The translations under genes were made by a program, and so were the position numbers. Source: Hemiscyllium ocellatum (lineage: Eukaryota). From it: a stretch of 64,000 nucleotides of DNA. Location of the stretch: the NCBI RefSeq assembly GCF_020745735.1, contig NC_083409.1, positions 18,372,341-18,436,340 on the forward strand, written 5' to 3'. The first letter of the stretch is position 1. Each line of letters opens with the position of its first letter. The notes beneath the pieces are model-generated. The model had not been told where the DNA came from, searched no databases, and saw nothing but the letters and a program-made list of their open reading frames with translations. Shown here piece after piece: positions 1 through 64,000 of this stretch.

Positions 1-590
1 TAGCTCCCTCCACTCTGTTTGACCTATTCCACAGTCGACAAACAGATAACCATCAATGTTTCTAATATTTTACAACCACTTCCTGAAGCACTCCTGAAAA
101 TAGATTATTTGGCCCTGCTGATTTAACACACTTTAATTTTCCCAGAACCATTTTCCTCAACAACTGATTTCCTTCAGCTCATTCCTCTGATAAAACCCCA
201 AGTTCACCAACATGTCTGAGATTTATTTGAGAATTCATTTGTGCAGCAAGATCCAGAATATGTTTATCTGTCATCTCTTTGTTCCAACGATAACATTATA
301 ACACTTATGTGAAACTTCCTTGAATGTCATCTGGACGTCCATATAAACAACACATTCCCTTATCTCCCACATTAGTGACCTCGTTAAAACATGTAACCAG
401 GTTAGTTAAAAATGTCTGACCCTTTTTAAATCCATGCTGACTTACTCTGATCTGTTCATATTTGTCAGACATTCTGTCTCTAAACCAGATTCAATTACTT
501 CCCAACAATAGACATTCAATGGAGATGTTCATTGTGAGTGAGGTTAGTAAACAGCTAGCACTGACATGACGGGCTGAACAGCCTCCTCCT

Positions 591-3500
591 AGAGTCACAG
601 AGTCAAAGAGATATTCAGAATGGAAACAGACCCTTCGGTCCAACTTGTCCATGCTGACCAGACATCCCAAACCAATCTAGTCCCACTTGCCAACTCCTGG
701 CCCAGATCCCTCCAAACCCTTCCAATTCATATACCCATTCAGATGCCTTTTAAATGTTGCAATTGTACCAGCCTCTACCACTTCCTCTGCTCTCACCACC
801 TTGTGCATGAAAAAGTTGCTCCTCAAGTCTCTTTTATATCTTTCCCCTCTTACCCTAAACCTATGCCCTCTATTACTGGACTCCACCACCCCAGGGAAAA
901 GACTTGGTCTCTTTGCCCTATCCATGCCCCTCATGATTTCATAAACCTCTGTAAGGTCACTCCTCAGCCTCCGACACTCCAGGGGAAATATCCCCAGCCT
1001 ATTTAACCTCTCCCTATAGCTTAAATCCTCCAACCCTGGTAACATCCTTTTATATCTTTTCCGAACCCTTCAAGTTTCACAACATCTTTCTGATAGGAAG
1101 GAGACCAGAATTGAATGCAATACTTCAAAAGTGGCCTAGGTGACCTCCCAATTCCTATACTCAATAATCTGACCATTAAAGGAAAGCATATCGAATGTCT
1201 TCTTCATTATCCTATCCAACTACTACTCTACTTTCAAGGAGCTATGAACATGCACTCTAAAGTCTCTTTGTTCAGCAACACTCCCGAGGACCTTACTATT
1301 AAGAGTATAAGTCCTGCTCAGATTTGCTTTCCCAAATGCAGCACCTTACATTTATCTAAATTAAACTCCATCTGCCATTCCTCAGCTCAATTGCCCATTG
1401 GATCAAGATCCTATTGTAATCTGACGTAACCTTCTTCACTGTCCACTTCACCTCCAATTTTCGTGTCATTTGCAAACTTACTAACTCTACCGCCTATGTT
1501 CATATCCAAATCATTTATGTAAATGACAAAAAGTAGTTGACCCAGCACCAATCCTTATGACACTCCACTGGCCACAGGCCTCCAATCTGAAAAACATCCC
1601 TCCACTACCACCCTCTGTATTCTACCTTTGAGCCAGTTCTGTATCCAAATGGCTAGTTCTCCTGTATTCCATGAGATCTAACCTTGCTAACCTGTCTCCC
1701 ATGGGGAACCTTGTCAAATGCCTTATTGAAGTCCATTCAGATCCTGTCTAATGCTCTGCCCTTATCAATTCTTTCTGTTACTTCTTCAAAAGATTCAATC
1801 AAGTTTGTGAGACATGATTTCCCACACACAAAACCATGCTGCCCAACCCTAATCAGTCTTTGCCTTTCCAAATGTATGGACAATTTGTCCCTCAGGATTC
1901 CGGCTCATTGGTCTACAATTCCCTGACTTGTCCTTACCACCTTTCTTAAATAGTGGCACCAATTAGTGAACCTCCAGTCTTCTGGCACATCATCTGTGAC
2001 TATTGAGGATACAAATATCACAGTAAGAGGCCCAGCAATCACTTCCCTAGCTTCCCACAGAGTCCTAGGGTACACCTAATTAGGTCCTGGGGATTTATCC
2101 ACTTTATGCATTTCAAGACATCTAGCACCTCCTCGTCTGAAATATGAACATTTTTCAAGATGTCACCATCTATTACCTTACGTTCTATATCTTCAATATC
2201 CTTCTCCACAGTTAAACTGAAGCAAAATACTCGTTTAGTATCTGCCCCATCTCCTGCGGCTCCACACAAAGGTCGCCTTGCTGATCTTTGAGGGGCCCTA
2301 TTCTCTCCTTAGTTACTCTCTTGTCCTTAATGTATTCGTAAAACCCCTCTGGATTCTCCTTAACCTTATTTGCCAAAACATTCTCATGTCCCCTTGTTGC
2401 CCTCCTGATTTCCCTCTTAAGAATACTCCTACTGCCTTTGTATACCTCTCAGGATTCACTCGATCTATCCTGTCTATACCTGACATATGCTCCATTCTTT
2501 TTCTTAACCAAACCCTCAATGTTTCTTGTCATCCAATATTCCCTTCACCTACCAGCCTTTCCTTTCACCCTAACTAAAATATACTTTCTCTGGACTCAAG
2601 TTATCTCATTTCTGAAGGCTTCTCATTTTCCAGCTGTCCCTTTACCTGTGAGCAACTTCCCCCAATCAGCTTTTCAGAGTTTTAGATTAGATTACTTAGT
2701 GTGGAAACAGGCCCTTCAGCCCAACAAGTTCAGACGGACCCTCCGAAGAGCAACCCACCCAGACCCATTCCCCTATGTTTATCCCTTCACCTAACACTAT
2801 GGACAATTTAGCATGGCCAATTCACCTAACCTGCACTTTTTTAGACTGGGGGAGGAAACCCACGCCGACATGGGGAGTATGTGCAAACTGCACACAGACA
2901 GTTGCCTGAGGTGGGAATTGAACCCGGGGCACTGGCACTGTGAGGCAGCAGTGTTAACCACTGTGCCACCGTGCCTGATACTGGCAAAATTAGCCTTCCT
3001 CCAATTTAGAACTTCAACTTCTGGATCTGGTCTATCCTTTTCCATCACTATTTTAAAATGAATAGAATTATGGTCGCTGACCAAAAGTGCTCCTCCACTT
3101 GCACCTCAGTCACCTGCCCTGCCTTATTTCCAAGAGTAGGTCGAGCTTTGCACCTTCTCTAGGAGGTACATCCACATACTGAATCAGAAAATTGTCTTGT
3201 ACACACTTAACATATTCCTCTCCATCTAAATTCTTAACACTATGGCAGTCCCAGTCTATGTTTGGAAAGTTAAAATCCCCTACTATAACCACCCCATTAT
3301 TCTTACTGATAACTGAAATCTCCTTAAAAATCTATTTCTCAATTTCCCGCTGACTACTGGAGGGGGGCTATAATATAATCCCAAGAAGGTGATTATCCCC
3401 TTCTTTTTTCTCAGTTCCACCCAAATAACTTCCCTGGATGTATTTCTGGGAATATCCTCCCTAAGTACAGCTGTAATGCTATCCCTTATCAAAAATGCCA

Positions 3501-4570
3501 CTCCCCCTCCTCTCTTGCCTCCCTTTCTGACCTTCCCGTAGCATTTGTATCCTAGAACATGAAACAGCCAGTCCTGTCTATCCCCGAGCCATGTTTCTGT
3601 AATTGCTATGATATCCCAGTCCCATGTTCCTAACCACGCCCTATGTTCATCTTCCTTCCCTGTTAGGCCTCTTGCACTGAAATAAATGCAGTTTAATTTA
3701 TCAGTCTTACCTTGTTCTCTGCTTTGTCCCTGCCTGCCCTGACTGTTTGACTTGCCTTTGTTCTCAACTGTACCAATCTTAGATTGAAATCTTTCCTCAC
3801 TATCTCCCTGGGTCCCTCCCACCCATCTTACTAGTTAAATCCTCCCGAGCAGCTCTAGCAAATCTCCCTGCCAGTATATTAGTCCCCTTCCAATTTAGAT
3901 GCAATCTGTCCTTCTTGTTCAGGTCACTTCTACCTCAAAACAGCTTCCAAAGATCCAAAAATGTGAATCCTTCTCCCATACACCAGCTCCTTAGCCATGC
4001 ATTCATCTGCTCTATCCTCCTATTCCTGCCCTCACTAGCTCATAGCACTGGGGGTAATTTAGATATTACTACTCTCGAGGATCTCCTTTTTAAATTCCTG
4101 CCTAACTCTCTGCAATCTCCCTTCAGAATCTCAACCTTTTCCCTTCCTATGTCGTTGGTTCCAAAGTGTACAATGGCCTCCTGCTGGTCCCTCTCCACCT
4201 TAAGAACATTCTGCACCTTCCCTGAGACATCCTTGATCCTGGCCCCAGGGAAGCAACACACCATTCTGATTTTTCACTGCTGGCCACAGAAACGTCTTCT
4301 GTTCCTCGGGCTCGAGAGTCCCCTAACACAGTCGATCATTTGGAACCCGACGTACCTCCCATTACATTAGAGCCAGTGTCAATACCAGGAACTTGGCTGC
4401 TCATGCTAAGTACCCCTGAGTTTCCATCACTCCCTACATTTTCCAAAGCAGCATACTTGTTTGAAATGGGAATAGCCACAGAAGACACCTGCACCTCTCT
4501 GGCCTTTCCTGAAGTTATGGTAAGAGCCCATGGGATCCAAGGCATTTTGGCAAATTGGATCCAAATATGA
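591..4570 (-). mobile_element. Decayed near-full-length CR1-clade LINE (ORF1 SGNH-esterase, ORF2 APE endonuclease + RT, 3' tail)
   Basis: Minus-strand ORF fragments in CR1 order: esterase (4040-4264 FPGARIKDV...HFGTNDI), endonuclease (3283-3822 IAITETWL; 3110-3292 VGDFNFPNIDW), ORF2 C-terminus (677-1045 RLNRLGIFPLECRRLRSDL), and a tail repeat near 591-610. Many stops and frameshifts. Confidence 0.85.
2681..2975 (-). mobile_element. tRNA-derived HE1-type elasmobranch SINE inserted in the CR1
   Basis: Reverse complement begins GGCACGGTGGCACAGTGG (A box) and contains GGGTTCAATTCC (B box); ends in (TAATC)n tail; interrupts CR1 ORF2. Confidence 0.85.
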
Positions 4571-4741
4571 GGCAAAGAGTGATGGTGGAGGGTTGTCTTT
4601 CTGATTGGAAGCCTGTGACCAGTGGTTTTAGGCAGGGATTGGGGCTGGGACCCTTGCTGTTTGTAATGTACATTAACAAATTGACTGTGATTGTATAATT
4701 AGAAAGTTTTCAGAGGCCACATAAATTGGTGGTGTTATTGA

Positions 4742-5515
4742 TATTGATTTGATTTTTATTTTAGTTTATTGTCACATGTACTCGAGTGCAAAAGTATTGG
4801 AGTACAGTGAAAAGTGTGTAACGTCACCTCACAAGGTGCCATCTTAGGTACAAGGACCTCAGTACAGAATCGTAAGAACAAGGTAGAAAGAAAGAATAAA
4901 GTTCAAAGTTACACGTTGCAGATCTTTTTAGTTTTAAGTAGAAAATGAAGAAATAAAGCTGAAAGTTCAAGAATTATAGCCTTTCTTTAGAACTTAGCAA
5001 CCATGGGATCATACTTTAAGTAATCATCTCGAGTCCAGAAGTCCGGGCTGAGGCCTTCCCTGGTGGAGAGGCCACCATATACAGAAAGGACCACTATGTG
5101 GGCTGAGAGACACCCACTCTGGGCCACTCAGAAATCGCTACACTAGGCCGAGTGACCATCACGCTGGGCTGACAGTCTAGCATGCTGGGCTGAGAGGCCA
5201 CCACATTGAACTGAGAGGCCATCATGTTGGACCAAGAGTCTGTCTTGTTGGGCTGGAAGATCTCCCTGCCAGGCAAGGACACTGCCACACCAAGCCAGGA
5301 GGCCACATCATTAGGTCTGCACTTGGTCAGAGGCCTGGCGACTGAGGCTGGGAGTCGGTGCCCAGGAGAAGAAATAAGGGAGAAGAACAAAAGAAAAACA
5401 CAAAAGAAAAGGAAAAGAGAAGTGGAATAGAAAGAAGAAAAGGAAACAGACGAAGCAGATGAACTCGGGCTGAAGCATCCTACTCTGCTGCCATCTTGGA
5501 TTACTGGGTCTCAGG
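4742..5515 (-). repeat. Probable 3' end of a non-LTR element with internal ~21-bp imperfect tandem repeats
   Basis: Tail-like GATTTGATTTTTATT...TTTATTGTCAC at ~4745-4775 interrupts a CR1 fragment; about 5 units like TGCTGGGCTGAGAGGCCACCA at ~5140-5235. Confidence 0.4.
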
Positions 5516-5519
5516 CTAC

Positions 5520-7848
5520 AGTCTGATATTGGTCAGCTGGTAACTTGGGCAGAGCAATGGCAGATGTAATTTAATCCTGATACCTCTGAGGTGATCTAAC
5601 TTGGGAGGTCTAATAAGGGAAGGATATACACAATGAAAGGCATGTGCCTTGAGTGTCCTTATGCATGAATCACAGAGGGTTGGTTACAGGTACAACAAGC
5701 AATTAGGAAGGCAAATGGAATTTTGTCCTTCATTGCTAAAGGGATTGAGTTTAAAAAGCGGGAAGGTTATGTTGCAGCTGTACAGGGTGTTGGTGAGGCC
5801 ACACCTGGAGTACTGCGTGCAGTAATAGTCTCCTTACTTGAAAAAGGCTATACTGGCACTAGAGGGGTGCAGAGAAAGTTCACTCGGCTGATTCTGGGGT
5901 GGAGGGGGTTGGCTTATGAAGGGAGACTGCATAGACTGGGATATATTCATTGGAACTTAGAAGAATGAGGGGAACCTTATAGAAACAAATAAAATTATAA
6001 AGAGAATAGATAAGACAGAAGTAGAGAGGATGTTCCCACTGGCAGGTGAAACTAAAACATGAGGGTTTTACCTCAAAATTAGGGGGAGCAGATTTAGGAC
6101 TGAATTGAGAAGGAACATCTTCATCCAGAGGGTCATAAATCTATGAAATTCCTTGCTCAATGAAGAAAGTGATGCTACTTCATTAAATGTTTTAAAACTA
6201 AGATAGATTTTTCTCACAACAAAGGAATTAAGAGATACAGTGAGAGCAAATGCCAGGTCTTGCACTTTAGAAAAAATAATATAGGCATGGTCTATGTTCT
6301 AAACGGTGAGAAAATTCCTAAAGCCAAAATACAAAGGGATCTAGGAATGCTAGTCCTGGATTCTCTAAAGATTCACTTGCAGGTTGAGTCTATGGTTAAG
6401 AAAGCAAATGTAATGTTGTAATTTATCTCAAGAGGATTGGAATGTAAAATGAGATGTGCTGCTGAGACTTTATAAAGCTCTGGTTAAGCCCAATTTAAAA
6501 CACTGTGTCCAGTTTTTGGTCCCACACCTCAGAAAGAACATACTGGCACTGGACCGTGTCCAGTGGAGATTCACATGGATGAGCCCTGGAATGGTAAGCC
6601 TAATATATGATGAATGACCAAGGATCCTGGGATTGTATTCATTCGAGTTTAGAAGGTTAAGGGAGATCTAATAGAAACTTACAAGATAATGCATGGCTCA
6701 GAAAGGTTGGATGCTGGGAAATTGTTTCCGTTAGGTAGGGATACTAGCATCCGTGGGCACCTCCTTAGAGTTAGAGGGGGTCAGCTTAAAATGGAATTGA
6801 GGAGACATTTCTTCAGCTAGAGAGTTATGGGCCTGTGAAATTCATTGCCACAGAGCACAGTGGTGGTGGAGATATTAAATGTCTTCAAGGCAGAGATTGA
6901 TAAATTCTTAATCTTGCAATGAATTAAGGGCTACAGGGAGAGTGCGGGTAACTGTCGTTAAATGCCCATCACCCATGATTGAATGGCCGAGTGGACTCGA
7001 TGGGTCAAATGGCCTTACTTCCACTCCTATGTCTTATGGTCTTATGTGGAACTGAGTCATGAAAAGATCAACCATGATCTTATTGAATGGCAGAGCAGGG
7101 TTGAAGGGCCAGATGGCGTCCTCTTGCTCCTAGTTCTTATGTTCTTATATTCATTGGGAGTACTGAGGAATGAAGGGACCTTGGTGTACAAGTCCATCAA
7201 TCCCAGAAGGCATCAACTCGACAGGGTGGTGAAGAAAGCATATGGGATGCTTGTCATCATTAGCCAGGGTGTAGAATATAGAAAGGAAGAATTCTTGTTG
7301 TTACCTGACAGAGCATTGGTTAGGTCATGTCTGGAATACTGTGCACATTTCTGGTCATGACACTGTTGGAAGAACATGATTGGACTGGAGAGGATGCAGA
7401 GGAGATTAACCAGAATGTTCCCTGGGATGGAAAGTGTTAGTTCTGAGGAGAGACTGGATAGACTGGGTTTGTTTTCTCTGGGGGGAATCTGATTGAGGTA
7501 TACAAAAATATGAAAGGCATAGTCAAAGTCAATTGTGAGAATCTTTTCCCCATGTCAGACATGTCTATGACCAGAGGGAATAAGCTTACCGTGTGAAAAT
7601 GTGGTTTAGACGGGTTGAGGACTTGTTTTCCCCAGAGGGTGGTAGAAATATGGAAGGTGCTGCTTGAGAAGGTGGTGGAGGCAGCTCCTCTCACAACATT
7701 TAAGAAACATCCAGATGAGCACATAAAATGCCAGGGCATGGAAGGCTATGGACCAACTGCAGGTAAATGGAGTTTGGTGATTACTGATTGGCATCAACAT
7801 GTCGACAAACAGAAGGGCCTGTTTGTTTGCTGTATGACTCTATGACAA
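5520..7848 (+). mobile_element. Three successive 5'-truncated CR1 3' fragments
   Basis: Repeated RT C-terminal motifs (FIAKGIEFK, LVRSCLEYCAHFW, FPQRVVEIW) and CTCTATGA-type tails near 7030 and 7840; junctions near 6260 and 7150. Confidence 0.75.
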
Positions 7849-10800
7849 TGAAGAGAAGGATGTTGAAGCATTTTTCATGTTGTTTCAGAAGATAGCAACA
7901 CAAGTGAGGTGGGAAAAAACAGGTTGGACCTTGCCCATGCAAAATGAACTTGAGAAGCACAAGAGGTTTCTACATCCCTGTCAGAGGAATGTTCTCGGGA
8001 TCATGAGGAAGTGAAATCAGCTATTCTAAGCACATATGAGTTGGCCCCAGAAACATACAGACAGATGTTTCAGAATGGACACAAACAGCCTGGACAAACC
8101 TCTACTGAGTTTAAGAGAGTTTAACAAAATAATATTGACAGGTGGATAAGAGCATTAACAGCTGAGAATACTTACAATGCTCTCAGAGAAGTTATCTTTT
8201 GAGAAGAATTTAAAGCTTCCTTCCCTTCTAGAGTTAGAAATTAATGTCGAAGACCAAAGGGGAACGACAGTAAGACAAGCAGCTACAATGGCTAATGATG
8301 ATAGACTTTGTTAAAGCCAAAACCCTGCAGATGCTGGAATCCAAAGTAGACAAACAGGAGGCGGGAAGAGCACAACAAGCCAAGCAGCATCAGGTGGTGG
8401 AGAAGTCACCTGATGGGAGACCGATCCAGAAACTCTTTTTCCCATCAGGCCCAGAAATGGGAGAAACATAAAAATTGGGAGAGTATGAGGAAGGCAGGTA
8501 GCCAGGGCAGAAAATGGACAGGAGGGAACAGCCCAAGAACTTCTCCTCAGATTAAAAAGGAAATTGCTGAGGGTGGAAGTGATGATCAGAAGCTGAAATG
8601 TTTGTCTTGGAATAAGGTGGGCCATGTGTGTTTGGAATGTTGAAAATTGTGAGATAAACCCATGGGATTTATAGGAGTTAGTAAAATTGAGTCAGAGAGG
8701 GGAACACAAACTGACAATCCCACGGAGCAGGTTGTAGCTGTCACTATAACAAAAAGGCCGGAGGTGAATTCTGTCATTAGTAAAGGAGGTTGTCAGGTAG
8801 ATGAGAGGTGGACAGGACTTTTATCAAAAGGAATGGTGACTCCTTTCTCTTCAGCTAAACCCAGAATCAAACTAAGAGATACAGGGGCAATACAATCACT
8901 TTTACTGGAGAAAGAATTGATTATCCCTCCAGAGAGCTCAATGGGAGCTAATGTATTAACCAATGGGATTGGTGGAGAATATATTCCACTTCCATTGTGT
9001 ACAGTACAACTGGAATGTGATTTGTAATCAGGAGAAGTAATTGTCGGTTTGGGAAAACATTCCCTGTTGAGGGAGTCGATTTCCTTCTGGGGAATGGTTT
9101 GTCAGGACTAAAGGCAGTAGCTTCCCCGATAATTACAGAATGTCCAAAGGAGGGCCAAGAAACAGAACAATGACAGGAACAGGTTCCTGGTCTCTCTCCT
9201 TCGTGTGAGGTAACCAGGGCAATGGTTAAACAAAATCCATCAATAAGGGTTGATGTGACACTACAGCAAGTGAAAGGATCGCTGAAACTTTCCGAAAGGG
9301 TGAAGATAATCCAGGTGGAGTGGTTGGTATGATGTCACTAATTACAGCAGATCCAAAAAGCAGATCCTGAATGAAATAAATGAGCACAGTCAGCTCATAA
9401 TGAGGTCAAGGCTGAAGGAGTTTCAGAGTGCTATTGTGTTCAGAATGGAGCGCTGATGAGGAAGTGGAGACCCCCTCATAGACCCCCAGAAGAATGGTCG
9501 GTTAGACATTGGCTAGTGGTCCCACCCAGCTATCAGAGGGAGATAGTACACGGGGCACATGAGACTCCCATGGCAGGTCACATGGGGATTTGGAAAACAC
9601 AGGCATCCAGAAACAGATATTTTACTGAGCTACAATTGGATAAAGATGTGGTGCAGTTTTATAAAACGTGTCTTACTTGTCAAGTTATAGGTAAACATCA
9701 ATACAAAACCAGCATCCTTAATTCCTTTCCCAGTTTTTGAGGAACCATCCCGTCATGTACAGGTTTGTCAAGTAGTGAGTATAATAGAGGAGGGGATCAG
9801 AAAAAGCTTGAGATCAAAAAAGACCTGGACACTTCCCAAAGTAAACTTCCTGTTATTAGAGGAACAAATTCAGAGATATTTGAGACTTCAGACACTGTAT
9901 TTTTGTATCTGGAGAAAGATCAACAGGTAGATTTAGTGAGGCTGCTCAGACAATACAAAGATGTTTGTATGAGGAGTCGTTGAGGACTTTGGTTCTGTCC
10001 TTGATGGAGCTTAGAAAGATGAGAGGGAATGTAATTGAAACTTACAGAATACAGGGTGGCCTGGATAGAGTGGACATGGAGGGGATGTTTCTAATAATAG
10101 GAGAGTTGGAGACCTGAGGGAACAGCCTCAGAGTGAAGAGATGATCTTTTGAACTGAGTTGAGAAGGACTTTCTTCAGCCAGAGTGTCATTAATCTGTGG
10201 AACTGCAGAGGGCCTTGGAGACCAATTCGTTGAGTGTATTTAAGAAAGAGATAGATTGGCTCTTGATTGGTCAAGGGATCAAGATTTACAGGGAAAAGGG
10301 AAGAGATTGGGGCTGAGAAACATTATCAACTGTAAATGACCAGACATGATGGGCCAAATGGCCCAATTCTGCTCCTTTATCTTGTGGACTTGTATTGGTA
10401 CACTTAGATCTATCACATGAATAAAATATAACATGAATTTGGTAATTCAGACAAAATAAAACAAAAACCAACCGAAACTGGCAATGGAACAAAGGGCTTC
10501 CATGTTGGAGAATCAGCTGATTGAACCATATCAGAGGAATTGGAGTTCTCCTGTAGTATTGGCTCCTGAACCAAACTGTTCAATTTAATTCTATGTAGAC
10601 TTGAGGAATCTGAGTCTCATCATAAAACCAGATTCATTCCCTATTCCCAGCTGAGAAGGTTGTATAGAGAGGGTTTGTAGCATATCATTTTTGTATAAAA
10701 TTGATTTGTTAAAAGGATGTTGACAAGAACTCACTGATAACTAGAACTAAGCGAGTTTCTGTATTTATCACACCTAATGGATTATACCCAATGGCAAGTT

Positions 10801-10850
10801 TTGCTCTGTGGACTTAACAACTCTCCAGTCACATTTGAATGATTATTGTG
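7847..10850 (+). mobile_element. Decayed Gypsy LTR retrotransposon, Gmr1-like (gag-PR-INT-RT order)
   Basis: Gag-like DVEAFFMLFQKIA and EEVKSAILSTYELAPETYRQ (~7850-8070); knuckle-like CLSWNKVGHVCLEC; protease LRDTGAIQSLL (~8870); integrase Zn finger HETPMAGHMG...CLTC (9456-9740); RT IEPYQRNWSSPVVL...KPDSFPIP...KIDLLKG (10502-10730). No LTRs recognised. Confidence 0.8.
9978..10385 (+). mobile_element. CR1 3' fragment nested in the Gypsy relic
   Basis: CR1 3'-end sequence (GAGCTTAGAAAGATGAGAGGG...TTCTTCAGCCAGAGTG...AAATGGCCCAATTCTGCTCC) lies between the INT and RT remnants. Confidence 0.7.
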
Positions 10851-11248
10851 AAAGTGAACAAGGTCACACTCCCCCACATTACACTCCATCTGCCCAATAT
10901 TTCTTCAAAGCCCAGCTGATTCTAATATTCAGCAGGATGGATCTTCATTGAGAAATAGCCATTTGTAACTAGAATAATGATATCTCTGAGAATCACATTA
11001 ATAATTGTTTTTATTGAAGCTTTCATAAGTTCTGTGTTGATTGACACAATGCTCTGGTTTGGGCTTTGCTGTCTGTACAAACCATCTGTAATGTCTTTGC
11101 TGCAATGGTTCACATTTACATCATCAAACTCACACTCCAAATATCCCGTCATTATTCTCCATGGGATTCACTGGCATTGGCTCAAATCGAACTCCCAGCA
11201 GCTGAAATGGAGGGAGGGATACGGCTTAGAGAGCAAGAGATGGAACAC

Positions 11249-11251
<3 letters not shown>

Positions 11252-11297
<46 letters not shown>

Positions 11298-11316
11298 GAG
11301 ACAGAGAGAGAGAGAG
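11252..11316. repeat. (GA)n microsatellite
   Basis: About 30 GA units with GACA interruptions. Confidence 0.95.
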
Positions 11317-11459
11317 CAATGAAGCACTAAAAGAGAGGGGGATAGACCTTGGACAGAGAAAGAGGTTTGGAATTCAGAGTGAGATCTATGCAGCTGTGTT
11401 AGAGAGGGGTGGGGAGAGAGAGTGAGTGAGAGAGATGGAGTCAAGGAGTTCTATGTCAA

Positions 11460-14400
11460 AGATAAATTATACTCTGTTAAAGATTGCACTGGATGAATGC
11501 TGACTCTCTTACTCTGTGAACACTACCTCCAAAGCTGTCTAACTTTGTGTCATTAGCAAACTAGAGTATCTGACTTTCTGTACCATTATCCAATGCATTA
11601 ATAAATAATGTAAATAATTGAGGTGTGCGCACACATTCCTATTGGACACGACTGGTCACATCCTGCCAATTTCAGCAGTTACCCATTATCTCTGTTTTCT
11701 GTCACCTGTCACTCAACCAATTTCGGTATGGCAGTATTTTAGCCTCAATTCTGTGGATTTCTAACTGAGTTGAACAGTTTCTTACATGGGATTTTATCAA
11801 ATGCCTTCTGGAAGTCCCTATAAACAACATCCATTGACATTACTGTGTCCAGTAATTTTGTTTCCTCTTCAAAAATGTTCAATGAGATTTTTCACCATGA
11901 CCAACTTGTCATGAATCCATGCTGATTCTCCCTGATTAACTGACCATTTTCAAGGTCTGCAGTTACCCCCATCCTTGATTATAGACTACAACAATTTCCA
12001 CACCACAAACGTTGGCTTAATGACCTGTAATTCCCTGGCTTTTCTCTAACATCTTTGTTAAATGTGAAATGAAATTTGCAATTTTCCAATTCAGAGGTAC
12101 GACTCCTGAATCCAGGTAACTCTGAAAGATTATAGTCAGGGTGTCTGCAATGTGGTCTATTACTACTTTTTCACCCTAAGGTCCTGAGGATTTGTCACTC
12201 TTTAGTTCCATTATTTTCCTTATTACACATGTTCTATTGACATTAACTTTATTGAGGTGACACAGTGGTTAGCACTGCTGCCTCACAGCACCAGAGTCCC
12301 AGGTTCAATTCCAGCCTTGGGCAATTGCCTGTGTGGAGTTTGCACATTGTCTGCATGGGTTTCCTCCTACTATCCAAAGATGTGCAGGTCAGGTGAATTG
12401 GCCATACTAAATTGCCCATAGTGTTAAGTGCATTAGTCAGAGGGAAAATGGGTCTGGGTGGGTTACTCTTCGGAGGGTCGGTGTGGACTGGTTGGGCCAA
12501 AAGGCATGTTTGCACACTGCAGGGAATCTAATCAGTCCCTGACACAGATCCTCTGTTAATTCCTTTGGGACTTCAGGCAAGTCCTCTTCCTTTTCTAGTG
12601 CAAATCTTGAGGTAAAGTATTTATTTAACATGGCTGTCATTTCCCCATTGTCACTGACAATATCCCTCACTTTCAGTCTTTAATGGCCAACATTGCTCCT
12701 GACCTCCCAGCTTCCCTTTTATGGAACTGTAACATTTCTCCTGATTGATTTTGTTACATGTTTCCTTTCAGAATCCCTTTTGGTAGCTCTTAGAAGCTGA
12801 TATGTGGCCCTTTTGTATCCTTCCCATTCAGCGGAATCTGTCCTTATTTTTTGCTTTTCTGTAAGCCTTTTTTAACATTTTATTCTTTCCCTGATCTCTT
12901 TAATTGACCATTGTTGTTTGTTCGCTTTTCCCTCTCAGGTATAAACTGGCTTTGTTTTGTGTTGAATGTTCCTTTAAATATTCCCCACTGTTCTTCAGTT
13001 GTTTTACCCATGAGCAGATTTTCCCAGTTTATTGTGGACAGTTTCTGTCGCATCTTGTTAAAGTCGGCCCTTACCTTAATCTCAAATCTAGCAGCTGATT
13101 CATGCTTTTTACTTTCAAATGCGACACTGAACTAGATCATGTTATGATCGCTATTTGTTAAATGTTCATGCACAAATAGTTACGAACTAAATCTGGCTCA
13201 TTATTCATTACTAATTCCAATATTGCTTGTCCCCTTGTTGTATCCAGGACCTATTGCTGTTGGAAACTATTCTGGACACACAGCAGCAATTCACTACCTT
13301 TCTGACAGAGGGCTTGTCTGTCTCCCAATCTAAGTTAAAGTTAAACTTCCCCATTAATAATACACTGGCTTTGCTACACACTTGTCTAATTCCTCCATTT
13401 ATATAATCCAGCACCTCAGAGCTGCTGTCAGGGGGGTCTGTATCCAACATCTATTACAGTTTTCGATCCTTTCCTGCTCCTCAGTCCCACTGAATGTTTT
13501 CTCCTCATTATGACCTCCCTCACCATTGAAGCCATTTTTTCCCTCATCAATGAAGCTGCTCCACCTCTTCTGCCATTTCCCTATATCCATCCTGTGAACC
13601 TTCTAACCCGATAGATATCGTTCCCAATCTGAATGATTCTGCAACTATGGCTCAGTAATTGATCCGATACCACAATCTTAAATTTGAATTTGTGCCTGCA
13701 GATTATTGTATTTATTCCTTACGCTCCGTGCATTCGTATATAGAACTCGTATTTGGTCCATTCACTGGAATCTGTTCCTCAGCACTGATGCTGTATTCAC
13801 CTCTTTCTTATTTCTCTCCATCTGTCTAATCAATATCCTTCTGATAGCTTTCCTGATATTGTCCAAATAGGGCCTTTTGCCGATTTTTGTTGATGTTGTT
13901 GGTCCCAACACAGACAACAACAACTGGATCCTCAACCCCCACCCCACCCCCCAAGTCTGTTATACTTAAAAGCCGGCTCGAGATGCCCTTACCTTGAAAC
14001 CAGGCAGGCAACACACCATGTGGGGCTCTCAATCCTGCTCACAAAGGATGCTATCAGTTCCCCTCATTATCAAGACCCCTCTTTTCTTTATGCTCCCCCA
14101 GTCTGAGTGGTCTCCTGGACCATGGTGCAGTGGTTTCCTTCGTTCATTCATAGGAAATGGACATCTCTGGCCAAGCCAGCAATGACTGCCCTTAGGAGTC
14201 ATCGAATCATAGAATCCATACCGTGTGAAACAGGCCATTCAGACCAATGAGTCCACACCAACATTCTGAAGAGCATCCCACCCAGACTTGTCTCCCTACC
14301 TTATCCCTGTAAATCTGCATCTCCCATGGCTAATGCACCTAACCTACACATCCCTACATTTTCCCCAGTTTAGACATTATAATTTCTGCTCTATCTTTAT

Positions 14401-14850
14401 CTTTTTATATAATGACTTTGAAACTTACAGAGTTATGGTCACTATCACCAAAATCCTCAAACTACATTTGCCCATTCTCCCGACAATCCTTTTCCTCATT
14501 GACACAGGGAGCAAGTACCTCATTCCTGTTGGACAAGGAGCTGAGGCACCTGTAAGGCTAAATCCAGGCTGCATCGGCCTGTTCACTTTTGGTCACACCC
14601 TCCTGTCCCTGACCACTGGCCATAATTTGAAGTATTTAACCTACAAGGTGTGACTGTCTCCCCAAACACAGTGTCCAGGTAACTCTCCCCCTCCCTGATG
14701 TGTCGCAGTGTTTGAAGCTCAGATTCCAGCTCATCAACTCTGAGCTGGAGTGCCTTGAGCAACCAACACTTGCTGTAGATGTGGTCACTCTGAGCTACAA
14801 TGGGCTCCACCAGCTTCCCCATCGTACAATTACTACACATCGCCCGGCCC
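11460..14850 (-). mobile_element. Decayed CR1 LINE (ORF1 N-terminal Zn finger/coiled coil, esterase, endonuclease, RT) with nested SINEs
   Basis: 14583-14840 CSNC...LQLRVDELESELQTL; 13826-14032 VVVCVGTNNI; 13211-13450 LLMGKFNFNLDW; RT-like sequence continues to ~11500. Confidence 0.7.
12256..12533 (+). mobile_element. HE1-type tRNA SINE
   Basis: GGTGACACAGTGGTTAGCACTG A box, GGTTCAATTCC B box, AATCTAATC tail; homologous to 2681-2975 in reverse. Confidence 0.85.
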
Positions 14851-15269
14851 TGTATGTGGGAATTATTTGAGGAGTTTTTAATTTATATTTTAAAATTTGC
14901 TGCTGGTCTTTAGTTTTTAATCTGTAAAATATTTCCGTCCAGGAGACAGAGAAGGTGCCAGCACAGGAGGAGGCTGTTCAGCCCCTCGTGTCAGTGCTAG
15001 CTGTTTACGAGCCTCAATTACAATGAACATCTCCATTGAATGTCTGTTGTCAGGAAGTGATTGAGTCTGTTTTTAGAGACAGAATAACGGACAAATATGA
15101 ACTGGTCCGAGAGAGTCAGCATGGATTGACAAAGGTTCAGACATCTTTAAATAACCGGATTACACTTTGTTAGGAGCTCACTAGTTTGGGATATAAGGGA
15201 ATGTCGATGGCTATTGTCTATCGGGACTTCCAAAAAACATTTAAGTATGTTCCACAAAAGAAACATTGA

Positions 15270-15412
15270 TTCAGATCTTACACTCCACAACCATCTGATG
15301 AAGGAGCAGTGCTCCAAACGCTGATGCTTCCAAACAAACCTGTTGCATTAGAACCTGGTGTTGTGTGATTTTTAACATTTACATAACAGTCCAACACCGG
15401 CATCTCCAAATC
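15270..15412 (-). repeat. Short Penelope-end-derived repeat (single arm)
   Basis: CTGATGAAGGAGCAGTGCTCC...CCTGGTGTTGTGTGATTTTTAAC; same family as 23475-23672 and 35715-35840. Confidence 0.55.
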
Positions 15413-15659
15413 ATGGAATTGGATGGAATTTGAGAAATGCATTTACCTTGGGTCAGGAATGGGTCTGTCTAGGAGACAGAGAGGAAGGATAATGTGCGTG
15501 TGTTCCAATGAGACAGATGTGAGTAGTGGTATTCCCAGGGATCTGTGCTGGGACCTCAGCTTTTCACGATATTTCTCAATGACTTGGATGAAGAAACAGA
15601 GAGCCATATATCCAAGATTATTGATCACACTGAGTGAGGCAGCTTGGAGGAGGTCACAG

Positions 15660-16085
15660 AGATAGGGAGGGTGGAAGAACAGGGAGCAGATTGAGAACAA
15701 GGATGAGAATTTAAAAATCGAGGTGTTGCTGGACCAGGAGCTTATGTCAGTCAGTGAGGATTGTGGTGGTATGGTGGGGTGGGGAGGTGTGGGCAGGGGT
15801 ATGGGGTGGACTTGGTGTGAGTTTGAAAACAGACAGCAGAGTTTGGGATGAGCTGATGTTTACGGAAGTCAGTGGCTGTGATGTGGGCCTGGATAACATT
15901 GGAATGGTCACAAAAACATGGTTGAGATTTTCAGTGGCTGATAATTGTGATGTGGAGGATTTGGGCCTCAAATCAGCCCCAAAGATGAGGCCAAAGTTGT
16001 AAAGAGTCTGGTTGAGCAGCAGACAGTGCTCAGGGAGAGGGATGGAGCTTGTACCGGGAGCTGAAGAGGATGGCTTTGATCTTCC
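15660..16085 (-). mobile_element. L2-like LINE RT C-terminal relic
   Basis: ORF 15747-16088 IPLPEHCLLLNQTLYNFGLIFG resembles the L2 ORF2 NLGV-F-D region. Confidence 0.55.
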
Positions 16086-16149
16086 CAATGTGTTTCCCAG
16101 TGAGCCTGGCTCCTCAGTCCTGACTGCTCTTAGCTGCTGTGATTGTCAC

Positions 16150-16290
16150 TGATTGGACACTTATTATTAGAGATTCTGACCACAGCAGAAAGCCCCAGTG
16201 TAAAAAATAAATGCAAAGACTGTCAGAGCACAAGGTTGAAACTTCACCAAGAGAGGAAGTGAAAGAAAGAGCTCGGAGCAGCTGGGTGTT
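16150..16290 (+). promoter_or_regulatory. Candidate B-cell enhancer motif cluster ~5.3 kb upstream of the V leader
   Basis: ACCACA Runx site 16179-16184, ATGCAAAG octamer variant 16211-16218, ETS-IRF composite GGAAGTGAAA 16255-16264 and E-box CAGCTG 16279-16284, in an apparently non-repetitive island. Confidence 0.45.
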
Positions 16291-16599
16291 TGTTACTGAG
16301 ACGGGAGAAAACTGTAAACTGTCTGCACTCCCTGGAATCTGACAGCACAGGAGGAGGCCATTCAGCCCATCATGCCTTTGAATGACCCAGTGAATCCCAC
16401 TGCTCCCCTCTCTCTCCCCATAACCCAGCAAATCTTTCCTTTACAGCTCAATCTCCAATTCTCTCTTATAGACCTCATGTCCACAGAGTGAGACTGCCCT
16501 GAACCTGGGCTTCAAATTGGCATCTCATTCATTCATTGGGAGACAAACTGCCTGGGCTGGGAAATGGAGTTCAGGACCTTGAACATTCCCTCTCCCCTC

Positions 16600-18760
16600 C
16601 TGAGGGACACTTCATTTGGTTTTGCATATTCACTTGTGGGAAGTGGGCTTCACCGGCTGGGCCAACATTTTTTACCCTGTCCCTAGTTGCCCTGGAGAAG
16701 GCGGTGGGAACCTGACTTTTTGACTATAGTCCACAAGACGTAAGTTGACCCACAATGCTGTTGGGGAGAGAATGCCAGCATTTTAACCCAGCAAGGCTGA
16801 GGGATCAGCGACATATTTCCAAGTCCGGATGCTAAGCTTTTTTGAGGGGAACTTGCAGCTCACAGTGTTCCCATGTATCTGCTGCTCTTGTTCTAAATGG
16901 AAGTGAACGTGGGTTTGGAGGGAAACCAAAAGAACTGCAGATGCTGTAAATCTGAGACAAAAATAGAAAGTGCTGGAAAAGCTCAGCAGGTCTGGCAGCA
17001 TCTGTGAAGAGAAATCAGAGTTAATATTTCATGCTCAACCCGAAATGTTAATTCTGATTTCTCTCCAAGATGCTGCCAGACCTGCTGAGCTTTTCCTGCA
17101 ATTTCTATTTTTGTCCATGGGTTTGGAAGGTGCTATCTGAAGATCGGTGATGAATTTCTGCAGTGCATCTTTTCGATAATACACACTGCTGCTATGGAGC
17201 GTCAGTGACGGTGAGTTTGGATGCTTTGAGAATGCGATGCCAATCAAGGAGTTTGCTTTGCTCTGGATGGTATCAAGCTTTTTGAGTGGATAAGAAAGAC
17301 ATAGGATACAATCGACATAGATAGGAAAGGTTTCAAGGGATATGTGTGAAATGCAGGCAAATAAGATGAGTTCACTTCAGAAAACCTGGTCAGCATGTAG
17401 AAGTTTGGCTTAAGGGTTTGTTCCTGTGCTGTATGACTCTGTGAATGTTGTTGGAGCTGCACCTGTCCAGGCAAGTGGGGAGTATTTGCTCACACTCCTG
17501 ACTTGGTTGACAGGCTTTGGGGGATCAGGAGGTGAATTACTGGATGCAGTATTCCTAGCCTCTAACTTGCTCTTGTAACCACTGTGTTTCTTTGGTGAAT
17601 CCAGTTGTGTTTCTGGTCAATGGCACCTCAAGAATGTTGATCGTGGGGATTCAGTGATGGTAATAGCATTGATTGTCAAGGGGCGATGTTAAGTTTGTCT
17701 CTTATTGGTGATGGTGATTGGCTGGCATTTGCATGGCACCAATGGGAAATGTCACTTCTCAGACAAAACCTGGATATTGTCCAGATATTGTTGCATTTGC
17801 ACGTGGACTGCTTCAGTATCTGAGGAGTTGAGAAGAGTGCTGAGCATTATGCAATCTTTGGCAATCATCCCCATTTACGAGTTTGCCTTGAGTTGCAATA
17901 TCTGTTTGGAGTCTGTCCTATTTAGTACGGTGATAGTACCACACAACACAATGGAGGGGATTCTCAATGTGAAGGTCAGACTTTGTTTCCACAAGGACTG
18001 TGTGATGGTCACTCTTACCAACACTGTCAAGGACAGATGCATCTACAGCCACAAGATTGGTGAGGATGGGGTCAAGCATCTTTTTCCATCTTTTTGGTTC
18101 CAGCTGCAGAGCCAGTCCCTCAGCTACATCCATGAGGAACCAACCAGCTCGATCAGTAATGCTGCTGCCGAGCCACTCTCAGTGGTGGACATTGAAACCC
18201 CCCACCCAGAGTACACTCTCTGCTGTCATCACCCTCAGTGCTTCCTCCAAATGTTGTTCAACACCCAGGAGAGACTGATTCATCAGCCGAGGGAGCAAGA
18301 TATCTTGTAATCACCAGGAGGTTTCCTCGCCCATGTTTAACCTGGTGTCATGAGGTCCAGAGCCAGCTTTGAGATTTCCCAGGGTAACTCCCTTCTGGCT
18401 GTAGACCACTGTGTCATCAGCTCTGCTGGGTCTGCCTTTCTGGTGGGACAGGACACATGCAGGGACAGTGATGGTGGTGTCTGGGACATTGTCTGTATGG
18501 TTCTGTGAGTATGACAGTGTCAGGCTGTTGCTTGAGTCATCTGTGAGACAGCTCTCCTGAATTTGGCACTAGCTCCCAGATGTCAGTAAGGAGGATGGAG
18601 CAGGGTAGACAGGACTGTTTCTGTCATTGTCTTTTCGGTGTCTAGATCGATGCCTGTGGTCCGTCCGGTCTCATTTCTTTGTTGAAACATTGTCACAATT
18701 GATACAACTGAGAGCCTTGCTCGGCCATTTCAGAGGGCACTAGAGAGTCAACCACATTGC
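16600..18760 (-). mobile_element. Decayed APE-type LINE (non-CR1 family) with nested short repeats
   Basis: Endonuclease motifs GGFNVHH (~18190, minus strand) and LDPILTN...GKSDHHTV (17918-18133); its 3' end at ~16600-16720 resembles the tail of the SINE at 32514-32865. Confidence 0.6.
16956..17115. repeat. Palindromic short element (~73-bp inverted arms)
   Basis: GACAAAAATAGAAAGTGCTGGAAAAGCTCAGCAGGTCTGGCAGCATC... is mirrored by ...GATGCTGCCAGACCTGCTGAGCTTTTCCTGCAATTTCTATTTTTGTC. Confidence 0.8.
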
Positions 18761-19589
18761 TAGAGGACAGTGCCGTGTACCCCAGCAGTACATTCCCACC
18801 TCCCCCACTTCCCCATTCTGTATATGGAAGGCGGAAGCCTGCCAGCAGGATATTCAACCGCAGGAGCTATCACAGCCCGTGTGCAATTCTGTCCCCACAT
18901 TAAATCCACACAAATCTTGAATTCACATAACTCCTTCAATGTCCAAACATTCCAAGAATGTTCACAAAGTTGCAGTAAGAGGGATGGGGGAGGGGGTGGA
19001 GGAACATAAGAACTAGGAGCAGGAGCAGGCAATTCAGCCCCTCGAGCCCACTCCACCATTTAATACAATCATGGCTGATCCCATCTCAGACTCAACTCCA
19101 CTTTCCTGCCCACTCTCCATCATCCTTTAACCCATTACCCATTAAATATCTGTCCATCTCCTCCTTGGTGTGAGACAGGGAAGGGACCACTCCATTTCAG
19201 AAAAGACTGACCATGGAAGGGGAAGGAGAGGGGAAGGGATTGGAACATGTTGTGAATGGACAGGATGGGTCAGTGGGTCAGAGCTTGTCCTGTGCCTCCA
19301 ACTCACACTGATGATCTGAGGATCTCCTCTCTCTGCTAGGCCTTCATGGAATGAGCTTTGTGTCCAAATCAGTCCCCAGTGAGAATAGGCCAACAGCACA
19401 GAACAGCACAGAACTGCCCTTCATTTGACCAGAATCTGTCCATCTTCCTGGGAGAGGCCAAACCCTGGTCAACGTGGAAATAGGGCCTTACTCCAGGAGA
19501 AGACAGGGGTCAAGGGTTAACATCCATTAGTGGAGCAGAGCAGAGGGAGATTTATCCTGCATTCAACTGTCACCACCCAGGACACTGTC

Positions 19590-20212
19590 AGAAAGAGAGA
19601 GCAGTGAGGCAGAGAGAGATGAGGGAGTGAGTGTGGGGTGAAAGTGTGAGTGAGAGAGAGTGAGACAGAGAGAGATGGAGGGTGAGTGTGTGTGTGTGTG
19701 TGAGTGAGAGAGAGTAAGAGAGTGAGAGAGAGAGATAGAGGGACGAGCATCTGATACGGTGTAAGATATGTGAGGGGACCGAGAGAGTTAGAGGGAGGTA
19801 GAAATGGTGAGGCTGAGGGATAGAGAGTGAAACAAGATGTGAGACAGTGTGACTGAGAGGGATGGAGAGAGAGAAAGAGACAAGGAGAGAGAGAGAGAGA
19901 GAGAGACAGGATGGGTGTGAGACAAAGCATGAAGAGAGTTGAGAGGGAGGGTAGAGTTGAGTGTGAGAGAGAGAGATGAGTATGGGTAGATTTATAATGA
20001 CAGAGAGAGAGAGGGAGAGAGACTGTAAATTGGGATTGTCAGAGGGAAGGAGAGAGAAAGAGGGAGGAATAGAGAGTGACAGATAACAATTGGAGGCTTT
20101 TAATTGAAGTGAGAGAGGGAGCGAGTAACAGAGACAGTGAGAGATGGAGAAACAGATGATAAGATGGAGTGAGAAAGCATCAGTGAGTTGGAGAGAGTGG
20201 CTATGAGACAGA

Positions 20213-20252
<40 letters not shown>

Positions 20253-20330
20253 CATGAAAGAGATTAACAGTGGGAGAGAGAGGTAGAGGTAGAGAGAAAG
20301 AAATGGCAGATGTGAGTCAGAGAGAGAGAG
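19590..20330. repeat. GA/GT-rich low-complexity tract
   Basis: Long purine-rich run with (GT)n and (GA)n blocks. Confidence 0.85.
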
Positions 20331-21352
20331 GGACAGGTCCTGGTCACCACACTCTGGGAAGAATGTGATTGTACCTGAGAGGGTACAGGGAGATTTCCCA
20401 GGATGCTGCCTGAATGTGAGCTTTGAGCAGTGAAGGCTTAACAGGGACCTGATAGAGAGGGATAAGATTATTCAGGACAGTGATAGGGTAGGTAGGATGG
20501 CACTTTTTACATGAGTAAAAGACTTAAAAACCTGGTACAGAGATTGAAGGTAACACAGACATGGACACGTAGAAACTTGGAGCAGCAGTAGGCCATTCGG
20601 CCCTTTGAGTCTGCTCTGTCATTCAGTATGATCATGGCTGTATCAATTTTTGAATGTCATAATTTCTTCGAGGGTCAGTGTGGGCTTGTCGGGCCAAATG
20701 GCCTGTTTCCACACTGTAGGCATTCTATGATCTATGGCTGATCCTCTCTCTCAAAGCCATATTCCTGCCTTCTCCCCATTCTCTTCAAGTTGTTAAAATG
20801 CAAAACAATTATCTCTCTTTTTCTTGAATATATTCAGTTCCTTGTCCTCCACAGCCTTCAGTGGTAGCGAATTCCACAGGTTGACCACCCTCTGAGTGAA
20901 GAAATGTTTCCTCATCTCAGTCCTAAATGGTCTACCCTGTATCCCCCTGAGCCTGTGTCCCCTGGTTCCAGACTCCCCAACCAGGGGAAACCTCCTCCCT
21001 GCCCAGCCCTGTTACAATTTTATATGTTTCAATCAGATCCCCTCTCATCGTTCTGAACACGAGTGAGTCCATGGCCAGGCGAGTTGGAGAATTGGAGAGT
21101 GAGAGGAGAGTTGAGAAGAAATGTTTTCACCCAGAGGGTGGTGGGAGTCTGGAACTCACTGCCTGAAAGGCTGGTTGAGTCACAAACTCTCGTGACATTG
21201 GAGCAGTGTTTAGATATTCCCTTGTGTTGCTGTAACCTCCAGGGTAACGGGCCAAGAGCTGGAGGATGGGATTAGTGTCATCAGACCGCTGTTTACCAGC
21301 ACAGACACAATGGGCCAAATGGCCTCATTCAATGTTGTTCACATCAATGACT

Positions 21353-21383
<31 letters not shown>

Positions 21384-21389
<6 letters not shown>

Positions 21390-21482
21390 AAGTGTGAGGG
21401 GCTGACGTGGCTCTCTCTGCCTGATGCCATTTACATACTGAGGAACACCCAGTCAGACTCTCACAGGCTGCAGCTTTATAAA
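21384..21482 (+). promoter_or_regulatory. Ig light-chain V promoter
   Basis: AAGAGGAAGT PU.1-type box 21384-21393, TGACGTGG 21403-21410, octamer variant ATTTACAT 21429-21436 and TATAAA 21477-21482, 60 bp upstream of the leader ATG; (GA)n immediately 5'. Confidence 0.7.
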
Positions 21483-21542
21483 GCAGAGCCCAGTGAAGGG
21501 AGAGTTTATCAGGAACCAGGCACAGGGACAGGAGCACACACC

Positions 21543-21591
21543 ATGATTTCACACATCCAGCTGATCTGGCCCCTGGCATTCTGTGTCGCAG
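21543..21591 (+). CDS. IGKV: Ig kappa-type leader exon (MISHIQLIWPLAFCVA-G)
   Basis: ATG at 21543, hydrophobic signal peptide, phase-1 donor G|GTACAA; 186-bp intron to acceptor CCCTCAG at 21777. Confidence 0.92.
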
Positions 21592-21777
21592 GTACAAATC
21601 TCTCTCCTTCCACCTTGAATCTTTCGCTGCTCTCCATTTCACTCCAATTCCACTGACTTGTGATTGAAGGGAAAATGCTGAAACCAGAGGAATGCTCAGT
21701 GTCTCCAACAATCTCTCATTTGACAGGCTCTTTCTGTGACAGTTCTGACTTCACTGTGTTTCTCTCTGACCCCTCAG

Positions 21778-22076
21778 GTATCAGTGGGGACATCACCATG
21801 ACCCAGTCTCCCCCGGTGCTGTCAGTGGGACTGGGCCAGACCGCAACCATCACCTGTAAGGCCAGTCAAAGCATTAGCAGCTACCTTGCTTGGTACCAGC
21901 AGCGAGAAGGTCAGAAACCCTCTCTCCTGATCTATGCTGCAACAACTCGATTCACAGGAGTCTCCGATCGATTCACCGGCAGTGGATCAGGGACCAGTTT
22001 CACCCTGACAATCAGCAACGTTCAGAATGAGGATGTCGCTGACTATTACTGTCAGCAGGGTTACAGCTACCCTCAA
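21778..22076 (+). CDS. IGKV: Ig kappa-type (shark type III/NS4-like) V exon, open and germline
   Basis: [100 protein letters not shown]; both Cys and the Trp are intact. Confidence 0.97.
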
Positions 22077-22104
22077 CACAGTGACACAGAGCTGTACAAA
22101 AACC
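22077..22104 (+). other. V recombination signal sequence, 12-bp spacer
   Basis: CACAGTG (22077-22083) + ACACAGAGCTGT + ACAAAAACC (22096-22104); perfect consensus. Confidence 0.97.
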
Positions 22105-22540
22105 TCAACACGCACAACACCACCTCCTGGACTGACACATCGCACAGTTACATAAAATGTATAATAATGAACACACAGTCTCACCGCCTGAAGTGATATA
22201 TCCAGTTAGATCTGAATGAAACTGATCAAATTACCCCAAACTGGGATTTCCACTGTCCACGGCACACTCCAGTCCCTGTGGTGTCTCAACGCTCACTGAA
22301 GGCCTCAAGTTTCTCTCTTACACTACATGGCCACATGTGAAGAGCTGCCTCAAGATTTAACATCGAAAAATAAATTTCACAAACCTCCCGAGCCCAGCTG
22401 GAAACAACCCAGAGAGACAGAGAGAGAAAGACACATGAATGAGGGAGAGACAGAGAGGGGCAGGGAGAGGGTGAGAGTGAGTGAGAGACAGACAGAGACA
22501 GAGAGAGGTTGACAGTGATAAGAGGGAAGCAGAGAGCTGA

Positions 22541-22579
22541 GGTTTTTGTACAGCCTCTGCACTGGGAGCTCTCACTGTG
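22541..22579 (-). other. J recombination signal sequence, 23-bp spacer
   Basis: GGTTTTTGT (22541-22549) + 23 bp + CACTGTG (22573-22579); perfect consensus. V12/J23 is the kappa configuration. Confidence 0.97.
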
Positions 22580-22614
22580 GCTTACGTTCGGTAAAGGAAC
22601 CAAGCTCAGACTGA
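22580..22614 (+). CDS. IGKJ: Ig kappa-type J segment (LTFGKGTKLRL)
   Basis: FGxGT motif, phase-1 donor A|GTAAGT; the only J found. Confidence 0.96.
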
Positions 22615-22988
22615 GTAAGTAAACCTCAATCCTCTGTTATTAACCCTTTCAATACTGAAACACACTTTCTAAAATACAGTTGCTGATTTGTTGAAGGTGT
22701 TAGTGGGAAGCTGCAGTGAATGAAATGGTTGATTGAGGAGCACTGTGTCTAACAGGGTGTCCAGCTGTATTTCTTTACTTTCATGCCCTCTTTAAAAAAA
22801 GCAAGATATAAGTCAGTAAGTTTTACTCACCGTGTGGAGGAGCTCTGTCCATTTGCAGCCTGTGGTCCCATTCCTGCAGCATGGAGTGAAATCAGTGAGT
22901 AGCCTCCTGCCAGTCTCAGTGTGACGGACACGGGCAGAGTTTGATGTGAGCTCTGGCTCCCTGTCCCAGTCTCTGATCTCACTGACCT

Positions 22989-23015
22989 CAGCAGCAGCAG
23001 CAGCAGCAGCAGCAG
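22989..23015. repeat. (CAG)9 trinucleotide repeat
   Basis: Nine perfect CAG units. Confidence 0.95.
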
Positions 23016-23500
23016 CACAGTGAGACACCGAGCTCCCACCTCCCCCAGCTTTAACTCTGCTCAATCACACAATCACAGAATTGTTACAGTGCACAAGGAG
23101 GCCATTCCTTCCATCCTGTCTGGACTAGCTCTCCGAATGAGCAATTCACTGAGTGTCATTCTCCTGCCTTCTCCCTGTCACCCTGCACATTGTTCCTTTT
23201 CAGATAACAGTCTCATTCCCTTCGGAATGTTTCAATTGAAGCTGCCTCCACCACACTCTCAGGCAGTGCATTCCACACCTTAACCACCCACTGGCTGAAA
23301 ATGTTTTCCCTCATCTCACTTTTCTTACTTTTCCAATTACTTTCAATCTGTGGCCTCTCGGTCTCAATCCTTTCACAAGTGGAATCATTTTCTCCCTATT
23401 TACTCTGTTCCAGGCTCCTCCTGGTTTTGAATTTCTGGAACAATTCTCCTCGCTGCCTTCTCCAAAGACTTGAAGGTGCCGGTGTTGGACTGGGGTGGAC

Positions 23501-23672
23501 AAAGTTAAAAATCACACAACACCAGGTTATAGTCCAACAGGGGGTTTATTTGGAAGCACTAGCTTTCGGAGCGCCCCTCCTTCATCAAATGGTTGTCAGC
23601 GGCGCTCCAAAAGCTAGTGCTTCCACATTAACCTGTTGGACTATAATCTGATGTTGTGTGATCTGTAACTTT
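23501..23672. repeat. Palindromic Penelope-end-derived element (~72-bp arms)
   Basis: AAAGTTAAAAATCACACAACACCAGGTTATAGTCCAACAGG...GGAAGCACTAGCTTTCGGAGCGC is mirrored by GCGCTCCAAAAGCTAGTGCTTCC...CCTGTTGGACTATAATCTGATGTTGTGTGATCTGTAACTTT. Confidence 0.8.
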
Positions 23673-23899
23673 CTCCAAAGAAGACAGTCCCAAATTCTCC
23701 AATCTATCTTCATAACTGATATTCCTCATCCCTGGAATGATCTTTGTGCATATGTTTGCCAGCTCCACAAAACATTCACCTCCTTCCTGCATTATTCACA
23801 TTATTTATGTCCCTCATGATTTTATAAACCCCTATAAGGTCACTCCTCAGCCTCCGGCACTTCAGGGTAAAAGATCTCAGCTTTTCCAGCCTCTAATGG

Positions 23900-26800
23900 T
23901 CACGGAGTCAGACAGCGTGGAAACAGATCTTTCAGTCTAACTTCTCCATGCTAACTAGATATCCAAAACTGACCTCATCCCATTTGCCAGCATTTAGCCC
24001 ACATCCCTCTAAACCCTTCCTATTCATGTACCCATCCAAACATCTTTTAAATGTTATAATTGTATCCGTCTCCAGCACTTTCTCTGACAGCTCGATCCAT
24101 ACACGCACCACCCTCTGTGTGACAAGTTACCCCTCAGGTCCCTTTTGGATCTTTTGCCTCTCATCTTAAACCTATACCCTCTAGTTTTGGATTCCCTTTC
24201 CCAAGGCAAAGACCTGGGATGTACACCCTGTCCATGCCCGTCATGATTTTATAAACATCTATAAGGCCACCCCTCAGTCTCCGATCCTGCAGGAAAAATA
24301 ACCCGTCTATTGAGCTTCTTCCGACAGCTCAAACCCTCCAGTTCCAGGCAACATCCATGTAAATCTTTTCTGCAGAATTTTAAGTTTAACAGCATCCTTC
24401 CTATCACAGGATGATCAGAATTGTTCACATTATTCCCAAATTTCCTGTACAGCTGCAAATGATGTCCCAACTCTGATACTTAGTGCAGTGACCAATAAAG
24501 GCAAGTGTACTCAACATCTTCTTCATCTCCCTGTCTCCCTGTGACTCCACTGTCAAGGAATAATGCCCCTGCATCTGCCCCTGCCCCTGCCCCTGCCCCT
24601 GCCCATGCATCCTGAAGTCACTTTGTTGAGCAACACTCCACAGGGCCCCACCATTAACAGTACAAGTCCTGCCCTGGTTTGACTTTCCAAAATGCAACAT
24701 CTCACATTTATCTAAATTGAACTCCATTTGTCACACGTTTAGATCAGAGTGGTGCTGGAAAAGCACAGCAGGTCAGGCAACATCCGAGGAGCAGGAAAAT
24801 TGACGTTTCAGGCAAAAGCCCTTCATCAGTATTCCTCTAGCCGAAAAGTCGATTTTTCTGCTCCTCGGATGCTGCCTGACATGCTGTGCTTTTCTAGCAC
24901 CACTCTGATCTAAACTCTGGTTTCCAGCATCTGCAGTCTGCACTTTTGTCCATTTGCCACACCTCTGCCCATTTCCCCAAATGATCAAGGTCCCACTGTA
25001 CTCTCAGATAAGCTTCTTCACTATCCACTGTACCACCAATTTTGGGGTCATTTACAAACTCGCTATAATTCTTATATTCACATCCAAATCATTTATTTAA
25101 ATGATAAAAAGCCGTGGACCCAGCACCAATCCTTGTGGCACACAGCTGACATCTGATCTCCAGTCTGAAAAGCAACCCCTTACCACCACTCTCTGTCTCC
25201 TATCTTGAAGTCATTTTTTTACCCAAATGGCTAGCTCCCCCTGGATCCCATGTGGCCTAATCTTACTAATCAGTCTATCATGTGGAACCTTGTCAAATGC
25301 TTTGCTGAAGTCCATATAGACAGTGTGTACTGTTTTGCCTACATCAATCTTCTCTTCAAACAACCTCAATCACGTTAGTGAGACATGATTACCATGCACA
25401 AAACTGCATTGATTGTCCAAATGCATGTAAATCCTGTCCCTCAGAATTCACTCCAATAACTTACCCAGCAATGACATCAGGCTCACTGGTTTATAGTTCC
25501 CTGGCTTTTCCTTAAATAATGGCTAACATTAGCCAACCTCTCTGTTCTCCAGAACCTCACTCATGGCTGTCAATCAGAAACATACCTCAGCAAGGGATCC
25601 AGCAATCTCTTTCCTAGCTTTCCACAATGTCCTGGGATACACCTGATCAGGTCCTGGAGATTTATCTACCGTCTTGCACTTTAAGAAATCCTCTTCTGTA
25701 ATGTGGACTTGTGTCAAGACATTACTATTTATTTCCCAAGTTCCCAAATTTCCATGTCTTTCTCCATGATAAATACTGACCTGGAATAGTCATTTAAGAC
25801 CTAAACCATTTCCTGTGGATCCACCCAGAGGTACATTGTTCATCTTCATGGGGCCCTATTCTCTCTCTAGTTACTCTTTTGCCCTTTTCTTATTTACCAT
25901 AATTCTACCACTTTTGCCCTTGAGTAAGTTCAGGAATTGTTTGCCCTCCTTCAAATGTATCTCGACTATACCTGGTCCACATCCTCTACTATTCTTTTCA
26001 GGACTTTCCTGCCAACCTTTGATCCAACTTTATTCAGATCTGAGACATCCATCTCCTATAGAAGCTGGCATTTTCCTCAGTGAAGATGTTTGACCCTGAA
26101 AAGGCCTTTGTTCTTTTCTACCGTCACCCTCAACTTTGTGATACAATGATCACTCTTCCTTAAGTGTCCTCTCACTGACACGTGATCCACTTGGGCCTCC
26201 TCATTCCCAAGATCCAGATCTAGCAGAGCCTCCTTTCTCATTGGACTGGAAACATGCGGCTGGAGAAAATTCACATGAACACACTCTCACGACTCTGGCC
26301 CCTCTGTCCTTCACACTGCTACTACCCCAGTCTATATTCAGAAATTAAAGAAATTCCACCCCCCCCAACCCCATTTGTAATGACTATTATATTTGCAGGT
26401 CACTGTAAATTCCTTGCAAATGTATTCCTCTAAATCCTTCCCATTGGCTGGTGACTTATTGACTGCACTGATGATTCTGTGGACCTTGGTGTTCCTCTCT
26501 GACAGTCCCTCCTGACTCCCACAGCCCTGCCAAGTTAGTTTAAACCCTCTCCAACAGCACGAGTAGATCACCTCAAAGGAGCTCAGTGCCAGCTCTGTTC
26601 AGGAGCAACGCTGTCTGGTCTATCCAGGTCCCATCTCCCCCAGACCCAGTCCCGATGTCACAAGAATCTAAAACCCTCCCTCCTGGATCCTCTTCCCAGC
26701 CCCACAGTCACTTGTGTTATCCTCCTGCTCCTCTTGTCACTTGCCTGGGGCACTGGGAGTAACCTGAAGATTCCTACTTTTGAGTTCCTGATGTTATTTC

Positions 26801-27440
26801 CCTTCTGAGCTCCCTAAATTCTGACTGCAGGACTACATCCCTTTTCTCCCTCTGTCACTGGGACCGATGTGGACCACGACTGCTGCCTATTCCCCCTCTC
26901 CCCTCAGGGTGCTCTGCAGTCGCTCAGTGACATCCTTGACGCTGGCACCAGGGAGACAACACACCATCCTGGATTCCCATCTGCAGCTGCAGAAACACCT
27001 ATCGATGCCCTCACTCTCAAATCTCCTTTTACGATCACTCTTCCAGTCTTGCTAATACCACCCCACCACCCCTCACCCCCACACACCCCCCCCCCCCCCA
27101 CCGCCCCGGCAACCCCCCATTATAGCTGAGTCACCAGTGATGCCATGGACTTGGCTCTGGCTGCACTCTCCAGATGAACCATCATTCTCATCAGGATTCT
27201 GAACTGTATCCTGGTTGGAGAGTAGGATGCCTGGGGACTCCTATACTAGCTGCCTGATCCTTTTGGACTGTCTGCTGCTCCCCCATTCCCTCTCTCCCTG
27301 CATACTCTGAGGCTGCAGAGTGACCACATCTAGAAACGTGCTCTCCACGGAGCTCTCAGCCTCACAGACGCTCTGCACTGACACCAGCTGCTGCTCAAGC
27401 TCCAAAACCCAGAGCTCTAACTGCTGTCACAGACCTCACT
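23900..27440 (-). mobile_element. Stacked decayed CR1 fragments in the J-C intron (3' ends, RT, endonuclease, ORF1 esterase)
   Basis: 24425-24727 MEFNLDKCEMLHFGKSNQGR; 26077-26274 LLDLDLGNE...HLRKSDHC; esterase-like 26904-27101. Confidence 0.7.
24738..24914. repeat. Palindromic short element inserted in CR1
   Basis: TTTAGATCAGAGTGGTGCTGGAAAAGCACAGCAGGTCAGGCAACATCCGAGGAGCAG is mirrored by CTGCTCCTCGGATGCTGCCTGACATGCTGTGCTTTTCTAGCACCACTCTGATCTAAA. Confidence 0.8.
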
Positions 27441-27621
27441 TCCTGTACTCATGGTATTCCAGGAGCTGGGAAACATTCTGAAATTCCCATATGGATGCAC
27501 ACTCTCTCCACTCTTTGTTTGTCTCTTGGCAAAGTTCTGATGACAAACAGCTCCAGCAGGGCTCACAGTCCAGTGGGTTCAGTGTTCCAGGGTTTTGGGG
27601 AAACTCTCCAGAAGTCTTTAA

Positions 27622-30200
27622 GAAATAGGAGCAGAAATCAGCCATTCAGCCCATTGAATCTGCTCTGCCATTTGATCTTGGCAGATATGCTTCTCACCCC
27701 CATTCTCCTGCCTACTCCACAGGAACGTTCGATCCCCTTCACAATCACGAATCTATCTATCTCTGTCTTAAATACACTTAGTGACTTGGCCTCCCCTGCC
27801 CTCTGTAACAATGAGTTCCACAGATTCACCACCTTCTGGCTGAAGAAATTCCTCCTCACCTCAGCTCAAAAGGGTCGGCCCTTCATTCTGAGGCTGTGCC
27901 TTGGTTCCCGAGTCTGTCCTGCATCCACTCTATCCAGGCCGATCAGTATTCTGCAAATTTCAATCAGATCCCTCCTCATTCTTCTAAACTCCATCGAGTA
28001 CAGACACAGTGTCCTCAACCACGCCTCATATGACAAGCCTTTCATCCCCAGGATCATTCTTGTAAACCCCTCCTATGCCAGCACATTGTTTCTTAGAATA
28101 TGGGTCCCAAATCTGCTCACAATATTCAAAATGTGGTCTGACCAGAGCCTTACACTGCCTCAGCAGTACATCTCTGCTCTTGTATTCTGGCCCTATTGAA
28201 ATGAATGCGAACATTTCATTTGCCTTCCCAAGCACAAACTGGACCTGCCTGTTAAACTGAAGGGAAACCTGAATGTGGTTTGTGCTTTAGATTTCCAAAG
28301 GCTTTCCTCATTTAGCAAACAGTCTTTGCATCTCTTCTTCCCACCAAAGTGCATACCCTCACACTGTAACACATTGTGTTCTATCTGCCACTTCTTTGCC
28401 CACTCTCCCAGCCTATCCAGGAGATTTTACAGCCTTCCCACTTCCTCAACACTACCTGTCCCTCCACCTATCTCATGTCACGTGCAAACTTAGCAACAAT
28501 GTCTTCACTTCCTTCATCCAGATTGTTAATGTATAACGTGAATAGTTATGGCCATAACATTGACAACTGCAGAACTCTACTAGTCACCAGCGGCCATTGT
28601 TCCTCATGCTCTGCTTTATGCCAACCTGCCAGTCTTCAATCCATGCCACTACAATGCCACTAATACTGTGGGCGCTTATCTTATGTCAAATGCCTTGTGG
28701 AAATCCAAAGAGATTACTTCCTCGGACTCTCCTTTGTCTGACTGGCTCATTGCCTCCTCAAAGAATTCTAACAGATTTGCCAGGCATGACGTCTCCTTGA
28801 TGAAGCCATTGCACTTCCAATCCTCTGCAATTTCATCCTTAAATTGAAGTCTAAAACCTTACCAACAACTGAGTCCTGGCTAACTGGCTGATAATGTCCC
28901 ACCTTCTACCTCCCTCCCTTCTGAAACAGGGGTGGTATGTGAGCCATTTTCCTGTCCCTTGCCCCCACCAAATCCGTCCCCATCTCACCTCCATACCCTG
29001 ACTCCATTGATTACTGAACGATCATCACCAATGCCTCCACAATCTCCTCAGCGATCTCCTTCAGAACACATGGGTGTAGTTCATCCAGTCTGGTTGCGTT
29101 ATCCATATTCAGACCTTTCAGCTTCCCCAGTACCTCCTCCTTAGTGATGGCCACTACACTCCCCTCCGACCCCTGACAGTCTTGAATTACTGGTACACTG
29201 CTGGTGTTTTCCATGGTGCAGACTGAGGCAAAATATCTATTCAATTCCTCTGCTATTCCTTCATTTCCTGTTATTCTTTCTCCAGCCTCATTTTCCAGTG
29301 ATCCATAGTCTATTTTTGACTCCCTCTTCCTTTTTATACACCTGATAAAACTCCTGCAATCTTCTTTTATATTACTGGCTAGATAACTCCCACATTTCAC
29401 ATTCTCCACCCTTAATGCTTTTTCAGTTATCCTCTGCAGGTTTTTAAAGGCTTCCTAATCCTCGGGCTTCCCACTATTCTCCACCACATTGAGTTACCTT
29501 TACTCAACTGAAATACTGTTCAATCTGATTGCAACTTCTCCCTCTCAAACTACAGGGGGAATTCTATTGTATTATGGTCACTTATCCACAGGGATACTTT
29601 CACCTTAAACTCACTAATCAAGTTTGCCTCAATACACATCACTGAATCCAGACCTGCCAGTTCCATAATGGCTCAACCACAAGCTGCTCCAAAATCATCG
29701 ACATTCCATGAAATCCTTTCCTTGAGATACACTACCCAGCCCACCTATCCGTTGAAGTCTGCCCTGACATTTTCTGTCTCCTAATTGATTTCCTTCCCCA
29801 CACCCTGATTACTGCTTGGAGACCTGGACATAACTTGCATCAGATTCTTTATTTATTGCAGTTCCTCAGCTCTACCCACACAGATTCTACACCTTCTAAC
29901 TCTACATCACTTCTTGCTATTGATTTAATTTCATTTCTCACTAACAAGGCAACTCTTCCCCCTCTGCCCATCTGCCCGTCCTTTTGATAGGACATGTAAC
30001 CTTGGATATTTAGTTCCCAGCCCGAATTCCCTTTCAGCCATGTCCCTGTGATACCCACAACATCGTACCTGCCAGTTTCAATCTGTACTACCAGCCCATT
30101 GTGTATATTGTGTGCATTTAAGTACAACACCCTTAGTCCTGCATTGATTGCTCTCCTTCCCATCATTGTCCCCTTATCTGCTGTGCTTTATGTTCGATTC
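27622..30200 (-). mobile_element. Decayed CR1 ORF2 (endonuclease to 3' tail), internally deleted
   Basis: 29849-30166 LRVLYLNAH...YDVVGITGTWL; 29011-29409 ELNRYFASV...GLNMDNATRLDELHPCVLKE; 28026-28235 ALVRPHFEYCEQIW; 27638-27859 FFSQKVVNLWNSL. Confidence 0.8.
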
Positions 30201-30554
30201 CTGATCCTTTCTGTACTCTCTGTCCTTTTACATCTTCTAGAAAAATGAATAACCTTTCCTGAGCCCTCCTCAACTTTAACTAGTTTAAATTCCTTGGAAA
30301 CTCAATTTACCTGGAATTGTGACATCACTTTGTCAACCTTACTCAGAATGCTTTGTGCATTTAGATACAAACTCTTTAAGTTTGTTCTATTATTGATTTT
30401 CCCTGCACTTTTATGATCCCTTTGATATTCAAAAATTCCATCCCTTTCTTTTATTTTTTGGTAACAATCAATCCCATCACTAACCAGCAATCCTACCTTC
30501 TCCTTTACCTTCCATTTTCTCATTTTCCATCCAACTGAACCAAATTCCTTTCTC

Positions 30555-30750
30555 TTTGGGTTGAGTTCAGGACAATATTTATCGTTGAGCCAACATCATT
30601 ATTGGTCTTTGATCTCATTGCTTCTAGTGGGATCTTGCTGTGCAGAAACTGGCTGCCACGTTACTGACATTGCAACAGTGACTGCTTGTCAAACAAAACT
30701 GTCTGTAAATGTCTTTGGGAGAGCCTGATGTGTTAAGGGCTGGATTGAAA
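30555..30750 (+). mobile_element. Old SINE relic with a Deu-domain-like core
   Basis: GTGGGATCTTGCTGTGCAGAAACTGGCTGCCACGTT...ACAGTGACT...CTGTAAATGTCTTTGGGA resembles the DeuSINE core as I recall it; a second relic lies at ~31430-31670. Confidence 0.5.
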
Positions 30751-30769
30751 TACAATTAGAGTCAGAGGG

Positions 30770-31400
30770 ATGGACAGCACAGAATCAGACCCTTTGGTCC
30801 AACTCGTCCATGCTGACCAGATATCCGAAATTAATCTAGTCCCACTTGCCAGCATTTGGCCCATATCCCTCTAACATCTTTCTATTTACATACCCATGCC
30901 TTTTAAATGTTGTAATTGTACCAGCCTTCACCACCTCCTCTGGCAGCTCATTCCATACATTTAACACCCTCTGATTGAAAACGTCCCTTAGGTCCCTTTT
31001 AAATCTTTCCCCTGTCACCTTCAGCCTATGCCCTCCAGTTCTGGACTCCCCAACTCTGGAGAAAAAATCTTCTCTATTCACTCTATCTATGCCGCTCATG
31101 ATTTTATAAACCTCTATACGATCACCCATCAACCTGCAATGATCCAGGGAAAACAGCCTCAGCCTATTCAGCCTCTCCTTTTCATGCAAACCCTCCAACC
31201 TTGGCAACATCCTTGTAAATCATTTTAAGATTCGCAACATTTTTCCTACAGCAAGGAGAACTGAATTGCACACAGTATTCCAAAAGTGCCCTAACCAATG
31301 TCCTGTACAGCCGCAACAGCTCCCAACTCCAATACTCAATGCACTGACAAATAAAGGAAAGCAAACCAAATAACTTTGTCACTTCCCTATGTACCTGCAA
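30770..31400 (-). mobile_element. CR1 3' fragment
   Basis: 30836-31210 RLNRLRLFSLDHCRLMGDRIEVYKIM...WNELPEEVV. Confidence 0.8.
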
Positions 31401-32513
31401 CTTCATCTTCAAGGAACTATTCTTCATTTTTTGGAATAACTGAGAGTCTTTCAGTTGTGAAAGATGCCATTCCATGGCACTATTGGATGAAGAGCAGGCA
31501 GTTCCCCCTGGTGTCCCTGGTCAATATTTATCCCCCAGTCAAAATCACTCAGAATGTATTTCTCTGCTAATTATCACATGGTGTTTGGGATCTCGCTGTG
31601 CACAGTCTGCTGGAAAGATCCAGTGGGACACCCTGAGTTGGGGACAGGTGCTACACAAGTGCAAGTCTTTCTTGAAGGTTGGAGTCTCCTGATCAGGATC
31701 CTCATCCATTGTCTGCGCACTCTCACCTTCCAGGAGTCATGGGGTCATTAGGAGCAGTGACCCTGTCTGACCCTAGGACACTGAGACTCTTTGCAGCCTC
31801 ACCCTTGACCTCAGCCCAATAGTGTGCAGCAAGGTTTGAAATATAATCTAGAATCTTCTACACAGACACCCCAACGTGATTCTTTCCTGACGTGTGTGGA
31901 TCCGAGTCTTCTCCAATGTTCTTGGATAAAGTTCTCCTGATCTGTGGGTAATCGGAGGTTTGTTAAAGAGATACCACGCTCCATCCCACTTTCCAGCTCT
32001 TGCTCCATAGCTCTGGAAGTTTTGCTGTTTCAAGTGAACATCTAAGTGTTTTTTCAATGTGATGAGGGTTTCTGCCTCTCCCACCCTTTCAGACAGTGAG
32101 TCCCACATCCCACCAAGCTCTGGGTGAAAACAAAGACCCTCAACCCCCCTCTAATCCTGCCCCAACTGATTTCAATCTCTCCCCATGGTTATTGCCCTCT
32201 GTGCTGGTGGAAATCAGTCCTTCCTACCCACTCTGTCCAGGCCCCTCATCATTTTACACACCACCATCAAATCTCCCCTCAGCCTCCTGTGTTCCAAAGA
32301 AAACAGTCCCAGCCAATCCAATCATTCCGCAAAGCTCAAAGTCCCCACTCCAGACAAACTCCTCCTCTGTCCCCATCTCTAATGGAATCACATCCTTCCT
32401 GTATGTGGTGACCAGAACCGTACACAGTTCTCTCACTGTGCTCTAACTGGGGTTTTATACAGTTCCAGAATAAACAAACACCTTGCTTTCACAGTCAACC
32501 AAAAATGAGATAA

Positions 32514-32865
32514 GGGAGGTGATGGTCTAATGGTGTTATTGCTGAGCTGTTAATCGAGAGATCCAGGTAATGTTCTGGGGACCAGGGTTAGAATCCAGCA
32601 GATGGTGGCATTCAAATTCATTCAAAACAACATCTGCAATTAAGAGACTAATGATGACCATGAAACCATCGTTGATTGTCAGGAAAAAGCATCTGATTCC
32701 CTTATGTCCTTTAGGGAAGAAAACTGCCATCCTTACCATGTGACCCCAGACCCACAGCAATGTGGGTGACTCTAAACTGTCCTTTGGGTGATTAGGGATG
32801 GGCAATAAATGCTGCCGATCCAGCAATGCCCTCATTCCATCAAGGGAAAAAGAAAAACAGTTTAT
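32514..32865 (+). mobile_element. tRNA-derived SINE, second family
   Basis: GGAGGTGATGGTCTAATGG A-box-like, GGGTTAGAATCC B-box-like; 3' GGGATGGGCAATAAATGCTG with an A-rich end. Confidence 0.65.
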
Positions 32866-33980
32866 CCCATGTGTCTTCTGAACCACCTCACTGACCTGCA
32901 TTAATCACCATGGCCACATCTTCCACCTCCACACCCATCTGACTTCCAGCTTCAAAATGATGAGAGACATTCCTTCATTATCTGAGAAACAGATAGAAAC
33001 ATCAAACACAGGAGCAGCAGTAGGCCATTCGGCCCTTCAAGGCCTGCTCCACCCTTCAATATGATCATGGCTGTTCATCCAACACAGTCCCCTGTTCCTA
33101 CTTTCTCCCCACATTCTTTGATCCCTTTAATCCTAAGAACTGTATCTAATTCCTTCTTAAATACACATTGCATCTAATTCCCTTTTGCTGGAAAAATGGA
33201 TGACAATTATTGGGTTGTTGTTTTTTGACCAGTATGGACACAATGGGCTGATGGGTCTTTTGGGCCCCTATGACTCTATTGTTATTTATTATGAATAACT
33301 GGGTACCAAGGGCTGACCCTGTGGCACCCTAAGTTGTTATTACCTGCCATTCAGAAAAAGACTCATTCTTTCTGTGCTGCCTGCCAACCAGTTCCCAATC
33401 CATGTCAGTACGTGAACCCCAATCCTCTTGTTTCTTTGGTCTAGATGTGGGAGTCCCACCCTTACTCATTGTGGGAACAGATTCTGAACAGTCTGTCTCA
33501 TCCTTCGAGGGCTCCCACTGCCCTGACACTGATTTCCCATCATGCCATTGGTTCCGATCCACTTTTACCAAAGCACCGCACAGTTTAGTAAAATGAAAAC
33601 TTTTACACTTGCTCCATGGTTCTCCATTTCCATTCCTCCTCTCAATCTCACTGAGTTCTAATCAGTGTCACTAAAATGCTTCCCCATCGATAGCCCTTCC
33701 AGCTTCCCACATTCATTCCATAACTGATGGTCCAAAATTGTCCCTTCTCTCTCTGCTGCTTCACCATCACCTTCTCAGGGACATCTAGGGACGGTAATGA
33801 ATGCTGGCCCTGCCAGTGACACTCAGATCGCAAGAAGCAATTTGAACAGTGTCTGTTCATTTGTTGGGTTTATTCTGTATTGACTAAGAATGTTCAAAAA
33901 GATCGTATTGCCAGTGAATATTGTGAGGGTTGAATTCCCTTCAAATGTCAGGGATTAAAATTGTTTCTTTTGTCTTTCAG

Positions 33981-34309
33981 TCCGTGACAACTCTCAGCCC
34001 AAGCTGACCCTGCTGCCCCCCTCCCCTGAGCAGATTAATGCCAAGGACACTGCCACCCTGGTGTGCCTTGCCAATCACTTCTATCCCGATGAGCTGGAGG
34101 TGCAGTGGAAGAAAGACGGTGCAGTCATTTCGGACGGGGTTCAGACCAGCAACTACCTGCGAGCTTCGGACAGCACCTACAGTGTCAGCAGCCTGCTGAC
34201 CCTCTCTGGGTCTGACTGGGAGTCCAACGCTCGCTTCTCCTGTGCCCTCACCCACGTGACCCTCCCCTCTCCCCTCAGCAAGAGCATCAGGAGATCAGAA
34301 TGTGTGTAG
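33981..34309 (+). CDS. IGKC: Ig kappa-type constant exon
   Basis: Acceptor TTTGTCTTTCAG|TC, phase 1 matching J; (I)RDNSQPKLTLLPPSPEQINAKDTATLVCLANHFYPDELEVQWKKDG...FSCALTHVTLPSPLSKSIRRSECV*; both C1-domain Cys, the Trp and the penultimate interchain Cys are intact. Confidence 0.97.
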
Positions 34310-34834
34310 AGTGTTGGAGACAGTCCACAGAGGAGACACAACTTTAAATAGAACAGGGCTGAGCTGGCAGGACAAAGGTCATTGTCAGCACTGAATTTCA
34401 ACTCTCTTCCTTCTCAGGACTGCTCAGGGAACCTTCTGAGGTTTGGATGTTAAAGCAGATCATTGCGACAGTGTCGAGGGAGCTTTATGCTGTGTCAAAC
34501 CCCATGCTGTCCCTGTTCTGGGAGTGTTTGATGGGGACAGGGTTGACTTGTGATGCCAAGTAAAATCTCTTGAAGTTGCTGAAGACTGTCAGCTGTACAA
34601 AACAATGTGAACCTCAGAATTCTCTGCTTCAGTAAACCAGATCTCCTTCCTGCTCAGCTGTCAGTTCCAATTTAAGGTTTTGTCACTGTTTAAAGGGACA
34701 GGATTCTCATGTTATTGAGCAATTCTCCACAAATGTTTTCCTTAAACTCCATTGTGGCTGTGAATTTGAGCAGCTTCCTCTGTCTGGGCTGTTAATTGCA
34801 GTTTTTTTTCTGTCAATGTGAATGTGGAAAAGGG

Positions 34835-34840
34835 AATAAA
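34835..34840 (+). terminator. Candidate polyadenylation signal for the light-chain mRNA
   Basis: First AATAAA I found after the C stop (~525 bp downstream), followed by GT-rich sequence. Confidence 0.5.
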
Positions 34841-35433
34841 GGTGAAGATTCAGTCTCTGTCTGGTGTATGCTTTGGAAATAGATAACCTTCCCCACCCCC
34901 CAGTTGATTGGCTGCATTTCAGCAGGTCATTGTCAAGATTGGCTGGTTGGCCTGTCAATCAATTACAATCATTAATCATTAATCATTTTCAAATGATCCC
35001 TTTGATCAGGAATTTATGTAGGTTACAAGATTCCAAAAAGAACAGAAACCGAAAGCTGTTAGGACTCAATAAGTACAATCTGATGCATTCCCTCTTCACT
35101 CTGTTGGTCCAGGCCCATCTGATGGGATCGCACTGTGCAATCTCTGCTGCATGTTGGGTAGCTGCTGAAACAATCTTCGGCCAATCACTGACATTGTCAG
35201 CTGTGTCTCTCTGAGGTAAAAACAAGGACTGCAGATGCTGGAAACCAGATTCTAGATTAGAGTGGTACTGGAAAAGCACAGCAGGTCAGGCAGCATCTGA
35301 GGAGCAGGAAAATCGATGTTTCGGGCAAAGCCCTTCATCAGGAATAAAGCTCTATCTGGAATGTGTGCCTCTCTGAGTGTGAGTGTTTAACTTAATGCTG
35401 CTTGGAGGGGTCTCTCTCAGTGTGGATTTGTTA

Positions 35434-35582
35434 CTCAGAGAGACACCTACAGGCAGCGTTCAGTAACGCACCCACATTCGGAGACACCTGTCTCCAGCAT
35501 GGAGTGTGATCATGGTCCTCAGTGCAACCTGTCTCACAGAGTGAGTGTGTTACTCTGTGCTGTCTGTAGGTGTCTCTCTGAG
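35434..35582. repeat. Imperfect inverted repeat (~54-bp arms, ~41-bp loop)
   Basis: CTCAGAGAGACACCTACAGGCAGC (35434-35457) pairs 23/24 with GCTGTCTGTAGGTGTCTCTCTGAG (35559-35582); weaker pairing continues inward. Confidence 0.8.
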
Positions 35583-36719
35583 GTATGTGTCTCCGAGTGA
35601 TGGATTGAGAATGGGCTTTGTGCTGGGGATTGAAGATTAGGCTTTAATCTTCTCAAATCATGAATGGAAAACAGTTCTGCTGATTCAGTCTGAGATGGCA
35701 GCTCATTCAGATGGCCAAAGTTAAAAAACACACAACTCCAGGTGATAGTCAAACAGGTTTATTTCAAAGTAGAAGCGTTCAGAGCACTGTTTCTTCATCA
35801 GGTAGCTGGAGGGGCAGGATCATTGGACACAGAATTTATAGTAAATTCAGATGGCAGCTGAAAAAGGTGAATACTGAGAGTGTATTCTCAGTAAGGGAGG
35901 GATTTCAGAGGCAGTGGGCACTGTGCTCCCTCATGCAGAAATGTCGATTTTCCTGCTCCTCAGATGCTGCCTGACCTGCTGTGCTTTTCCAGCACTACTC
36001 TAATCTAGACTGTGCTCCCTAATGTGATGTCCAATTACAAGGGGACTTTCTGAATCCAGGGTCAATGGTGGCTGCCTGCCCAGCCAATGCTGGCTCCCCA
36101 TAGTCATATTTCAGTGGTTAATTAACCCAAAACAAGGTGCAGCAATATTACCTTCCAGGGAGGGGAGCTGTCTGAGGGAGGGAGGTTGAATTCTTGCAGC
36201 CCCAAGAGAGGTTGCGGTGGATTAATGACAGGTATGACCACCATGAAGGTGCCACTTTCTCTCCCCCTGCTACAGCTGTAATGACCCTCAGGTTAAAAGT
36301 GTGACTGCTCTGGGATGATGACCACATTCCTGGGTGATGGAGGGAAGGCCAACCTCTCCCAAAGGCAGCACAGGCTGGATCGAAGGTGAAACAAGAGTAA
36401 GCATGGGGAGATTGAGGGTGACAGAAGGAGGGGGTTGGTTGGCAGGTTGTTATTCAGAGTCAGGTCCCAGAGTATCAGTCCTTCTGACATTCCCCTTTTT
36501 ATCTGTCAGCCAGGGCTCCCTGATTGGACAAAGTTAACCGTCCCTGTCAGGGAACTCATATTTCATCAAAAAGAATAAAACATTTATTGAACAAGGAGCT
36601 CAAGAGCTAAATGACATTCAACAAAATGAATGGTTTGAAAGATTTCATTATGGACACTGCAAATAAGATTTGGTGAAGAACTTTTTCACTCAACAGGTGG
36701 TGGGAATCCGGAATGGACT

Positions 36720-36910
36720 GTCATAAAATCCCTACAGTGAGGAAACAGGCCACTTGGCCCAACATGTCAACACTGACCCTTGGAAGAGTAACCTACCCAA
36801 GACCCAATCCCCTGTCTTATTACTCTGCTTTTCCCCTGACTAATGAGCCTAACCTACACATCCCTGACCACTGTGGGCAACTTAGCATGGCCAATTCACC
36901 TAACCTGCAC
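36720..36910 (-). mobile_element. 3' half of an HE1-type SINE abutting the Penelope element
   Basis: Matches the tail half of 2681-2975; the tRNA head is absent. Confidence 0.7.
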
Positions 36911-39302
36911 GTCCATCCTGAGAAAAGGGCTCACATTCGTTGCCTACTTCAAAAAACCCCGCACCCACCAGGACGTGGAGCTCTTCTTCCGCCGCCTCTA
37001 CCTCCGTGTCTTCTTCTTTAACAAAAACTCCCAAACTCCCTCTGAGGACCCCTTCTCCCATCACCAACCTTCCTCCTCCACTTGGTCACCCCCCCACCCC
37101 CCCCACCAACAGCTGTGTACACACCCTAGAGCTCTTTATTGCTGACCACTGATGTGACATCATCTGCCTCAATTTCTCCACCTCCCCTCACCCTCTCCAA
37201 TCACCCCTCCTCCAAACGTGCAGCCCTCCACTCTCTCCGTACCAACCCCTGGTTCACCATCAAACCCACTGACAAAGGCGGTAGTCTGGGGAACGGACCT
37301 CTATGTCGCAGTGGCCGAACCCCAACTCTCTGACACCACGTTCTGCCTCCCCCTTGCCCATGACCCCACTGTGACCCATCAGGCCAAAATCACTCACACT
37401 GTCAGTGCCCCCATTGCCTCCAGTGATCTCCCCTCCACTGTCTCCAATCTCATAGTCCCCCAGCCCTGCACTGCCCAGTTCTACCTGCTCCCCAAGATCC
37501 ACAAACCCAACTACACCGGCCGACCCATCATCTCAACATGCTCCTGCCCCACCGAACTCCTCTCATCCTACCTCAACTCCATCCTCTCCTCCTGGGTTCA
37601 GGCACTTCCCACCTACATCCGTGACACCAACCATGCCCTCCATCTCTTCAGAAACCTTCAGTTCCCAGGCCTCCAGCACTTTACCTTCACTATGGACAGT
37701 CCTTATATACGTCCATACCCAACAAGATCAGCCTCCTGGCCCTCTGCTTTTTTCTCTCCAACAGATCCATCCACTCCCCCTCCACCAATACCCTCCTCCA
37801 TCTGGCCCAACTGGTCCTCACCCTCAACAACTTTTCCTTTAACTCCTCCCAGTTCCTCTAAATCCAGGGGTGGCTATGATTACCTGGATGGGCCCCAGCT
37901 CCCCCTGCCCCTTTATTGGCTATGCTGAACAGTCCCTCTTCAGTGCCTACACAGGCACTGTGCCCCAGCTCTGCTACCATTACATCGATGACTGCATTGG
38001 TGCAGTGACCTGCACCCAGGCTGAACTGGAGCAGTTCATCGTCTTCACCCACAACTTCCACCATACTCTCAAATTCACTTGGTCCACCTTGGACACCTCC
38101 CTCCCCTTCATTGACCTCTCCATTCCCATCCCCAGCGACAGTGTTCAGATAGACATTTACTGCAAACTCACAGACTCCCATTATTACCCAGACTATGCAT
38201 TCTCACACCCAGTGTCCTGCAAGAACTCTATCCCATTCTTCCAATTCCTCCACCTCTGCTCTATCTGCTCGGATGAGGAAACATTCCACTCCGAAGTATT
38301 CCAGATGTCCACCTATTTCGAACAACATGCTTTTGCTCCCTCTGTCATCCATCGCACCACCTCCATTTCCCATTCCACTGCTCTAAACCCACCCCCTCCA
38401 AACAGAATAAAGACAGAGTGCCCATTGTCCTCACCTATCACCCAAACCAATCTCTGTATACAACACATCATCCTATTCCGCCAACCCCAACAAGACCCCA
38501 CCACCAAGAATCTCTTCCTCACGCTACCCCTGTCTGCCTTCCACAAGGACTGTTCTCTTTGACAATTCTTGGTTTGCACCACTCTCTCCACCATCTCTCC
38601 TGAACCCCCCGGTACCTTCCCCTGCAAACAGAAATGATGCAAAGCCTGCTGGTACACCAACCCCAGCACCTCCATCCAGGGCCCCAAACAGTCCTTCCAG
38701 GTGAGACAGAGGTTCACCTGCCTCTCCTCCAACCGAGTTTACTGCATCAGGTGACGGCGATGTGGTCTTCTCTACATCTGGAAGACCAAACATAAACTTA
38801 GGCAGCGGTTGGTCGTGCATCTCAGCTGGGCCTGTAGGGGCCGACCAGACCTCCCAGTCACCACCCATTTTAATTCCCCTTCCCACTCCCTTTCCAACAT
38901 GACCATCCTTGGCCTCCTCCATTGCCACAATGAACCAAACTGCAAATTGGAGGAACAATACCTCATCTTCTGCCTGAGCAGCCTACAGCCCAGAGGATTC
39001 AACACTGAGTTCTCCAATTTCAAATATCTTCCCTTGTCATCCCCTGACTCCCTCCCCAGCCCCTCCCATCTCTTCCAGTCCTCTCTGCCACCAAACAGAT
39101 TCATTCCTTCCATTGACGAATCAGGTCGTGTCCTCTGCCTGTCTTCATCTATCCCCGTTCTCCACTCTGCCCCTGCCACCCCCTTTATCTGCAGCTCCGC
39201 CTACACCCACCACCATTCCTGAAGAAGAGTTACACCCAAAACATTAACTTCTTCACCGCCTGATGCTGCCTGACTTGCTGTGTTCCTCCAGCCTCCTGCC
39301 TG
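36911..39302 (+). mobile_element. Decayed Penelope-like element (RT + GIY-YIG endonuclease)
   Basis: IKPTDKG, FYLLPKIHK...GRPIIS, YIRDTNHAL, AMITWMGPS, YHYIDDCIG, LPFIDL, DIYCKLTDSH; GIY-YIG-like FTCLSSNRVYCI at ~38710-38750. Confidence 0.85.
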
Positions 39303-39629
39303 TCATTGAATGGAACCAGCAGGAAAGGGCTGGACAATCAAGGGTCAGGGCCATCAACAAATGGGAATGGGACACACTACAGATAGATGCATTGAGACAG
39401 TCAATTACAAAGAGAAGACCAAACTGGAAATGAAACACTCATACACAGTGGACAGAATTTAATATCAGAAAGTGAGACCATGCACTTTGTTCAGAATAAT
39501 CGAAAGGCCGACTAGTATTTAAATAGTGAGAGATTCCAACAAAGTGCAATACAGAGTGATCTGAGTAGTATTGTGCATGAAACACAGAAAGTAAGTACAG
39601 CAAGGAATTGAGAAGGCGAATGGAATTTT

Positions 39630-39933
39630 AGATTACTTACAGTGTGGAAACAGGCCCTTCGGCCCAACAAGTCCACACCAACCTGCCAAAGTGCAACCCA
39701 TCCATACCTCTACATTTACCCCTTACCTAACACTACAGGCAATTTAACATGGCCAATTCACCTGACCCGCACATCTTTGGACTGTGGGAGGAAACCGGAG
39801 CACCCACAGGAAACCCACGCAGACACGGGGAGAACATGCAAACTCCACACAGTCAGTCGTCTGAGTCGGGAATTGAACCCGGGTCTCAGGCGCTGTGAGA
39901 CAGCAGTGCTAACCACTGTCCACCGTGCCGCCC
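39630..39933 (-). mobile_element. HE1-type SINE (present only in the left arm of the inverted duplication)
   Basis: A and B boxes on the minus strand (GGCACGGTGGACAGTGG; CGGGTTCAATTCC) and GTAATCT tail. Confidence 0.85.
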
Positions 39934-42480
39934 ACACGGCCACCCACAACCTTTGTTGTCTGGGGTTGGAATTTAAAAGTAGAGAAATCTTCTTAAATCT
40001 TTAAAGGGTATTAGTGAGCCTGCATTTGAAGTATTGTGTGCAATTTTTGTCCCTGTATTTAAGAAATGATGGACTCCTGCTTCTATTTCTCATGTCCTTG
40101 TGTGCTTCAGTGTCCTTCCCTCACAGCACAACTGGTTTGTCCCCTGCCTGCAGTAGCAGCCTCCAGTCTCTGGGTGGTGCTGCCATATGATCTGCCTTGC
40201 CCAGGCTGTCACAATTCCCACATCACAGCAATGCCAGGACTTCGGAAGTATTGAATTGGCTTTAAAACATTTTCCAACATCCAAGCTCAAAAACGGCAAA
40301 ATACGAATATAATTCTCTCTCGTTTTATGTTTTGTCTCCAAGCCTTCCCACCTGTCATCCAACAACATCGCACACTTGTGTAAAATCTGGAATGGATCAT
40401 GAATCTCTGGGAGAACTTACTTTGTGACAACACTGGGTCTAATGACCACATCCTCAGTGTGCTTTGAGGATGAAGGTCAATAGCAGTCTCACTGGGACTT
40501 GGTCTGAATTGTCTCCAGTCAGTCAGTGCTTTTGTCTGGTCCAAACAGCATTGACTAACCTTAGACCCCTGTGATCTGATTGAGATGAAGGGTGAGCTGT
40601 GCTGGACTTTCACTCATGGCTCACACACATGGTGAAGTAGGGGTTACCCATTTCAGAAGAGTAAATGGAACGAACGAACCGGGTGGATGTGACATCCCTA
40701 CCTGTCCCCAAGAGAGTGGAGACAGGAACAGTAATATTCTCACACAGAAAGGATGGTAAAAATTTTAACCCACAGAGAGAGAGGGGACAGGAAAAGCAAT
40801 GCTCCCTAAAGACATGGGACAGTATCTGTCTGTTCCCCACTTTCTTGTTGTGTTGTGACCATGGGAAATTGATTTGGTTTATATTTTCTCCATTGTATTT
40901 AGGTTTGATGAGGTGATTCATTAACAAGGATTCCAATTGCATATTTCCTGTAGCAGCAGATCCATTGAAGATCACATTTTCATTTGGAATTTGCCCAAGT
41001 TTCTGTGCAGGCTGATGCAGCATGGTCTACCAGTGCTGCTCCTATTGGGCTAAACCATCACACACGAGGGAATCTGACGGACACTTTCTCTTTGTGCTGA
41101 CAAAGGGAGAGTTTTGGTTTTACTGCGATGGTGGCCAGAGAAATTAGTCAGTGGATGTAGTTTCAACTGAGCAGAATGTTCTGATGTTCATGATGGGATT
41201 AACCACGACAGTTCCCACTTACCTTTACACTGACAGTGGGGCAGGAAGTCACCACACAGTGGTCTCCTGGCTCACACTGAGAAACCAAGTTGATGGTCTA
41301 ACTGCAGAGAGCAAGACAATGGCTTTGACTAACCGAACAACCAGAGGCTTCAGCCAACATCTGGGTCACCGGCAAATGGCGTGTTGTATAAACTCTCAGT
41401 ATCTCAGGGAACATTCATTGACAAACATAACTACAAAATGGAACAGGATATTGTTTATGAAAATTGGCATTGCAAAAATAAAATCCAAACACATTATAGA
41501 TAATCTCATTTCAAAGACTACAGCATTTTCTTTGAAAACTGGACGATAGTGAGATGAGAAATCAAACACCCATCCACTCCGTCACACAGAGTTGAAGACG
41601 CACTGTCCTCATCATAACAGGTTTGCAAGCATCTGAATAACACATAAGTGGAGAGAAACATTGCAAACTGTATTATCATGAGAGAGGATCCATTAAAACC
41701 TAGAACCATGATGTTAAATGCTCCCTGCTATAAACAACACTGATGCATTCACATCATTGGAATGTTAAATTATTTAAATCTCAAGAGGCATTGATGATTT
41801 TTTTTCCAAGTCCATAGCAAGGAAGCAGCAGCTGACATATGAACTCTAACAAAATGATAACAGGCACTGAATACAGAGCTGACTCCAGAGAGAGAAGAAA
41901 AATCAACAGCAGAAATCTGTCCAGTGCTGGGAGAATTTTAGACAAGACACCTTGTTGCCAGCAGCTTGAAAACTCCAGTACGGTCAGAAAGAGAAAAAGG
42001 ACAATGTGCAGATTGTTGAACAGGCCCCTACACCTGGGCCTGAGGCAGGAGCCCAAGCTCCAACACACTGGCCTCACGTCACACCAACCTTCACACAGTG
42101 CGGGGTCATGAACTCCGGCCATCAATCCCTCTGGGACAGGGACGGAGTGAGGGAACAGGGACAATTGTAGAAGAGTCAATAAGGAGTAAAGCAAGATGGA
42201 GAGGGTGTTTTGGAAAGGGGTTAGAGGAGGAAATATACTTTGTGCCACTCAGTACAGACATCATCTACGTGTATCACAGAATGAACAAAACAGCACACTG
42301 TGAAGACAAACGAAAGTCACATCAAAGTACTTTTCTTATCACATGGGACATTTTCATTGTGGTGTGATAAGTACCCTGCTTCTAAAGCTGCACTGCCTCT
42401 CTATGGGTCTCTATAGATTCAGCCTCTTTGCTCTAAGCAGAGTCCCAGTTAATTTTTTACTGATCAGGGACAATGAAGCA

Positions 42481-42510
42481 CTACCCTCTAGTGGCGAGAG
42501 AGCGCTTGCA
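42481..42510 (-). promoter_or_regulatory. Candidate CTCF binding site with upstream motif
   Basis: Minus strand reads TGCAA-N11-CCACTAGAGGGTAG, one mismatch to the CCACYAGRGGGCRS core. Confidence 0.5.
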
Positions 42511-45384
42511 CTGATGCTGAGGATTATGGGTAAAGTCCCCTTCCATTGGCGCCCACACACACCAGCAGCCACTTCAGCTGCTTTATTGAAAACCACAAGC
42601 TTTCAAGGTGCTGTTCTTTCAACGGTGGAACTGGACACACGATCAAATGAGTGAGTGGCAGAGGAAGGAGATTCATCCTCTTGAGCCTGCTCCCCATGGC
42701 TGACCTGATTATTCTACATTCTTGCCTTACTCTGATAGATTCTTGAAAGCAATGGCTATCTACCTCTTCATTACAAGCATTCAGAGGTTTCATTTCTATG
42801 TTTGATGAAGAGTTCCGAAGATCCATGACCTTATGCAAGAAAAAGAACCTGCTTATCTCCGTCTTCTATGAGGGAATTTGTTTTAATTTGATATTCTCGC
42901 TGAAAAGGAAACATGCTTTTCACATCCACGCTGTATTCTATGTTCATGTTGATATGGCATCTGCTTTAATCAGCTGCTCTCTTATGAGAACAGCAGCCTA
43001 TCCTGCCACCTTCAGTGACTGATGCACAAAAATATCCAGATCCAAGTACCCCTACACCCATCCATACTTGTACCCTTTAGTTTGTTTTGTCTCCCCTGTT
43101 TTCTTTCCAAAATGAATCAGTGACATCTCTTTCCATTAAATTGTTTCTACAGCTATCTGCTCATTCCATTAACTTATCTACATCCTTTTTGAAGTTAGAA
43201 CTATCTTCTTCATCAGCTGTAATACATCCAAGTTTCATACCATCAGCAAATTTTGAAGTTATGCCTTGTGCACTCAGGTTAACATAGATTTAAATATTTT
43301 AAATATTTTTTAAAATGAACTATTTTATAAACTATTGTAAATTAAACCACAAATTTATTGCCCATCCCTAGTTACTCGGACTGAGTTCTGAGCCAGATTA
43401 TGGGGCCATTAAGAATGAATCACGTCACTGTGGGACTGGAGTCACAGACGGGATGATGACTGGGTTCCCTTGTCCAAACTACATTCATGAACACGACATT
43501 GAGTTTCATGGGTTTTATTGTTCTGATCGCAGCGCCTTCCTTCCCAGATATTATATGGCTCACCACCGCCCTCTCCAGGACAATTAGGAAAGGGCAAAAA
43601 ATAGCAGCCACTTTTGTGCCCACCCATCCTCGGAGAAATCAATATAAATGAGATACTCTTCAAATGATCAAACTGGTGAAGCTTGAATTCATCTCTTTGA
43701 AAGACTGGACCCTCGGCCAGAAACAGAGCCATGACATGGGTGACCCTGGTTTGTCAGACTGAAAGGTGGAGTGTCCTTCGGATTGACACTGAGATCAGAC
43801 ACAAAATGAATTATACTGAAAGACTGAACAAACTGCTATCAAAACGGGTCACCAAACTGGAAAGAGCAGCAATTTATCTGGGAGACCTCAACAGGTATCA
43901 ATGGGTGTAAGAGCATTCGGCAGGCAAGTGTCAGATATTGTTGAACACACCAGAAACACAGTCACACAGAAAGGGAAGCAATTGGGATAGAGCAGGGAAA
44001 CGGGAATAACTGAATTTCTCCACTGAGAGCTGGAAGAGGTTTTCTTGGTTGTAACTCCTCTGAGAACAAAAAAGGTTGAAGGGTGGTCTATATTATAAAC
44101 AATACTGCAGCACGCAAGAAAGGATTCAAGTGACAGATCTCCTTTAACTTAGAAAAAATATCAGAAATAAAGGTCAATGTGATTTTGGATTGAATATTGA
44201 TAGTGAGGAGATGGAGGGGAGAGTGACCATGGTTAGGTCATGGCTAGAATGGTGCACGGTTAGGGGCTGCTTTGAGGGGCAATAGATAATGGGACATGGA
44301 TAGGGGATCTTGGGTCACAAGAGAAGTGCAGGTTGGCAAATGGAAAATGCCATGGAAAATGCAGGATTACAGGAATAGGGTGGGGAAGGTGTGCGTCTGG
44401 GTGGGATGGCCTTCAAAGGGTCAGTATGAGCTTGCTGGGCTGTGTGTCCTGCTTCCAATCTGTAGGAATTCCTCGATTCTGTGATTCTATGAAGGCCAGA
44501 CAGGATCTTGACAGTGGAGGGAGGGTGTTCTGGTGTTCAAAAGTTCTTAAACAAATAATCACAGTAAATGTAGATTTACTATCAGTGCAGATAAACTGAA
44601 AGGCAAAATGACATATTCTCCAGTCATATACCAGGTACAGAAAAGAGATCAGGAAAAACATTTTGATGCAGTTATTGGAATTGAATGATGAATGATGATA
44701 AACAGAGTGCTCCATTCAAATAAAGACAGAATTTTAGAATTTCAACAGGCCTGAAGTAAAACAGGAAATCAGGTTCAAATAGTCATTTGAGAATATAGTA
44801 CTTGAGTGAGACAAAACCCTTCTTGTGGAAGCATTTCTTTTTGCCTTGCTTTCTCTCCATGGATGCTGCCTGACCCGCTGGGATCTTCATTATTTTGCTG
44901 CGCTATTTCTTACAAAATGTCTTGTTGGGTGCAAGACAAAAGCTTTGACAAAATGTCTCTTTTTTTTCAGCAACACTTGAATTTGGATCAGTTTGGAGAG
45001 AAAGCAGGGCCATGGAATCATCTTTCCCTGTCGGGAGGGAGGGAGTGTGTGTGGAATCTCCCATGGGCAGGGTTCTCCTGGCTGCCACCACATCAGGAAG
45101 GCTGGAGCTTGATGATCGAGCTGAATGGACAGGGCTCGCTCTCACAGTCCTCAGGGCCATGGAACCTCTTGTGATGGGAGCATCTGCTTGGTGTCGAGGG
45201 CAAGCAATGACATTGCAGTGGGATTGGAAATGGATGCTGCACAATGGCTGCACCGATTCTTCCTCTCTGCCTGATCCCTCCCCACGAACAGGAGAAGTTG
45301 CATTAGAAACCTGTTCTAAAGGGCTACAACCCACTGCAGCACTCCCAACCTGCAAAGAGAAGTTCACTTCTACAAAGACTTTGC

Positions 45385-46055
45385 CAAGGACAGATATTCC
45401 TGCAACTTCATCCACAGGTGCATAACAGACAAACAACGTGATGAGGGTATGCCACGACCTAACCCACTAGCCACACTGCCTTATATAAAAACATCACAGA
45501 ACTCCAACCACTCATAAACAGCCCAGAAACTGATAGCCACGCTCAGACAACCCACGAGAACAAAAGGCCCAATACCCACCGTGTGAAAGACAGATGGAGT
45601 TTACAAGAATCCATGTAATGTTTGCACAAAACACCTCGGACAAACAGGCAGACAACTAGCCATCCACATCCATGAACACCAACGAGCCACTAAACCCCAT
45701 GAGCAGCTGTCCCGAGTAGCTATACACACAGATGACAAGGACCACAAATTCGATTGGGCCAACACTATGATCATAGGACAAGCTCACCAGAGGGCAGCCA
45801 GAGAATTTATAGAGGCATGACACTTATCCATGGGCTCCATCAATAAACACATTGACCTAGACTCAGTACACCGACCACTTCAACGAACATCCGGAACCAA
45901 TAACTGGAAACAGCAGGAATGGAACCAAATAAATTCCAGAAGACACAGCACAACAGCGCTTCACAGGAAGCTCCAAAGCTCTGAAGATGTCACTGAGACA
46001 GGGGACAAAATGTCTACAAATCAACTTCCCAGCTCGGTGAGCATACCCACAACTA
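45385..46055 (+). mobile_element. Penelope-like 3' fragment (GIY-YIG region), family distinct from 36911-39302
   Basis: Frameshifted GVYKNPC..C..H.GQTGRQLAIHIHEHQ...HKFDWANTMIIGQA at ~45595-45790, followed by a CTGAAGATGTCAC-type end. Confidence 0.7.
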
Positions 46056-46399
46056 CAGCAAGAGTGAGGGGTTTTCCTGTCCTACAGTGCGCTCCAAATC
46101 CTTACCTGCCCTCCTCATTGTCATACCCTCCTGCCCCTTACTACACATGGAATGGGACAGCCTGGTCCTGAGGATTATAACATCCTTCTGGAACAAAGTC
46201 TCCAGGTATCTCTGCACCTCCCTGATGTGTCACCAATACTTTCAACTCAGCCTCCAGTCCAAACACTCTGTGTGGGGGTTGTTGTAGTTTTATACATTCA
46301 CGACAGATGTATTTAATCTGAGTCACTTTAACTCAATAAAGAAATGTTGATCCCATTTACAAATGAAAGATACCCATGAGAGTGAGGTGAGGGCAGAGT

Positions 46400-46800
46400 G
46401 ACAGTACATGACATCAAGACCTCTTTGATGGTGTGTGGCATCAAGGAGCCTGAGCAATGCAGCAGCTTTTCACCTGCTATTCCAGGGAAGGGATCAACAT
46501 CTGGATCCCTCTGAGCAACTCCTGGGAGTTCTGTCATCCCAAAGGGACACATCCTCTTCCTCAGTTCCCACAAACAGCAGCAAATCAGCCACACACTGTC
46601 CAAACTGTTTGGGGGAGCTGACCTGAACTCTCACAGCCCTGTGCCATGCTCTGCTGGAAGATGGAGGGACTATTGGGGAGTCCTTGGCACAGACAGCTCC
46701 ACCAATATTGTTGGTCTTTAAACGTGAAGTAGAACTTTTCCTGGTCCTCAGCCCTCCCTGCTCCGATATGGACCAGAACACGTTCAAAATGACCAACTGT
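46400..46800 (-). pseudogene. Retrovirus-like reverse transcriptase relic
   Basis: Across frameshifts: ILNVFWSI ... EKFYFTFKDQQYWWSCLCQGLPNSPSIFQQ ... QCVADLLLFVGTEEE, matching the RT motif series DxxxxFxSI / FxFT..QYxW..LPQGFxNSP / YVDDLL. Confidence 0.65.
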
Positions 46801-46999
46801 GTAAAGACCCACTGCCAGTAAAGTTTTCAATACCTTTGAAAGGTTATGGTTGTTATTACAACTCAACATGTCCCCAACAAACAGTCTCCTGGACAGGGAC
46901 AGAATAAGGTTAGATACAGAGTAAAGCTCTTTCCGTACTGTTCCCACCAAAGACACACAGGACAGGGACAGGATAAGAAACAGAATAAAGCTGTCTCCA

Positions 47000-47319
47000 T
47001 ACTGTCCTCGTCAAACACTTCAGGACAGGGACAGCACTGTTTGGGTACAGAGTGAAGCTCTCTCTACAGTGTCACAGTAACCTGCCTTAACCCCTGAACC
47101 TCAGATTCTCCTAGAGGCCAGTCTCAAGAAGGAAGAGAGTTAAATTCAGTGCTGAAAATGACCTTTGTCCTGCCAGCTCAGCCCTGTTCTATTTAAAGTT
47201 GTGTCTCCTCTGTGGACTGTCTCACACACTCTACACACATTCTGATCTCCTGATGCTCTTGCTGAGGGGAGAGGGGAGTGTCACTTGGGTGAGGGCACAG
47301 GAGAAGTGAGCGTTGGACT
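47000..47319 (-). pseudogene. IGKC: Inverted, 5'-truncated Ig kappa C exon relic with 3'UTR
   Basis: 47231-47317 encodes SNAHFSCALTQVTLPSPLSKSIRRSECV*, 84/87 nt identical to 34223-34309; 3'UTR homology continues to ~47000. Confidence 0.93.
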
Positions 47320-47799
47320 GGCAGAAATATCAGTTTGAATATTTGTATCGGATACCTAACAAACCCGATGTTTTTTAAATTCCTTTTTGATTGTGGATAT
47401 TGAAGCCCCCCACCCAGAGTACATTCTGTGCCCTCACTACCCTCAGAGCTTCCTCCAAGTGCTGTTCAACATGGAGGAGAGACTGACTCATCAGCCGAGG
47501 GGACAGTACGTGGTCATCAGCCAGAGGTTTCACAGAATCAGAGAATCATACAGTGTAGAAGAGGTCCCTCATCTGATCATGTCTGTCCCACCAAGGCAAA
47601 ACTAAATCTACTCTCCATCAGCTTTCCAGAACTGGATCCAAAGCATTGAATGTTCGGATATTTCAGGTGCCCATCCAGGTATATTTAAAAAGGTGTATTT
47701 TATGGGGATCTGCTCTGCTCTTCTCATAGTGTCATGGCATCTTCTACTGTCCCCTGAGAGGGCAGACATCAGAACATCCTACCTGAAAGATAATCTTTT

Positions 47800-48072
47800 A
47801 GCACTGAACCTCTGACAGTGTTGCACTCCCTCAATATTGACACACCAGCAGTGCAGCACTCCCTCAACATGAACTATCTGATAGTGTGGCACTCCCACGG
47901 TATTGACTTTCTGACAGTGTGGCCTTCCCTCAGTACTCACCCTCTGACAGTACTGCACTCCCTCAGTGCTGACCCATCATTAGTGCAACTCTCCATCAGT
48001 ACTGACCCTCCAATAGTGTGGCACTCCCTCAGTGCTGACTTTCTGACAGTGCTGCATTCCCTCAGTGCTGCA
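47800..48072. repeat. ~31-bp minisatellite (about 9 degenerate units)
   Basis: Units like CACTCCCTCAGTACTGACCCTCTGACAGTGTGG. Confidence 0.85.
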
Positions 48073-50183
48073 CTGCACTCTCAGTCTGGATAATTTGCTT
48101 CAGTGATAGAATCATGTAATGATGGAATTTGTACAATGTTGAAGCAGGCCATTCACGCCAATGAGTTCACACCAATCCTCCGAAGAGCATCCCACCCAGA
48201 TCCAAACCACTGCACTATCCCTGCAACCCTGCATTTCCCAATGGCTCATCCACCCAGTCTGCTACATTGTGAGTGTGAGGGGAGAGTGCTCCCCACTGAG
48301 ACCAGTCTGACACCTCCCGGTTCAATGGCCTGCCTTGTTTCCCCATCCCAGCCCACACTTGGAGTAATGAGACCGCCTGGGGAGGCTCGAGATGTTTTCC
48401 AGCCAGAGATAGTGCCTTCAGGAGAGAGATGGAGAGCAGATGTTAGGGGCAGGAAGCAGTGGGGTCTGTTGTCTTGAGGTGGGGTGTAGGACACATTGAA
48501 GCAGGCGATGGCAGGTGCTGAACCCTTTCCCCGGAAGGAGTTTGTAAGTTGATCGGTGAAAGTGAGGGGTGGGGGGGTGGAATCTCTTGCTGCCTGCTCA
48601 GTCACGTCTGAGAGACACACAGACACATCAGACACACAGGAGGCAGCTTTCTGTGGATGTTCTCCTGGGGCAGGTCTCATCAATCATGGAGCTATGGTCA
48701 GTAAACAGTGTAAGCTGTTCGGCCCTGAAAGCCTGAGTCTGCAACTCAGCTCGGAAGGACGTCAGCTCATTCATCAAAACTGGTTCAGCCCCTCCGTAGC
48801 CTAGCTGGTCTGCCTGTGCCATTTCACCACTCTCAGGTTTTCCCTTGTGCCACAGATCATTCTCCTGAGGGACAGCTGTACTCAGGCCCAGCGGAGTGGA
48901 CTCGATGGGCTGAATGGCCTTACTTCCACTCCTGTGTCTTATGACCTTGTCACTCTGTCAGATCCTCTGCAATAAACTCATGGTTAACCATCGCCCTCTC
49001 CAGGATAGTTAGGGAAGGACAATAAATAGCAGACACGTCAATGCTCTCCCCATCCCAGGAGTAATCAACATAATTGATGGACAATTCAAACAATCAAACT
49101 GATGGAAGGTGGTTCAATCATTCCAGTCATTAAACTTCACCTGGTAATTCCTGTATTAAGTTCAAGGTGAAACTATCCTGGTCTCTGCTGAATTTAGATC
49201 AATTTTCTTTGTTAACTTAATACATTTCCATCTTCATTCTTTCTCTCCAAACTGACCCTAATTTGAATGTTGCGAAAAACAAAACATTTTGTTGAAGCTT
49301 TTTGTCTTGCATGCATCAGGACAATTTACAAGAAATGCCACAGCAAAGGGAAACAATATTTAAACTGGCGTGTTCATAGTGACAACACCTCAGCCTGTCA
49401 GCACTTTCCTCATATGCAATATCAATGTCATGTTTTTCTCCTTTGATTGGTACTTTTACAATTATCCTGATGAGGGCAAAATGAAAAGCTGCCAAACACC
49501 GGGCATTTTTCAGGCCAGTTCAATATTCTCAAATGACTATTTGATCCTAATTCGCTCTTTTGCTTCAGACCTGTTCAAATTCCAAGAAGTAATTCTGTCC
49601 CATTTTGAATGGAGGACCCAGTTTACCAGCACTCACTAAATTCCAATCTCGGCATCAAAATATTTTTCCTGATCTCCTTCCTGTCCTTGGTGTATGACCA
49701 GAGAATGTGTCATTTTGTCTTTCTGTTTGTCAGTATTGACAGTAAATTTACATTTACTGTGTCAATTTCATAATGAAGTTTTGTTATCAGAATACCCTCC
49801 CTCCCCCCTCAAGATCCTGTTCTGGCATTTCCTTGTAACCTCGATCTCCTATCCCTGTCCATTCTGCATTGCCCCTCAATGAAGGCCATAACTATTCACC
49901 ATATTCCAGATGTGACCTAACCATTCTTCAGTACAGCTGTCCTGGCCACTCTCCCCTCTATCTCCTCACTCTCAATATTCATTCCAAAGTCCCATTGGCC
50001 TTTCCCATGACTGTTCTTATCAGGACAGGTGTCGAGTTGCGAGTCATCAGAGCTAGTGGAGAGACCATCGCCGGATCGTGATTGGACGTTGGAGGATCGT
50101 TTGGTTGTGCTGACCTGCTATTGGTGGATCTTCATGCTGGCTTCAGCCTAACGCCAATTCAGGGACCAGCCAATCTCGGAGCC

Positions 50184-51662
50184 ATGGCCTCAGCAGCCGT
50201 TCGCAGCCCTGGCCAGGGCATTCGCAACACAGTCAGGGTGACTGTGAAGAAGGTGGAGGAGCACACACCAGTCGATCGGACAGTGTTTGTGAAGAAGGTT
50301 TTGCTGGAGTGCTGTGGGTTTGCAGCAGTGGATGTGTACTGCCTGCAGGATTTCCCTGGGGCAGGTTACTTCGAGGTGACCTTCAGGAGCGTGAAGCATT
50401 GTGAGCAGCTCCTGAAGGTCTTCAAGGAGAAGGAAGGGGAGCCGCTATTCTCCATCTTGTCGGCGGTCCCATCGTGTGTGCTTCCTGCGCAGAGAAGTCG
50501 GGTTGTTACAATCCAAATGTACAACCCCTACGTCCCAGCGGCAGATGTTCTCACTTTCTTGAAGAGGTATGTCCAGGTTGAAGGAGAAAGCACCGATGTC
50601 GTTGATCCTTTCGGGATCTGGACAAGTAAAAGGCAGGTCAAGGTAACCCTGAGGGTCGATGGCAGCGGGAACATCCTCCACCCACCCTCGAGCTTCGCAA
50701 TTGGAGGGAGCAGAGGCTACCTGACGTACGCAGGGCAGCCGAAGGTGTGCCGAACCTGCGGGAGGTCAGGCCACATGGCGGCCGACTGCAAGGTGACCGT
50801 ATGCCGAAATTGCAAGCAGGAAGGCCACCTGACCAAGGATTGTAAGGAGGCCAAAAACTGTAACCTGTGCGGAGAGGCGGGCCACATGTACAAGGCCTGC
50901 CCAAGACGAGGAGCCGCTACCTACGCACAGATGGCCGGAGGTAGCAACACGAATACGAGCCGCGGACCAACAAAGGCGAGGAAGGCAAATGAAAATAGCG
51001 TGGAAACGGTGCCTGGAGGCACCCAGAAGGAAGAGCAGGCAGTAGCGGAGCAGACGGCAGACAGCGGGGAGGTGCAGCAGCCGACCCAAGCTCCGTCAAT
51101 GCAGCCGGAGGAAATGGAAGAGGAGGAATCAAAGGATGCAGAGGACTGGATCACAGTCAAAAACAGGAAGAGGAAACCTCTTGGGGGCCCCAAAGCCACC
51201 CAGCGAAGGGGAAAGCGACACCTACAAGGTGAAGACGCATGCAGCTCTTCCGATGGTGAGGATGGGCGCAAGAAGGGTCGTCATCAGAGGAAGAGGCAGA
51301 GCGTTGTGAGGAGAAAGGAGGGCAGCACCGCCCAGGAAGGAAAGGACGATCCCTCTGAGGGGACGGGTAATGGCCTCCCCCTACCCGGTGAGAACCAGGA
51401 GGTACTCACCGGCCCACAGCTCCAGGTATCTGGGAGCAGCGGTCCTATGACAGCCCTGCTGTCAGACGGAGAACTGGTCAGTGCGGACCACGGGCCCGAC
51501 ACGAAGACAACAGAGTGGGGTAATGGCCCCAGCGCGGAGCTGGACAGTTACCTCAGCCCTGCGAAGGTCCAACAGTTTGCCGCCACCACAGGGATGCACG
51601 CAGCTACCCCAGAAGGGCAAGACCAGCAGCAAACGGACACCGGTAAACCTGTAAACTGTTAA
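50184..51662 (+). CDS. Tx1 copy A ORF1, 492 aa (RRM-like region + 3 CCHC zinc knuckles; ZCCHC3-like)
   Basis: Open frame from ATG 50184; CRTCGRSGHMAADC, CRNCKQEGHLTKDC, CNLCGEAGHMYKAC; low-complexity C-terminus. Confidence 0.9.
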   Translation: MASAAVRSPGQGIRNTVRVTVKKVEEHTPVDRTVFVKKVLLECCGFAAVDVYCLQDFPGAGYFEVTFRSVKHCEQLLKVFKEKEGEPLFSILSAVPSCVLPAQRSRVVTIQMYNPYVPAADVLTFLKRYVQVEGESTDVVDPFGIWTSKRQVKVTLRVDGSGNILHPPSSFAIGGSRGYLTYAGQPKVCRTCGRSGHMAADCKVTVCRNCKQEGHLTKDCKEAKNCNLCGEAGHMYKACPRRGAATYAQMAGGSNTNTSRGPTKARKANENSVETVPGGTQKEEQAVAEQTADSGEVQQPTQAPSMQPEEMEEEESKDAEDWITVKNRKRKPLGGPKATQRRGKRHLQGEDACSSSDGEDGRKKGRHQRKRQSVVRRKEGSTAQEGKDDPSEGTGNGLPLPGENQEVLTGPQLQVSGSSGPMTALLSDGELVSADHGPDTKTTEWGNGPSAELDSYLSPAKVQQFAATTGMHAATPEGQDQQQTDTGKPVNC

Positions 51663-51663
51663 A

Positions 51664-54600
51664 ATGGGGTTAAAAATTGCTAGCATCAACGTGCGTAGCA
51701 TCAAATCGGCTACGCGATGCGTTTCAACACTGGCCTCCCTGGCCAGCGTCAAAGCCGACGTCCTGTTTCTGCAGGAGTGCGGGATACCCCACCTCAGCAG
51801 TTACAGGAGGTGGTCGAGCTTGTGGGCCCATGGGCCGTCAGTGTGGTCGGGGGGCAACGATAACCGCTCCTCAGGCCTAGGGATCCTTTTGCGGGGAGGT
51901 AACTTCACTATCTCCGAGGTTAAGGAGGTGGTGGGCGGGCGCCTCCTCGTCGTGGATGTTAAATACAGAAACGCTCCCGTAAGACTAATCAACGTGTACG
52001 CCCCAGTGGGTAAGAGTGAACGGTTGGCCGTCCTGCAACAGCTTCCACTGCTGCTGGCTACGTCCAGGCCGGTCATTCTGGCCGGAGACTTCAACTGCAT
52101 CATTGATGCAGATGGACGATCCGGCGGGGGGGACAGTAAACTGGACGCTACGTCCAGAGCCCTGATGGAAACGGTCAAAGATGCCAAGCTGCACGACGTC
52201 TTCAGCACCCCTGCAGATGGAGCGCAGCGTAGATACACATGGTCACGGGCAGACGGGTCTATCCGCTCAAGGATAGATTACCTGTTTGTGTCCCGAACGT
52301 TCTCGGTCAGAACCACCGACGTCAAGCCGGTGTTCTTCTCTGACCACTGCCTCCTACTGGCCGACTGTCACCTACAGGACGAGCAGCGGACGGGCAATGG
52401 AACGTGGAAACTGAACACTAAGCTGTTGACCCCGGGAAACATCGAGGAGCTCAAGAGGGATTACGCAGGTTGAAGAACCGCGAAGCCCCTCTTTGAGTCT
52501 CCAGCAGACTGGTGGGAAACAGTAAAAGGGAACATCAAGAGATTCTTCATCCTCAAAGGTGTTCAGGAGGCGAGAGAGAGGCGGGGAAAACTGTCCCAAC
52601 TCCAGAAAAGTATGCAGAACCTGCTCCTGCTGCAGACGTTGGGGGTCGATGTCACGGAGGACCTCAAGGAGGTGAAGGGCCAGCAAGCCTCGCTCTTTGC
52701 CTCGGAGGCCTCCAAGATAATCTTCCGGTCCAGGGTCCGCTTGGTAGAGCAGGACGAGACGTGCTCACGTTTCTTCTTCCAGAAGGTGCACAAAGAGAGC
52801 TCTGTGCTCAGCAGCCTGAAGGAAGAAGACGGCTCGGTAACGTCATCTCAGGCTGACATCATGAGGATCAGCAAATCCTTCTATGCCAGCCTGTATGACA
52901 CGAAGCCAACCGACAGCACGGCCTCACAGTCGTTCCTGTCCTCTATCACGGAGGTCCTAGAGGACGGAACACGCGAGAGGCTGGACCAGCCGCTATCTCT
53001 GGATGAGCTGACCAGGGCCCTCGAGTCCTTCGAAAAGAATAAAACTCCCGGAAGCGACGGCTTACCGGTTGAGATCTATTCCGCTCTTTGGGACTTGATT
53101 GGCCGGGACCTGCTGGAGGTGTATGTCAGTATGCTTCGGGCAGGTACCATGAGTGAATCCATGAGGAAAGGCATCATCACCCTCATCTACAAGCGGAAGG
53201 GGGAGAGGGACGAAATTAGAAATTGGAGACCGATCTCACTGCTAAACACAGACTACAAAATCTTGTCAAAGGTCATCGCTAACCGGGTCAGGTCTGCTCT
53301 GGGAACGGTGATCCACCCCGACCAAACCTGTGCTGTACCGGGCAGGAAGATCTCTGAGAGCCTCGCACTCCTCAGGGATACGATCGCCTACGTGCAGGAC
53401 AGGGGGGTGGACACCTGCCTCATCAGCCTGGACCAGGAGAAAGCCTTTGACAGGATATCGCATACATATATGAGGGATGTCCTCTCCAAAATGGGCTTTG
53501 GGGAGGGAATCTGCAATTGGATCAGACTGCTCTACACCAACATTGTCAGTGCAGTCTCAATCAATGGGTGGGAATCAGATAGCTTCCCTGTAAGATCTGG
53601 AGTCAGGCAGGGCTGCCCACTCTCTCCTGCCTTGTTTGTATGTTGCATAGAGCCATTTGCCGAATCCATCAGGAAGGATGCGAGCCTGAGAGGGGTGACT
53701 ATCCCTGGCAGCGGGGGCCTACAGGTTAAGGCCTCCCTGTACATGGATGACGTCGCCGTTTTCTGCTCGGATCCGCTGTCCGTGCACAGACTCCTGTGCA
53801 TCTGCGACCAGTTCGAGCGGGCCTCGGGGGCCAAGGTAAACCGAGGGAAGAGCGAGGCCATGCTCTTCGGGAACTGGACCGACCAATCCTATATCCCCTT
53901 CACCGTCAGGACTGACCACCTGAAGGTGCTGGGTATTTGGTTCGGGGGTGCTGGGGCGTGCGCCAAGACCTGGGAGGAGCGTATCAGGAAGATGAGACAG
54001 AAACTAGGCAGATGGGAGCAACGGTCGCTCTCCATCGCGGGGAAAAACCTGGTCATCAGGTGCGAGGTACTCTCAGTATTGTTGTATGTGGCACAGGTCT
54101 GGCCTATCCCCAGAACCTGTGCTGCCGCAGTCACCCGGGCCATCTTCCACTTCATGTGGAGATCAAAGATGGACCGGGTCCGAAGGGACACAATGTACAA
54201 AGACCGGTGCAATGGGGGAAAAAACACTCCCAATGCCACCCTCGCCCTGATGGCCACCTTTGTGTGTGGCTGCATCAAGCTGTGCGTGGATCCCCGGTAC
54301 GCAAACACCAAGTGTCACTACGTACTGAGGTTCTACCTGTCCCCGGTGTTGCGAAGGATGGGCCTGGCCTCGCTGCCGCGGAACGCTCCGAGTAGTTGGA
54401 CCGTTCCGTACCACCTGTCCTTCGTGGAGAAATTTCTGAAGAAAAACACCTTTGACCACAAGTCCATCAGGAAGTGGTCAGCACGTAGCGTCCTTGAGAC
54501 CCTTCGGGAAAAGGAGAGGGCGGATCCTGTTGAGTGGTTCCCTGAGCAGACTGTCAAAGCAATTTGGCAGAATGCCTCATCGCCAGAACTTTCTAACAAG

Positions 54601-55070
54601 CACCAAGACATGGCTTGGCTGGTGGTGAGAAGGGCTCTACCTGTGAGATCGTTTATGCACGCCCGGACTCTCTGCCGCACCGCACGCTGCCCTCGAAGCG
54701 GCTGCGGGGGGGACGAGACTGTCACACACCTCCTTCTGGAATGTGCCTATGCAGAGGAAGTCTGGAGAGGAATGCAGTGGTATTTGTCAAGGTTCGTCCC
54801 GAGCAGCGCCGTGACGTGGGACTCCGTGCTCTACGGCCTGTTCCCGGGACGCACACCGAGACGAATATCAACTGCGCCTGGAGGATCATCAACTCGGTGA
54901 AGGACGCTCTCTGGGTGGTCCGAAACCTGTTGATCTTCCAGCTGAAGGAGTTGACCCCGACTGAGTGTTGCAGACTGGCACATTCCAAGGTCCAAGACTA
55001 CGTGTTGAGGGACGCGCTGAAGCTTGGGGCAGCTGCCGCCAAGGCGCGGTGGTGAAAGACCACCGTTTAA
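51664..55070 (+). pseudogene. Tx1 copy A ORF2 (APE-RT-CCHC), disrupted
   Basis: SINVRS, FLQEC, GDFNC, SDHC, YMDD, CPRSGC...HLLLEC; in-frame TGA at 52471-52473 (TGG in copy B), 1-bp loss near 54845, and TGA at 55053-55055 (GGA in copy B). Confidence 0.9.
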
Positions 55071-55324
55071 CATCTGCCTGTCTAAAGAAGATCAGGGGGC
55101 CCATGCAGTCATTTGGGCTCTGCTGACGCCTCAGCCCAATATAAGGGCATAGGAGTGAGAAATGCACAGACTTGCATGTAAAAAGGAAAATTCTAAACTG
55201 TGTATGTTAATGTGAACATATGTATGGCATTACCCAATGTACAGTGTATCAAATTATTTATGAATATTTACGAATAAAGTATATTTTGAAATTAAAAAAA
55301 AATTGGCCTTTCCCATGTCTGTTC

Positions 55325-55656
55325 TTATCAGGACAGGTGTCGAGTTGTGAGTCATCAGAGCTAGTGGAGAGATCATCGCTGGATCGTGATCGTGATTGGA
55401 CATTGGAGGGTTGTTTGGTTGTGCTGACCTGCTCTTGGTGGATCTTCATGCTGGCTTTGGCCTAATGCCAATTCAGGGACCAGCCAACCTTGGAGCCATG
55501 GCCTCAGCAGCCACTCACAGCCCTGGACATGAGGTTCAAAACACAGTCAGGGTGACTGTGAAGAAGGTGGAAGAGCACACACACTGGTTGATCGGCGCAT
55601 GTTTGTGAAGAAAGTGGTGCTGTGGGTTTTGAGTGGTGTGTACTGCCTGTAGGATT
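55325..55656 (+). mobile_element. Older Tx1 5' fragment (copy C): 5'UTR + start of ORF1, 3' part missing
   Basis: Homologous to 50017-50350 with CpG-to-TpG/CpA decay and small indels; ends at ...CTGTAGGATT where copy B begins. Confidence 0.8.
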
Positions 55657-55868
55657 CTGCTTGAGAGCTGCAGGTTCGACGCTGCGGAAGTGCGCTGGCG
55701 GGAGAAAAACCAAGGGGTTCGTGTTGCGAGTCGTTGGAGCTGCTGGAGACCATCGCTGGATCGTGATTGGCCGCTGGAGGATCGTTTGGTTGTGCTGACC
55801 TGCTCTTGGTGGATCTTTATGCTGGCTTCGGCCTAACGCCAATTCAGGTATCAGCCAACCTCAGAGCT

Positions 55869-57341
55869 ATGGCCTCAGCAGCCGCTCGCAGCCCTCGCCA
55901 GGGCATTCGCAACACAGTCAGGGTGACTGTGAAGAAGGTGGAGGAGCACACACCGGTCGATCGGACGGTGTTTGTGAAGAAGGTTTTGCTGGAGTGCTGT
56001 GGGTTTGCAGCAGCGGACGTGTACTGCCTGCAGGATTTCCCTGGGGCAGGTTACTTCGAGGTGACCTTCAGGAGCGTGAAGCATTGTGAGCAGCTCCTGA
56101 AGGTCTTCAAGGAGAAGGAAGGGGAACCTCTGTTCTCCATCTTGTCGGCGGTCCCGTTGTGTGTGCTTCCTGCGCAGAGGAGTCGGGTTGTGACAATCCA
56201 AATGTACAACCCTTACGTCCCAGCGGCAGATGTTCTCACCTTCTTGAAGAGGTATGTCCAGGTGGAAGGCAAAAGCACTGATGTGGTCGATCCTTTCGGG
56301 ATCTGGACCAGTAAGCGGCAGGTCAAGGTAACCCTGAGGGTCGATGGCAGCGGGAACATCCTCCACCCACCCTCCAGCTTCGCCATCGGAGGAAGCAGAG
56401 GTTACCTGACATACGCAGGGCAGCCGAAGGTGTGCCGAACCTGCGGGAGGTCAGGCCACATGGCGGCCGACCGTAAGGTGACTGTATGCCGAAATTGCAA
56501 ACAGGAAGGCCACCTGACCAAGGATTGCAAGGAGGCCAAGAACTGTAACCTGTGCGGAGAGGCAGGCCACATGTACAAGGCCTGCCCAAGACGAGGAGCC
56601 GCCACCTACGCACAGATGGCCAGAGGTGGCAACACGAGCCGGGGACTGCCAAAGCCCAGCAGGGCACCACAAGATCGCACGGAAATGGTGCCTGGAGACA
56701 CCCAGAAGGAAGAGCAGGCGGTAGCGGAGCAGACGGCAGACAGCGGGGAGGTACAGCAGCCGATCCAAGCTCCTTCAAGGCAGGCGGAGGAAATGGAAGA
56801 GGAGGAATCAAAGGAGGCAGATGACTGGATCACAGTCAGAAATAGGAAGAGGAAACCTGTCTCGGGCCCCAAAGCCACCCAGAGAAGGGGGAAACGACAC
56901 CTCCAAGTCGAGGATACAGGCAGCTCTTCTGATGGTGAGGACGGGCGCAAGAAGGGTCGCCACCAGAGGAAGAGACAGAGCGCCATGGGGAGAAAGGAGG
57001 GCAGCACCACCCAAGAAGGGAAAGACGATCCCTCTGTGGGGATGGGTAAAGGCCTCCCCCTACCCGGTGAGAACCAAGAGGTGTCCACCGGCCCACAGCT
57101 CCAGGTAACTGGGAGCAGCGGTCCTGTGACAGCCCCGCTGTCAGATGGAGAACTGGACGGTGCGGACCCTGGGCTTGACACAAAGACACCAGAGCGGGGA
57201 AATGGCTCCAGCGTGGAGCCGGACAGCTACCTCAGCCCTGGGATGGTCCAGCAGTTTGCCGTCACCACGGGGATGCACACAGCTACCCCAGAGGAGCAAG
57301 ACCAGCAGCAAATGGACACTATTAACCTTGTAAATTGTTAA
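55869..57341 (+). CDS. Tx1 copy B ORF1, 490 aa
   Basis: Open from ATG 55869; the first knuckle has lost its final Cys (…GHMAADR), knuckles 2 and 3 are intact. Confidence 0.88.
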   Translation: MASAAARSPRQGIRNTVRVTVKKVEEHTPVDRTVFVKKVLLECCGFAAADVYCLQDFPGAGYFEVTFRSVKHCEQLLKVFKEKEGEPLFSILSAVPLCVLPAQRSRVVTIQMYNPYVPAADVLTFLKRYVQVEGKSTDVVDPFGIWTSKRQVKVTLRVDGSGNILHPPSSFAIGGSRGYLTYAGQPKVCRTCGRSGHMAADRKVTVCRNCKQEGHLTKDCKEAKNCNLCGEAGHMYKACPRRGAATYAQMARGGNTSRGLPKPSRAPQDRTEMVPGDTQKEEQAVAEQTADSGEVQQPIQAPSRQAEEMEEEESKEADDWITVRNRKRKPVSGPKATQRRGKRHLQVEDTGSSSDGEDGRKKGRHQRKRQSAMGRKEGSTTQEGKDDPSVGMGKGLPLPGENQEVSTGPQLQVTGSSGPVTAPLSDGELDGADPGLDTKTPERGNGSSVEPDSYLSPGMVQQFAVTTGMHTATPEEQDQQQMDTINLVNC

Positions 57342-57343
57342 AA

Positions 57344-60300
57344 ATGGGGCTTAAAGTTGCCAGCATCAATGTGCGTAGCATCAAATCGGCTACGCGATGT
57401 GTTTCAACGATGGCCTTCCTGGCCAGCGTTAAAGCCGACCTCCTGTTTCTGCAGGAGTGTGGGATACCGCACCTCAGCAGCTACAGGAGATGGTCGAGCT
57501 TGTGGGCCCATGGGCAGTCAGTTTGGTCGGGAGGCAACGATAGCCGCGCCTCCGGCCTGGGTATCCTGTTGCGAGGAAGCAACTTCACCATGTCCGAGGT
57601 TAAGGAGGTGGTGGGCGGGCGCCTCCTCGTCGCCGACGTTATGTACAGGAATGCTCCCCTGAGACTGATCAATGTGTACGCCCCAGTGGGTAAGAGTGAA
57701 CGGTTGGCCGTCCTGCAGCAGCTTCCACTGTTGCTGGCTACGTCCAGGCCGGTCATTCTGGCCGGAGACTTCAACTGTATCATTGATGCAGATGGACGAT
57801 CCGGCGGGGGGGACAGTAAACTGGACGCCACGTCCAGAGCCCTGATGGACGCGGTAAAAGATGCCAAGCTGCACGACGTCTTCAGCACCCCTGCAGACGG
57901 AGCGCAGTGTAGATACACCTGGTCACGGGCAGACGGGTCTATCCGCTCAAGGATAGATTACCTGTTTGTGTCCCGAATGCTCTCGGTCAGATCCACCGAC
58001 GTCAAGCCGGTGTTCTTCTCTGACCACTGCCTCCTGCTGGCCGACAGTCACCTACAGGACGAGCAGCGGGCGGGTAAGGGAACGTGGAAGCTGAACACTA
58101 AGCTGTTGACCCCGGGAAACATTGAGGAGCTCAAGAGGGACTACGCAGGTTGGAGAACAGTGATGCCCCTCTTTGAGTCCCCAGCAGACTGGTGGGAAAC
58201 AGTTAAAGGGAACATCAAGAGGTTCTTCATCCTCAAAGGTGTTCAGGGGGCGAGAGAGAGGCGGGGAAAACTGTCCCAGCTCCAGGAAAGTATGCAGAAC
58301 CTGCTCCTGCTGCAGACGATGGGGGTCGATGTCACAGAGGACCTCAAGGAGGTGAAGGGCCAGCAAGCCTCGCTCTTTGCCTCAGAGGCCTCCAAGATAA
58401 TCTTCCGGTCCAGGGTCCGCTCGGTGGAGCAGGACGAGACGTGCTCACGTTTCTTCTTCCAGAAGGTGCACAAAGAGAGCTCTGTGCTCAGCAGCCTGAA
58501 GGAAGAAGATGGCTCGATAACGTCATCTCAGGCTGACGTCATGAGGATCAGTAAATCCTTCTATGCCAGTCTGTATGACGCGAAGCCGACCGACAGCGCG
58601 GCCTCCCAGTCGTTCCTGTCGTCTATCACGGAGGTCTTAGACGACAGAACACGCGAGAGGCTGGACCAGCCGCTATCTCTGGACGAGCTGAACAAGGCCC
58701 TCGAGTCCTTCGAAAAGAATAAGACTCCCGGAAGCGATGGCTTACCGGTCGAGCTCTATTCCGCTCTGTGGGACTTGATTGGCCAGGACCTGCTGGAGGT
58801 GTATGTCAGTATGCTTCGGGCAGGTACCATGAGCGAATCCATGAGGAAAGGCATCATCACCCTCATCTATAAGCGGAAGGGGGAGAGGGAGGAACTCAAA
58901 AATTGGAGACCGATCTCACTGTTGAATGCAGATTACAAAATCCTGTCAAAGGTAATTGCCAACCGGGTCAGGTCTGCTCTGGGGTCGGTGATTCACCCTG
59001 ACCAAACCTGTGCTGTGCCAGGCAGGAAGATCGCTGAGAGTCTCGCACTCCTCAGGGGTATGATCGCCTACGTGCAGGACAGAGGGTTGGACGCCTGCCT
59101 GATCAGCCTGGACCAGGAGAAAGCCTTTGACAGGATATCACACATGTATATGAGAGATGTTCTCTCCAAAATGGGCTTTGGGGAGGGAATCTGCAATTGG
59201 ATCAGACTGCTCTACACCAACATCGTAAGTGCAGTCTCAATCAATGGGTGGGAATCAGATAGCTTCCCAGTCAGATCTGGAGTCAGGCAGGGCTGCCCTC
59301 TCTCTCCTGCCTTGTTTGTGTGCTGCATAGAGCCATTTGCCGAGTCCATCAGGAAGGATGCGAGCCTGAGAGGGGTGACTATTCCGGGCAGCGGGGGCCT
59401 GCAGGTTAAGGCCTCCCTGTACATGGATGACGTCGCCGTTTTCTGCTCGGATCCGCTGTCCGTGCGCAGACTCATGTGCATTTGTGACCAGTTCGAACGG
59501 GCCTCGGGGGCCAAGGTAAACCGAGGCAAGAGCGAGGCCATGCTCTTCGGGAACTGGGCCGACCAATCCTCGATCCCATTCACCGTCAGGACCGACCACC
59601 TGAAGGTGCTGAGTATTTGGTTCGGGGAGGGCGGGGGCATGCGCCAAGTCTTGGGAGGAGCGTATCAGTAAAGTGAGGCAGAAACTGGGCAGATGGAGGC
59701 TACGGTCGCTCTCCATCACGGGAAAAAACCTGGTCATCAGGTGTGAGGCACTGTCATTGCTGTTGTACGTGGCACAGGTCTGGCCTATTCCCAGAACCTG
59801 CGCCGCTGCAGTCGTCCGGGCCATCTTCCAGTTCATATGGAGTTCAAAGATGGACCGGGTCCGAAGGGACTCACTGTACAAAGATCTGGGCAACGGGGGA
59901 AAAAATACACCCAATGCCACCCTCACCCTGATGGCCACCTTTGTGTGTGGCTGCATCAAGCTGTGTGTGGATCCCCGGTACGCAAACACCAAGTGTCACT
60001 ACGTACTGAGGTTCTACCTGTCCCCGGTGTTGCGAAGGATGGGCCTGGCCTCGCTGCCGCGGAACGCTCCGAGTAGTTGGACCGTTCCGTACCACCTGTC
60101 CTTCGTGGAGAAATTTCTGAAGAAAAACACCTTTGACCACAAGTCCATCAGGAAGTGGTCAGCACGTAGCGTCCTCGAGACCCTTCGGGAAAAGGAGAGG
60201 GCGGATCCTGTTGAGTGGTTCCCTGAGCAGACTGTCAAAGCAATTTGGCAGAATGCCTCATCGCCAGAACTTTCCAACAAGCACCAAGACATGGCTTGGC

Positions 60301-60752
60301 TGGTGGTGAGAAGGGCTCTACCTGTGAGATCGTTTATGCACGCCCGGACTCTCTGCTACACCGCACGCTGCCCTCGAAGCGGCTGCGGGGGGGACGAGAC
60401 TGTCACACACCTCCTTCTGGAATGTGCCTATGCAGAGGAAGTCTGGAGAGGAATGCAGTGGTATTTGTCGAGGTTCGTCCCGAGCAGCGCCGTGACGCGG
60501 GACTCCGTGCTCTACGGCCTGTTCCCCGGGACGCACACCGAGACGAACATCAACTGCGCCTGGAGGATCATCAACTCGGTGAAGGACGCTCTCTGGGCGG
60601 TCCGAAACCTGTTGATCTTCCAGCTGAAGGAGTTGACCCCGACTGAGTGTTGCAGACTGGTACATTCCAAGGTCCAAGACTACGTGTTGAGGGACGCGCT
60701 GAAGCTTGGGGCAGCTGCTGCCAAGGCGCGGTGGGGAAAGACCACCGTTTAA
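57344..60752 (+). pseudogene. Tx1 copy B ORF2 (APE-RT-CCHC) with a single +1 frameshift
   Basis: Open 57344-59671, resumes in another frame 59673-60752; one extra base in the G-rich tract at ~59621-59640 relative to copy A. Confidence 0.88.
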
Positions 60753-61519
60753 CATCTGCCTGTCTAAAGAAAAGCAGGGGGCCCATGCAGTCATTTGGGC
60801 TCTGCTGACACCTCAGCTCAATATGAGTGAGAAATGCACTGATCTGTATGTAATAATGATAATTCGGAGCTGTGTATGTAAATGTGGAAATATGAATGGC
60901 ATTACCTAATGTACAGTGTATCAAATTATTCTATGCATATTTTATGAATAAAGTATATTTTTGAAATTAAAAAAAAACCAGCTCTGCTGTGAGGGAAGGA
61001 CACTGGAGCACACAAGGACATGGGAAATAGGAGTTGGAGGAAGACTCCAACGGCTGTCCATCCTTTCTTAAATACTGAGACCAAAATTGCATACAATACC
61101 CCAGATGCAGCCTCACTAATACCCTGTACAGTTTTAACAAGACTTCTCCACTTTTAAATTCCAACCCCCAGCAATAAAGGTGAAAATTCCATTTACCTTC
61201 TCAATTACTTGCTGTACCTGCACTAACTTTCAGTTTCCCGTGCACAATACTACCCTGATCACTCTGTACTGCACTTTGTTGGAATCTCTCACTATTTAAA
61301 TAATAGTCAGCCTTTAGATTATTCTGGCCCAAGTTCATGGTCTCACACTTTCTGATATTAAATTCCATCCACTGTGTATTAGTTTTGCATTTCCAGTTTG
61401 GTCTTCTCTTTGTGATTGACTGGCTCAATGCATCTGTCTGTAGCACGTCCCATTCCCATTTGTTTGTGAGCCTGACCCTTGATTGTCTGACCCTTTCCTG
61501 CTGGTTCCATTCAATGACA

Positions 61520-64000
61520 GGCAGGAGGCTGGAAGAACACAGCAAGTCAGGCAGCATCAGGCGGTGGAGAAGCTGATGTTTCAGGTGGAACCCTTCTTCA
61601 GGAATGGGAGTGGGTGTAGGGAGAGCTGCAGATAAAGAGGTGGCGGGGGACAGGATGATGAAGTGGGGATAGGTGATGACAGGTGGAGGGTATGACCTGG
61701 TTGGTCAGTGGGAGGAATGAATCTGGTAGGTGTAAGGGAGTAGTGGAAGGGAGGGAGAGGTGCTGGGAAGGGAGTCAGGGGATGGAAAGGGAGGTTATTT
61801 GAAATTGGAGAACTCAATGTTGAGTCATCTGGGCTGTATGCTGCCAGAAGGAAGATGAGATGTTGTTCCTCCAATATGTGGTTTGGTTCATTGTGGCAAT
61901 GGAGGACGCCAATGATGGTCATGTCAAAAATGGAGTGGGAAGGGGAATTAAAATGGGTGCTGACTGGTAGGACTGCTCAGCCCCTGTGGGTCCAGCTGAG
62001 ATGTTCGGTGAAATGTTCCTCAGTTTACGTTTGCTCTTCCCGATGTAGAGAAGACCACATGGGGAACACCTGATGCAGTAATCTAGGTTGGAGGAGAAGC
62101 AGGTGAACCTCTGTCTTACCTGGAAGGACTGTTTGGGGCCTTGGATGGAGGTGTGGGATTGGTGTACCAGCAGGCTTTGCATGTTTTCAGGTTGCAGGGG
62201 AAGGTACCAAGGGGTTCGGGATGGTTGCAGTGCGAGTGGCACAGATCAAGAATTATCGAAGGGAATGGTCCTTGTGGAAGGCAGCCAGGGGTGGGGAGAG
62301 GAAGATGTATTTGTTGGTGTTGTCTAGTTAGAGTTGATGGAAGTGTTTAAGAATGATGCGTTGGATTCAGAGATGGCTGGGGTGATAGGTGACAACAATA
62401 GGGATTCTGCCTTTATTGTATTTAGAGGGGGGTGGGTTTAGAGCAGTGGAACAGGAAATAGACCTGGTGCAGTGGATGGCAGAAGGAGGAAAAGCACATT
62501 GTTCGTAACAGTTGGACATCTGTGATCAGTGGAATATCTCCTCATCCGAGCAGATGGGGCAGAGGCAGAGGAATTGGGAGAATGAAATGGAGTTCTTACA
62601 GGATACTGGGTGAGAGGAGGTGTAGTCCAGTTAGATATAGGAGTCTGTGGGTTTGTAGTAAATGTCTGTCTGTAGATTATCACCAGAATTGGAAATGGAG
62701 AGGTCAAAAAAGGGGAGGGAGGTGTCCGAGATGGACAAAGGGAATTTGAGGACGGGGTGGAAGTTGTGGGCAAAGCCGATGAACTGCTCCAGTTCAGCCT
62801 GGGTGCAGGTCACTGCACTGATGCAGTCATTGATGTAATTGCGGAAGAGTTGGGGCACAGTGCCTGCGTAGATACTGAAGAGGGACTGTACAGCATAGTC
62901 GATAAAGAAGTAAGCGTAGCTGGGACCCATCTGGGTGCCCATGGCCACTCTCTGGATTTGGAGGAAATGGGAGGAGTTAAAGTAAACGTTGTTGAGGGTG
63001 AGGACTAGTTCAGCAAGTTGGAGGTGGGAATTGGTGGAGGGGACTGGATAGGTCTGTTGCAGAGGAAAAGGTGGAGGGTCTGGAGGCCATCCTTATTGGG
63101 TATGGACATATATAAGGACTGCACATCCATAGTGGAGATAAAGCGCTCAGGGCTGGGGATGTGGACGTTACTGAAGAGATGGAGGGTGTGGTTGGTGTAG
63201 CGGAGGTAGGTGGGAAGTGCCTGAAACAAGGAGGAGAGTTGAGGTAGGATGAGAGGAGTTCGGTAGAGCAGGAGCATGCTGAGACAATGGGTCAGCTGGG
63301 GTAGTTGGACTTGTGGATCTTGAGGAGCAGGTAGAACTGGGCCTTGTGGGGCTGGGGGACTATGAGATTGGAGGCAATGGAGGGGAGATCACTGGAGGCA
63401 ATGGGGGCACTGACAGTGCATGTGATTTTGGCCTGATGGGTCACCGCGGGGTCATGGGCAAGGGAAAAGTAGGGCATAGTATTGGAGAATTGGCGTTTGC
63501 CCTATGTGACATTTAGGTCTGTTCTCCAGACTAACACCACCCCACCTTTGTCAGTGGGCTTGATAGTGAACCAGGGGTTGGTGCAGAGAAAGTGGAGTCC
63601 TCAATCAGAGTAGGGTTGGTTGGAGAGGGTGACGGGGTTGCGGGAGGACATGGAGAAAATGAGGCTGCTAATGTCACCTCAGTGGTCAGCACTGAAGAGG
63701 TCTAGGATGTGTACACAGCTGGTGGTGGGGGATGGCGGGGGTGACCAAGTGAAGGAGGAATGTTGGAGGTGGGACGAGGGGTCCTCAGAGGGAGGTTGGG
63801 AGTTTTTGTTCAAGAAAAAGACACGGAGGTAGAGGCAGCGGAAGAAGAGCTCCGCTCGTGGCGGGTGCGCGTTTTGTTGAGGTGGGGTCGGGCGGGAACG
63901 ACTGTGAGCCTTTTCCTGAGGACAGACGTTTTAGCCTCAGAGAGCTCGAGGTCAGGGGAGGGATCCCCGGTGGAGGGCTCTCTAAGTGGGAGTCCTCCCC
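61520..64000 (-). mobile_element. Decayed Penelope-like element, inverted paralogue of 36911-39302, running off the window
   Basis: AMGTQMGPSYAYFFIDY...YINDCIS...DIYYKPTDS (62631-62948), FYLLLKIHK, FTCFSSNLDYCIRC...YIGKS. Confidence 0.85.

What the first reader, a model, noticed from the sequence alone, without database searches (positions are those of the whole stretch)
47000..47319. Inverted orphan Ckappa fragment 13 kb downstream of the functional C
Seen: the last 28 codons plus stop (84/87 nt identical) and ~230 bp of 3'UTR on the minus strand, with no V, J or 5' two-thirds of C nearby. Its position is not symmetric with the 3-kb inverted duplication, so it records a separate event. Inference: the remnant of a deleted head-inverted cluster. 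Together with C it forms a long-range inverted repeat that could drive inversion or conversion, or yield antisense RNA against kappa mRNA.
Basis: partly seen in the sequence, partly recalled or inferred. Interest (0 to 1): 0.75.

Follow-up and report, generated by a model that had tools for sequence, protein, structure and literature searches.

The report
Decayed shark kappa constant-gene relic
This is the broken remnant of a second, oppositely oriented antibody kappa light-chain constant gene in a shark genome: an ordinary dead gene copy of the kind that multi-copy antibody gene families leave behind, with no sign of a function of its own.

Summary
Window 47319-47002 (minus strand) copies 34221-34540: the last 28 codons, the stop and about 230 nt of 3'UTR of the intact kappa C exon (blastn E 2e-95; 84/87 nt in the coding part).

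A further 265 nt (47584-47320) are a relic of the J-C intron. It holds 73 nt matching the intron just before kappa C exons. It also holds a LINE endonuclease fragment cut off at the same point, and lying at the same place, as in a paralogous kappa cluster of Chiloscyllium punctatum.

So the fragment is a genomic, non-processed C-gene copy. It lost about 308 nt (the splice acceptor and the first 80 codons) in one deletion with a 3-nt AGT microhomology. It is not a 5'-truncated retrocopy, and an assembly error is unlikely.

No V, J or other C piece lies elsewhere in the window. The copy points tail-to-tail at the working gene, so any V/J would lie beyond the window end.

The longest perfect match to the live C is 67 nt, which is poor substrate for inversion.

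Verdict: an ordinary pseudogene relic.

The parts
47393..47584 (-). J-C intron relic, part 1: a 3'-truncated LINE (AP-endonuclease domain) fragment, reading ...GGFNIH and then stopping
   Evidence: It matches C. punctatum L002 13799-13977, which lies about 130 nt upstream of that cluster's C exon, in the same orientation and with the same truncation point. A longer copy of the same LINE at window 17921-18325 runs on past this point. The atlas places that longer copy with Exo_endo_phos_2 / endonuclease-reverse transcriptase clusters. Pfam gave no hit.
47320..47392 (-). J-C intron relic, part 2: 73 nt homologous to the intron just upstream of kappa C exons (functional copy 33836-33915)
   Evidence: Local alignment scores are 32 (own intron), 45 (L001) and 32 (L002). 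Shuffled-sequence scores are 18 +/- 3.3, and the best of about 300 control window segments scores 30. The alignment ends at TGCCAGT = 33909-33915.
47317..47319 (-). Deletion junction: AGT shared by the intron side (33913-33915) and the exon side (34221-34223). About 308 nt are missing, namely the last 65 nt of intron with the acceptor and the first about 243 nt of the exon.
   Evidence: No placement of the junction gives GT...AG ends, so this is not a splice product (read directly from the sequence).
47231..47317 (-). Last 28 codons of kappa C plus the TAG stop; 84/87 nt identical to 34223-34309, with R>H and H>Q changes
47126..47230 (-). Proximal 3'UTR: 101/105 identical to 34310-34415, with one 1-nt deletion
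47002..47125 (-). Distal 3'UTR: about 71% identical to 34416-34540
   Evidence: The orthologous intact genes are only 74% alike here.
46822..47034 (-). Copy-specific expansion of a 64-nt unit (single in the live gene), followed by fading homology to 34504-34587
   Evidence: TRF finds period 64, 1.9 copies, at 46912-47034. The local alignment scores 49 against shuffles of 21 +/- 2.3 and ends at 46822. L001 and L002 also match 46855-46932.
33981..34540 (+). Intact kappa C exon (33981-34309) and 3'UTR of the neighbouring V-J-C cluster, used as the comparison copy
   Evidence: C1-set E 6.5e-23; 96-98% identical to annotated H. ocellatum and C. punctatum kappa chains.

Best explanation
The fragment is a non-processed (duplication-derived) pseudogene relic of the C region of another kappa light-chain cluster, lying tail-to-tail with the intact cluster. 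Shown: it keeps, in the right order and on one strand, a piece of J-C intron, the last 28 codons with the stop, and the 3'UTR. Shown: one internal deletion of about 308 nt, with a 3-nt microhomology, removed the splice acceptor and the first 80 codons, so no constant domain can be made. Inferred: the cluster arose by inverted duplication within the kappa multigene family. Its C exon stayed like the others, through selection or homogenisation, until it was disabled. The rest of the cluster was then lost to deletions and overwritten by retroelements, or lies beyond the window. Inferred: it has no present function. This is birth-and-death turnover of shark Ig miniloci.
For: 1. Collinear homology runs intron - exon end - UTR. 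The intron part is statistically supported.
2. The intron relic carries a LINE endonuclease fragment truncated at its 3' side within 2 nt of the same point as in C. punctatum cluster L002, where it lies about 130 nt before the C exon. LINE copies normally lose their 5' ends, so two independent insertions ending at the same place are unlikely.
3. The deletion junction shows AGT microhomology and no splice-site ends.
4. The copy has its own history: 6 private changes in 195 conserved nt, a private expansion of a 64-nt unit, and flanks at about 70%. It is therefore not a mis-assembled duplicate of the live C.
5. The family is multi-copy. Several annotated kappa genes sit on one H. ocellatum chromosome. 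About 50 NS4 genes, including pseudogenes, are reported in nurse shark (PMC2193156).
Against: No V, J, further intron or cluster-tail homology is found in the window, so only about 760 nt attest the lost cluster. Detectable 3' homology fades at about 34587, some 20-25 nt after an AGTAAA at 34559. That is where an mRNA would end, and a retrocopied unspliced transcript would look the same. The exon and proximal UTR resemble the L001/own-cluster type (95-96%), while the LINE-bearing intron resembles the L002 type. Explaining this mosaic needs either conversion or loss of the LINE in the other lineage. The true nearest C gene in this genome could not be fetched. The assembly junctions were not checked with reads.
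Confidence: 0.75

Rival explanations
1. A LINE-mediated retrocopy of an unspliced (germline or sterile) kappa transcript, 5'-truncated inside the intron and later hit by the 308-nt deletion.
For: Homology fades near the predicted cleavage site after AGTAAA at 34559. Earlier notes of this scan report LINE-made copies of host mRNAs in this genome (lead only, unchecked).
Against: There is no A-rich tract after 46822 and no target-site duplication. The intron is retained. It needs two rare events instead of one. At about 65-70% identity the 3' limit is a detection limit, not a mapped end.
Confidence: 0.08
2. A classic 5'-truncated processed pseudogene of spliced kappa mRNA. This is what the reported anatomy (exon end plus UTR only) would suggest at first sight.
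For: The reported fragment is the 3' end of the last exon plus UTR.
Against: Intron sequence lies directly upstream, collinear with the exon piece. There is no poly(A) tail.
Confidence: 0.02
3. A gene fragment picked up or moved by a transposable element. The relic lies between two inverted copies of a retroelement and next to a reverse-transcriptase fragment.
For: The relic sits in the middle of the 4.2-kb spacer between inverted repeats 44169-45017 and 50003-49226. An LTR-type RT fragment lies at 46639-46746 on the same strand (RVT_1 E 0.0014; atlas).
Against: The adjacent LINE fragment belongs to the kappa intron itself, as L002 shows. No second copy of the relic with its flanks exists in the window or in L001/L002. 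The flanking repeats are separate elements with their own insertions.
Confidence: 0.05
4. An assembly artefact: a misplaced or chimeric join.
Against: The copy differs from the live C by private substitutions, an indel, a repeat expansion and a 308-nt deletion, and its flanks are unique. A collapse or false duplication would be near-identical.
Confidence: 0.03
5. A retained functional element: a source of antisense RNA against kappa mRNA, or a partner for inversion or gene conversion with the live C.
For: 195 nt are 96% identical in inverted orientation 12.7 kb away.
Against: The longest perfect match is 67 nt. Two of the three coding changes are non-synonymous. There are 6 private changes against 2 in the live gene, which fits unconstrained drift. 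No promoter evidence exists and nothing could be tested for transcription.
Confidence: 0.05

Closest known systems
Non-processed pseudogenes and relics in immunoglobulin multigene families (birth-and-death evolution), for example pseudogene members of the nurse shark NS4/type III kappa clusters (PMC2193156)
   Same: A duplicated genomic copy that keeps intron and UTR homology and is disabled by a deletion, in a family of tens of V-J-C miniloci.
   Different: Only about 760 nt survive, with no V or J in view. The orientation is convergent with an intact cluster. The published shark pseudogenes I could read about are V-J-region defects, not C-exon relics.
Oppositely oriented IgL (V-J-C) clusters of teleosts, which allow inversional rearrangement between clusters (zebrafish, PMC3014032)
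   Same: Light-chain clusters in both orientations on one chromosome.
   Different: Here the inverted partner is dead. It has no RSS-bearing segment in view, so no inter-cluster rearrangement can be inferred. I used only the title and abstract of that paper.
Processed pseudogene (5'-truncated retrocopy)
   Same: On first view it looks like the 3' end of the last exon plus 3'UTR.
   Different: Intron sequence is retained upstream. There is no poly(A) tail and no target-site duplication.

Membership tests
Shark kappa (type III / NS4-like) light-chain C gene | A complete C1-set Ig domain exon of about 108 codons | tested here: not met
   Only the last 28 codons survive. The intact neighbour scores C1-set E 6.5e-23.
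Shark kappa (type III / NS4-like) light-chain C gene | A splice acceptor joining J to C | tested here: not met
   The acceptor and 65 nt of intron are removed by the 308-nt deletion.
Shark kappa (type III / NS4-like) light-chain C gene | Sequence homology to kappa C exon, intron and 3'UTR, in order | tested here: met
Non-processed (duplicated) pseudogene | Retains non-exonic (intron or flank) homology to the parent gene family | tested here: met
   A 73-nt intron relic plus a shared, truncated intronic LINE fragment.
Non-processed (duplicated) pseudogene | A disabling lesion | tested here: met
   An internal 308-nt deletion. The in-frame ORF is only about 32 codons.
Processed pseudogene / retrocopy | No introns | tested here: not met
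   Intron sequence is present upstream.
Processed pseudogene / retrocopy | A poly(A) tail at the mRNA 3' end and flanking target-site duplications | tested here: not met
   No A-run lies after 46822 and no direct repeats bracket the relic. Age could have erased them.
Functional antisense or recombination partner | Transcription of the minus strand, or an inversion polymorphism between 34.3 and 47.2 kb | not testable with these tools

The most novel reading that the evidence does not exclude
The relic marks a formerly complete convergent kappa cluster, and its 195-nt near-identical inverted match to the live C is still used. The use would be either as a gene-conversion partner that takes part in homogenising C exon plus proximal 3'UTR across clusters, or as the template of a minus-strand transcript that pairs with kappa mRNA 3' ends.
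Probability: 0.04. Interest if true: 0.5.

Novelty: new member of a known kind. Interest (0 to 1): 0.15.

Why it matters
On its own it matters little. It is one more dead copy in a gene family that evolves by duplication and loss.

Its modest value is as a record. It shows that kappa miniloci in hemiscylliid sharks were duplicated in both orientations, and that they are removed piecemeal by microhomology deletions and retroelement insertion.

The comparison also exposed an unusually conserved stretch: the C exon end plus about 106 nt of 3'UTR is 95-98% identical across two genera, against 70-88% in the flanks. That stretch may deserve study as a regulatory or homogenised segment.

Tried and rejected
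1. **Reads and RNA.** No long-read check of the assembly, no stranded RNA-seq and no poly(A)-site mapping were possible, and read laying was not used.

2. **Other kappa clusters of the same genome.** Fetching P0018, P0019 and P0021 from GCA_020745735.1 returned no DNA because the file is too large. The chromosome-level C. punctatum assembly failed the same way. The relic's nearest C gene in this genome is therefore unknown.

3. **The orthologous Chiloscyllium locus.** L001 ends at the equivalent of window 40481, before the relic's position. Presence of the relic in the sister genus could not be tested.

4. **Retrocopy idea.** This was my first guess from the exon-end-plus-UTR anatomy. I dropped it after finding the intron relic.

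5. **Template-switch chimera of LINE plus mRNA.** Dropped because the same LINE fragment sits in the intron of L002.

6. **Large palindrome idea.** The arms would be 36909-45017 and 49226-63929, with the relic at the centre. I downgraded it. The arms are Penelope-like retroelement copies. The apparent b-c contiguity comes from insertions at one shared target nucleotide.

7. **Splicing origin of the 308-nt gap.** No placement of the junction gives GT...AG ends.

8. **Pfam on transposon fragments.** It gave nothing for the LINE endonuclease and Penelope-like pieces. Those assignments rest on the atlas and on motifs I recognise.

9. **Rfam.** A scan of 30-50 kb found no RNA family.

Full report

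**What is there.** The window holds one unrearranged kappa light-chain cluster on the plus strand.
- The V exon ends about 22076, followed by a 12-spacer RSS at 22077.
- A 23-spacer RSS lies at 22541, with J (FGKGTKL) at about 22581-22619.
- The C exon is 33981-34309, about 11.4 kb further on. It scores C1-set E 6.5e-23 and is 96-98% identical to annotated kappa chains of Hemiscyllium ocellatum and Chiloscyllium punctatum.
- Earlier notes of this scan name the genome as epaulette shark. The protein matches and the 83-88% collinear DNA match to a C. punctatum locus fit a hemiscylliid shark.

**The observation.**
- Self-BLAST confirms that 34221-34540 matches 47319-47002 on the opposite strand (86.4% over 324 columns, E 2e-95).
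- The coding part, 47317-47231, is the last 28 codons plus the stop. It has 3 differences in 87 nt, giving R>H, H>Q and one silent change.

I fetched two C. punctatum loci through annotated proteins.
- L001 is the orthologue of the window's cluster. Window 19217-40481 is collinear with L001 12359-38797.
- L002 is a paralogous cluster with germline-joined VJ.
- On the minus strand, directly upstream of the orphan, 47552-47395 matches L002 13828-13977 (E 6e-27). This lies upstream of the L002 stretch (14340-14661) that matches the orphan itself.
- The matching segment is a fragment of a LINE endonuclease domain. A longer copy of the same LINE at window 17921-18325 reads on through GGFNVHH, EWLGS... 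and ...SDH. The atlas places it with Exo_endo_phos_2 endonuclease-reverse-transcriptase clusters.
- In both the orphan and L002 the fragment stops within 2 nt of the same point, on its 3' side. In L002 that point is about 130 nt before the C exon.
- The 73 nt between the LINE fragment and the exon piece (47392-47320) align with the intron just upstream of the C exon in all three reference copies. Scores are 32, 45 and 32, against 18 +/- 3.3 for shuffles and a maximum of 30 for control genomic segments.
- In the live gene this alignment ends at TGCCAGT (33909-33915). The exon homology starts at AGTCC (34221).
- The orphan is therefore a C gene with one internal deletion of about 308 nt. The deletion removed 65 nt of intron with the acceptor and the first about 243 nt of the exon. 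Three bases (AGT) are shared at the junction. No placement of the junction gives GT...AG ends, so it is a DNA deletion and not a splice.

**The 3' side.**
- The first 106 nt of UTR are 96% identical to the live gene and the next 125 nt only about 71%.
- This step is not special to the orphan. The orthologous live genes of the two genera show the same profile: 97.8% in the exon end, 95.3% in the proximal UTR and 74% in the distal UTR.
- In the orphan a 64-nt unit that is single in the live gene is expanded (TRF, 46912-47034).
- After the expansion, weak homology continues to about 46822, which corresponds to 34587. That is 20-25 nt past an AGTAAA at 34559.
- Nothing further of the cluster tail is found down to 43 kb.
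- An LTR-type reverse-transcriptase fragment follows at 46746-46639.

**Origin.** The retained intron, with an old LINE fragment shared with a paralogous cluster of another genus, shows a genomic duplicate.
- It rules out a processed retrocopy.
- The private substitutions, indel, repeat expansion and deletion make a mis-assembled copy of the live C very unlikely.
- In the conserved 195 nt, the orphan, the live C and its Chiloscyllium orthologue form a star. Private changes number 6, 2 and 5. One site groups the orphan with the live C and one groups it with L001.
- Orthologous flanks differ by 12-17%. A neutrally drifting 195-nt piece would therefore have collected about 13 changes since the genera split.
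- Six changes suggest the copy was still constrained or homogenised for much of that time and was disabled later. This is an inference from few sites.
- The intron is of the L002 type, while the exon and proximal UTR are of the L001/own-cluster type. This mosaic needs either conversion of the exon region or loss of the LINE in the other lineage. I could not resolve it, because DNA of the other H. ocellatum clusters could not be fetched.

**Orientation and the missing V/J.**
- The relic points towards the live C (tail-to-tail), so its V and J would lie to the right.
- That stretch is 1.6 kb of repeats, an 11-kb Tx1 LINE stack (49995-60977) and a 2.7-kb retroelement, up to the window end.
- tblastn finds no V or J there. 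The intron of the live cluster is itself 11.4 kb, however, so the segments may lie outside the window rather than be deleted.

**The '3-kb inverted duplication'.**
- 36909-39629 and 63929-61183 (82% identical) carry LPKIHKP, YIDD and GIY-YIG-like motifs.
- They match atlas clusters that combine HTH_animal, RVT_1 and GIY-YIG at 0.97.
- They are therefore two Penelope-like retroelement copies in opposite orientation.
- Two further collinear pieces are 39949-40138 with 61181-60975, and 44169-45017 with 50003-49226.
- Both copies are interrupted at exactly the same nucleotide, CTGGTTT^AAAGG. The left copy is interrupted by 4.0 kb and the right by the Tx1 stack.
- This fits the site preference for a TTTAAA box in a common repeat that earlier notes describe for this Tx1 family (lead only).
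- The relic lies close to the middle of the 4.2-kb spacer between the two copies. I found nothing that ties it mechanistically to them.

**Function.**
- Nothing suggests one. The in-frame ORF is about 32 codons, two of the three coding changes are replacements, and the longest perfect match with the live C is 67 nt.
- Rfam finds nothing in 30-50 kb.

**Comparison with what is known.**
- Shark light-chain genes are tens of V-J-C miniloci, some germline-joined and some pseudogenes (PMC2193156).
- Teleost IgL clusters occur in both orientations (PMC3014032; title and abstract only).
- A decayed C-region relic is an expected by-product of such a family.
- I found no paper on H. ocellatum Ig loci.
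- Earlier notes of this scan mention other broken or orphan kappa copies on this chromosome (unchecked).

**Verdict.** This is an ordinary pseudogene relic of low interest.

Noticed in passing
Both are interrupted at exactly the same nucleotide (CTGGTTT^AAAGG): one by a 4.0-kb insert (40139-44168) and the other by the Tx1 LINE stack (49995-60977). This suggests a site-specific landing spot inside this element.
   Followed up: partly
L002 9839-11198 (C. punctatum BEZZ01000502.1): This paralogous kappa cluster is germline-joined. The window's V end (22079) and J start (22581) abut at L002 10538, and protein P0020 reads through V-J without interruption.
   Followed up: partly
window 34221-34415 with L001 28709-28905: The end of the C exon and the first 106 nt or so of 3'UTR are 95-98% identical between Hemiscyllium and Chiloscyllium orthologues. 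The next 125 nt are 74% and the flanks 83-88%. The proximal 3'UTR looks constrained or homogenised.
   Followed up: partly
window 27563-33800: The J-C intron of the live cluster is 11.4 kb, against about 3.5 kb in L002. About 6 kb of it has no counterpart in L002 and is probably made of repeat insertions.
   Followed up: no
window 47803-48070: A 33-nt tandem array of about 8 copies (68% matches) lies just upstream of the relic on the minus strand. Its origin is unknown.
   Followed up: no
window 45587-45817 (+): A short ORF has a GIY-YIG-like motif (GVYKNPCNVCTKHLGQTGRQL...EH). It is probably the 3' end of another Penelope-like element. Pfam gave no significant hit.
   Followed up: no
proteins P0001 and P0002: Shark kappa light-chain sequences are deposited as partial proteins of Aeromonas veronii and Salmonella enterica. 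They are evidently contaminating reads in bacterial assemblies.
   Followed up: no
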